64,000 nt of DNA from Antechinus flavipes (lineage: Eukaryota). The stretch's first letter is position 1; the number at the start of each line of letters is the position of its first letter. The notes under the pieces are model-generated. The model did no database searches, was not told where the DNA came from, and saw only the letters and a list, made by a program, of their open reading frames with translations. Positions 1 through 64,000 of the stretch are shown here, in pieces. The stretch is taken from assembly GCF_016432865.1 (NCBI RefSeq), contig NC_067399.1:583854001-583918000 (forward strand). Reading direction: 5' to 3'. The position numbers and the translations under genes are program-made.

Positions 1-2080
1 AAAGATGATATGGTGAAAAAGTGCTGGAGATACATCCATGCTAAGACCAGAACTGCCTCAGCTGGTTTCAGATAGAAAGAAATGCTAAAAATATGGAAAG
101 GGCTTTTCTATTGTATGTGGGTGTGGGACAAGCCTCTCCTACAAGAGAAACTTGGAAATATATTTTCCCAGCTTGGACATGTTTTTTGGAACACACAAAT
201 CCAGCATCTATTTGTTCAGACTTTTTGACCAATCATGCATGACCCATGAGTGCATTAGAATAGAAACATTGTGCCTGGATAAGTTCTACATGCTGCCTTT
301 GCTTCTGAACCAGTCCTTTAAGTTATTAAAGAGAACTGGATGGGAAGAAAGTCAGATTGAAGTATTTGTGGATATTCTAATGAAAGAAAATTTGCACCCA
401 GACAATCAGGGACTTTGTGGAGGAAAGTTCTATTTCATTGACATATACTTGAAACAATGACTAAAGTTAAAGCCAAAGAGTTTATAGTAGATCAAAACTT
501 GAAGTTCATTATTCCATTCTGCAAAATTGCAACTAGGACAAAGCATTCTGTTTTGTTGTATAATATAGTCGGAAGAATCTGAAACAATTTCAGAACAAGC
601 TCCCTTTGCCAATGAAAATTGAATGAGAATTAAATGCAAACTCAGGACCATGAACTGTTACAAACTGAATTAGATGATATGACATCTATAAGACTGCCTT
701 GCAAGATAAAAAAAGGAAAGAAAAGTAAGCATTCTCTTCAAGAAAAGAAAAATCAAAAGTGAAAAAGCAGAGCAGTGGAGATGGACATATTGGACTTGTT
801 CTTCAGTTCAATATGAGGAAATTGATCATATGATATTTTAAATGGCCAGCAAGCAAAACACTCCTTCTTTGAACAATAAGTATCTGTACAAACTGGTCAG
901 AAATTTCTAGAGCCTCACTGAAGTCATATTCCTTCAGGATGGCCTTCCTTAAGACAACAAATTGAACAGCAACAGGCTTCAACAAAAGACTTGTTTGCCA
1001 AATTGCAAAAAGAGAAAGGAGAAAAGGATGAAAAGCAGAATATGGAAACAGCTCCAAGAAAGATAGGTCAAGAACTATGAAGAAAAAGGAGAGAAATAAA
1101 AGGAAGGATATAAGTACAGATTATTCTTTTCCATTGAAGATAGACACATCAGATATAGCTGTTCATGTAAATCCTCAAAACAATAGTCCAAGGGAATATT
1201 TAAAAGAAAAAAAAAAGTCAAGGATCAAAAGCCATAGAAATAATAGGTGACTCCCAAAAGCCAAGATAAGAGATGCAAAAAATTAAATTAAAAAACAAAA
1301 ACAAAAACAAAATCCCCCAAACTCCCAAACCAAGAATTGACAGACCTTGAAGTGACACCAGCCATTGGCAAAAGCAGGAAAAAAGAAACTTGTGAAAAGA
1401 CAGATACCAAGGAATAGAAAATGAAAAAAATTTACACCACTTCCAAAGGCTTATACATCACTCCCTGCTGTGAAACTATTTCCATTCCATCCTATTAGTC
1501 CCCTAAAGCTAGAAAGTAATGACATAGGAGCCCCTAAATTGATCACAAAACAAAGGAAGCTAAGATGTTAATGGAAGCAACCTGGTGACCTCAAAGGTTT
1601 TTTTCTGACATGGTTAATATGAAAGAATTATAGTTAACATGTATGGGACTCTCTGCCATCTAGGGGAGAGGGTGGAAGGAAGGAGGGGAAAAGTTGGAAC
1701 ACATTTTTGCAAGGGTCAATGTTGAAAAATTACCTATGCATATGTTTTGTCAATAAAAAGCTATAATAATAATAAAAAAAGAATTATAGTTAACTAGAAC
1801 CAGTGACCTAGAGATAGAGTGTCAGCATTTAGATATTACTAGAATGATAAAAAAGAACATAACTGGGTTAATGGAAACATTATTGTTTCTTCCCAGCAAG
1901 AAAAAGCCAAGTTATCCATGAAGGAAATGGCAAGAATACAGAAAATCTAAGAGACTTGTGGTTTTCTTCCCCCTCCAAAAACAGTGTCAGTAAATCAACA
2001 GGAAAAGAGGAAAAATCAATGAATTTCGTGGATGCTTTACCTCCAAGTAGAAGAGTGGAGAAAAAAAAACACAAGGAAAG
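1..2080 (+). pseudogene. RRP1: Processed (intronless) pseudogene of the RRP1/RRP1B (Nop52) family; starts upstream of the window
   Basis: Frame 1 from base 1 reads KDDMVKKCWRYIHAKTRTASAGFR*KEMLKIWKGLFYCMWVWDKPLLQEKLGNIFSQLGHVFWNTQIQHLFVQTF*. After frameshifts it continues LDKFYML..LLKRTGWEESQIEVFVDILMKE..FYFIDIYL (ORF 152-460), MTKVKAKEFIVDQNLKFIIPFCKIATRTK, and LVLQFN-YEEIDHMIF*MASKQNTPSLNNKYLYKLVRNF*SLTEVIFLQD (about 795-950). These match recalled Nop52-domain motifs (LKIWKGLFYCMW, DKPLLQEEL, LDKFYML, DQNLKFIDPFC, VLQFDY). It has many stops and frameshifts and no introns. Homology is confident over 1-950; the extension to about 2080 rests only on K/E-rich coding-like composition. Confidence 0.88.
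1639..1777 (+). mobile_element. 5'-truncated L1 3' end with perfect 17-bp TSD
   Basis: L1 3'UTR terminus (GGGGAGAGGGTGGAAGGAAGGAGGGGAAAAG...AATAAAAAGCTATAATAATAATAAAAAAA) flanked by AAAGAATTATAGTTAAC at 1622-1638 and 1778-1794. Confidence 0.85.
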
Positions 2081-2536
2081 ATCTTTAGTGCTTTATAAGT
2101 GTTAGGATTGGTTTTCTGGATGATCTTCGAGTATTCTAATTTCTAAAAAAAAAAGAGTAGATTGAAGAAATATTTTCTATCACAAGATAAACAAACATTC
2201 CAAGATGGCATTTGTAAGGAATCCTATTTTTAAAAATCATAACTTTTTCGTAATAAAAACTGAGTTGTGATACAAGGAAAAAAACATATTGGGTCACGTG
2301 ATTCACTAAGCATTCAGGACAATAGGACTCCAGCCTTTCATTCTTAAACTAATTTCTTTCTATATACAGAATACTCAGAATTATTTGAGGAAAGGAAACT
2401 CTCACCACAGTGCTGTGAACTGGAGCAAATCCTTTTGATCCCAACTGAGAGGTTTCTTTATCTCCAACACCATTCAGAGTTCGTATCAGAATTTTTTTTT
2501 GATTAGTTTATAGAGCGTATCCCCATTAGTTCAGAA

Positions 2537-2718
2537 CAGAGGTGTCATATTCACAGCCACATGATGGACAAGAATCCCAAACACAGCCTGAGCTAGATTA
2601 AAATGTGATGGGGAAATGTTCAACAAAATAAGTAAAAATATAATACAACACAGAAGTGCCAATTTGTGGTTTTCTAAATCAATATACAGCCAGTAAGGAT
2701 CCATTTATGACACCATTG
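2537..2718. mobile_element. hAT-type MITE (degraded)
   Basis: Termini CAGAGGTGTCA / TGACACCATTG are imperfect inverted repeats. The interior GATTAAAATGT..GGGAAAT.TT.AACAAAATAAGTAAAAATA is shared with the copy at 49113-49352. Confidence 0.6.
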
Positions 2719-3289
2719 GTTTCAAAGATTTAGTAACTGCATCAGTCACTAATTAAAAAAAAAAGGCACTAAATTGGGAATTGTCAGATTTGATCCATCT
2801 CTGAAAATTTTTAACTCTGATGGGGTAGAGAAAGAAAAAACATACTCCTCCTCAAACAACTTCATTTAGAGGAATTAGCCAACCTTACTTACAGGACTGC
2901 ATTATAGTGGGGGCAGAGATTTGAAGGTAAATGTTTCACTTGGTAAATGATTGCTTTCTGGTCACTATGTTACTGAATCTCCTACTATCTTTCCCTTGCA
3001 CTCTAGATAGCCATAGCGTAGAGAGCTTGTCTTCAGTCATACTCATTGCATTTTTGAGATGGAATGAAATTTAAATTAAGGCAGCAGGACCCATTTTCAT
3101 GGTTATTTAGACAGAGCCAAAGAATGGTTTCACATTCGGGATCAGTAATTTTCCATTATTAAATACAAGTACAGCATATATTTCTAGAAATGTGGATACC
3201 ATGTAGATGTTAAAATTGATCCATCATATGACATCTACCTGACTGCGAAATATAGATTTTTAATTTTTCAGTTGAATTCAATTCAGTTA

Positions 3290-5340
3290 TTGAATTCAAA
3301 TGTTTAATTCAATTTAAATCACTTAGTGTCTGATTTGTGCAAAGCAACAGTACTAGAGATGCGATAACAGCAACAAAAATGATACATTTCCTCCTTGTTG
3401 AAGAGATAAAATAGATACATAAATAAATAAATAACAAGTTATTATAAGCCAGAACTTGAAACAAGGTGTTAAGTCACTAGAATTGATAGAAACAATGCTT
3501 ATGTTTATACCTTTGAGAGTTCACACATTAGTTGAAAAATTTGGGAGATTTCAGTATTCAGTATGAGATTCACAAAGTTTACAACTTCCACAATCCCACT
3601 CTCTCAGAGGAGGAGTCAACCTTTGGGTTCACACCTTTAAGAGATCATATATAAGAAGCTCTTAGAACTTCAGTCAAGAAATTGGAAGAGATTGAGAAGT
3701 GAGAAATCAGTTGAAGAGATTGAGAACTAGAATTCAGTTGGGAGATTCAGAACCAAGATTCAGAGAGAGCTGGAGGCAGAAGCTAGCAACAAGAGCTCTC
3801 CGAACCAAGGAAAGCTAACCAAGCTATTTTGAAGGAGACAATAAAGATTTGGATTTTTACTCCTGGCTGCATTTGAGGTGATTATTGATCTGAACTGAAA
3901 CTAAGGCTGCCTCCAGAAAACCTCCCCAAGAAACCTGCTCCCAGAGAACGATCATATTTTTAGAAAAGAAAAGTAATTGAGGAAGAGGAGAGAGTACTAG
4001 CTGCAAAGATCAGGGAAGAGTATGAATTAGGAGACTCCTAAATTGATGCTTGAAGAGAAGTTAAGAATTCTAAGCATTGAAGGTGAGGAAGGCATGAAAG
4101 ATGACATGTACAAGGATACATATATGAGAGACAGCATTGTGTATGTATAGAACAAAGTGTAAACCAGACAGAATAAATAGTGCCTGAAAGTTAATGAGGA
4201 GGTCCAAAAAGTTAGATTGGAATCAATGCTTTAAATTCCAGGTTTTCCTTTTATACTTGAAGCAACAGGGAGGCATTAAATATTCTCTAGTAGATGTGTT
4301 TTATAAAGAATAATTTGTCCTCTGTATAGAGAATTAGGGGAGAAGAGAGGAGAGAGTAAAAGTAGAATCCAGTTAGGAAGATCTTGTAATTCAGGTGAGA
4401 GATAGCGAGAGGCTGAACTTATAACTATGAAAGGAAAGAAGAGGGCAGATGGCAATATATGTTCTGTGAGTAGCATCAGAAAGATTTGGCAAATGATTAG
4501 ATATAGGGCAAGAATAGTTCCAATTTTGAAAATCCAAATAATTGGAAGGATGTAAGGTGGTGCCTTATCAGTAAAGAGGAATTTTGGAGGAGAGAGAGGC
4601 CTGAGGAAAAGTTGAATAAATTCTGGCTACATATGTTGACTTTGAGATGCTGAGGGTACTTCCAGATGGAGATGTCCAGTAGGCAATTGGCAAAGTAGGG
4701 TCATATATTATTATAGGTTAAGCAGACATAAAAGAGAGTCATCTGCACAGAAATGATAATGAAACCCACAGTAGGTAATAAAATCATCAAGAACAGAGTA
4801 TGTAGAAAGGAAGTGAAATGGGCTAAGTGTAGAACCTTAGGGAGCACTTCTGTTTAATAGACAAGCTATGAATGATGATTCAACATAGGAGTAGGAATGG
4901 TCAGATACTAAGGGAAGGCACTGATTGCCATGGCAGTCAAGGAAGAGAGAATACTTAGCAAAAGGGAATCATTCAGATAGTAATCATTTATTAAGTCTTG
5001 TTTATGTATCAGGCACTGTGTTAGGCACTGTGGATTCAAATAATATAAGAATAAAAGTGAGAAGGGTTTTGTTCTTAAGGATTTACATTTTACTGGTTGT
5101 GTCAAAAGTTACAGAATGAGGAATAAGAAAAGGCCACTGATTTTTAGCATTTAAGGGAAAATGCCAGTTTTGGAAAAATCATTTTAATTTTAATTTTGGG
5201 GGTCAGAACTCAGGTTACAAGGGATTGAGAGGTAAAAAGGAGGAGAAGAAATGAAAGCAACAAGAATAAGTTAAAATTTCTAAAACTAAGACACAATAAA
5301 GGAGAACATAGGATGATAGTTTGAGTGGATAGCAAGGTCA
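3290..5340 (-). mobile_element. Old L2 LINE fragments, interrupted by a solo LTR
   Basis: L2 3'-end reverse-complement motifs (CATTTATTAAG..TATGTATCAGGCACTGTGTTAGGCACTGTGGATTCAAA near 4986-5040) and the purine-rich body typical of antisense L2. Confidence 0.6.
3440..3975 (+). mobile_element. Solo LTR (ERV)
   Basis: About 535-bp block inserted into L2, with TATA box TATATAAG at 3648-3655 and AATAAA at 3840-3845. The TG/CA ends are eroded; a possible 4-bp TSD is AAGT. Confidence 0.65.
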
Positions 5341-6889
5341 AACAAAGACCTTCTTATGGATGGCAGAGGCCTGGGCAATTGTATAGACCTCTGTGAGGGA
5401 TTGATGGATAATTAGAGATTGAAAAAGGGAAGATTTGATGGGGGTAGATTGATTGAAGGAGATGTAATATTCTCTCAGTATTTTCCAGTGTGTTATGACT
5501 TGGGGATTCTGTTCAAGATTTATTTGTGTAATATAATATTTGTTTTTTTTTATATATCTCTGCAAGGTATATTGAGATCCTTTTCAACAAAGCTGAAAAC
5601 TTAACATCTCTATGGGATTAAGAGTCTATGATATGTCTGCTCTCTTCCAGCAATGGTTTAAGTTGGGACAGATCTCTTATGGTGGTCCTCTTGTTCTTCA
5701 ACAATCTATACCAGTTTCTGCACTTCACAGTATAACCATAAAGCAATGGGACTGGCTTTTTAGCATATCAGAATTTATAGATTTGGATGAGTACAGTCCA
5801 TCAAATTTGTAACTTGGGGCAGCTCTTTACTGAGACTACCATTGCTAGAAACATTTCCAAATATATTCTTGGCAAATGGCATTTTATTTGGCAGGTTTAT
5901 GTAGCATATCCCAATTAGTTGGAATCTTTCCTCAGGAAGGAAGGATGAGCTTATGACATGGAAAGAGAATTGGAGCTTTGTGCAGGGGCAATAGCATAGC
6001 CAATGAAGTTTATCTGAGGATTGATTATTGCTAATTTGAAAGAGCATTGGGCATAACATTCAAATAAAAGCAGGCCTGGCATATGATTATCAGCCATTTA
6101 TTTACAGTGGGACCATGGGTGATCACTTCTCCTCTTTAGGTCTCAGTTTCTAAATAATAAACTGAAGCAGGGATACATTAGACAATCTTTAAGGTCCTTT
6201 CCAGTTCTAGCATTCTATGACCAGTGAGTCATACAAGAAAATGAATATTATTATTTTCTAGGGATAGCTTGTTTGATCCCACATTGTATCAAACAACTTG
6301 GTCATTTACCTTATTCATCAGAAGTGACTATAAATGACTTTTAGCTGTTTCAAAAAATCAAACACATTCTCATGTCACCACTGAACAAATTCAAAATAAT
6401 ATGTCCCAAGTTCAAAGGACCACTGCTAGGGAGAGGTTACTAGAGATTTTTTTTTCAATGACAGCCTCATTAGAATATTTTTACCACCCTGCCTTTCCTC
6501 AAAAGGACCAGTTTAGAGGATTAGTACTAGTCTTTTAAATAAATGCATATACACACATGCATTTACACACATACATATGGGCATACACACTAGAACATAA
6601 CTTCATTTCTCTGGAGTTTAGCTTTCTATGAAACATAAGGATTCTACTAAATAATACCTAGGGTCCCTTCTCATTTTAAGTCATTCTAAATTTAAAGGAG
6701 TAGTTAGATGAAATGAAGGTACTCATATTAGAAGAGGCAGCACCATTTAGAAATAACATAATAGAAATGATCAGAGGATAAGTGTAAGTAGTGTTTAACT
6801 AGAGTTTTTTTTTTTTTTTTCCATAAGGAATTTTCAGACATGGAAAACTGAATGATAATTGTTCCTTATGGACCCCTTCTCTTCTAGTC

Positions 6890-7230
6890 TTAAGATGTAT
6901 CAGTTGAAAGAATTGGAGATTTTTAGTCTAAAAAAGAGTTGACTGTTGGGGAACATAATTGTGATCCTAAAATATCTCAAGGACTGTCATGTGGAAGATA
7001 GATTCAGCATATCCTGTTTGTCTCTAAGGGACAGATGTAGAACTAATTGACAGACATTATTTTGGCTCAATATAAGAAGGCAAACCAGCAGTGGAATAGG
7101 TTGCCTCATGAGATAATGAGTTCTGCATCATGAGAGGTGTTAGAGCAAAAGATGGATAGTAGGTTGAAGTTTCTGAAAAGAGCTTTCTTGTTTTGGGTAG
7201 AGTGTGAAGTGAGTGATCTCTGATTGTCTT
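6890..7230 (+). mobile_element. CR1/L3 LINE 3' fragment
   Basis: Resembles the L3 3' end (AAATATCTCAAGGACTGTCATGTGGAAG...TTTTGGCTCAATATAAG...TGGAATAGGTTGCCTC). Similar fragments lie near 31480-31750, 35370-35670 and 62000-62240. Confidence 0.6.
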
Positions 7231-7379
7231 TTAGCTTGGTGGGTCCTTAAGCCATATTATACCAGTCTCTCCCATAAGGGAATCTTTAACTTCTACCTCT
7301 GAGACACCTAGCTGAGAGCAATAATGTTGAATTAGGCATATCAGGTTTAAAAAAAAAAAAAAAACAGCATAGTTTAGTT

Positions 7380-8015
7380 CAGGTGTTCTAGTTCCTAATT
7401 GTGCCATGAACAATCTGGTGAAGCCTATGGACAGCTTCTTTAAATAATGTTTTCAAATGCATAAAATTAAATACATAAAGACATTACAAAGAAACTAACT
7501 ATATCAAAATACACTATGTAAGACACACACATGCCCACAAATACATTGTATATATGTGTGTATGTGTGTTCTGTGTATGTGTATATACACACATATGTAC
7601 ACACACAAATATACATATATGTGTTTGTGTGTTGTGTATATATACATATATAACATGCACAAATACACATATATATACACAACAAATATGGTATATATAA
7701 TGTATATATACATATGCACAAAACAAATACATATTTATATACACATGCACATGTATGTATGTATATAGATTGTGTGCATATATTTATATATGTGAGTACA
7801 TTGTGTATGCATGTATATGTGAACAGGTATATATGCCATGTATCTGTATACATATATGTGCTTTTGGGTATATAGCGTATTTGTATGCAGTCATATATAC
7901 ACACATGTACAATACATACACAGTGTATGCACATGCATACATTACAAGCACATACCTAGTTTTACCTAAATTACATAGACACACAAATTCATAAACCCAA
8001 CGTTAAGAATCCCTG
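7380..8015 (+). mobile_element. hAT-Charlie MITE (Charlie4z-like) split by a low-complexity CA/TA expansion
   Basis: Starts CAGGTGTTCT...GTGCCATG..TCTGGTGAAGCCTATGGAC..TAATGTTTTCAAATGCATAAAATTAAATACATAAG and ends GTTAAGAATCCCTG, with GTTTAGT on both sides. Confidence 0.7.
7520..7955. repeat. Low-complexity (TA/CA/TG) microsatellite mosaic
   Basis: Alternating purine-pyrimidine tract. It accounts for the overlapping Y/I/C/V/H-rich ORFs at 7467-7994. Confidence 0.9.
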
Positions 8016-10181
8016 TTTAGTGAAAAAAATACTGTTTTAGCCAATTAGCAACTTCCCTGACACTACAGTTTAGGACAATTGATTAGGAAATAGTAGACTA
8101 AGTAATTGTGTTGGGAGAGATTATAGATCTACTTTCTTGACAGAAAGTGAAAGAAACCTGTTCCCTCCCTGTTAGAAACATTCAGTCTTACAAGATATGC
8201 TGTGATGTAAGGCTGGTCTATATTCTTGTTGTAGGCCTAGGGCTGCTTCTGATTCTTGCTGTGGGACTATGGGGTCCAGTCTTTTCCCTCTCTGGGCTCT
8301 CTTTCTTTATCTATAAAAGGAAGGTGTTAGTTCAAGGGTCTCTCCAGCTCTGCCATCTGTTGTGGAAATTTAGTTATTTCTCTGATCCAAAGACAGATCA
8401 TTTCTAGATGAATGGCACAGTCAGTGTTAAATCTTGGAGACAGAGGCAAAGGGCAAAAAAATAAATAAATAATGTCCTAGTTTAGCAGGGCAGATGAGAT
8501 TTTTTAGCATGATGGTTGAGAGGTGCAATCAGAATTCTCCCTCTCCCCGACCCTTCATCTCTTTAAATGCATAAATTTTATAGATGCTCAGAAACACTTG
8601 ATAGAGAAATGCTATGATCTCTCACTTCTTTCCTAGTGCCTTCCAAAGCGGATGTCAGAAATCAGTAACACTTTTGCATAAATATTGAAGTTTCCATTTA
8701 ATGGCACCATAAATCCACTTACTTCAAGGTCATTGTGAAGAACCTCTTTTCAGCAAGCCTCCAACATATCTTTGGCCTGAGGAAGAGCAGCCTAGGGTGG
8801 TGGAGAGTGAAACCTCTTCCAGAGACAAGTTTGACAGAGACATATGGGCAGTTGCCAAGGAGGGGAGTGCTTCTGGCCTGCTCTGAATCCAGTGAGGGCT
8901 CTCAGGCAGAACTAGTCCGACCATGTAGAGTGCTTCTTGTAATGTGCCTTTTCACAATATTGTCTGCCTCATCAGGACTTTTGTCTTTTGGGTGCAGGTT
9001 CACAAGAGAACCTCAGGACTGCCTAAGGATGAGAGAAAGAAATAGGGAGGGCTGTATTTGAAAGCAGAAAATCCTCAATTTGAATTCCACTTGAGAAACA
9101 TCTTAGTTGTGACTCTGGGCAAGTCACAGTAACCCAAGTTTCCTCTTCTTAAATGGGGATAATAATGACACTTTCACAGGATGGCTGTTAGGCTCAACTG
9201 GCATAAAATATGTAAAGTGTTATGTAAACCTTAAACTACTCTGCACATGTTAGCTATTACTATTTTTATTGTCATTACAATTTTGATCAAGAGGTCACAG
9301 TTTTATCCATTCTGTCCCAGGTACCACAGTGGGAGATCTCTCATATCCAATGAGCCATCAAATCTGTGTCATTTAGTAAATGCCCTGGGATGGAGGTATT
9401 TACAAAAGCAAAGGATTAAGCAGCAAGTATTTACTGATCCAAAACTTAGTATTAGAACATGCAGTACAATTGAGAAGAGAAGAGGTACACAACCACAGAT
9501 AAGAAAACAATAAGGAATGTAAGAAAGTGTGAGTAATTCTGTATTAAGTTTGGTGATACATTTTATAAATGGTGTAGAAGTTTAGAGAAGGAGGATCAGT
9601 AAAGGCTGGAAAACCAGTGAAGGCTTTATAGAAGGAATAGAACTTTAGGTGATAGATAGGATTTGGTAGAGAAAAGGTATGAAGGAATGAGCATAGAGTA
9701 TCTGTGGGCCAGCAAAAGAACTAATTGGCTCAAAGGGAAAAAATGTAAGGAAATAAAATTATATGTGTTAGTGTGGAGAGAAATAATAGGAGTTCTTAAA
9801 AGAAAGCTTAAATAGACCTGTCCTTTGCCTTCTAGGAGTTTTTACAAAAAGAATATTGGAAAGGGAGTAGTAGGAGTAGGAGTTGGGGATTCCCGCTCGC
9901 CTCCTCCCCCGCCACACACACTCCAAACTCTTTCTGTCATTATCAGTATCTGGTTTGACTGGAGGCTTGGAGAAAATTGCCTTCTCTTCAACATTTATGG
10001 CTTTACCTTAGGATTTCTGAATTGGACAAAGAAAAACCTGCAAAGCTGATATTTTCATATGTTTGTACAACTTCTTGAATTGGTGAAAATCAAGCTTAGT
10101 CAGTCAATAAATACTTATCATGCACCTATTGTTTACCAGGTGCTGTGGATACAAAGAAAGGCAAAAAGTAGTGGCTCCTTT

Positions 10182-10719
10182 TGTAATTCTGGAGAAAGTG
10201 AGACAAGATAAAGATTAGAGAGTTTTAAAATATTTTTATTTGGATTTCTGAGAGGGAGAGATTGTGCTGGGGGCATGCTTGCCCCCAGGACTGATGTCCA
10301 AAGCATCCAGCAGCAAATGTGAGTTCTCAGTGACATATATAGCTCTTAGCTCGGGTAGCTAAACAAAGGGGTGGAGTGGGGTGGGGAATAGTCCAAACTC
10401 TGGTGAGCGGGAATCTCCAGGTAGGGACCATCATTCTGGTTCTGATAGGTTGGGGGGTAGGACTATAAATTCTTACAAAATGGGAATTAAGGAGGTGTCC
10501 AGCTTAGAGCCAGGAAATGTGGACTTAGAGGTATAAACAATGCCAATTAGGTATCTGATATAGGACATCAGGAGTCTTATGTTTTGGAATGTCAGATCTC
10601 CACAGCCCTAATCATCTCAGTTCTAATGGGCAGAAAAGAAGGGTTGCAACCAGGGAAACTGAGGCAAGACAATTTAGGGAAACTGAGTCAGGACAATAAA
10701 AGGAAACTGTGGCACAACA
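10182..10719 (-). mobile_element. Solo LTR (ERV1-like, 4-bp TSD)
   Basis: 538 bp with TGTAATTCTGG...GGCACAACA termini and TSD CTTT at 10178-10181 and 10720-10723. The minus-strand polyA signal (TTTATT 10235-10240) and TATA (about 10335-10341) are present. The flanks rejoin into an L2 fragment. Confidence 0.85.
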
Positions 10720-12669
10720 CTTTCAAGATGCTTACAGTCTGATAGAGGAGACCACATACAAATAACCATGCACAATCAACCTGTAGACTGGAAAAATCAA
10801 AAGAAAATTAAGAAAGAAAAGTCCCCACGAATAAGAGCACCAGGGAAAGCTGACTGTAGAAGGTAGAATTTTAGATAGAAATGAGGAGGAAAAGCTTTTC
10901 AGGAGTAGGGGACAGCCAGTGAAAATGGGCAACATTGCTGGCTACTTTTGAACACTCTACTTGTTCCCTAGTTTCTGTTTGTTCATGGGCAAAAGACCAG
11001 AGACCAGTCTTCCATAGCCCTGTCTTGGTCCAGGGATTCAGGGTTAAGGGGAAGGCAGTAAGAAGTATTGGGGCTTGATTGCCTGCTAAAAATATTAGGT
11101 ATTATCATGCATCAAGCACTGGACTTGTAGTCAGAAAAACTTAGCTATGTGATCCTAGGCAAGTCATTAACCTCTCCATTAACCTTAGTTTCTTTATCTG
11201 TTAAAATGAGAATGATAAGAGTCTGCTGCACAGGGATTTTTGCAAAACAAAGTACAATGTAAATGCTAATTGTTATCTCTAGAATATAATCCCAAGGGCC
11301 TTCTATCCTCTCTGTCCTATGTATCACTGAGAATTGGAGGATAGCTGTGGTTTAGTGGGCTTCTGGGATCCAGAGCCCAAAAGCTGTCACTACCTTCCAC
11401 AATTCCTCTATTAGTTTTGTGACTCGAGCCTTCCTTCTTAAATGAGCTGCTTCCTGGGCTTAGAAAGGTGATGGCTAGGTTTATTCACTGAGGATTATCA
11501 TGGTATTTCTATCTTCTAATATTTAGGAGTTTGACAGCTGAGAGAAATATAGCCAAACTATTTCCTGGCTGATTTCTCGGTATGTTTGCAGTGTCACTGG
11601 GCTATGGAACTTGAGAGTTCTAAGCAACTTCTTGTGGGATTTTCCTCCTTGATCCTCATGATTGACTTTGTCTGAAAAGCACCTTTCCCCTGGGAGCAAC
11701 CAGCCCTGTTTTTTCACCTAAATCATGAAAACCCCAGGGCTGTGAAGAGAAGTTGGGAAGCTCCAAAAGATTTTAATATACATTTAACTCCAGTTAATGA
11801 AGAAGTCCACAGCTTGGGGGCCCCTAGTGATGTTTTCCTTAATGTTATTAAATATTAATGAGACTTATTTCCCTCTTTGGGGCAAAGCATTGGGCCTCAT
11901 GCACATTTTTAATTACTGAGTTCCTAACAGGTATATTTTACTGCACAGAGCCGAAGTGCTGAAGATGAACATTTCACAGTAAAATGGAGAATATTAAGAA
12001 ATCTCTCTCCTTCCCAAGCAATGGTAGATACCTTCCAAAGAATATTAATTGTATTCAAGGTCAACAGAAACTCAGGATACTTCAATCAAGCCTATCCATG
12101 GAACTTTGTGGATGCCAGCCACTCCTGTCCCTGATATTTCCACAGATAAATCCAAGGGCAAATATTCTAAGCATGTGCAAGTTCATGATTCGTGATGCTC
12201 TAGTATTCATTCCACAGTAACTAAGTAGAATGAAAATCCTCTAGTGAAAAGTGAGAAAGGTTCATGAAAGATTTCTTCAGTTCTCACTACTCAGAGTGCC
12301 AGTCCCTACCTACTGCACAAATGCAATTTCTACGTTGCTTTCAAGGCTCAGATAAATTCCTTACTTTTTCATGCTACTATTCACAATTATTCCATGTCAT
12401 ATTGATTTCTTCTGTCTCTAGCATGACAATATATTTTCTGAACCAAATATTCCCAAGATTGATTACATCCTATCTTATATTTCTCCAAAAAGAGTATAAA
12501 CTTTCCAAGGAAAACTTTAGACTTTATCTCTTACTTTCTTCTATGTATGATAATATCTAAGATCCTTCTGGGTACACACTAGATATTAGATAAATGATTA
12601 ATTGCTTCCCCTTCCCAATTTAATTCCTCCTCTCCAATCCCTGCTTTTTGGGTAATATTTGGCAATTTA

Positions 12670-12900
12670 TTTTTTAATAGTATTTTATTTTTCCAAATAC
12701 ATGCAAAGATAGTTTTCAACATATACCTTTATAAAATCTTGTGTTTCAATTTTTTCCCCTCCTTCCCTTCTCCCTTCCCAAGACAGGAAACAATTCTATA
12801 TAGGTTAAATGTGCAATTTTTCTAAACATATCTTCTTATTCATCATGCTGTGCAAGAAAAATCAAATCAAAAGGAAAAAAAAAAGGAGAAAAAAACTTTT
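12670..12900 (-). mobile_element. L1 3'UTR fragment
   Basis: Reverse complement of a marsupial-type L1 3' terminus (TTTTATTTTTCCAAATACATGCAAAGATAGTTTTCAACAT...). Confidence 0.75.
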
Positions 12901-13227
12901 TTAAAAAAGTGATCATATTCATTAAAATTTAAAGGACAAACATAAGTATTAATTGACAAATAACTTATTTTACAAAATCTCAAGGATTAAACTCAATACA
13001 AGATTCCTGTGAAAAGACATGAGGGATCTGAAAATCTGAAGGGCTAGAATGGACCTGTAAGACTTGTTGGTCAATGCTGAAAAAGTAATAAAAGGGTACC
13101 TCAGATGGTCTGGTTCAGGGACTGCTTGTATTGGAACCACCTAAGTCTAAATAATTGAGAATAAACAACACCTACAAGAATATTTTCTGGGATTTCCAGG
13201 CCATTTTTACTATATATTCATATATAG

Positions 13228-13429
13228 CAGTGTTTCTCAAACTTTTGTTTTCAGTATCTTTGTCCTTTTAAAAATTATTGAGGATCTGTCCAAAGTGTTT
13301 TTGTTTATCCGGATTATATTTATAGACATTTACCATACTGGAAATAAAAACTATTTTTGAATTTGTAGACCTTCTGAAAGGGTGTCAGAGATCCCCAGGA
13401 TTTTCTAGACCATACTTTGAGAACCACTG
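13228..13429. mobile_element. hAT-Charlie MITE with intact ends
   Basis: TIRs CAGTGTTTCTCAAA / TTTGAGAACCACTG (1 mismatch) and a perfect 8-bp TSD ATATATAG at 13220-13227 and 13430-13437. Confidence 0.9.
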
Positions 13430-15804
13430 ATATATAGAACTTACAGACTTGTCAGGATATATGGAGCCATCAGGCTGGATGGAACCTATACAGATTTTCA
13501 TTCTTTATTTTTCTTTATTATTAGTATAAGACACTCCCCCCCACCCATCCCTAAACAAAGCCTCCTCCTCAAGTTTTAGTCCCTGGAAAGAGTTAACTAC
13601 AGTGTAATGTTGTCATTGAGAATGGTAGTACATCATTTTCCACTTTTATTGTTTAACATTTGCTATGAAAAAGAAAACAAATATATGTATATTTATATTT
13701 ATATATGATAAAATTAACAAGCTGATTAATGGATAGACAGTCAGATAGACAAAAGAATAAAGGAAAATATCAGAACCATAGCAGATAGCCCTTGTCTTAG
13801 AATGGGGAAGAGTCATGATCTCTCTTGAGAAAATAATCACAAGTACTTGTTTACCATTAATCATGATCAGAACCCTGGGATCCCCTTCCCCCACTCCCAT
13901 GAGAACTTAGTTTGTACCTTTGTGAGCCACTTATCACATTTTATTTTGTATTGCAGTTATATGTGTACATGTCTTATCTTTCCTACTTGAGGGGTGATGT
14001 CTCATTCATCTTTCTAATCCTCATAGCTCCTGGCATAGGGCCTTGGCTGTTTACTAAATGAATGAGGGAGTGGATGAATGAATGAGTAGTTGAATGAGTG
14101 GAAGAGTGAATGAATCTTGACAGGAGAGTAAGAGGGCAGACTGGATAAGGATGGGAAGGTACTCTCTTGGGAGAGGAATATTTCCCCATAGACATTCTGG
14201 AAAGTTGTTTCACTGACAAAGAGATAATGAAGTAAGTACCTAGGTTCATATGGCATAGCCTCTGGCTATTCAGTAAACCATTCTGGGTTTTGCTTGTGAA
14301 TAATGTCTATACCAGCCAGAGATTGAACAAATAGTAGGGCTGGTTCAAGAAATACAATCTCCCCTTCTCTCTCCTGTACTTTCTTATGATCTTTCAATTT
14401 TCTTCACCTGGCTTATTAAGACTCCTATAAAAGTGTGAGAAACTATAACCATTGGAAAACTTTGTGGTTCTCAGGCAAGAACTCCAGGCTTTTGAGTATT
14501 TATATACCCATTAGTTGGGATGGGGAAAGGAGCAGGTGTTTATTCAGTAGTCCTCACTACCTTGACATCTCTTCTGCATCTTGATATGGCAAAGATTTCC
14601 TCTCATGTATTTCAGACAGCTGAAAACTTGATTTGGTGCTTAAAAGTGAGAAAGAAGAAGGAGGGGCCTGTCACTGACAGGACCAGTTTGAATGACTGTG
14701 TGTATACACACATGCATATGGTATGTGACTAAAATTGACACATTTTAAAACAAAGACTAGGGCTTAGGCGTTGCGTTTCTTGGGAGACTGTGCAATGTTC
14801 CGAGGATGGGAATTCTTTAGAAATGGCCTTTCCAGCTGAACGTGCATAGAGGAAAATCTATCTCATTGCCCAATGGGCATGTTATGTTCTGGGTAAAAAC
14901 CTCAGCCAAACCACATATATATATCTTATTCCTGATTCTTAGCACTGAAAGAATTTTAGCTATTCTGGTGATAAGGACTTTTTTTTAACCTCCAGTGATA
15001 TTCAAAAGAATGTGTCACTAACCTTTACTTGGTGTCTTTATGCATTTGTGTGTTATATATTTCCAGTGGCATTTATGTACCTGCATATGTGTGTATTTAT
15101 CTATCTATATATGTATGTACATTTGTTTTTATACATACATAAATATCTGAAATATGAATATAGAATGTTTAGACATGAGAGGTACCCTAAAATTTTTCTT
15201 TTACATTCGACAAAACTGAAGTTCCTTCTGAGAATTAAATTAGTGGTCTAAGTTCGTTCAGGTATATTTGAGGTCTTGTGGATCCTATCAGAAACATGAA
15301 ACTGTATTTGAGAATGTGTGTTCATGTTTCAGGTAGAACTTATAACAGATTGTTTCAAGGGTCCTGTTTAACTCTAACTCTAGCATATGATTAAATGTAA
15401 AAATGTATGTATATACATATGTATATGTATATATATGTATGTGTATGTAGCTCCATGAAAACATGGATAAGTTATGTACCTGAGTGTATTCCCTACTGCA
15501 CCTATAGGGTCTTCTGCTAATAAAACTTTAGTAAACTTCAAATAATATTTATCATCTATCTATCTATGCATACACATATGTATATGTGTGTATGTATAAT
15601 AATATTAACAAAAACATTTCTATCACATTTACTATGTGTCAAGTACTGTACTAAGCACTTAGCAATTATTAATTTGATCTTCACAACCATCCTAGGAGTT
15701 AGATATATATGGATATGTATATGTGTATATATATATAGAGAGAGAGAGACATCCACATCCACATCCACATTCCATTATGAAACATTTGCTTCCTCCTCCT
15801 GCAG

Positions 15805-15918
15805 CGATTATGGCTATGAGAGACATGGAGATAATCAGTGCATCCCTGCTTTCTGGTATAATCCATCATCTCCATCAAAGGATTGCAGCCTTGGCCAGAG
15901 CTATCTCAACAGTACTGG
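15805..15918 (+). CDS. SORCS3: SORCS3 coding exon (10CC region): (C)DYGYERHGDNQCIPAFWYNPSSPSKDCSLGQSYLNST(G)
   Basis: cctcctgcag acceptor, GG|gtaagt donor, 114 nt, phase 2/2. The peptide matches recalled SORCS3 sequence. Probably exon 17 if the human 27-exon structure holds. Confidence 0.97.
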
Positions 15919-17861
15919 GTAAGTGCTGGGGCTGCTCGCCTCTGACTCTCTTCTGGGTTTTGCCTAACTTGAAACAGGACAGGTTGAGCTGCAGTTGTAA
16001 TAAAAGGAACATATGTTTAGGGCTTGTTAGGAAGAGACTGCTGAGCAAAGTTGTACAGATCTCTTCCTTAATGTTCTTTAAGAGCATAAGAAACACCCAG
16101 GCAACCAGATTGTTTATAATTACATATTAGCAGCAAGGGGTGGAGGAAGTAAGTTCGGGACAGTATTTTCATGCAGGTGATCAAACTGACCAGCATTCTA
16201 TTTTGGTGACTGTGTGACAGTTGGCTGTATGTGGTGGAATTGGTGCCATCAAGTCAGACTATTTCAACTCTCCTTGGCAAAAACCATTGATTGATTCATT
16301 TCTGGAATCTAAGAATCAAAGAAAATGGTTGTGAGTGACATGCAGGTATTGTGGGTTCTGGAGTGACAAGAGTGTCTTAGGATTCTAACTAAGAAGGTCT
16401 TGGAAATGCAATATTTGGATGCTTTCTAGAATTCTCAAATTATGTGTGTGTGTGTATATGTGTGTGCATGTGTGTATATCTAGTGTCATTTGCATCTTTC
16501 TCTCTGTTCTTCTGTTAATGATTCTATCAGGAGCTTAAACAATTACCTTAGAGATTTATTCTCTCTTCCAACCTTTCCTTCTTGATGACCCACAGTAGAG
16601 CTGTGGTAGCTGAACATATCAACTTTGAGCTGGGAGTTATGAGACCACTTTTCCAATTTCAATGTTCTTCTTTTACAAACTCTCTGATTTCCAACAAGTT
16701 ACTTGGCTTTCTGTACCTCTAAGTAACTCAGATTTATAGTAGTGTGAATACTACCTACTACTACATGGAAGGGGGAATGGGGCTTAAAGAAAGAAAGAAG
16801 TTTGAGCTGTTCTGTAAAACAACAGATCTGAGTCAAAGCTTGACAGTGCTTTGGTCCTGGCAGAGCTGCTCCAGGAGACTGATCTCTGGTTTATCAACAC
16901 TTGGAATTTGTATTTTCACTGACAGAGAAGTGCTGAAAGTGTTTAGATTGTCAGCCTGTGATACAGTTTGTGGAGTTGGGAAAGGGTAGTCTATGGGCTA
17001 CCTTAAAGGCAGTGGTTGGCAATGGGCAACTCTCTCTCTCACACACAAAAAATGTTTTACTTACCATGTTCTGATCTCTGTCAGAGAAAGACCAAGTTAT
17101 AAATTCCAGCCACATTTGTAGATTGACACCATTTTAAACTAATCTAATTTAGGAATAAATTGACCTTATAGAATTCAAAACCAGAAAGACCTTAGAGATC
17201 ATCATGTACATACCCCCTTCTCTTTTCCTGCATGAGGAACCTGAGGTCCAGAGTTGGGAAAAGACTAGTTAAAATGCCATAAATTGATATGACCTACACT
17301 GTTTCACAATGCTTCATGCTAACCAAATTCCTCCATATCACAAAATTCGACTCTGATGCCAGTTGGCTAATCATAGAAGTCACTAAAATTAAGTTTATTT
17401 CTACTGTTTTTTAAAAAAAATGTCACAACCATCATAAAATATGTATTACCAGAGTAATCTATAAAAAAGCAAGCACTTTTCAAAGCTTTTGTGTTCTAAA
17501 TTTTGGCTTCTTGGGAATGTATCTATTTAAGATGCTGTTTGAATGAACCTCCATGTCCTCTGTACCATTTCATTACTCTGTGTGTAGACCGAGACATTCC
17601 TCTATATTCCAAGGATCTAACTTTCCAATTAAATACTTCAAGGAGAACTTATTTTTACAGAAAGATTTATCACATAATGACTATGAATAGCAGGCACCAA
17701 TCTCTACTCAACTTGCACTTGAATATTGCTCCATAGTAACTCCATAACAAAAAATTTGGATTTAGAGGAGAGAAGTCTACTGAGGTAGAAAGGCTTAATG
17801 CTCAATGGCCATTTGATGATTCTTCCTAAATGAAGACATGCCATCTTAAGATAGTCATGGT

Positions 17862-18031
17862 AAATCAGTAGAATGGGCTTTCATTTATTCAAGTTTGATT
17901 TTGTAATCAGTAGAATGAGCTTCATCTATTCAAGTTTGATTTTTAAAAAGGGGAAGGAGGACAATGTAATCAGTAGAATGGGTTTTCATCTATTCAAATT
18001 TGAGTTTTAAAAGTGGGGAGGAGGGCAATGT
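17862..18031. repeat. Three-copy degenerate tandem repeat (40-63 bp unit)
   Basis: Core AATCAGTAGAATG(G/A)G.TT(T)CAT(T/C)TATTCAA(G/A)TTTGA starts at about 17863, 17905 and 17968. Confidence 0.85.
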
Positions 18032-19600
18032 GTACAAATTCTTTGTACCATGAAATGTGCCTGCTCTTGGAAAAGGCTTTATTCCTTTTTCTTCTTTCTA
18101 GCCTTGTTATCTCAGATTCTAGTTATAGACGCACTCATTAGAATCCATTTGCTAAATATTGGTGAGCTAGTTAGTCATGCTTAAGTATAGATAGGAAGTC
18201 CCAGGATTCATTTCATTTTTTGTCTCCCTAAATCCTCTGGATGTCCTTAGAGTGTGAGGATCATTTGAATAGTTATAACAAATTAATTATCCTCGACATG
18301 CACAAAAAAATCCAGGTTCTTCCTGGGTCTCTTTTAAGTGAACATCATCCTAGATTAAACCTGTTACAATCCTACCTTACAGATAGACATATATCAGTGG
18401 CCAGTATCAATAATTCAACTCAGGCTATTCAGAAAAAGAAAAAAGTGAATGAAATGTTTACTTACACAATAAAGAATCATTTTTGGATGGTAGCATGGCA
18501 TTTTAATGTATTAGTAATTACAGAAAGCACTTTGTTATAGTATTAGAATAAAGTTGGACTTTCAATCAGTAAACATATTAATTTCCATGTTCTAAGCATG
18601 GACTGTGCTGAGTACTGGGGAGCAAAAGAAAGTCCCTGTTCTCAAGGAACATATATTTTAATGAGGAAGATGACTCTTGCACTAATGAGAACATGCAAGT
18701 AACATACAGAGAAAAAGGAAGGGAACCTGAGAAGGAAGGCACTGACAGCTGAGGATTGTCTTGGAAGGACCAACCACACAATGTTCTATTTGAGAGATAG
18801 ACAGTGTTGTGTGGTGGGAAGAGCATTATTGTCTCCATCTTTTACTCGCAACTCTACCACTGATGTCCTAATGATCTTATATAAGACATTTCTCTTTGGG
18901 ACTCAGCTCTGAAACAAGGAGATTAGACTAGGGGCTTTCTGTTGTCCATTCCAACTCTGAGATCCCTTTGCTTCTCTTGTAACCTTGGAGGTTGTTCCAG
19001 TGCAACTTAATAGAGGGCTCCAATTCAAACTTGTGTTTAAAGTCTGTCAGTCCCACTAAGAGGAAAATGAAATACTGAGGGTGGTGACAGAGAGACTGCT
19101 ATAAAATGCTATAAAACAACCTGATGACTCTGAAATGAGAGCTGTTAGAGGATAGAAGGGCTCCCCAGGAGCAAAAGAATGTTTTCTTGTAATCAGAGTC
19201 AGAATTGGGCACAAAAATTGGATCACGGTCCATTTCTACATGGGAAGGAGCAGGAGAAGGTCCTGGAGAATGAAGACAGCTTATTCTCATCCCAAGGGCC
19301 CAACTTCCCAAGTATGATCCAGCCAGCAAGCTGCTTTCTACATTCCATGTGATTCACACATTGATTTTCCTTTCTCAGTTCAGTAACATGAGCCACAGAT
19401 CACCAGGTAGAATCAATCAATAACAATGTATACCAGCTGCTTCTCCCTAGGATGAAGGATGGAGACTCCCTGTTGTTTGTTTAGCTTTATGAGGAAAGCT
19501 TGACCTCAGCTGCATGAGAAGTCTCTTTTCTTTAAACACACAGACACCGACACACAGAAATGTGAACCAAAAAACAAACCCGTCATGTCTATACCTCTAG

Positions 19601-19772
19601 GTACCGGAGAATTGTGTCTAACAACTGCACGGACGGGCTAAGGGAGAAGTATACTGCTAAATCCCAGCAGTGCCCAGGCAAGGCTCCAAGGGGTCTCCAT
19701 GTGGTGACTGTGGATGGGCGCTTGGTGGCTGAGCAAGGGCACAATGCTACCTTTGTCATCCTCATGGAGGAG
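19601..19772 (+). CDS. SORCS3: SORCS3 exon: YRRIVSNNCTDGLREKYTAKSQQCPGKAPRGLHVVTVDGRLVAEQGHNATFVILMEE
   Basis: acctctag acceptor, GAG|gtaggt donor, 172 nt, phase 2/0; in frame with its neighbours. Confidence 0.97.
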
Positions 19773-22596
19773 GTAGGTTCCAAACTTTGAAGCGAAAGCT
19801 GAGACACATTTCTGTTTGGGTAAGAGAGATACGGATCTGTTAGATGCTGGGTACCTGCGGGATACCCAAGCCTTGGTGACGTAGGTGGAACTTTTGAGAG
19901 AAGAGAAAGTGGAAGGAATGGGGCAGTGGAAATATAAACTGATCAGTTCAGCTGCATCAACTTGTTTCATGAAAATGTCCCATTTTCCAGAGTTCTCTTT
20001 TGGAGACTGCTCTATGTATAGAATTTTTCTAATTAATAGGTTATATATTCCAAGTGTAAGAAACATAAGTTTTCCTTTGTGTTATGATGAGCTTACACAA
20101 CCCATCTTTCTTTCCCTCACTCCAAACCATAGTCTTCCTGAATGGATCCTCACATTCTGAAATACCTCTACATTATACTCTCTGAAGTTGTAAGAATGGG
20201 GTTTGGAAGGTTGCCTTAGTCAAAATTCATTTTAAAAGATGATATAAAGTTTTTGTTTAAATTTTCCCTTTAGCAAATACATTTCATGCACATGTTTCCC
20301 AGACTGGACAAAATGCCCATAGTTACTTCTGGTCTAGGGGGATAGCCTTATTGACTATAATGAGCAATGATAATAATAATGATGATGACAATAACAATAC
20401 ATCAACTTACATTCTGTAGTACTTTACAATTCATAAGCATTTTCTTTCCAACAATCCTGTGAAATTTGTAATCCAAATTTGTTATCCCCATTACCCTGAT
20501 GAGAAAGCTGAGAATCAGTGAGTTAGTTGCCAAGCTAGGACATACAACCAAACATTTGGTTCCCCCATCCTATGCACTCTCCACTCCATATTATGTTGTC
20601 ATTCTTGCCAGCACTTCGTTTATACCATGGTCATGGAAAATGTAAATGCCATTTGATCTTGTAGGGCCACATGTGGGATTTTTGATTTACAAAGTCCTAA
20701 AAATTTACATGCAAATTGCTCTGTGCTTTGGGGTTCTTGGGAAGTGACCAAACTGAATTTTCTTTCTCCAAAGACAGAGTGCTTTGGGAATCTTTAAAAG
20801 CAGACTCAACATGGACTGGACTTTTGAGATGTATTATCTGAAACTGAGCAATTGGCATCTATCTCCCCTGTTCAGGCACTTGATTGAAAGAGTTAGGGAC
20901 TTTGGACGAGGTCAGTATCCCATTTCCATTGGGGAGTTTTAAGGGCCAGTTCTCTGAAAGGTGACTTTTGAATGACTTGGTAACGCCCTGATCTTATCCA
21001 TTTGAAAAGCTGCCAGTTCATTCCACCTTAATTTATTTTCATAAACTCATAGATGACATTGTGTGAGGATTGAAAAGCATCTTTCAGTAATTCATACATA
21101 ACCAAGGTACTGCTGGAAGAGAAGCAGAATAGAGTATAGGGCTTACAATCATTCTGTAGAAAAAGTGTTTGGTGCCATTGTTAAGGAATTTATTTTTCTC
21201 TTTTGCTCCACCTCTTTCCATAAAGAATATAAATGGAGTATGTAGCATTTGTGCCAAGGCAGGAGAGAGGGACTTTTGATTTTGGTTTCTCTCCCTCAGA
21301 TCATTTGATAATTGGTGTCCCTGATGTTTAAAACTCTCCAGAATTCACAGGCTCACAAGGGAGCAAAGTGGTATTAGCCTGAAGGAAATTTGGTAGAATA
21401 TGTGCTACATTTGGAGTTAGGAGAAAACCTGGTTCAGATCCTAACTCTGACACTTATGATCCTCAGCAAGTGAGTCTCAGTTTCTGCATCTGTTAAATGG
21501 GGATAATAAAACCTGCAATACTCATCTCACAACTGTATTGTGAAAATCAAATGAGATAATGTCTCTAAAGTTCTTTAAAAACCTCATAAATATTATTTAT
21601 CATCCCATCTGTCTGAACAAGAAAGGAATAAAGCATCTGGAACAAGGGACCAATCCATATTTGTACCCAGTGGTTGTTCATAGCTCCTGGAAAGAATTTT
21701 TTTGGCTTCAGATGCTGAGAGCTTTGTTTCCTAGAAGAGGTCTTCAAGACCTTCTTTGAGTTTCAATTTTTTTAATCTTTAACATGAGAGTAATGAACTA
21801 GATGAATTCTAAGGCTTTCTCCCCATCTCTAAAACTATGGTGCAGAAGAAGATCCTTGGAGAAGTCATGGTTTGCCCTGCCATTGTCCTCATATACCCTG
21901 TAGATTGAGTGCTTAGTAGCAGAGGCCCTACAGAAGCTATGCTATATGGAAGGTAGGGTAAAGGGTTGTCATTGTCATCGTCATTATAGAGTCCTGTGGA
22001 AATAAAGGAAATTCGATTGTTAGCAGAGATTTAAATTCCAGAGTCTTTTCCCACCACTTTTTCCATCACTGACATCCTGATCAATCTCCCCCTGCCTTTT
22101 CTGCCCATCTCTGCTTTCCCACCATTTGTATGGGAACATGAATTTGACATAGGTGTGTAGGGAAGTCACTTATCTTCTTTGAGACTCAGTTTGTTCATCT
22201 TTCAGATGGGAATGTTAATAGCTGACCTACCTATTCTATAGGAGAATTGTGAGATCAAATGAGATAATACTCGTAAAGCACTTTGTAAGAGTGAAGTGCT
22301 ATAAAAATCCATTCAGTCATGCTTTTTGTCCTGTGATAATAATGGGAGACAGCATGCTACAGGTGGAAAAGAAGCCCAGCTATGGTGTTTTAAATCCTGG
22401 TTCTGAACTTTACTTGCTGTGTGACCATCGATAAGTCATCTCACCTCCTGATGTCCCAATAGCAATCCAGGGTAGCTGCTGAGGGCTTATTTACTGAATG
22501 CTCACCTTGTCTAATTTAAACTAGAGGAGGATGCATAAAGAATAATTAAAGTCTAAATTACTTCATCAACCTGGGGCACAATGTTCCCTCCTACAG

Positions 22597-22783
22597 GGTG
22601 ATCTCCAGAGGACAAACATCCAGCTAGACTTTGGAGATGGGATTGCTGTGTCCTACGCTAACTTCAGCCCCATTGAGGACGGCATCAAGCATGTGTACAA
22701 GAGTGCGGGGATCTTCCAGGTGACGGCTTATGCGGAGAACCACTTGGGCTCAGATACTGCCGTCCTCTTCCTACATGTGGTTT
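22597..22783 (+). CDS. SORCS3: SORCS3 exon (PKD domain): GDLQRTNIQLDFGDGIAVSYANFSPIEDGIKHVYKSAGIFQVTAYAENHLGSDTAVLFLHVV
   Basis: ccctcctacag acceptor, T|gtaagt donor, 187 nt, phase 0/1; contains the PKD DFGDG motif. Confidence 0.97.
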
Positions 22784-23791
22784 GTAAGTAGGTGAACAAA
22801 TACAGCTCCCTCAGAACTTTCCCACCTCCCCTGCTATGTCCCTTGCCTCTGGTTCAAAGCTGGGGTGGGGAGGAAGGGGTAGGATTAAACCTTGCAGCTT
22901 ACAGGTAAGGTGTGGATTTGGCCGAATACTAGCTCTCCAGTGGAAAGTAAATCATTTCTGGATTTCACAAATATCAGGCTTCTGCATTGATCATCCCTTT
23001 TCTATTTCCTTCATGTGTTAGAATTAGAAATTAGTGTTATTATAGTAACACTGTCATTCTCTAGGGCCCTTTGGAGAAGGTCATTTTAGGAAGTCACCTT
23101 ATTTTTTTTTTCCTTCTGATTTTTGAAGGTTTATACTTAAAACTTTCTTTGGAAAATTTAACCAATAGCATGGAAATGATTCAAAGCCTTATTTTACTCT
23201 TCTCTTCACTATTACACTGAGAATGCTGGATGGAATTTAACCTTTTCTTGGAGACTCTAGAGGCATCATTAGACCATTGATTTCTGCTTTTCAGTGATGC
23301 CTTCAGAGGCTGATGGTGGATATGAGAAGACTGTTTATCCCTGCAATAAATGGCTTCAGACTTCGGGTCCTTTTTTTCTTTTCTTTTTATTGTTTTTCTC
23401 TGTGTGTGCATAAACACACATGATGTGTATTTATATATATGTACATATACATATATGAGAGGCAGAGAGTTTCCTTCTCTCGGTCGGAAACAATACTGTC
23501 CAAGGAGTTGGGAAGGTCCTGGAGTTGAACCCTAACTATGATCTCTATTAGCCATTTAACTATTGTCAAGTCATTCAACTTCCAAGAATCTCACTAACCC
23601 CTGCTTTAAAAACAATAAAAAGGGTATGATCATATCTGCACTAGGTGGTGAGCTATGCATATGTATTTGTAGATATATATATAGATATAAATGATTATAT
23701 CTATATATATATAACACATAGGCATATATGTCTTATAGAGACATATTACATAAATATAGAGAAATATAGATATAATATACACATATACATA

Positions 23792-24317
23792 TAGGTTGAC
23801 CTAAAAACCTGAATAGAGTTTTAAGCTTTAATAATTTTAGAAGTACATATGTAACAAATTTAGCAAAGATCACCTAAAATTTTCATTATTTTAAATTCTA
23901 TTTATGCTAATCTATTTTATGAATTTTGAATGATGCATTTTTAATTTTAATTTTAACAAGATGGGACATTATATGTTGTGTGTCTCAGACTGATGGACTG
24001 GTAGAAAGAAGGTTTTCTTGTTTTGTCATCTTAGTCATATGCTCTGTCTTCATTAGATTTTTTCTTATCAAAACTGTTGTGTATTCATTAAAAGCTAATT
24101 CTTTAGATGATCTTAAGGCTAAGATTACAAATGCTGTCTACTCAGTCACTGATAAAACGCTTTACAGTTGACTAGGATGATAGATATATTGAGTATTGGT
24201 AAGAAGCTCCTCAATACTTAAAAATTTTAATAATTTACTTCACAAATAAATTTGTAGCATCTGTACTTTTGAAGTTATTAAAGCTGAAAATCACACTAAA
24301 ACTTTTGGTAAATCTTA
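23792..24317 (+). mobile_element. Internally deleted Tc1/mariner DNA transposon
   Basis: About 55-bp imperfect terminal inverted repeats (TAGGTTGACCTAAAAACC..TTTTAAGCTTTAATAATTTTAGAAGTA versus TACTTTTGAAGTTATTAAAGCTGAAAA..ACTTTTGGTAAATCTTA), TA on both sides, and a residual peptide FLIKTVVYSLKANSLDDLKAKITNAV like the IS630/Tc1 transposase C-terminus. Confidence 0.75.
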
Positions 24318-25669
24318 TATACATGTATATGTGTCTGTATATGTGTATGTATTGGTATGTGTTTGTATATATGCATACTATTATTTCACTTTCAATGATA
24401 TCTCCATCATTCTACCTTTTAAGAGCATCATTTAATCTTTTTTTTTTCTCTTTATTCATTTTCTCCTTGCTTCTATTCTATATAGGGAAACCTTTACAAA
24501 ATAGACTTGTTAGAACTATAGGTAAAATAAATATGAATAATCTCTGAATGAGGGCTATAGGGAATATCTGATGAAGGAATATAACTTTATTATATAGATA
24601 ATTTGACACTTATTTTTATTATTCATCAACCTTTTAAGCTTTCTTCTTGGCTTTAAGCTGGATCCCACAGAAAAAATAACTCTAGAGAACAAAATTTCAG
24701 AAAATTAGCTGTTAACTGATTTTTGATTAGTTTGCTTCTAATCTGCTTTTTTTTTTGAGCTTTTTTGGCTCTAAAGCCAAATTCTAAAGCCAGGATCCAA
24801 GGGTACCTTTTCTCATCAGAACTGAAGTCAGAGAGACCTGAGGCCATAAATTAACTTAGACATTGAAAAATTAGCTAAAATTTCATGATGTTTAATTTAA
24901 ACTTTAATGACATGGATATTTTGAAAAGATGTATGTCCCAATGATTTCCCTCTATTCCCCACATATGCCTTCACTAAACTCATGTATGTACACTTAGGCA
25001 ACTGCCCCAAACACTTTTTAAAGTACTAAATTTCCAACCATAATGACTAAATATAACATAAAATAATGTAAATTATTATTTCTGTGAAAGTAGAAGAAAA
25101 ACTTCAAAGGAAGAATTTTTAATGTTTAAACAGCTATAAATCACAAAATTAAAAACTTAGTTCTTATAGCCAAATTTATTTCAGGAGAAAATTCTGTTGC
25201 AACAAATGTCAGGAAACTTGAAAATTCTTCTTCAGGTCCTGGACTAATATCCTTTCTACTACAGCCAGCAAGATATATGACAGAGTATTTAAGATAGTCT
25301 CAAAGAAAACTTGGGTTAACATTTTGTCTTACTAGCTTACTAGCTATGTAAACGTGAGCAAGTCACCTAGTCTCTCCATCTGTAAAGTGGTAGCAGTAAT
25401 AATAATGATATTTTTTCTCTATCTACCTTATAAGATCATTTTGAGAATCAAATGAAAAAATGTATCAAAATAATTATAATTACAACATTACATAAAATTT
25501 CAGGCATTATTATTTTAAATTGAGTCTTGTGTCATATAAGGGACTAACTGAATTCAGAAAGCATTTTTTGTTTCATAAAAATTTGTATTATGTGTGTATG
25601 TATTTTTTATTGGTTGGCCTTGTCCTACTCTTCTTGACTCCATTTCAGGTTTTCTTGGTAATGATTCTT

Positions 25670-26283
25670 TTTTTTTTTTTAATAACTTTTTATTGACAGA
25701 ATCCATGCCAGGGTAATTTTTTACAATATTATCCCTTGCACTCTCTACTGTTCTAATTTTTCCCTTCCTTCCCTCCACCCCCTCCCCCAGATGGCAAGCA
25801 GTCCTTTGCATGTTAAACAGATTACAGTATATCCTAGATACAATATATGTTTGCAGAACCGAACAGTTCTCTTGTTGAACAGGAGAATTGGATTCAGAAG
25901 GTATAAATAACCCGGGAAGAAAAACAAAAATGCAAGCAGTTTACATTCATTTCCCATTGTTCTTTCTTTGGGTGTAGCTGCTTCTGTCCATCATTGATCA
26001 ATTGAAACTGATTTAGATCTTCTCTTTGTCAAGAAATCCACTTCCATCAGAATACATCCTCATACAGTATCGTTGTTGAAGTGTATAATGATCTCCTGGT
26101 TCTGCTCATTTCACTTAGCATCAGTTCATATAAGTCTCTCCAGGCCTTTCTGAAATCCTGTTGGTCATTTCTTACAGAACAATAATATTCCATAACATTC
26201 ATATACCACAATTTACCCAGCCATTCTCCCATTGATGGGCATCCATTCATTTTCCAGTTTCTAGCCACTACAAACAGGGCTGG
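25670..26283 (-). mobile_element. 5'-truncated L1 (ORF2 C-terminus, 3'UTR and polyA) inserted in a Mar1/MIR SINE
   Basis: Minus-strand peptide ALFVVARNWKMNGCPSMGEWLGKLWYMNVMEYYCSVRND; poly-T at the left end; 17-bp TSD TCTTGG(T/C)AATGATTCTT at 25653-25669 and 26284-26300. Confidence 0.93.
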
Positions 26284-26449
26284 TCTTGGCAATGATTCTT
26301 GAGTGGTTGCCAATATTTTATAGATGAGGAAATTAAGGCAAGCAAGGTTAAATGATTTTCTCAAGAGCTGCATAACTAGTAAGTGTCTGGGGCTGGGTTT
26401 GAACTCAGGTCTTCCTGATTTCATGCCTGATGCTCTATCCATTGCACCA

Positions 26450-26632
26450 TTTCTATATACATGTGTTTATAGACATACATATGCATACATACATATAATG
26501 TATATATACATATATTTATACATCATTATAGTACATATGCAATATATCAATGATATCAATTATACTGTACATGCATATATATACATGCATGCACGCATAT
26601 ACACTACATGTACATACTTTATACTTTATATG

Positions 26633-26678
<46 letters not shown>

Positions 26679-26830
26679 TCACAATATATAGACAATACTG
26701 CAGGAGCATATACATGCATATATGCATGCACAATATACTGTATATATAAATATTTTATACTTTGTATGCAATATATATACACAATATACAGACAAAACTG
26801 TAGGTGCAGGTACATGCATGCATGCACAAT
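26450..26830. repeat. Low-complexity TA/CA tract with (AT)20 and an internal tandem duplication
   Basis: (AT)20 at 26635-26674. The unit TTATACTTT.TATGCAATATAT..CACAATATA.AGACAA.ACTG.AGG.GCA..TACATGCAT..GCATGCACAAT occurs twice (about 26618-26731 and 26755-26829). Confidence 0.85.
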
Positions 26831-28958
26831 TATAAAAGCCCTTCCATCATCACACTTCCTTTGGGTGGGTACTTACTTGTGGTCAGAAGATTCTTAGTGG
26901 CAGTAGCCCGTCAGAAGTGAAGCTGGTTTATGCTGCAGGTTATGTGTGAGAAGGAGGAAATGTTCCTTGAAAATTTTATCGTGCTCATAATTCCCTCAAA
27001 ATCAATCATGGCTGCTTTTAACAGCCAGTTATTAGAGCGATAACTGCTCTTGGTCTCACCTTGGGCCATTAGCTAACAAAAGTAGTTGTTAGCTGCCCAT
27101 AATAACCAATTTCTCGTGGATTATTGGATTTTATCAGAGGGAGCTCTCTTTGATGGTGAGAATTTTCAGGAGCTTGTCATTTTCATTTTTATCTGAATTC
27201 TTCTTTGCCCCCCCCCCTTTTTTGCATACTTCATAGCCTTCTCTAGCTTTGAGCTGAACTTGCATCCTTCTTTTTGCTGAAAGCATCCTTGTGTCATTCC
27301 TATCATGTAAGATTTTTTACTTACATGAATCTTACCATCCACCCACAAGAATGAGTTGTATGGATCAGTATGGGTCAGTCCCACTGATGACCAATGGCTT
27401 CTACCCATGATGTGAATTTAGAAAAGTCCCTGTTAGTCGTTTTGTTCTAATCAACCCAGAGCAGCCAGCTAGCTTCTTAGGGCAAGAGTGGACAAATCTA
27501 ATGAAGGGTGAGCAGAGATGATAAAACTAATGGAAATTCCCAGGGCCTCAGACTATACTTCTTAGGTTCTTTTCACATAAAAAAAGTTCTCCATTCCAAT
27601 CAACAATTATGATAATGTCACTATGAGAAAGAAGCACAAGTTGTTGCTACATCCCTATTTAAAGTTGGGAAAACAGTATGTCCAAGTATTGCAGGTAAAT
27701 CTAGGCCAGATTTAGGGCTAGAAGCTAAATCTTGTGAATTCTAATTCACTTCTTTCTTTGAAACATATTGCTTGAGATATGACTATAAATACAAACAATG
27801 AAGATTGTTTTGGATACCCCAATACATATTGCCTAATCTAAGAGATGAGAATATGGTCCTTATTTTAGAGATAAAAAATAATGTCTCTCTGCAACAGAAC
27901 AGCTGCCACATGTTAACTTACTCTGAGATATGTGCATTAGAATGGTATCATCATGGGAACTCTCCATCACCCCCTCCTCAACCCATTTCAGTCAAATCAA
28001 ACTCTGCAACTGCAAAGCCTTGGAGAGTCTATCTAATATATCCTGAACAGAAGCATTAAGCATTTTAATTTAATTCAGCATAAAAATAAAACAAGATTGG
28101 GGAACATTCACCCAACTAAATGTAAAGCTGAAACATTTGCATTTTCCCACCTGCATCTTCCTGTCCTCGTTTTATTTCCCACATGCTCTAAATTAAAATT
28201 CTCCATTGGTATGCATTAGATGTGTTTCTGGCATTCTGATTATTTGTTACCTTAAAACGTGTTGCTGCTCACACCTGTTTTATGAATGCAGTAAGGGATA
28301 GTCAGTTACTTCGCTGATATGTGGCTTAATTCAAACTTGGGAATTCTGCTTGTATTTCTATTGTTAGTTGAGAGCTCCCTTTGTCTCCTAACAAAGTCTT
28401 ATCCACCAATCGGGATCCTGCAGGAGGACAGTGGACAAGAGGCCTTTGGAGGAATGATAATGACTTGGAGGAGGATGATAATGAGAAATCCCTCCCTCCC
28501 ATATGATGAATTGACCCAAATCACAGTGTCCACTGGAGACAAAAGGGATGCCTTTTTCTCCCTTTGCTTATTGGTTTGTGTGTCTAGCAAGCTCACTTTA
28601 TCCTTTAATTGATTATTTAACCAGTATTTTTGGATAAGCTAGAATGCAGAGGGAATCACCCAAGAAGGTTTTATTTAGAGTTCAGGAGCCCTCAGAGATT
28701 ATTTCAAGCCAAGTTAATATATAAATAAATACACAAATAAAATTGTCGATTATTTCCTATTGAATCAGTTCTCTTCATCCAAATGTTCTCTTGTTGATGA
28801 AACAGCATTTGAAATGATGACTATGATTGATGTGTGCGTGTGTTTGTGTTCTTAAACTTGAGGTAGGGGAGCAAGGAAGGAATTGATGGTATTGGATAGC
28901 CCATTCTAGGAATTTTTTATCCTAAGAATTTAAATTGTTCTTCCCCTCATTCTTCTAG

Positions 28959-29092
28959 GTCCTGTGGAACATGTCCATCTCAGTGTTCCTTTTGTAGCCA
29001 TCATGAATAAAGAGGTCAATGTCACTGCAGTTGTATGGCCCAGCCAGCTGGGGACCCTCACCTATTTCTGGTGGTTTGGCAACAGCACTAAG
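28959..29092 (+). CDS. SORCS3: SORCS3 exon: (C)PVEHVHLSVPFVAIMNKEVNVTAVVWPSQLGTLTYFWWFGNSTK
   Basis: ttcttctag acceptor, AAG|gtttga donor, 134 nt, phase 1/0. Confidence 0.96.
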
Positions 29093-31845
29093 GTTTGAAC
29101 ATGTTTTTAAAATTTCTGGCATTAAATGTTGAGTTGTGGAGTTTAGAATCTTTTCATTACTAATAGAGGGATGGAAACAACAGTGATGTGACTAAGAAAA
29201 TTGAATGTTTTCTTCCATCTTCATGAGAGAAGAACACACTTTTAGTGTGATGATACTTTGGCTCTTGTGATAATTATTTTAAATTTTGGATCCTAATAAA
29301 ACCCATACATGCAAAAAAAAGAAATGTGCACTTAAAAATAAAGATAGTGGAATATACAATGAGAGATGGGATGATGTAATTAAAAGAACCCAGGATTAGG
29401 AGACTTAAGGCTGATCTGACTGTCTTCCTAGCCTCTTGTCACAGAATTGAAGAGTAAAAATAGTAGTAGATTCAAAAGATGTGAATTTAAATCTCAATTC
29501 TGCCACTAGTTTTCTGGGTGACACTTGAAAAGTCTGTTCTCTTTTCTGGATCTCAATTTCTTCATTTGTAAAATGAAATGATTGAATCCAATGATCATTA
29601 TGGTCTCTGATGATCAATGTTCCAGTGAGGTTAACAATGAGATGAACTTGGTAAGTATCCCAACCTCTTTGGATCCCACTTCCACATCTGTAAATTCAGG
29701 AAGGTTGATTACATGATATATTTACTACTTTCCAGATGTGAAGGTTAGCAATTCTTGATGTTGACAAGATATAATTTAACCATTGAAGTGATGTTTTTCT
29801 GATCTTCCCAAGTTAGCCACCAGAACTGCGCTTTCCACTTTTTCTAGAAATCTGGAATAGTGGGTAGAATAATAAGGAGTGTTCATATCTCCTGTCCTGT
29901 CTTTCCTTTCCTCTCCTTTCTTCCCTTTCCTCACCTCTCCTGCCTTCCCTTTTCTTCCCCTCCCCACTTCTCTCTTCTCCTCTTCCCTCCCTTTCTTTTT
30001 CTTTTTTCTCCTCCTCTTTACTTTTCTGAATTTTATTTTATAACCAATGAGGAACTATTGAAAGCTTTTAAGTGGGAGAGTGACACACTTGCATGGCTTG
30101 ATCATTTAGGAACATCTGTTTACACCGAGGTCTTATTTTTAAAACCTGGGTAATATGCAATAGCCAAATAATTTTATACTTTAAAATCAACACAGATTTA
30201 GTATGTTGTATGTTATTCTGGGGCAATTTGGTATAGTTAACTACAAAAATTTCATTTGCAGCTCACTGTTCCCATTAGTCAAGTAGAAATCTCATAAGTA
30301 AATTGTCACTCAGTGATTTGTCAGTTGGCTGCCTGAGCTTGCTAGATGACTTGTTACCTCTCTTGCCCAAAGGAATTCTCAATGGGAATAGATGGGGCTT
30401 ACACATGGTTGGACTGCAAACCAGGCATTATTTTAAAAAATATATCATTGCAACTCCACCCTCCTGTCTGTCTAGAAGCCAGATTCAAAAAAGTCAATTG
30501 CTTGTCCATTGGATTTGGAGTCTTCTAAAAGGCCAATTTGCTGGAATTAAAAGAGGTTCAGCTTAATAAATGTGTCTGCTTGTCTAATAGATTTGAGCAA
30601 ATGAACCTTAAAACACTTGATTTAATTTAACATGCGGCTCCAGACATCAGTGACTGGTTGAAAACTCAAGGAGCCAGTTAAGAGTTCCAGCTTCCTGATG
30701 GCAGTGAAACCAGCCGTGATGCTATAACAACTGATGAAAAACAATAGCAGTTTAGAAAAACAAGTGCCTCCATTTCCTCAGCCTGGCTCTGGCTCAAAGA
30801 CCATTGTAAGCACCCTGCCCAATCTTCCTTGAGGTGGCCTGCTGCTGAGCCCATGCTAGCTGACCCACTGAAAGAGTTCTATCTGATCTCCTACACCCCA
30901 TCTTTAGGTACCTGAATTTCTCAGGATAGTGGAAGATCTTGGGGAACTGGGCAGAACTTGCACATTCCCAGAGGAAATGAATTCTGAATTTTAACCTGAC
31001 CTCAGCACTGATAAAGCTTGTAAAGTGGCAAGAGCAGTATTTGATAATAAATCTAAGAGTAGAAAAGCTTAGTGGTAAAGTAGAAAGAATGCCCGAGAGA
31101 CAGTTAAAAGATTGGGTTTTAAATTTGGCTCTTTTCCTTGTAACCTGTGTGACCTTGAGCAAGTCAATCCCAGAATTCTATAAATAGAAGGAACTCTATA
31201 TAAATGTTATTGACTGACTGCTTAAAAATTCCATTGAGCATCTACTAGCTCCTGAGTCAACCTATTCCACTTTTGTTACCTCAAATTTTAGGAATATTTT
31301 TCAGAGGCAACACAGGGAAGTGATTATAGAGTGTGGGACTTCCACTATAGAAACCCTAAGTTCAAACTTTGCCTTTGACACTCAATAGCAATGGGATCAT
31401 GGGAGAGTATCTTGACCATAGTTCATCATCTGAAAAATGATGACATTAGACTAGATAATCTCTAAGGGATTTTCTAACTCTCTCTGACTATGATCCTTTT
31501 AATTCAATCTGAAATTTGTTCCTTTGCAACTACCACCCACTTTTACCCTTTGGCACAAAACAGAACAAGCTTATTCCATCTTGCACAAGAAAACCCTTTA
31601 AATATTTGAAGCACATAATCTTGTCTCCTCTTCCCCTGCCTCCAACCACCTTTTAAAGATTTTCTTCTCTAGTCTAAAATTAAGACTTTTCACCATCCTA
31701 GTCGCCCCTCCTCTGTGAATTCTCCAGCTATCAAGGTTGTTTCTAAATCTGTACTCTCACAACAGGAAACTGAAATCTAAGAGTGATCTCATCAAGGCAG
31801 GACTTTTACCTCCGTTCACATACACATGTGTATATACAAACACAC

Positions 31846-31911
31846 ACACACATACACACATACACACACACATAGAGAGAGAAAGAGATAAGTGTATATG
31901 TATGCGTTTTA

Positions 31912-31967
<56 letters not shown>

Positions 31968-31990
31968 GATGTAGAAGGAAGAGAGACAGA
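31846..31990. repeat. Compound (CA)n/(GA)n/(TA)n microsatellite
   Basis: About (AC)18 at 31922-31957, plus adjacent CA, GA and TA runs. Confidence 0.9.
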
Positions 31991-32888
31991 AAAAGAGAGA
32001 TTTAGATAAATACATATCAATCTAAAATGATAGTAACTTTTTTGACTGTCACATTAGACTATCACACAGTCTGCAAACTACTAATATCTCCAGGATCTTT
32101 TTTTCGCCTCAGGCAAAGTGCTTTCTAGTCATGCCTTCCTCCCCCATCTTGTGCTTATAAATTGATACCAGGTATAAGATAGTACATTTATCTTTTTAAA
32201 ATTTAATCTTCTAAGATTCTGTTTAAAACCTTCATATATAAACAACTTTTCTACTCTACTGCCAACCTGTACATTATCTGTCCCTCCCTGCTTTATATCA
32301 ACTATAAATTGGATAAACAGACCAACTGTACCTTTAACTCAAAGGTTTGAAAAAAAATATTAAGTATCATAGGACCAAGAATAAATTCTTTTCAAGTCTG
32401 TGCTGGAGACCTGCCATATTGATGTTATATCAATCCCATTTTGAGTCTGGGTGTTCAACAAGTTCTAAAATACCTGTCTAAGTTTAAATCTTAAGTCATA
32501 CTTACCAGCTCTGTAACTCTGGGCAAGTCATTTATTATCACTCTATTTGTTTCAGTTTTCCTAATTAAATGAAGATAATAGTAGCACCTATCTCAGGTCA
32601 TGGTTGTGAAAATAAACTAGATTCACAAACATTCAGGTACTATTTCAATGCTTTTATTATATTATTATTGCTCCTACATTAAACTTCCTCAATCACAGCT
32701 GCTAGTAAGTTGTACCAATTATATTTATTTCATCTCACTAATTAGGAATTAAGACTCCATGGGGGTGTGAGAGAGGCAGGTGAATAAGATGCTGATTAAA
32801 GTATTCTTGAGATGATCAGAGGAAGAATCCAGTGACTTTCAGGAATTGGACACGAGTGGTAATTTTTTTTTTCTTTGATGTCTTTCAG

Positions 32889-33012
32889 CCCCTGATCACC
32901 TTGAATAGCAGCATTTCCTTCATGTTCACCTCAGAGGGACTAAACACTATAACAGTCCAGGTGGCAGCCGGCAACGCCCTCATCCAGGACTCCAAAGATA
33001 TTGCAGTTCATG
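32889..33012 (+). CDS. SORCS3: SORCS3 exon: PLITLNSSISFMFTSEGLNTITVQVAAGNALIQDSKDIAVH
   Basis: tctttcag acceptor, G|gtaaag donor, 124 nt, phase 0/1. Confidence 0.96.
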
Positions 33013-33809
33013 GTAAAGTAAAGCACTAATATTGGGGCTCTTGTTGATCCCCAAGCCATTCAGCAGAAATTTTACCTCCCTCCCTCCTCCAGCAGGCAAT
33101 AGGAGCCTTTGTAGAATGAGTCAAAGAACAAATCCCAGCTCTTTTCTTCCTTTGAGTGAATTAAGACAAAGTGACAATGGGGACAGGGCAGTAAGAGCAA
33201 AACTGTTCCTCCCTTTTGTTTGAACCATTTATTGTCAGCAAAGACAATTTACCCATGATTCCATAGTTACAATGGAGAGACTACACACTGCAAGGCATTC
33301 TGGGTTAAGGAAAGCCCAAGTCAGGAATACTGAGATGGTAAATTCTGATAACCTGTTAGGGAGTTCAATAAATATTGAACACTTCCAGTTTGTATGAAAT
33401 ACCCTGTGAAGATGAGAAAGGCAAGAGGAATCCAGCCCCCCGTCTCCAATGACCTTAAAACCTCATTGAAATGATGAAACATTCATGAAATTAGACAGTG
33501 TGTCACAGTGGAAAGAATACTGGATTTGAATCAAAGGAACTGGATTCAAATCCTGACTCTGCCTGTTACAACGTGTATGATCTTTCTATGTTTCAGAGTT
33601 TTTATATCTTCTCTGTAAAAATGGGAAGGTTAGATAAACTGACTTCAGAAATTCCCACCCTCTATAAATCTATGATTTGATGACTTAGCAAGAAATGGAA
33701 ATCAGACTATATATATGTACATCTAGAATCCACAGAATAATGAAGGGGTTATGAAATGGGTGAAGGGCTGGACCATGTTATGGTTATAAATTTCAAATTG
33801 TTGCACTCA

Positions 33810-33975
33810 TTTTCAGTCATGTCTCATTGAAGAGCTTCATGATCCCAATTAGAGTTTTCTTGGCAGAAACCCTGGAGTGATTTGCCCCTTTTTTTCTCCA
33901 GCTCATTTTACAGAGGAGGAAACTGAGGCAGACAGTCTTAAAGAACTTGCTCAGGGCACATAGCTAGTAAATATC
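33810..33975 (-). mobile_element. Mar1-type marsupial CORE-SINE (one of many MIR/Mar1 copies)
   Basis: GAGTTTTCTTGGCAG..CTGGAGTG.TTTGCC..CTCCAGCTCATTTTACAGA.GAGGAAACTGAGGCA. Similar copies lie at 26284-26450, 44950-45125, 49470-49670 and 62270-62500 (minus) and 50022-50260 (plus). MIR cores are scattered throughout (e.g. 9060-9260, 11110-11270, 21400-21600, 55590-55820). Confidence 0.75.
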
Positions 33976-35051
33976 AAGGTCCCTGTGCAAATATTAGCAT
34001 TTAAAAAAATAAATGTGAATTTGTCCTTCCTCAATATCTCTGACACCATCATTTCTTGAAGCAACAAGCTACAAAATTTCCTAGATGTGTGATTGTGAGC
34101 CACTTAGTTAAAGTTTTTGAGCCTCAGTTTCCTTATCTGCAAAATTGGACATATTGGCCATTTCATGGAAGTGTTGTGAGGAAAGTACTTTATAAATCTT
34201 CAGTTGCTACATAAATGTAATTTACTATTGCTGTTGAGAAGTCAGGAACTATATTTAGAGGGGTATATCATGATAGCTAGGATGATCTTGGTACTAGCCC
34301 TGTCTCTGATACGTACTGTCATATGAACAGTCAATTGCCCAGTAAATCTGGCTGAGTCTAAGACTAAGGTGCAGAGAAGTTGTTGGTCTTCACTGACCGA
34401 GGGAAGTATCTGTCAGGATCTCTCTTCCAAAGGAAAAAGAAGCAGCAATTAACATTATCAAGTTAGAAATGCCTTGACCTGGATTAATACTGTTCCTAAC
34501 TACCTATCCATCTTTTGACCACATGTGTGTTAGTCCTTGACTCCAGGTGGCTGTCCAGACTGGTTGATGTGGCCACCCCAGTGATGTTTATTCATTCACT
34601 TTTTAAGTACCCATAACATTTAGCTGGGGGACAGATAAAAGTATAAGACAAAGAGGGACAGTGTGATGGGGTGGTAAAATCCCCACCTGACCCCATTATT
34701 TAAGTTTTCATATAAAGTTTGTTTTATGGCATCAGCCTTTGCAGTAAGAATATTGCTCTTCTGGGATTTCACACAGGATGCCTATTTTCAGAATTTGTAT
34801 ATTTCAGAAAATGGATCTTTTACAGTGAATACATGTTTATATTTCAGAATTTACAGGGCTGGCATATGGAGGTGAATAGACCTGTTTCTAATAACTAAAT
34901 TTCTATTACTTTCTAGTATACAAATTTCAATGTAATATTATCACTGGACTAACTTACTTTTCCCATCCTATCCCACCCTCTTTTTTCTTGTCTTCCTCTC
35001 TATGTCTCTGTCTCTTTGTCTCTTTTTCTTTCTCTGTTTCTCTATCTGAAG

Positions 35052-35164
35052 AGTATTTCCAGTCACAGTTACTGTCATTCTCACCCAATCTGGACTATCA
35101 CAATCCTGACATCCCTGAGTGGAGACAAGATATTGGCAAAGTCATCAAGCGAGCTCTGGTCAAA
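35052..35164 (+). CDS. SORCS3: SORCS3 exon: (E)YFQSQLLSFSPNLDYHNPDIPEWRQDIGKVIKRALVK
   Basis: Long pyrimidine tract then ctgaag acceptor, AAA|gtaggt donor, 113 nt, phase 1/0. Confidence 0.96.
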
Positions 35165-36285
35165 GTAGGTTGGCTCTCCTTCTTCCAAGCAGTTGAGAAT
35201 GGAGTAGGGAAGGGTAATAGAAAAGATATAAATTTAGAAGGCTTTTTCAGGAAGGACCACTAAGTTGGAGAAGCTAATTAATTTCATGTTTCTCCTTTCC
35301 TGCCATTTGAGGACTGATGATAATAGTGAAAGTTTTTTATTTGGGGGTAGGAGTTTAAGGCATTGGGGTTGAGGATGTCTTTAAATATTTAAAGAACTAT
35401 CATATCAAAGAGTAATTAGATTTGGTCTTGGCTATAATCATAAATAGAAAATAGAAATAGGGCAAAAGGAAAACAGTTTTTGCTTCATTATAAGGGAAAT
35501 AAAAGCAATTATTGTAACTGTATAGAAATAGAATAGACTGCCTCAGGGAGTAATGAGTTCTCTCAATGGATGTATGGAAGCTGTAACTGGATGACCACTT
35601 GTTGGTTGTGAGTGAGGTTAGACTAAGTGACTTTTGAGGTTTATTCTAATTTTAAAATTCTATGATTCTATCAATTCAGTCAGTTTCCTATGGCGACAAA
35701 AAAGGTCATTCTTTAGCAGAATGAATATTTTAGGGCATCCTAGCTGAGAGAGGATTCACAAATGATGAAAGTTTGATCGCTTAATCTACTTGGATATCCT
35801 CTAAAACACAGAACTCGCCATGATACCTGATGCTCTAATCTCTGTGAGGTAAATTTCATTTCCTTATCGGAATAATTAACTGTCCTCCTACAGCATACAG
35901 GCTGGCAGAGGAAAATCTATCTTTAAAGAGAAAAAAATGTCCCCTCCCAATGTTGACACCATAGACCAAAACTTCATTTTATTCACTCTGGTTATGGCTC
36001 TATGATTTTGTGCCCTGCCATTTTCTGGTAAGTGTATCTTAAATAATCCAGAAGTTAAAGAGCATTAACCACGACCATCTCAATCCAGCAAATATTTATT
36101 AAGTACCTATAATGAATAAAATACTGTAATCAATAGTGGGAGAGAAATATAAAGTTGAGAGAAAACTGAGTACATCCTGACCTCACTGTACTTATAGTTT
36201 TGCTTTTTGTTTTGTTTTACTGAAGGTATGTCCTATACACAAAGTGGTACTATTGTCACTGATATTTGTCATGATATCTCTGCAG

Positions 36286-36417
36286 GTCACTAGTGTTCCA
36301 GAAGACCAGATTCTAGTGGCGGTGTTCCCTGGCCTCCCTACCTCAGCTGAACTCTTCATCCTGCCTCACAAGAATATGACTGAGAGAAGGAAAGGCAATG
36401 AAGCCGACCTGGAGCAA
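36286..36417 (+). CDS. SORCS3: SORCS3 exon: VTSVPEDQILVAVFPGLPTSAELFILPHKNMTERRKGNEADLEQ
   Basis: ctctgcag acceptor, CAA|gtgagt donor, 132 nt, phase 0/0. Confidence 0.97.
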
Positions 36418-36963
36418 GTGAGTGAGAGAAAACACTAAGACTGGGACATGAGGGAAGCAGGACATCCTTAAAAATCATCCCTTTTTTCTGCATATATCCC
36501 ATACCTATATCCCTTTATCTTTCAGAAAATTAGCTCCATTTTTGCACCTTGTACTTATGGGAAATGAACTGTTTGTCATCCATAATGCTTTCCCTTCTCC
36601 AACACTGATTTGTCAATGCTTCCGGCTCCAATTGTCACCAAAGTACTATTTGGATCCCTCATCTTGGTTACAAGATGCTCTTGGGTTCTTAAAGGCTGTG
36701 CCAGCAGAAAGTTTTCCTGGGAGGTCTTATCAAGGTAGATATACTTCAACCACAAGGTCTTTGATGGTATTTCAGTTATCTTGGGACTGGTATATGTGAT
36801 ACCATTCACCATCATGTTTTCAAAAGAATTATTAATTTTAGATCCATAACAACTCTGAAAGTCCATCTATTATGTCATAGGAGGCATTTGTCCTGCATTG
36901 CTAAGCAAAAAAGCCATGCCAGTATTATTACAGATCCTTGGGACGGCCATTCAGATTCTACAG

Positions 36964-37514
36964 CAAAGGTTCTTAAACATTTTTACATGATAGAGACCCC
37001 ATTTGCAGTCTGGGGAAGCCAATGGATCACTTTTCAAAATTGTATTTCTAAAGGCATATGAAATACATATGATTATTTTTAAAATCAGTCACAAAAATAT
37101 TTTTAAAATGTGTATTTCTATAATCTCTGCTAAAGGAGAGGCTGGGTATATCACTTGAGTTTGGAAGTTCTGAGGTACAATGGGGCTAAACTCAATTATG
37201 TGGCTGTTTTCACTAAGACTGACATCATTATGGTGGGCCTGGAGAGCAAGCAGCTACCTGATTGTCTATAGAAGGACAAACTGAACCAAGTATACAAAGA
37301 AGGAGAAAGATTCCCCCAATAGTGGGATTGGGTCTGTGTGATTGCTATGATTCCAGTCTGGAAGAGACAGGGAGACCTTGTCTCCAGCTAAGAAACTAAA
37401 TGAATAAATAAACAAAAGGGTAAAGAAATGAATACAAAAATGGTTCAATTGAGAAACATTTTTTAAAATAAAAATATTTTTAAAAAATCTACAGATTCCA
37501 GGTTGAGAATTCTA
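36964..37514 (+). mobile_element. Charlie4z-like hAT MITE interrupted by a 7SL retrocopy
   Basis: 5' part CAAAGGTTCTTAAAC..GACCCCATTTGCAGTCTGGGGAAGCCAATGGA (36964 to about 37100); 3' end CCAGGTTGAGAATTCT (about 37498-37514). An inverted copy of the same family lies at about 39154-39391. Confidence 0.65.
37110..37416 (+). pseudogene. Degraded 7SL (SRP RNA) retrocopy with A-rich tail
   Basis: Collinear with 7SL: GAGGCTGGGTATATCACTTGAGT..GAAGTTCTG..CACTAAG..GACATCATTATGGTG..AATAGTGGGATT..TTCCAGTCTGG..AGGGAGACCTTGTCTC, followed by AAATGAATAAATAAACAAAA. Confidence 0.8.
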
Positions 37515-40360
37515 AAACGTTCCATGTCTAATGTCATGGAAGGGTCCACAGACTGGTTGGCAGCTCAGGGAAGTCTTGGTAACTCAGGCAAGTGCATCTT
37601 TCAGATCACAACCACCCTGTCTCTCCTAAGTATTTGGCATCTCTGCAGACCCTTAAGAAGAGATATTTTCCATTGCAATGACAACAGTTGGCAGGGGTGG
37701 GCAGATGTGATACAAAGTACAGTCTAACTGCCAGGGATAGTTCTGGCACACAGGCTGGCAGGGGAAAAGCTTTCTATCTGGGATGAGGAAAATGCTCCCT
37801 CCAGATGTGGGCACCAGAGAATAAAACCTCATTTTGCTAGTTCTGGTTATGGCTCTGTGACTTTGTGCCCTGCTATTTTCTATCCTTGCAAGCCCTGTCC
37901 AAAAAGAGAAAGCATTTGAATTTTTCTATGTATGCTGGGAAAGTTTGTTTCTTATCTCCTAGCTGAAATCCTGAACAATTTAAGCTCTTCTTCTTCTGGA
38001 GAGAAAATGAATTGTTTTTAGACTTGACTCCCTGGGGAGAAACAGATTGCCTTATCTTGCCTTGGCTAAGAAAACTGCTTTTCTCCGAGATTGTCCAAAG
38101 GGATTGTGATTTACCGGTGTCTTCAAGTGGGTAGAGGAGCACTGATGGGTGTGAGGCACTAGAAACAACACCCTGAGCCCATCATCTCCCTTCCTTTGTC
38201 CTCCTGAGCATCAATCCTTTGACAACTGCAGGTCAGAACAGTCATGGCAGTGAAAGCAGGCAGAGGGTGAGTTAAAGGGGCTAAAGGCCACATTTCTGGG
38301 GCTGAAACAAAAGGAAAATGTTCCTTATCTTCCTATAGCCTGTGGTGAGGATGTCATCCATGTCATGGGTGGCTTTCTGGCTCCAGAATCCTGATCCAAA
38401 GGACAGCTGGACTGTCTCTTGTACTATTTCTACTTTACTCAACACCTCCAAACTTCCTTAGTAGAGATATGTTGCTTTGAAATCTGAAAGATGTGAATTC
38501 AAAGCCTGCCTCTCAGTCTCAATTTCCCCATCTACAAAATAAGGAGAGTGATTTTGATGACCCCTAAGGTCTCCAGTTCTAAACCTATGAACCTATGATG
38601 TCTAGTGAAGCTAATTGTTGAAACTTCACTCATAGGGTCAATAAATTGTTTGGTCTCAGGCTATTACCCAAAGCTTTGATTTACACAGTTGTGAACCCAT
38701 TGTTGACCCATTGTCAACAAGGTTATAGAAACCAGGTGACAGAGGGCCAGCATTTTTGAAGGCTAAAAGGCACTAGCTCATCAAGTCAAAGACCTGAGTT
38801 CAAGTCCTAATCTTAATTCATTGTATAGTCTGGGCAGAGTTTTGATCTATAAAGTATGGGGATACTTTTTGACCCTGAAGATATATTTATAGCTTTGATG
38901 ATTGAATTTTTTAACTCAACTTAACCATTAACTTTACCTCTCTGAATTTCAGTTTCTTCGCCTGTAATATAGAAATTACAATGGCACCCACCTCAAACAG
39001 TTGTTGAAATGAAATAATACATGAAAAATATGAAATGAAATGAATTAACATATGTAATAATGTATTTAAAATTTGAAATAATATCTGAATGAAAACTATA
39101 TAAATTAAATAATATATGTAAAATTTTTGGTAAGCCCTAAAACAATACATAAATCAGGAGATCTTAAGCTGGGATCCATGGCTTGTTTTATAGAAATATC
39201 TTGATAACAATCAATTATTAATATAATAGTATGATATTAATTTTTCTCATAACTATATTTCAATATAATTGGCTTCCTTTGTAATTCCATTTATTTTATG
39301 CTTTTAAAAAGCATTGTTCTGAGAGGGGGGGTCTGTGGGTTTCAGCAGACTGCTAAAAAAATCTGTGGCATAAAAATGATTATGAACCTTTGATAACTAA
39401 CTATGTTGGTTATCATCATTTTCATTGTTATAAGAAGAAGAATGGATTTGGACTCCCCTCTACATTTCCTTCTAGCAGCTTGGGTCCTGCAATGGCCATA
39501 GTTTTCCGCAGCCTTCCTTCCTTAAGTAGAAGGATTGTGCATTGGAGTTGGCCAGAAATAAAACAGTCTTCTCAATGAGTACATCACTTTTACCAGACCT
39601 CTTTATTCTGAAATAGCAAGTGACATGTGTGAACTATATTTGGAAGCTACAATATCCATCCATTTAGATAAATAGGTAATTATGGTGATGAATAGCAGCT
39701 GTGATATTAAGGCGAGTAAAGCAAGATAAGAGTTGGGAACAACAGCCTGAGTCTGTTGAAGTTTTATGCTGGAATTATGGAGTGATTAAATCAACTTTCC
39801 ACATGCTTAGGCCTGCTGGAGAAAATGAAGTAGGAAAAATGACTCCTAAATTTTTGGTGGCAGGTCTTTGCTTTTTTTCTTCTCTGCTGCCCATTGTTCA
39901 TCAGCTGTTCATCAGTCAATGACTTGAGTATGGGAATGGGATAGGGACAAGAGGATAAAGAGGAGGTGCTTTTCCCCAGAACTCTTGAGAAAGTTTCCTC
40001 TCCTGTATTGGACCCACTTAGTACATTGAGGGAACTGATTGATGGTTGGATAAGCATTGGATACTAGATAAAGCAGTGGATAGAGGAGATTGTCAGACAT
40101 TTGAAGTTAAGAAGATCTGAATTCAATCCTGACTTAGACACTCTGTGTGAATATAATCTCTCTCAGCCTTAGTTTCCCCATCTATAAAATAAGGGGAGTG
40201 GCTTTGACCTCCTTCATCTCTAAGCCCATGATCTTATGACCACTAGTGAAGCTAATTGTTGAAACTTCACAGATAAGGTCTCTAAATTATTTGGTCTCAG
40301 GTTATTCTCCAAAGTTTTGATCAGACAGGTTGTATCCCATTGTAGACCCAAGCTTCAAAT

Positions 40361-40553
40361 CAATAAGGTATATATATAAATATCATATAGGTAATTAATA
40401 TATATATCAATATTATATAGGTAATTTATACATATATATCAATATCATATAGGTAATGCATATATATATCAATATCTATCTATCTATATCAATATCTATA
40501 TCTATATCTATATCTATATCTATATCTATATCTATATATATATCAATAAGGTA
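40361..40553. repeat. AT-rich minisatellite (about 30-bp units) plus (TATATC)n
   Basis: Units resemble CAATATCATATAGGTAAT..ATATATAT, followed by a (TCTATA)n run. The block is bounded by CAATAAGGTA at 40361 and 40544. Confidence 0.85.
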
Positions 40554-40759
40554 ATACAAACCAGGTGGCAGAAGGCCATCAGCCTTGTGGACTAAAAGGC
40601 ACTAAATGAGGAGATGACACCTGAGTTCAAGTTCTGATGTTAATTTATTATGTATTGTCTGTTAATTTTGATCTATAAAATATGGGGATACAAATCTTTG
40701 ACTTTCTTTCTCCTCAGTCCTCACCATTCTATCTACCTCTTTTTATTTTCATTTTGCAG

Positions 40760-40859
40760 ATTGCAGAACTTCTGTTTAATGCTCTAAATCAGAACTTGAT
40801 CCAGTTTGAGCTCAAGCCAGGGGTCCAAGTCATTGTCTATGTCACTCAGTTGACATTAG
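40760..40859 (+). CDS. SORCS3: SORCS3 exon: IAELLFNALNQNLIQFELKPGVQVIVYVTQLTL
   Basis: attttgcag acceptor, G|gtgagt donor, 100 nt, phase 0/1. Confidence 0.96.
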
Positions 40860-41846
40860 GTGAGTGCCCACAGAGGAGAGGAGGTGGTTTTAGGGGCTGT
40901 AATTTTTGATCTTTAGAATGAAAAGGAAATGAAAGCCTTTCTTCTTAGTTTCTATAAAAAATATGCTTTTTACAAGTTCTTTTGTTTTTAGTGACCCAAT
41001 AGAAATCCTTAACCATATGGGAAAATAACATGATAGGGAGAAAATACTGTATCATAAGTTAAATAAACAGATTGCTGTGTATCTTTGGATTAAAAAAAAA
41101 ATACTGCTTTCTAGGCTTCCATTTCCTTGTAAGGAAATTGACACCATTTGGTGAGTTGATATTTAAAGTGTCTTCCCATTCAATATATTCTATAAAAGTT
41201 GGTTAAGAAGGTGGGGTGAAGCTCAATCATTGTAAAAAGGAATGGAGAATGTAGATGCCCAAGTCCCTCCTGTGCTATCTGTCTGTCCCCAGCCCAGAAT
41301 GGTCAGGTCTTGAAGTTTATCCTTAAATCTTTCCAGTGAATGGAGTGTTTCTCTATATCCCAAATGTGGAAGCTTTTCAGAGCATCAGGCCAGTTGGGCT
41401 TCTGAGGATTCAGTAGAGAAACAGAATGAAATAATTCATTATTATTTCACCTTGAATGCCTTAAGTAACTGCACACAATAGTTGTCCCAAAGTACTTTGA
41501 GCAGACAGAGAACATTCCAGCCTTCCTCCTGCTTTCCTCAGCTGGGTATAGATTACCTAAAGAATAGTAAGTTTACTCAAGCAGAGTCTGTCGTGATCTT
41601 TTATCTGAGAAACAGTGGTCCATGGCTTTCTCCCTGATGGAGGCCATGAGCTCAAAACAAAATGCAGCTTGTGTGTATGAATTGCCTTTGCAAAACAGCA
41701 GGTGAGGCAATGAGAAACAACAGATAAGCAAAGCAACTGGCTTGCCTCTTTTCTCAGGACAGAGCTAATATTTCTCCCAATTTCCCTTCCCCTCCCCAGA
41801 GAAGAACATATATAGAGAACTTCCTAGTATTTTTTATTCCTTTCAG

Positions 41847-41952
41847 CTCCACTTGTGGACTCCAGCACAGGGCACAGCAGCTCAGCAATGTTGATGCTTT
41901 TGTCTGTAGTCTTTGTGGGCTTGGCTGTCTTCTTGATCTATAAGTTTAAAAG
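41847..41952 (+). CDS. SORCS3: SORCS3 transmembrane exon: (A)PLVDSSTGHSSSAMLMLLSVVFVGLAVFLIYKFK(R)
   Basis: cctttcag acceptor, AG|gtaagt donor, 106 nt, phase 1/2; hydrophobic helix followed by the basic stop-transfer KFKR. Confidence 0.97.
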
Positions 41953-43871
41953 GTAAGTGCTAACCACTTTCAGTTTTACCTTGGGAATTGGACAAGGAGA
42001 GCGAGTTGTTGTCTTCCTTGTACCTAGACTCTACCTCCCCTCCCAGACTACCCAAAGGGCATTAGAGTAGATGACATTCACAGCTGGAGTTTCCCTATAT
42101 CTGTTTTTCTGTGTTCTTCAATTAACTTGTGTTTTTCTAACTTTATTTATAAATTCCTTGAGGTTAGGATTTGCTATCTTATTTATTCTTGCACACAATA
42201 GGTATTTAATAGATAATTATTTATTGAAAGAAGGAATGAAGGACTAAATGAGTAGAAAAATGAATAAGTGGATAGATAAGTAGAAAATGGATGAATGAGT
42301 GGATAGATGGATGGATAAATGGTGGCTGGATGTATGATGATTATGTGGGCAGAGTAGTTTCTTTGTTCCAAATAAAGTCATAAAGAAGCAAAAGGAAATA
42401 AGCTAACAAGTATCATTTCTTTTTATTTCTCTTTGATCTTCAAGTTTACCTCTGCAACCACATATCTTACTCCTCAGGATGGCCCCTAGTTCCTACCGTT
42501 CTGATACTTGAATGATCACAGAAATAGCTTTTTATGCTGTAAATGATTTTTTAAAAGAACAAAAAAATCTCCCCTCACAAATTTAACTGGCAATAATTTA
42601 GTTAACATTCATATACTAAAATTACTCACCTTCCATCTCTCAGTTTTTCCTAATCAATTTCCTTTTAAAAACTTAGAGGAAAAATAACACAACTCTGCAT
42701 GTGTTCAGGAAAAAAAAAATCCGAAAGCAATGGGAGTTGAATCATAAAAGAATAATTCAGGACATGAAATTGTAATCAATAGTTCTATTCCATTAGTTCT
42801 CAATTGTAGTTCCTCTATTAGCAAAAAGGATATATTCCACTGATGAGCCTCTTTGGCAGAAACTTTATAACCAGAGGCAGAAATAAAATAGACAGCATAT
42901 GGATGACATCTAAGGTATAGGGATAGAGGTGGAGACGGGGAAGGAGGCTACAGAATGAAAAATCATTAAATAATAATGTCACCAGGCAATTTAAAATGTT
43001 CTTGAGAGACTGTAAGGGGACAGAGCAAGTTCCATCTAGGTTGAATGCAGGAAACTAGGGGATACAGGAACAAAGGGATTCCAACCTTCACCTGGAATCC
43101 CCCCTTGACTTCCCTCTGTAGTCTCAAGTCCTATAATACTTTCATCTTATCTATTTCTCCTTCCCACGGATCTGGCTACCTATGGGCTGAAGCCTAAAAT
43201 ACTTTTAACTAAGGACCAAATTTTTCTTTCCATAGTGAATGTAAAAAAGCTTCAAATGCCCAGCTGATTTTCAACTTATTAGACAAATCACTTGAACATA
43301 TAATGAAAAATTATCACTTTCTTTGATTTGATTGGAGAAAAGGGAAAGAACTGGGAAAAGGAAGAATGAGTGGTTTACTGATACAGGAAGTAGAGCTTAG
43401 GGGAAAAAAATAAGAATATTGAAGACTGTTTAGTTCTAGGATAGTGAAGTAGTGCTTGGAAGTACCTTGCTTATGTCAAACACAATTATTGAATCCTGTG
43501 ATTTATAGAGATCCCTTTTTGCTTTTTTCCTCCCCTTCCTTTCTTTCTTGGTTTTACTTCGAACCCCATTGACTTCCTTAAAATGAGCACCATTCATTGA
43601 GATAGCACTGTACAATAAATTCTCCTGCTCCCCATACCACATCAGGAGCAATTCTGTCCCTTTGGAGGGTCCAGACAATCCACAGTTCACTATGGAGCTA
43701 CATGAGAACTACAGTGTCAATCAATAAACCCCGACTTTTAAAAAAGTAACCGGCATCCCGTACACTCTTTCTTGAATATCAAAAAATTTTGGAGTTGCTC
43801 CCCAGGCTCCTAGCCAGAGCTTCAGGCCTCCTTCCCACTGATGCACGGCTTCTTTATTTCCTCTCTGCCAG

Positions 43872-43925
43872 GTCAGCTGCATCTGTAAATCTTTCAGTTC
43901 CATTAGGCACAAAGAATCGCAGGCT
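43872..43925 (+). other. Candidate alternative SORCS3 exon (54 nt, phase 2/2): (R)SAASVNLSVPLGTKNRR(L)
   Basis: Branch-like CACTGAT, pyrimidine tract GGCTTCTTTATTTCCTCTCTGCCAG acceptor, CT|GTGAGT donor, open in the SORCS3 frame. There is no transcript evidence. Confidence 0.4.
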
Positions 43926-45434
43926 GTGAGTGCCTGGCTCCTGGACACAGACTTTGCTTCTGTTTCTTCTGGGGAAATTGAACTTTCTAGATCATTGGCT
44001 TGGCTCTGCTTTCAAACTCCAACCTTTCTCTTCACAGCTCCCCAGTCATTGCCCCCAAGGGCTGACCAGCAGGAGGAGAAGGTCTGAGTCACATTGCCAG
44101 CCCTAACTACACTTTAAGTAACCGTGAGACTGCCATCCCCTATTTGGTGTGTGGATGTGAATAACATCCAATAATGCCGCTGTAATAAAAATACAATTTA
44201 AATACATAATATAAAATAAATATATAATAAAAATTATATAAAACATAGTTATATGCAATTAAATATAATTACAATATAAAACAAAGTAATATAAAATATT
44301 AATATAAAACAAAGGCACAAGCATTTCTCAAACTGTTCTCATCATACTAAGATATCCAATTTCTTGAGGAAATGTTTGAAGTTGTTAAAGTACTTTGTGG
44401 CTTTGCCGGCATGGCCTTGCCATTGTAATTGTACCTATTTTATTATTTAATGCTGTCTCTGAAGGTCTCTAGGCACATTGTGTGTGAGACACAAACAAAG
44501 ATAATGTTTGTTAGCTGAAAAAGCTGGAAAGAGCATCAGACCCTGGCTCAGGAGGCCCAAGTGCCATTCAATAGTTGGTGGGCCTAAGGCAAGTCTTCTA
44601 ATCTTTCTGTAAAATGAACTAATTTTTTTCTTACAATGTCCCAAGACCATTGAAGGAATTGAAAATAAAATGCTGAAGCACTCCATCTAAGCTATGTTAT
44701 TATGCAGATATGAAAGTAGAATTTTTTTGCCTTCAATGTATCATTGGATAACCTGGGAAATGACCAGAGAAAAATCTGTTTAAATCTTTCCCATTGTTGC
44801 ATTGATTCACATGATCAGATATGGTAGAGAGTATTTGGTTCATTTAAACATTTTTATTCAGTTGTTTCTTGAGATAATTTCAGTAAAAGTTTAGTGTAAA
44901 ACTGTGGATTTGGCTTTGAGGGAAGGCAAAGTTGTTATTTCAATCACATTTGACTCTTGTTGTCCCTATTTGGGGTTTTCTTGGCAAGGATCCTGGAGTG
45001 GTTTGCCATTTTCTCCTCCAGTTCATTTTACAGGTGAGAAAACTGAGACAAACAGTATTAAGTGGCTTGCTTGGCGGCACATAACTAGCAAGTATCTGAG
45101 TTAAAATCTGAACTCATAAAGTTGAGTTTTTCATTGCACCATACAGGACTTAGTTTCCATCTTAACTTATGTTTTTCTGCACAACGGAACTCTACTTATT
45201 TTGGGGGAATTTACTTTTGCTTTGGAAGTCAAAGGACTGGGGAGGGTCTAGAATGGGCTCTAACACTAACAAAAAATGAGATATTGGGCAAGACACTTCC
45301 CTTCTCTGGGCCACAATTTGCTTTTCTGTAAAATACAGGAGGTCCTGGGGGGGTAGGACCTAAGATAGGTCTCTGCTCTCCCTTTTTGCTGTGATCCAGT
45401 TGTGTTTGATTCCTTCATAAAAAGTCAGTGTGAT

Positions 45435-48400
45435 GAAAATGGCTGAGTAAATGCTGGAATTTGACCAACTTCTCCATCAAACTGCTCCAAATTTCTTTAA
45501 ATAATATCTCCAAACTAATTTTAGGGCATCACAACACCCAAAAAATGGAGTAGAACGTTTTTCAGCCAAAGGCAATTTAGCAGCTTAGCAGAAAAGGCCT
45601 GTGGAACCCAGGGTAGGAGCTTAGCCCACAATCCCAGGGCAGACCCAGGCCCAGCTCCAGCCAGACCCCAGAATTAGCTGGTTGGAACCTCTGCATCAGT
45701 AGCAGTGCTGGAGGCTTCTGGATCTCAGTCCCAGGATACGAGGGAAGACTCTGAAGGTTAGCAGAGAGAGTCTGTGGCAACAGGGTGGGAATGTGGTGTG
45801 CAGTCCCAGCATAGCCCCAGTCCTGGCCAGCACACTAGATCTTACAGTCACAGTGAGGCTGGGACACACTTAACAGCTACAGGGCAGAAAAGAATGATTG
45901 TGATCAGATTTCTGGAAGGATTTCTGGAAACAGCTGCACAAAAACCCTGAAACTTGGGATAATGCATCCTCCACCCTGGAAATAGAGCACTACTTTAACA
46001 AAGAATTAAAAGCAGAGGAATAGGCTAGGAAAATAGCAGAAAACAAAAAAAATGTTTCTGACCATTGAAAATTATTATGATGACAAAGATCAAAACACGC
46101 ACTAAGAAGATAACAAAGTCAAAGCTTCTACAGCCAAAGCCTCAAAGGAAAATAAGAACTGAGCTCAGGTAATGGAAGGGCTCAAAAGGGACTTTGAAAA
46201 TCAAGTAAAAGAAATAGAGGAAAAATTAGGGAAAGAATTGAGAGGTGCAAAAGGAAATATAAAAAACTAATAAGGAGAAGAATGCCCTAAAGAACAAAAT
46301 TAGCCAATTGGGAAAGGAAGTACAAAAGCTCACTAAGGAAAATAATTTCTAGAAAAATAAATAGAATTGAGTGAATGGAAACTAATGATTTTATGAGAAA
46401 TCAAGATACAATAAAGCAAAACCAAAAAATGTGAATTATCTCATTGAAAAAAAATTGACCTAGAAAATACATCCAAGAGAGATAATTTTAAAATTATTGG
46501 TCTACGTGAATGGCATGATCAAAAAAAGAGCCTGGACATTGTCTTTCAAGAAATTATCAAGGAAAATTGTCCTGGTATTCTAGAACCAGAGGGTAAAATA
46601 GAAATGGAAAGAATCCACTAATCGTCTCTTGTAAGAGATCCCCAAATAAAAACTCCCAGGAATATTGTAGCCAAATTCCAGAACTCCCCGGTCAAGGAGA
46701 ACATATTGCAAACATCTAGAAACAATTCAAGTATAGTGGAGCCACAGTCATAATAACACAGATTTAGCAGCTTCTACATTAAAGGACCAGAGGGCTTGGA
46801 ATATGATATTCTTGAGAGCAAAGAAACTAGGCTTTCACCAAGAATCACCTACCCAGAAAACTTCTTCAGAGGAAAAAGGTGGTCATTCAATGAAACAGAG
46901 GATTTTCATGCATTCATGATGAAATGAAAATAGAGCTGAATGGAAAATTTGATTTTCAAATATAGGATTCTGGAGAAGCATAAGGAAATAATCTGGAAAG
47001 TGATTTCATAAGGGAATTAATGAGGTTTATATGTTTATATTCCTACATGGGAGGATGATACTTATAACTCATTAGAATATTCTCATTATTATAACAGAAA
47101 GAATATATATATATACATATATATGTAGAGAGAGAAGGGGGGAGGTATGAGTGTGAGTTGAATGTGAAAGAATAATTTTTTAAATTATGAAATTAAGGGG
47201 TGAGGGATCAATGTACTGAGAGAAAGTGAAAGGGAGAAGTGGAATAGTGCAAATTATCTGCCATAAAAAAGAGGCAAGGAAAAAAAAAAAACATTTACAG
47301 TTGAGGGCAAGAGGGGGAATAAAGAGGTGATGAGCGAACCTTACTTTCATCAGAATTGGCTCAAATAGGAAATAAAATACATACTCAATAGAGGTCTTAC
47401 CCTGCAGGAAAATAGGAAGGGAATGGGATTTGAGAAGGGGAAAGGGAGATAAAAGAGAGGGCATATTAGAGGAAGAAAAGGCTCAATAGCAAAACACCTT
47501 TGAGGAGTGACAGGGTAAAAAGAGAGAGAGAAAAAATGGGAAGGGGAAGAAATATAATTAGCAATAGTAATTATTAAAAAAATTCAAATTAAGTTTCTCT
47601 GCTAAGACCTCATTTCTCAAATATAAAGGGATCTGGATCAAATTAATAAAAAAAAATAAGTCATGCCCCAATTGATAATGATCAAAAGATATCTGTGCCC
47701 AAAGGGCTGAAAATTCATTCATGTCCTTTGACCTAATAATACCCCTACTAGACATGAATACCAAAAGTGATTTGGTTTAAAAAAAAACAGTAAAAAAGGA
47801 GAAATGACCTATATGTACAAAAATATTTATAGCAGCTCTTTTCTCAGGACAAAAAAAAATTAGAAATTGAGGGTATGTCCATCAATTGGAGAATGGCTCA
47901 ATAAACTATGGTATATGTTTGTGATGGAATACTATTGTTCTCTGGGAAATGATGAGCAGAATTCTTTCAGGTTTTAAAAAAAAAAAACTGGAAAATTCTC
48001 CATGAACAAAGTGAAATATGCTGTATACAAAGTAATAGCAATGTTCTGGGATGACCAAATGTAAATGACTTTGCTATTCTCAGTAATATAAAACACTCAT
48101 GACTACTCTGAAGGATTTTTGATGAAAAATCCTATTCATACCTAGAGAAGGAACTGATTGTGTCTGAATGCAGGTTGACGCATTCTCTGTCTCTCTCTCT
48201 TTCTTTTTAACTTAATTTTTTTGGTGATTTTTATTTTCATTTGGGTGGGAGACCTATATTTTCTTTCACAACTTGACTTTTATGGAAATGTTTTGCATAA
48301 CTTCACATGTGATTTTGTAAGTGTGGATGGAGATAATGGAGAGGAACTAGAGCTCAAAAATCTTAACAGTTGTAAAAAATCTTTTGAATGTAACTGGGGA

Positions 48401-48497
48401 AAAACACTAAATAAATAATAAATAAGCAAAACCAATAAATAAATAAATGACTGAATAAAGGACATCAAATAAATAAATAATTGTTTTTTTTTTAAAG
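45435..48497 (+). mobile_element. About 3-kb L1 derivative with 5'UTR, decayed ORF1, almost no ORF2, and L1 3' end (HAL1-like or internally deleted L1)
   Basis: ORF1p remnant LENTSKRDNFKIIGLREWHDQKKSLDIVFQEIIKENCPGILEPEGKIEMERIH*SSLVRDPQIKTPRNIVAKFQNS (from about 46460). After a spacer it jumps straight to ORF2 C-terminal remnants (from about 47585: ..PFDL.IPLL..; KIFIAALF..CPSIGEWLNKLWYM..MEYYC), then a 3'UTR and AATAA-rich tail. A possible eroded TSD is AAGTCAGTGTGAT / AAGCCAATGTGAT. Confidence 0.85.
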
Positions 48498-48923
48498 AAG
48501 CCAATGTGATTCTATTATCTCTATCACCACTTTTCCACTAACATGTAAAGATCACAAACCATGAGAGTAGGAGACTGGAGATCTGAAGTGGAATTTAGAG
48601 GCTTGTCTATTTGGTAATCCATTTGGGATGCTCCTGACAGTGTACTGGAATGAATGGTAAGCTTGGAATGAGAAGATCTGCTTTTAAATTCACCACTTGC
48701 TTCAAAATCCCCATGTAATCTTGATGGCCATCCATTTCCATCATCTACAAAATGAAGAATTTGCATTCAAAACTAATCATGGTCTTTTTCCAGTTTTGAA
48801 TTTTACAACTCTAACAGCTCTCCTCTGTCCATCTCAGCTTTTTCTCCAATGAAAAAGAATTTTGTGTTTTGCTTACTATGTCTTTGGCCTGCCTTACTGT
48901 TGCTATCTTTCACATCACCACAG

Positions 48924-49084
48924 GAAAATTCCCTGGATAAACATCTATGCCCAAGTTCAACATGACAAGGAGCAGGAGATGATTGGGTCGGTGAGCCAAA
49001 GTGAAAATGCTCCAAAAATCACCCTCAGTGACTTTACAGAGCCCGAGGAGCTGCTGGACAAAGAACTGGACACACGAGTCATAG
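48924..49084 (+). CDS. SORCS3: SORCS3 cytoplasmic-tail exon: (R)KIPWINIYAQVQHDKEQEMIGSVSQSENAPKITLSDFTEPEELLDKELDTRVI
   Basis: caccacag acceptor, G|gtaaat donor, 161 nt, phase 2/1; contains the YxxPhi motif YAQV. Confidence 0.97.
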
Positions 49085-49112
49085 GTAAATGTGCTCTACA
49101 TCCTTCCCTTTT

Positions 49113-49352
49113 GGAGCATTTCAAACTTAAGCCAAGTTATCGCCTATGGCAGAGGGCCCAAAGACTGTTTATGGCCTACAACATTCTCAACTGTTGCCAG
49201 AACCAGATTAAAATGTCATTGGGAAATATTTAACAAAATAAGTAAAAATACAGCAAGATATAACATTACACTTTAAAGCTAAGTCAATATACAGCCTGCA
49301 GAGATCTTTATAGCTGATTTAATGGCTTTCTGCTTCTAAGTTTGGCAACACT
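49113..49352. mobile_element. hAT-type MITE, same family as 2537-2718
   Basis: Shares AACCAGATTAAAATGT..GGGAAATATTTAACAAAATAAGTAAAAATA..CTAAGTCAATATACAGCC and ends AAGTTTGGCAACACT. Confidence 0.6.
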
Positions 49353-50839
49353 AAAAAAATAGTTAACTTTGAGCTAGTTAGTCCAAAAAAACTCATTCTC
49401 CCTATAAAAAGAACAATTGCTAAGAGAAGAGGTTTATTGTTAGTCATTTTGATCATCTCCCTCTCTCAGTAACCTTACATGAGATTTTCTTGGCAAAGAT
49501 ACTGGAGGGGTTTGCCATTTCCTCTCCAGCTCATTTTACAGATGAGGAAAGTGAGGAAACAGGATGAAGTGACTTGCCTAGGGTTACACATTTAGTAAGT
49601 GTATGAGGCCAGATTTGAAGTTAGGTACCTTTTTGAGTACAGGAATAGCACTATATTTACTACACTATCTACCAGCTTTAAGGAAGGGGTTGGGAATGCA
49701 GTAGTAGTTAAGTAGCCTTGACTGAGCCCTCACACTAATACAAATAACTTATGCTCTTATAATGGATATTACCCCTAATTTTTTTTTATTTGCAAAATGT
49801 TATTTGACGTGGTTGTATTTTACTTTATTTAAAGAAGATGATATATATTGGATACACTGGGCTAATAATTATTTTTGAATGAAAGTTACCCCATCATAAG
49901 CACCTGCCTTTACAAAAAGCAAATTATGCATCATCTTAAAAAATAATCAAGAATGCTCTGGAATAAGTAGTCAGGTTCAAATTATGTCTCTGTTTCTTAC
50001 TGACTTTGGCCAAATCACTTAGGAAAGCTAGGTGACAAAGTAGATAGAGGTGCTGAAGACTCTCATCTTCTAAGTTCAAACAGAGCCTCAGATATTTATT
50101 AACTGTGTGACCCTGGGCAAGTCATTTTACTCATTTGCCTCAGTTTCCACATCTGTAAAATGAGCTGGGAGAAGGAATTGGAAAACAGCTCCAGTATCTT
50201 TGTCAAGAAAACTGCAAATAGGATCATGAAGAATTGGAAATGACCCAAATGACTTGATCAAAACAATAAATCACTAATTCTTCTTCATCTTGTTTCCTCA
50301 ACTGAAAAATTAAAAAGCAAAAATGAAAAGCCCCTTCTAGCCTTTGACTTTTGATCTTATAAGTCTATAATCATATAAATTGAGTTCAGAAAGGTGGAGC
50401 AAGATGGCCCTTGTTTTTTTTTGTGCTAATTCTAAGATAATTGCTTTTTTTAAGTATAAGGAGGATGAATTCCTTTTCTATTAATATGGCAACTAACATC
50501 TTTTATATAATAGTTTCTAAATGCCTTGTGAAAGAGTGAGAACACCTTCTTGGGAAAGTCAAGACCAGATTTCTGAGTCACTCCCGAGGGATCCCAAGTG
50601 ATAGGAACAAAGCTGTCTTGTTTTAGATTCCAAAAAAAAAATATTTGGTGAAATTACTTCATGGACAGATCTTGAGAGGAACTGCTGTGCTAGGCTGAAG
50701 GGCAGCACTGTGTGGGGGAGGCTTTCCCAGTGCCTCCTTGTTCACATTGTTCTAAAGTCTGTAGTTCTAAACCAAACACTATTGATCCTCATTGACCACC
50801 TGTCTGAGACTCTCTATTTCTGTCTCTTATGCCCTACAG

Positions 50840-50904
50840 GTGGGGTTGCCACCATTGCCAACAGTGGAAGCACAAAGGAAATTCCCAACTGCACTAGTGT
50901 TTAA
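50840..50904 (+). CDS. SORCS3: SORCS3 last coding exon: (G)GVATIANSGSTKEIPNCTSV*
   Basis: gccctacag acceptor, phase 1, TAA at 50902-50904. The C-terminal T-S-V is a class I PDZ-binding motif; the terminus matches recalled SORCS3. Confidence 0.97.
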
Positions 50905-52665
50905 TGTGGAGAAGAAGCCCCACGGTCTATCACCTTTCTGATTTTTTTTTTATTCTTGATGATTATTGTTGTTCTTATTATGGGGGGGGGGAAGAAAACT
51001 ATCACTTTTTAAAAATCCTCTACTATTCTGGAGTCCCCTTTACAAACAGAGGACATTGGAGAAAGTCCTTCTTAACCAATTAAAATGTCTCAAGAATCAA
51101 TAAGTATGCTCCTGCCGCAGTAGAAGGCTCTCCTCTCCTTGCTGCTTCTGGGCCATCTTCTGCCAGTGGCGGCTCAAAAGTGGGACTTACTACGTCCTCC
51201 TGGGCTCTACCTTGTTTTGTTGTTGTAGTTGTTGTTTTCCTTTATACACACAAACTCACCAACCCATGATCTAGTCTGCTTCTGCAGGGCCCCAGTGGAA
51301 GTATCTCCCAGAAGCAGGCCCTGTGGCCCTACCTAGTGCATGTCAACACTGAACAGACCAACGATGAAGAGGGCAGCATATTGTAGATAATGACAATGTA
51401 AATAGCTTTTTATTTCCTGGGAAATAATTTAATGTTTAGTAAAAAAAGAAAAAGAAAAAAGGAAGAAACTTGGTGTGCATCCACACTCACACATACATAC
51501 ACATGCACTTAAAATGGACAAATCCACCAGGATCCTGTTTGGCAAGTGTGAATTCTGTCGTCTGTCACATTTAATTCTGTGGCCACAACATCGCTGTTTC
51601 CTAATCTGTATGTTAAAAGTGGAATTATTTTAGATGGTTAAAAAGATTAGAATGAAGTGCCATCTAATACACAGAGCTCTCTGGGTTCCCCAGATGGTAT
51701 AATAGCATGACTTTTGGGATACACTCAACAAGTGTAAGATTTCCCTCCCCTTATCAGGCTAAGAAAACAGTACTTGCCTAATAGGAAATCAGCCTGATTA
51801 TAAATTATATTAGGAAATTATTGCTCTAATTCCTTCTGCCCATGAGAGCACATTAAGTATGTTCTCTTAGCTCAAGAACATATTCTGGGCATCTACACTC
51901 TCAGTGACTCCTTGCTGGATTCAGTTAAGTGGTAGAAGGGAATGGTTAGTAGACTGGTAGCATGGGCCTGACCCATGTATTTTTTAATAAGCCAAATAGC
52001 AACCTAGTGGTCTGATGATCTTAGTCAACTCTGCAATGCTGTGATATTTCATTGTCGGGAGTATGCACCTTCCTTAAAGTCAAGTGTCTGCTTTAGTTCC
52101 CTTTAGATAATTCATGTCTTTGGGGGGGAGGCCCTGAGCTTAGCAGCCATTCTCATTTTCTCTGCTTCACATATTTGCCCATCCTAATTCCATTACCCTT
52201 GGGTTGTTCTAGCCCAAACTCTGAACACTATTATTTTTTTCAGGGGAGCAAGATGGAAACATTAATTTTAAAAAATGATACATTCATAGGATAGTCCTCA
52301 TAAGAGGTAAAAGGCAAATGACTTTTTTAGGGTATTTTTTTCACATTCTTCCCTTTATGAAAAAATGTAAGGCATCTGAAAGAATGCCATTGGCTGATTA
52401 CAGCAAGATAGAACATCCATCCCTACATTTCTCTGAAAAGATCAGGAGTGTTTATAAGCACTCTGCTTTTTTGTTTCAAGGGTTAATTGGGGCAGACAAT
52501 TGCAGTACTTGTATTAAACACTGGAATACAAATGCATGAGTCATATCTATATATACAGTATATGTATATATACTGTTCTTGGTTTTATTGTTCCATTTGA
52601 ATATTTCTACTGTAAAAAAGGCAGTGGTTTTGAAATTGTTGAAAATAAATGTATTTTTGTACATC
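50905..52665 (+). other. SORCS3: SORCS3 3'UTR
   Basis: Continuous with the last exon, largely free of interspersed repeats, and ends at a canonical polyA site; repeat-dense DNA resumes right after. Confidence 0.75.
52644..52649 (+). terminator. Polyadenylation signal AATAAA
   Basis: First AATAAA I found after the stop codon. It is followed by a CA about 15 nt downstream and a GU/U-rich element (CTTGGGCTGTGCATTTTTTTT). Confidence 0.8.
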
Positions 52666-52699
52666 AAAGTTATATCTTGGGCTGTGCATTTTTTTAAAA

Positions 52700-54960
52700 A
52701 AAGTTTTATTATTGTCTCTGATTTTTACATCATCAGTCCTTTCTGAATATAAAACCATTTCACAATTAGTGTAACAAAAAAAAAAAACAATTAGGCCAAA
52801 CCAATTAATATAGTGAAAATACTCAATAGTATATGTAACATTTCATAGCTAGCTTCCCCTTCTGCTTCAAGGAAAAGGATGGTAGTTCAAAACGGACCCT
52901 ATCTTTTCTCCCAGGACCAACATTTCTTATTAAAATTAAACACCATTGGGGTAGCTAGTTGGTATGGTGCAGTCAAGAGGACCTGAGTTCAAATCTGACC
53001 TCAGACAGTTTATACTTCCTAGCTGTGTGACTCTGGGCAAGTCACTTAACCCCAATTGCCTCAGCCAAAAATAGTTAAACACCATCCAATTTTATTATTT
53101 CTTTCATGCACTTGTTTTCCTATTTCTACATCAATCTATATAAACTGAATTCTTCATATTTGTCATTTCTTAAGATACAATACAATTCAGTGATTTCCAC
53201 ATATCAAAATTTATATATTCCCTAATCAACAGGCACCTACATTGTTTCTAGTTATTTGCTATCCCAAAACACCCCAGCTATTATTTTGTGACATTTGGGT
53301 GATCCCTAATCTCAGTCTATGTCCTTTTCCTGCATTTCCTCTCAAGTGAATAGTATATTCAGCTAACTTTTCCATCCCAAGCTGTTTTCTCTCTCTTTAC
53401 TATTGCTGGTTATAGGTCAATAGTAAACTTATTTATTCCTTGGGAATGCCCCTCAACATCATCTGACTTCCATTTCCAAAAATTCCACGAGAAAGAGTTG
53501 ATTTTTTTTGGTACCTAATGATAAGAGCACAAGGAGAAACTATATTTGTCTTTGAAAAGCTACCGTATGGAATAAAAATAATTAAATGCTTTTTCCTAAA
53601 AAAGTCAGAAGTGGTCTTAATTTCTAACCAAAAGCCTAACCTAACCAAAAAAAGAATTCAAGGTAACACAATGCTTTTTTTTCCTGAAATATCAGAGTTG
53701 GTCTTTATTTCTTGTGATGCCTGCCACCTATTGAATAGTCTTTCTGTCTCTTGTATGGTATTCAGTCTCTGAGTTCTGGGATCAGGTACACTTCACAACT
53801 GGGAGTACTAGAAAGTAGAGTGGACATTACAGAATGGAGTCAATGATGTGATGAATAGTCCTTGCTAGCAAACCTTCAACAGCAACCTTGAAAGACAGGC
53901 AGGACCAGTGGCCAAACAGAGGGAATTGTTCCTGCAATCAAAAGTTTGCTAAAATAAAGTAGAACTTTTGTAACCTACTTTAAAATAAAACTTTACTTTT
54001 ATGGGTTTTACTCTGGCTATGTGGATGTTACTTGAATCCCAAAGTAAATCTTGTAATAATTTTCTAGGTAAGTAAATTTGCTGCATCATTTGAAAAGAAA
54101 TAGAATCAGACCAAAGGTGTATAATTAGAACTGAAGGCTTAAAAATTTAAACTTTAAAATTTATGATTTTTCACTTAGTGAATACCAAAATGCAAGAAAA
54201 TGTTACTTTTATCATAACTTTTTAGTTTTCAAATTAAATGAAAATATAGTTTTCAACATTTACCCTTGTAAACCTGTGTTCCAAATTTTCTCTTTCCCTT
54301 TCTCCTTCCTCTTTCCTAGACAGCAAGTAAACCAATAGAAGTTAAACATGTGCAATTCTTCTAAATATATTTCCACATTTATCATGCTACACAAAAAATC
54401 ACAGCAAAATGAAAAAAAATGATAAAAGAACAAGCAAGCAAACAACAATAAAGCTGAAAATGTTTATTTGTGATCTACATCGAGTCCCCATGGTCGTCTC
54501 TCATGCAGGTGGCTCTCTCCATCACAAGTCTATTGGAATTGGCCAGAATCATATCAAAATATGTTATTTTTAAAAAAGAAATTTATTGATATCATTTAAA
54601 AATTGAGCTAGTGAATCCTTTCCCCTCATAAAAAAAGATTCAAATAATATTGAGGTTAAAAAAGTTAAGCAAAAATAGCCATGATATCCAAGAATTCTGA
54701 TGTTATAGGCAATGTTTCACACTTATATCCCAATCTCTTTATCTCCATCTCTTTAAAAAAGGGGAATGAGATGCTTTATCATGTCTCTTCTTTGGGGCTA
54801 AGTTTGGTAAATATTATTTCACAGCACATGGTTTTGGCTAGTCTGTTTTTGTTTTTATTTGCATTATTGGCGTTCCCATACTTACTCTTTTACTAATTCT
54901 CTACTTTATTTTGCATCAGTTCACATCAATCTATATTCATTATTGTCATCATTTCTTAAA
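52700..54960 (-). mobile_element. Cluster of antisense L1 3' fragments of different ages
   Basis: Old L1 3' pieces at about 52700-53500 and 54580-54960, and a younger 3'UTR at about 54225-54560 (ATAGTTTTCAACATTTACCCTTG...CATCACAAGTCTATTGGAATT). Confidence 0.6.
52948..53071 (+). mobile_element. WSINE1-like short tRNA-derived SINE with TSD
   Basis: GGGGTAGCTAG..GGACCTGAGTTCAAATCTGACCTCAGACA..TAGCTGTGTGACTCTGGGCAAGTCACTTAACCCCAATTGCCTCAGCCAAAAA, flanked by TTAAACACCAT at 52936-52946 and 53075-53085. Confidence 0.85.
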
Positions 54961-57900
54961 ACACAGAATTATTTCATTATTTTCATGTGTAATTCTAGTG
55001 GATGTCATTATGGAATTCTCTGGCTGACATTTGGGCCTCTCTTCTGCCTTCACCTCAATGATAGATGAAAACTTTCCTGGACCTTCTCTATCTTCTCTTT
55101 GACGAGTGGACCTTTGGGGTGATACCTTTTGTTTAGTCATGTCCTTTCCTCTTTCCTGTTTTTCGCTTTGGGGAGATCCATACTGCTTTATAATTAGTCT
55201 CATTCCATAGTTTATTAGGTAATAAAATGGTTCTCAGGTCCACATCATCTCATTCTTTATTTTATAAAGTTCATATCAGACAAAAAATTATTACCAAAGT
55301 TCTCTGTTGGGAAAATGCTTTATGCCCCTAATGGAAATTTGATTGTTTTTTTTCCTCCTTCAGATGTTTATCTGTACCTAATCTCTGATATCTTTATATA
55401 TGAGACCAAAATCAGGACATAGAAATGATTTTTGTTTAAAAAGTGAGCTAAGAATATTTCAGTATTATTATTCAGATATATTGAAAAGAAATTAAGGAGT
55501 TTTTTCTTGAAACTTTCCCCAGCCTCTGATTGATGTGTAAAATTGGTACCTTCAGCCCCAGTCTCATTTTCATATATATATATGAATAAGTAGCTGCTTC
55601 AGTGGATTGAGTACTGGACTTGGATTCAAATCTGCTTTCAGATACATACTAGCTATGTAACTCTGGGCAAGTCACTTAAATTATATCTGCTTCAGTTTCC
55701 TTATTTGTAAATGGGTATAATAGTAACACCTGTCTTTCAGGGTTGGATGAGAAAACGAAAGATTTATAAAGGACTTGATAAAATTTAAAGGATTTTATAA
55801 ATGCTATATTATTATTACTATTACCATTTTAAGAAACACCTTAACTGAAAAGAATAAATATAACTTCGAATCCAAAGATCTTGTAAATTTCTTCAGAATG
55901 AGAGAATTTCATCCATTAAGTCCATAGATTTCTAGATCAAAAATATGTAACATGTTAAAAGCAACAGTAGACTGAGTATTATATTCTAGTTTATATATCT
56001 TTAGGTCTTGGTTTCCCCATCTGTAAAGTGAGAATAATACTTGGGCCAGGTGTGGTGATAACATGCTTGTAATTACTTTCTTAAAATATTAGATATGAAA
56101 GGTATTTTAGGGGCCATTAAGTCTAACCCCCTCATTTTAGAAATGTGGAGCATATAAATGAAATCCCCAGGGACACATACACAACTAGTATGTCTTTGAA
56201 CTAGGATTTGAACTTAGCTCTTCATGACTAAGTCCAGGGCCCTAACCACTCACTACACTCTACTTAAATAAAGGAGGCAAAGATAGGTTACTTGATTTTC
56301 CCCAAGATTATACAGCTAAGGGGTTGAAGAAATATTTGAATTCAGGTATTTCTAATGCCAAAAATAATAGCTCTGCCCCCCTGTATCATCTAGGTAATAT
56401 AGTTCTACTTTTTCATTCCACAGATCAGGAAACCCAAGCCAGGGTTAACTTAGTAGAAGGATTGATTGAAATAATTATTGGAAGTGTCCTGAACTACCAT
56501 AGGAGGTGATTAGCTTTCCTCCTTGTCAATTTTTAAGCAAAGCTTGGCTGAGTATCTATGTTTCCCCTTTTGATTCTGAAAGTCTATGAATCTGTGCTCC
56601 ACAAGGCAAAATAGCATAATTAAGAGTCAGTTCAAATCCTGAGTTCAAATCCACACCCTTATTATCCATGTGACTGTAAGCAAATCATTTAATCTCCATT
56701 AACTCAGTATTCTCATCTGTAAAATAAGAGGCCTTGATTCCACACTTTTAAGTCTGTGAACCCCTTTTTAGATTTTTTTAAAAGTACATACCTTTCCTGA
56801 AACTATTGGTCAACTCTAGATATTAAAAATTTCCTTGGCTTCCTTTGGCCACCTCTCAAGGGACAGATAATTAGATTCTCAGGTAGTATATTGGAGCCCA
56901 GATGAACCATCCACGGGATAGCTTTTGACTTGATGGCATCCCATTTGCCTTCCCTCACTCATCCCAGTGGATGTTAATCTTACCTGAGTGATAGTTGGCA
57001 AACTTTGGCCCTATCTTAACAGTTGCATTTCTCTTAGCTTTGGAAGGGAAGAAATAGATCAATCAAAAAAAAACAAAACAAAACAAAAAAAAAAAAAAAC
57101 AAAAAACCCTTCATCCTAGCACATCCAATCAGGAAGAAAATGAGTCCAGGGAAATGTAGGAACTTCTCATAGACAGTACCCAAGTAGTAATGGCAGCCTC
57201 TGGATTCAAATTCTGAACTTCTGATTTCAAATCCAGAATTATTATCACTGTGAGTTGAAGATCCATGAACCTTTTCTGTCTTTTTTTTTTTTTAACATAA
57301 TGTTTCCTAGGAACAGCGTGAATTCACCCTTCAAAGGAGAAGGCACTGATAGAAGAGAGGAAAAAATTTTTGGGATAAAATAAACTAATTTCTAGAAAAG
57401 GAAATTAATCTGAAAGATAGTACTGGTTTCTACTTACGCCTCAGTTATTTCCCTTCTTCAATTTTCTGTTAAGTTGATCTCTAAGGTGCTTTCCAAGTCT
57501 AGAGTTCCCTATCCCTGTGTACTTATACTTTCCATCCAGCCCAGACTCTTCTGAAATGGTTTCTTTTTATTGCTTTTTTAATATCAGTCTGATTTAATTT
57601 TGCATGGGCCAGGTAAAAATGATGAACAGTGACCATTTTTTTTATTAGGGTCTGAGGGAAGACTCAATACCTTCTAAAAAAAATAAGGCTGACCACAGAA
57701 AGAACCAGTTTCTATAACAAATTTATCCAATATGGGCTTCCCCTATGGCTAGCCATGTTGAAATGGAGAACAATCATATTTGTCTGGCTCCCTAGCCCTT
57801 TAGATTTCTTGTATTATGAGATGAATGTTTACAAACAAAGGTTTTTTTCTCTTTTATGATAAACTCTGTAGTGACTTTTGCAACTGTGCAGAGCTCTCTC

Positions 57901-58324
57901 AGCTCTGTCTCAGAATCAAAGAATTGAAAAATACACATATATATGCAGGTGAATTCTGGGGTACTAAGGATTTAAAGTTTTCCGGTTGCCATGTCAAGGT
58001 AGATATAAGACTGATTGAATCTTTGATTTGATTAGCATAGGAAACCCTGGATGAAGAAATTCCCTGTCCCAAAGTGGACAACTCTTTAATTTGCAATCTT
58101 AGAGTTGCCTGGAACACTTATAAGTTCAAGTGACTTGTTTAGTCACTTATTGTTAGTAGATAGGATTTGAACTTAAGTTTCCTAGCTTTATAGGCTGGTT
58201 CTGGGCACTGTCTCTGAACTCCAGACTACAGGATAGGGGAGGTGTCAAGGAAAAAGTTATTTCAGACCTGTTCTGTCAAATATAGACTTGAGAAGATATC
58301 AGCTGAAACAAGAAAATGTCACAC

Positions 58325-58465
58325 TCTGTCTCTGTCTCCCCTTCCTTGTCTTCCCCCCTCCCCTCCTTTCCCTTCCTTCCTCTTGCTCCTACTCCCTCTC
58401 TCTCTTCCTCTCCCTCTCTCTCTGTCCCCCTCTTTCTTCTTTTCCCTCCCTACCTCCCTCCCCGC
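58325..58465. repeat. Polypyrimidine (CT/CCT) low-complexity tract
   Basis: Nearly pure C/T on the + strand; a similar tract lies at 29890-30030. Confidence 0.85.
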
Positions 58466-59423
58466 TCTCAATTTCCTGATTTATAAAATGGAGATAGCAT
58501 TGTACTATGTAACTATATAGAGGGCTACTCTGGAGCAAAGAATTCACATGGTACAAGGGAAAGAATTCTGGATTTGGGACAAAGAGTCTGAGATCAAACT
58601 GCAGTTTTTCCCCTAGCTAGGAATGTGATTTTTCAGATTCTGTGGAATACTACTGTGCTTAGAGTCAGGAAGATATGAGTTGAAGTCCTGCCTCAGAATA
58701 GACTACCTATGTGATGTTCTGCACATCACTTAACTATTGTGTCTCAGTTTCTTCATCTATAAAAGGAGGATGCTAGCTTTGAAGGTCTCTTTCAAGCTAG
58801 ATCTATTTTCTTATCAATGGGTTCATGTCCTGCCACTGGCTATGGTCAAGTAAGTCAGATAATACTCCATCCCAAATATCACTCTATGAGATGAGTGGCT
58901 AATCTGCATTAATGGAAGGAGGGAGTTTCCACACTGGGGTTTCTTGCATGAATAAAACCATAGATGCAAACTCTGATCCCTCCCTATACCCCTAAAAAAA
59001 AGTTACTATGAACCAAGGCTCTTGCACGTTCAATCTTATACTCCACAATAAAAGCTACAGAGTATTTGAGTCTTCAAAAATTTTCCTGCTTGTGGTCCCC
59101 TACACAACAGCTCCTTCCTTGTCTACTTTCCATGGTTTGATTAATTCTGCCCTATGGGACTTGGTGGCTATAGGTGACATTTATTCTCATTTGTTGTCTT
59201 GGATAGAACATAACTTCCTCGTTGACCTAACTTCCCCTTGGATCCCTTTGGAGCCCTGCCCTCCCAACAATCCCTGTCATCAAGCATTATCTCATTCCCT
59301 TGTATTAGCTTACAGATAATAAGTTCTTCTTATTCAGGCTCCATCTATGTTGTGAGGAGACCTATTCCAAAAGGGTTGAGACAGAGGAGAGGAGGGATAG
59401 CTACAGTAACAACAGAAGCTGAG

Positions 59424-59428
<5 letters not shown>

Positions 59429-59458
<30 letters not shown>
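59429..59458. repeat. Poly(T)30
   Basis: Uninterrupted run of 30 T. Confidence 0.95.
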
Positions 59459-59461
<3 letters not shown>

Positions 59462-60349
59462 AATCTGTCTTTCAGCGTTTCCAGGTACACTCACCTGGGA
59501 AGCATGTAATTGTCTCTATAAACTGCACCTGGTCCAATGACATGTTCATGCTGTCCTTCTCAAATCCTAGGTTCACTTAGGGAACTGCTGGGCTTCTCTC
59601 ACTGGCAGCTGGAATCTTTTGAAAATAAATTTTAGTTGGGGGAGGCTAGAAATGAGAAAGATAGAGATGAGGTTATAGAAATATAGTTAATCTTTGTCAA
59701 TTACACAGATCCATTTGACACATCCCTATTTCAACCTGTCAACTTCAGACTCTTCTCAGTTCGGGGGAAAATATAGATGCTCCCCCAACATCTAATCTAT
59801 TTATAATGGTAACAAGGCAACTCCAGGCAGTGTGCGCTCATCACAAGCTAATCATCATCTGCTATGCCTTGTGCTTCCTAATTAGATGCATTGGTTGCTT
59901 ACTGATCAAGCTATCCCCTCATCCAGACAACAGAAGTGAGGGGAGAGGCAGGTGGGAAGAGATGGGATTCTGAAAATGCTTCCTGCTCAGGTTGTCTTTT
60001 TCATTCTGTTCTAACAGGATGGACTCCCTTTCCTCCTACACCCTTTAAAACTTTCTTTGGAACACAGAATTTCAAAGGGGGACTATAATGATGATCTAAT
60101 TCTACACTTTATTTTATATGTTGGGAAATTAAGTCCTCAAGATAGTGAGTCACTTGTTCAAAATTATATAGCAATTTAGTGGTGTTTCCCCTTTTTAGAG
60201 ACGGTAGAGTAATTTACCTTATGGGTAACAAAAATTGGGCAGGGAAAAGCACCAGATTGTTCAAGAGATTAGGCTTATAGATGTGATTTGGCCATTGTGT
60301 GACCTTGTAAAATCATATTTCTTCTCTGACCCTTAATTTCTTCTTTATT

Positions 60350-60990
60350 AAAGAGCTTGAATTTGGAACTGTACCCTAAAGTTTTTCAACTGAGCATACA
60401 TTTTGACTCAGCAATATCACCACTAAGCATAAAACCAAAGGGGAAAAAGACAGAGATGAACAAAAAATCTTCATTGAAGTGTTTAAAAAAATTATTATTG
60501 TAGCAAAAATCTGAAAATCAAGCTTGATCATTAGTTGGAGAAATAGCTCAACAATGAGGTATTATTGCCTTGTTAGAAATGATAAAAGAGAACCTGGGAA
60601 GACCTATATAGACTACTGCAAAGTGCAATGAGCAGAACCAATGACTATAACTTTTAAAGATAAACAGTGACTCTAGAGGATAAATCTTGTAGCATGTTTC
60701 CTTTTCAGACAGGCCAATATGTGGATATTCTTTAACTATTTTTTACAAGGGAGAATTTTTTTGGTGGGGGATAATGGGGTGAGAATTGGGAAGAAGAAAG
60801 ATGGTAATGATAGTTATGCCCTCAATAAGAAAATGTTAATAAAGTATGTATAAGACTAGATAGATCAGAAGGAGGTACAGAGACACATTGTCGATCAGGG
60901 TAAATTTTTAGTATATATTTTTATTTAGGTTTCCAATGCAAACCTCTTTTTCTGTTCTTTGCAAGTAGAAATTGTCACATTTGTTGGTTT
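60350..60990 (+). mobile_element. Old L1 3' fragment
   Basis: Decayed ORF2 C-terminal and 3'UTR motifs (TTTTGACTCAGCAATATCACCACTAAG..AAAATCTTCATTGAAG..GAAATGATAAAAG..CTGGGAAGACCTATATAGACT..GCAAAGTG..ATGAGCAGAACCA). Confidence 0.65.
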
Positions 60991-63900
60991 GTCAAATTCC
61001 ACATAACAAAAAATGATACAAAATTTAAGTTAAATGAAGCTAGATTGATATTTGCTATCCCCTAACAATCTAAAGTTCTATCACTTGCTATAGGTTCTTT
61101 TAGGCATATATTTTCTCCCATTAGAGATCAGGGAAGCCAAACAAGGAATAAAGCATATAAACCTAGAAATTCAAAGTCAGGAGACATCTTGGACTATAAA
61201 TAAATAAGCCCATAAATAACTTTGTCTTTGAAGCAGTTTGAATAGTGTTTTTACCATCTTGTTGCCCTTTCCATCCTATTTCAAAATCCACTCCCTTTAT
61301 TCATTTCCATGTTCCAAGTGCATTCCCTCTTGAAATCTCTTATCTTTCCTTTAAGATACATTTTTGATGTTACCTCATATGTGAGGCTTTACTAATTTTG
61401 CACACCCCCTAGCCTTGGTTGTTAAAGCTTTAGCTCTCTTTGCAGTATTGTGAATATTTTTTACATAGACTTATCTGTGTTCACCTTGTGTCCAGTAAAA
61501 TGAAAGCTCTTTGAGGACAGACACTGTATATTTGCATCCTCTTCCCTTGGCAATATCCCTGCATTTTATTTATTATTTTTGAAGCAGATATAAGAGATGA
61601 TCAGTGTAGAGAACTCATGGAAGAAATTTCCTATGCCAGGATAAGTGCATGCTCTTTAATATATAGTCTTAAGTGTTGTCAGGAGTTGTCAAAGGTTAAG
61701 TGAGTTGCTCAGGTTTACCTTCCAGGTATATATCAGAGGCAGTTTTTGAACTTGGGTCTTCCTAACTCTCAGGCTAACTCTCCATCCATTAGATCATGGT
61801 AACTCCACATCAAATTTATATATAGTAGGAATTTAATAAATGTTTGTTTGAACTGAGTTAGATTGAGCATAAAGTATCTTCTAATTGCTAACATTCAAAA
61901 GATCTGTGATTACTTTCTTTCCCTAAGTTTGAAAAGCAAGAGATAGAAACATCTCTGAGGTCTAAGGTCCTATAACCCATTGTCATTAACAGTTTGTAGA
62001 TTTAAACAAAACTAATTTTGTAATTAATTTTTTTCCTATCAGAGAAAGTTGTGTAAGAGGCTGATTTGGGGTCCTGAAAGAAAGACACAGGATTTCTGCT
62101 GAAATAATCAAAATAGCAAAGAGAGGAAGTATGTCCCAGGAAAGATCAAAGGATAATTGACTTTGAAAAGAGAAGAGGGTGGGAGAGAGAATTCTCTCCA
62201 AACATCTGAAAGGCAGACAACTGAGATATTTTTTCACTTGCCTCTAAGGCACAGATTGGTGATATTGATCAATTGTTTTAGCTGTTTCCAATTCTTCATT
62301 TGAGGTTTTCTTGGCTGAGATCTTAGAGCAGTGTGCTACTTCCTTCTCTAACTCCTTTTACAGATGAGGAAACTGAGAAAAACAGAAAAAAAGTGACTTA
62401 CTGGAGAGCACACAATTAAGTGTCTTTGGTCAAATTTAAACTCAAGGAAGATGAGTTTTCCTGATTTCAAGCCTGACATTCTATCCACTGAGTCACATAG
62501 CAGCCAAAGATCCTATTAGGATCTTATATCAAAAGTTAGAAGGGACTTCAAACCATTTAGTCCAACCTCTTAATTTTACAGAAGTCCAAGAAATTCAAAT
62601 GCATCGCCCACAATTATGCTGGTGATAAAATCCACAAATCAGGACCCAGTTCCTGACATCTCTTGGATTTCAAAATCATGTCCCTTCTACTACTAATTCA
62701 TCCTGGAAATATCCTCAAGTGCTTAGGGACTCCTGGTTCTAGATGAGCTTGCCACACTTGTAGCCCATTCTCTGAGGAATTATAATTCTCTATTTCTGCA
62801 TTGGTACGCCCTATATCCCTCTCTCTCACTGGTGAGTCCCTTCTGGAGACTCCATTTAATAGAGGGGCCTTTGTTGATTTACCTTCATTGTCCTCGCAGC
62901 CCCAAACTTGACTTCCTTCATCCCCCAAAACCGCACTTTTCAGCTCCCTCTTTTGTGTTTTCTTCCCCTATTAGAGTGTAATAAAGATGCTCCTTAGGTC
63001 AGGGACTATTTTTCTTTATACTTATATAATATTTGTAACCCTAATGTTTAGCACAGTGCCTGACATAGTAAATGCTTTATAAATGTTTGTGTCCTTTCAT
63101 TTTACTGGAAGTAGATTAAATGAAAAAAATTTTTCTAGCCATAGAATGGGGTAGCTAATGAGCTAACAAGCTCCCTCCTATTTGGGATGTTTACTGCAAA
63201 GCTTGAAAAACTACTAATTGGAGTTGTATCTGTGATCGATGTAGAATTTAGATTAGATAACAATTTAGATACTCAATAGCATTAAGATTCTAATGATAGT
63301 CAAGGGGAAAACCAGGGATCATGGATGGGGAGGAAAGAAAGGGAGAAACAGAAAAGGAGAGCTGTAACATGAAGTTTGAGGGAGATACTGGACTTGTGCA
63401 ATATTATTCACATTATAGCTGTTTCCCTTTTAATCCCTATAGATGAGGGTCCTTGCTTAGAAAAAAAATATAGAAAGAATGAAATGAGATTATATTAGAT
63501 GATAGGATCCCCAAGATTTCCTCCCCTATGTCGTGACTCTCTTTCTGAAGCCTCAAACAAACCTAACAACCACTACCCTCTCTCTTATTCACTTCAGAAA
63601 AAACAGGAAGAAAGAAAAAAAATAAAAAAAACCAACTAAAAATAAGTTTCAAAACTGAAATTCCACAATGATGTTTACACCTGTTCTTTTGTTGTGTCTC
63701 AATGAAGAGCAACAATACCAGTCTTTTGACAAGGGTGGAATTAGGGCCCAGATCATTCTAGAAAATAAGAACTAAGGCCTGTATTGTGGCTCCCTGCTCT
63801 GTTCCCTGATTAATGCCTAGCTGCTAACTGCAACCATCCCTGCCAGCTGAATCTCTCATTTCTTTATAACAAATCAGAGACCAAGCAAGGTCTTCTTTGA

Positions 63901-64000
63901 GAGCCTGTCATTAACTTTGCAATTATGGTTATTATCAACTATGTGCTAATTTCTCAACATCTTTTAAGATCTGTAAATTATGAAGAACTGGGTATGTATA

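What the first reader, a model, noticed from the sequence alone, without database searches (positions are those of the whole stretch)
43830..43931. Candidate frame-preserving 54-nt exon in the SORCS3 intron right after the transmembrane exon
Seen: a repeat-free, CpG-retaining block has a branch-like CACTGAT, a strong pyrimidine tract and AG (43870-43871), then 54 nt and CT|GTGAGT. The host intron is phase 2. Splicing 41952>43872..43925>48924 gives ...YKFKR-SAASVNLSVPLGTKNRRL-KIPWINIYAQV..., an 18-aa juxtamembrane insert with no stop, placed upstream of the YAQV sorting motif. If the donor is not used, the frame ends CTG TGA (43924-43929), leaving a short tail ending TKNRRL* with no YxxPhi or PDZ motif. 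A TGC just before the AG and a TGCACG upstream resemble SRRM4/nSR100 and secondary RBFOX motifs of neuronally regulated exons. Established: the paralogues SORCS1 and SORCS2 produce alternative cytoplasmic tails by splicing downstream of the TM exon, which alters trafficking. I do not recall such variants for SORCS3. Inference: this may be an undescribed SORCS3 tail isoform.
Basis: partly seen in the sequence, partly recalled or inferred. Interest (0 to 1): 0.72.

Follow-up and report, generated by a model that had tools for sequence, protein, structure and literature searches.

The report
Unproven 54-base exon in SORCS3
A 54-base stretch in an intron of the marsupial brain-receptor gene SORCS3 has good-looking splice signals and keeps the reading frame, but it has no counterpart in birds, a snake or a frog and no known protein contains it, so it is most likely an unused look-alike exon.

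Summary
The sequence description holds. AG sits at 43870-71. The 54 nt at 43872-43925 are open in the phase-2 frame. The donor is GCT|GTGAGT, and a branch-like CACTGAT lies 30 nt upstream of the AG. Spliced in, they would add 18 aa between ...YKFKR and KIPWINIYAQV.

By rough splice matrices the acceptor is the best in the 6971-nt intron. A pair this good, frame-preserving and open, arises by chance in about 0.7-6% of simulated introns. That is unusual locally but expected many times across a genome-wide scan.

No evidence of use was obtained.

- The orthologous intron of eight birds, a cobra and a frog aligns only at the two flanking exons.
- Of 120 SorCS3 representatives, 113 have the canonical KFKR|KIPW junction, and none carries the peptide. 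No marsupial was among them.
- A long-read study of human brain reports no exon after the TM exon.
- The CpG and GC excess belongs to a ~0.4-kb block, not to the 54 nt.

Most likely this is an unused pseudo-exon (~0.6). A marsupial-specific minor cassette exon remains possible (~0.2).

The parts
41847..41952 (+). SORCS3 transmembrane exon (…SAMLMLLSVVFVGLAVFLIYKFK+AG), donor AAG|GTAAGT, ends in phase 2
   Evidence: The peptide is 100% identical to bird SORC3.
43836..43842 (+). Branch-point-like CACTGAT, A at 43841, 30 nt upstream of the AG. No AG lies in between.
   Evidence: The function is inferred from the consensus only.
43848..43871 (+). Pyrimidine tract and AG of the candidate acceptor (TTCTTTATTTCCTCTCTGCCAG). 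It contains CUCUCU/UCUU and a UGC.
   Evidence: It has the best acceptor score in the intron (13.6 on a rough matrix; real exons of the window score about 5.7-13.7).
43872..43925 (+). Candidate 54-nt frame-preserving exon, adding 18 aa (SAASVNLSVPLGTKNRRL). It holds one CpG, one UAGG, a decoy TTTCAG and a decoy GTAAAT.
   Evidence: No evidence of use was obtained.
43926..43931 (+). Candidate donor GTGAGT. The exon side, GCT, does not match the consensus. The in-frame TGA at 43927-43929 applies if the site is not spliced.
   Evidence: Score 6.5 (real donors in the window score 3.0-11.7).
43700..44180 (.). GC- and CpG-richer block that surrounds the candidate. CpGs lie at 43732, 43751, 43759, 43846, 43918, 44123 and 44178.
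   Evidence: Its nature is unknown and no repeat, RNA-family or protein-family match was found.
44184..44189 (+). AATAAA 255 nt after the in-frame TGA. It would be needed for the 'short tail' terminal-exon reading.
   Evidence: About one such hexamer per kb is expected by my own estimate from the window's base composition, so it carries no weight on its own.
48924..49084 (+). SORCS3 cytoplasmic tail exon (KIPWINIYAQV…TRVIG)

Best explanation
The 54 nt at 43872-43925 are an intronic pseudo-exon. They sit in a GC-richer ~0.4-kb block of the intron between the SORCS3 transmembrane exon and the first cytoplasmic-tail exon. By chance the stretch combines a strong acceptor, a passable donor and an open, length-mod-3 reading. 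It is not included in SORCS3 mRNA, or only at trace level. The normal product joins 41952 directly to 48924 (…YKFKR|KIPWINIYAQV…), as in every other vertebrate examined. Shown here: the sequence features, the lack of deep conservation, and the absence of the peptide from all the proteins fetched. Inferred: non-use in this species.
For: - Conservation: only the two flanking exons align between this window and the orthologous loci of eight birds, a king cobra and a frog (TM exon 76-83% nt identity, tail exon 78-89%). Nothing in the intron aligns, and the peptide has only chance-level tblastn hits there.
- Proteins: 113 of 120 SorCS3 cluster representatives have the canonical KFKR|KIPW junction. 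No 6-mer of the insert occurs in any of the 303 fetched proteins.
- Spliced partial SORC3 products from birds, a snake and frogs are also canonical.
- Human-brain full-length amplicon sequencing reports a single novel SORCS3 exon, in the lumenal part. A review that lists the Vps10p-domain receptors with splice variants does not include SorCS3.
- Background rate: splice-like pairs are common. At acceptor >=10 / donor >=6.5 the non-coding strand of this window has 24 pairs, and at >=12 / >=6.5 it has 7.
- Composition: the exon has no GC excess over its flanks (0.44 against 0.44), whereas all 11 real exons exceed theirs by 0.04-0.17. Only 1 of the block's CpGs lies in the exon.
- Internal motifs: the exon carries a UAGG silencer-type motif and decoy sites, and the donor has no exon-side match.
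Against: - The acceptor is the best in the intron, and the pair is within the range of the window's real exons.
- In simulated introns a frame-preserving open pair of this quality appears in only 0.7% of cases (1.8-6% at looser thresholds).
- At the strict threshold the opposite strand of the whole window has none.
- The surrounding block has a CpG count otherwise reached almost only at real exons in this window.
- Non-use in this species was not tested: there are no reads, no marsupial relatives and no marsupial gene models.
Confidence: 0.6

Rival explanations
1. A lineage-specific (marsupial or narrower) cassette exon, included in part of the SORCS3 mRNAs, perhaps in neurons. It would insert 18 aa right after the membrane-proximal KFKR and push the YAQV (YxxPhi) motif about 18 residues further from the membrane, which could change adaptor binding and endocytosis.
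For: Strong acceptor with a branch point at -30 and a clean AG-exclusion zone, a GTGAGT donor, 54 nt, an open frame. Chance probability 0.007-0.06 for this intron. The CpG-rich surroundings resemble the flanks of real exons. CU-rich and UGC motifs lie upstream, as in neuron-regulated exons. Lineage-specific frame-preserving small exons do occur in SORCS3: the human 60-nt exon 20a. Sorting motifs depend on their spacing from the membrane.
Against: There is no transcript evidence at all. There is no counterpart in birds, a snake, a frog or in human transcripts. No annotated protein has the insert. The exon shows no exon-type GC differential. It holds a UAGG, and the motifs cited are short and common.
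Confidence: 0.22
2. The block 43700-44180 is a non-coding functional element, for example an intronic enhancer or a hypomethylated regulatory site. That would explain the retained CpGs. The splice-like motifs inside it would be incidental.
For: Four of the five CpGs in 43700-43999 lie outside the 54 nt, and three are clustered 110-140 nt upstream. The GC rise spans about 400 nt rather than the exon. There is no repeat, RNA-family or protein-family match.
Against: There is no alignment to the bird, snake or frog introns. Nine other non-exon GC peaks exist in the window, so the block may be plain compositional noise or an old unrecognised repeat. Nothing positive was tested.
Confidence: 0.12
3. 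An alternative terminal exon. The acceptor is used and the donor is not, translation ends at TGA 43927-43929, and the message is polyadenylated after AATAAA 44184. The result is a receptor with the short tail …KFKRSAASVNLSVPLGTKNRRL, lacking the YAQV and PDZ motifs, by analogy with the short SorCS1 tails.
For: An in-frame TGA lies right at the donor, with AATAAA 255 nt downstream. SorCS1 makes alternative tails from sequence after its TM exon.
Against: AATAAA is expected about once per kb at this base composition (my estimate). There is no transcript evidence. No fetched protein ends with this tail.
Confidence: 0.04

Closest known systems
Intronic pseudo-exons (splice-site-flanked stretches that the spliceosome ignores; described for HPRT and other genes, cited from my own knowledge)
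   Same: Good acceptor and donor scores at exon-like spacing inside an intron, with no conservation and no transcript support. Comparable pairs are frequent on both strands of this window.
   Different: This one scores at the very top for the acceptor and also keeps the frame open, which only 0.7-6% of simulated introns achieve.
SorCS1 alternative cytoplasmic tails (SorCS1a-e)
   Same: The variation would lie immediately after the homologous TM exon ending …IYKFKR and would affect sorting motifs. SorCS1 tails of this kind are visible among the fetched proteins.
   Different: The SorCS1 variants replace the tail, by read-through or by alternative downstream exons, and are documented experimentally. 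Here an 18-aa insert would be added to an otherwise unchanged tail, and nothing documents it.
Human SORCS3 novel exon 20a (60 nt, frame-preserving; PMC12455821)
   Same: A small, frame-preserving, lineage-restricted extra exon in the same gene.
   Different: It lies in the lumenal PKD2 region, not the cytoplasmic side. It was seen in long reads and is listed in the paper's novel-exon validation table with its PCR primers. The present candidate has no read support.
SRRM4/nSR100- and RBFOX-regulated neuronal microexons
   Same: A UGC between the pyrimidine tract and the AG, CU-rich upstream sequence, a GCACG nearby, and a host gene expressed mainly in neurons.
   Different: At 54 nt it is longer than the usual microexon range. 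It is not conserved across vertebrates, whereas such microexons typically are. There is no UGCAUG.

Membership tests
Cassette (alternative) coding exon | Competent 3' splice site (branch point, pyrimidine tract, AG) | tested here: met
   Score 13.6, at the top of the range of the window's real exons. In silico only, on a rough matrix.
Cassette (alternative) coding exon | Competent 5' splice site | tested here: met
   GCT|GTGAGT scores 6.5, within the real range of 3.0-11.7, but with no exon-side match.
Cassette (alternative) coding exon | Length a multiple of 3 and no stop in the host frame | tested here: met
Cassette (alternative) coding exon | Junction-spanning transcripts (both junctions) | not testable with these tools
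The runs found are listed.
Cassette (alternative) coding exon | Splice sites and frame conserved in related species | tested here: inconclusive
   There is no counterpart in birds, a cobra or a frog. Marsupials, monotremes and eutherians could not be reached.
Cassette (alternative) coding exon | Exon GC above flanking intron GC, as in exons of AT-rich regions | tested here: not met
   0.44 against 0.44, whereas all 11 real exons exceed their flanks by 0.04-0.17.
SorCS-type alternative cytoplasmic tail | An annotated or sequenced product with a different sequence after …YKFKR | tested here: not met
   113 of 120 SorCS3 representatives are canonical, and none carries the insert or the TKNRRL end. 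No marsupial model was among those listed.
Neuronal microexon (SRRM4-dependent) | Length of 3-27 nt (up to about 51 nt) | tested here: not met
   The candidate is 54 nt. The size limit is from my own knowledge.
Neuronal microexon (SRRM4-dependent) | UGC motif close to the 3' splice site | tested here: met
   TGC at 43866, 5 nt before the AG. It is a 3-nt motif and carries little information.
Neuronal microexon (SRRM4-dependent) | Deep conservation across vertebrates | tested here: not met
Exonised SINE (MIR-type) | Similarity to the SINE family | tested here: not met
   A profile built from the window's own copies finds 29 copies elsewhere and none in 43300-44190, even at E<=10.

The most novel reading that the evidence does not exclude
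A marsupial-specific, neuron-regulated SORCS3 isoform with an 18-aa juxtamembrane insert. It would move the YAQV endocytosis motif away from the membrane and so retune receptor trafficking. It would be the first alternative cytoplasmic-tail form described for SorCS3.
Probability: 0.12. Interest if true: 0.5.

Novelty: not a real feature. Interest (0 to 1): 0.2.

Why it matters
SorCS3 is a neuronal sorting receptor linked to synaptic plasticity and to psychiatric and Alzheimer's risk. Its paralogue SorCS1 changes trafficking through alternative tails. A SorCS3 tail isoform would therefore be of real interest to the field.

The present evidence does not show one. It shows a good-looking splice-site pair of a kind a genome-wide scan turns up by chance. 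The practical value of this report is to narrow the question. Any such exon is not ancient and is not seen in human brain transcripts, so only marsupial RNA or marsupial genome alignments can settle it.

Tried and rejected
1. Reads. The look-up of sequencing runs listed 12 runs. Only local composition and matrix counts ran over the whole window.

2. Relatives through called ORFs. The word search with the minus-strand ORF that covers the candidate came back blank.

3. Annotated isoforms. I used a representative search to get a bait and then a region search. The fish bait ranked fish and birds first, only 120 of 224 hits were listed, and none was a marsupial. With hindsight, a mammal-like bait would have been better.

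4. Eutherian intron. The bat model P0300 spans more than 100 kb, so no DNA was given.

5. Possible human contigs. Genomic ORF hits held on many metagenome contigs (for example P0031, P0026 and P0023) might be human or other primate. I did not fetch or compare their contigs.

6. Metagenome scan with a 26-nt acceptor-plus-exon pattern: blank.

7. Repeat origin rejected as far as testable. No self-similarity, no MIR-like match, no tRNA, no Rfam or Pfam match, and no flanking duplications.

8. snoRNA. A snoRNA upstream of the acceptor was considered. The only hit is a weak one, snR40 on the opposite strand at E = 0.63, so the idea was rejected.

9. Joined model. Exons were searched one by one by reference, and the reading across the junctions was checked only for frame.

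Full report
**What is there**

The window is AT-rich (36.6% GC) and very CpG-poor (observed/expected 0.088). It carries the last eleven coding exons of SORCS3 on the + strand, from about 15805 to the stop after …KEIPNCTSV near 50902. Notes from other agents on this genome call it a marsupial; I did not test that myself.

- The transmembrane exon is 41847-41952. It ends AAG|GTAAGT after two bases of a codon.
- The next exon starts at 48924 (ACAG|G) and reads KIPWINIYAQV….

- CACTGAT at 43836-43842, 30 nt before the AG, with no AG in between.
- A long pyrimidine tract ending TGCCAG|G, with AG at 43870-71.
- 54 nt at 43872-43925.
- GCT|GTGAGT as the donor.
- The phase-2 reading R-SAASVNLSVPLGTKNRR-L-K without a stop.
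- An in-frame TGA at 43927-43929 if the donor is not used.

**Is it more than chance?**

- The candidate acceptor scores 13.6. It is the best in the intron and at the top of the range of the window's real exons (about 5.7-13.7).
- The donor scores 6.5, in the lower middle of the real range (3.0-11.7).
- At these thresholds the + strand of the whole window has three acceptor-donor pairs. One is a real exon, one is a false acceptor paired with the TM exon's donor, and one is the candidate. The opposite strand has none.
- At slightly looser thresholds the opposite strand has 7 pairs, and looser still 24.
- In 1500 order-2 Markov copies of the intron, a frame-preserving, open pair of this quality appeared in 0.7% of copies. 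At looser thresholds the figures were 1.8% and 6%.

The candidate is therefore unusual for this one intron. But the thresholds were set after the fact, and a scan of a whole genome's introns would turn up many such cases by chance. Splice scores alone do not separate real exons from pseudo-exons here.

**Composition**

43700-43999 holds 5 CpGs, which is the top 1.3% of 300-nt windows. The other windows at that level sit on real exons.

Two points weaken it as evidence for an exon:
- Only one CpG (43918) lies in the 54 nt. Three are clustered 110-140 nt upstream.
- The exon's GC (0.44) equals that of its flanks. All eleven real exons exceed their flanks by 0.04-0.17. The block is also one of ten non-exon GC peaks in the window.

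The enrichment belongs to a ~0.4-kb block of unknown nature, not to the exon. That block matches no other part of the window. It does not match a MIR-like SINE profile that finds 29 copies elsewhere, and it has no tRNA, Rfam or Pfam match.

**Transcript evidence**

None could be obtained. Twelve runs hold part of the stretch.

**Conservation**

A word search with the stop-free stretch around the tail exon returned two kinds of hit: genomic ORFs, and spliced partial SORC3 products from birds, a cobra and frogs. All the spliced ones have the canonical …YKFKR|KIPW… junction.

Their loci gave the orthologous TM exon, intron and tail exon for eight birds, the king cobra and a frog.
- The TM peptide is 100% identical to the birds' and the tail exon peptide 92% identical.
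- At DNA level only the two exons align. The TM exon is 76-83% identical and the tail exon 78-89%.
- Nothing in the intron aligns, and the 17-aa peptide gives only chance-level hits there.

An ancient conserved cassette exon is therefore excluded. Marsupial, monotreme and eutherian introns could not be reached. I did not fetch contigs of hits that might be human.

**Known products**

A representative search followed by a region search gave 120 SorCS3 cluster representatives: fish, birds, a snake, a coelacanth and a bat.
- 113 have the canonical junction.
- Six lack the TM exon.
- One fish model carries a 41-aa intron-like insert.
- No 6-mer of the candidate peptide occurs in any of the 303 proteins fetched.
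- No marsupial model was among the 120 listed, so this says nothing about marsupial annotation.

In the literature, a review names SorLA, SorCS1 and SorCS2 as the family members with more splice variants and does not list SorCS3. SorCS1 tails are well documented. A full-length amplicon long-read study of human brain reports one novel SORCS3 exon, 60 nt and frame-preserving, in the lumenal PKD2 region. It reports none after the TM exon.

**Reading**

- **Pseudo-exon (about 0.6).** Most likely these 54 nt are a pseudo-exon that is not used, or is used only at trace level.
- **Lineage-specific cassette exon (about 0.2).** It would add 18 residues after KFKR and move the YAQV motif further from the membrane. 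The mechanism is inferred only.
- **Non-coding element (about 0.1).** The block may be a regulatory element whose splice-like motifs are incidental.
- **Short-tail terminal exon (about 0.04).** It would end at the TGA and use AATAAA at 44184. That hexamer is expected about once per kb at this base composition.

Exons were searched one by one by reference, and the junction reading was checked only for frame.

**Verdict**

The interpretation cannot be decided with the evidence available and leans negative. Interest is low until junction reads or marsupial alignments exist.

Noticed in passing
L010 (Hymenochirus boettgeri) 8057-8122, 13685-13768, 25061-25133, 32637-32795, 37615-37695: Besides the true TM exon (3070-3171) and tail exon (30048-30206), the frog locus holds several extra diverged copies of both exons, on both strands. 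These may be local duplications of the SORCS3 3' exons or an assembly artefact.
   Followed up: no
window, about 29 places, e.g. 49428-49673 (-), 50026-50281 (+), 44898-45167 (-): A MIR-like SINE family with the core …TTTCCTCATCTGTAAAATG… is abundant in the window. Two copies lie between the tail exon and the last exon.
   Followed up: partly
P0302, P0303 (Pavo, Gallus UniProt models); also P0083, P0192, P0193, P0235: Six SorCS3 gene models lack the transmembrane exon and run intron-like sequence into …RKIPW. These are either TM-less products or annotation artefacts.
   Followed up: no
P0299 (Monopterus albus), P0070, P0079 (fish): One fish model has a 41-aa insert exactly at the KFKR/KIPW junction. 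Two fish ORFs read straight through a very short intron at this junction. This position is thus prone to read-through models in fish.
   Followed up: no
window 45511-45930: This is the highest GC peak of the window (0.59 in 150 nt) and lies in the same intron, with very few CpGs. Stop-free stretches there have no Pfam match, and its nature is unknown.
   Followed up: partly
window 46448-46924: Stop-free stretches here (…IIGLREWHDQKKSLDIVFQEIIKENCPGILEPEGK…) look, from memory, like LINE-1 ORF1-type sequence, but Pfam gave no match.
   Followed up: partly
window 7480-7990 and 26320-26900: Long TG/CA-rich simple-sequence tracts give spurious open frames of 70-140 codons.
   Followed up: no
window 41800-41846: A strong decoy acceptor (score 14.4) lies 47 nt upstream of the true TM-exon acceptor, but using it would give no open frame. 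It shows that a top-scoring acceptor in this window need not be used.
   Followed up: partly
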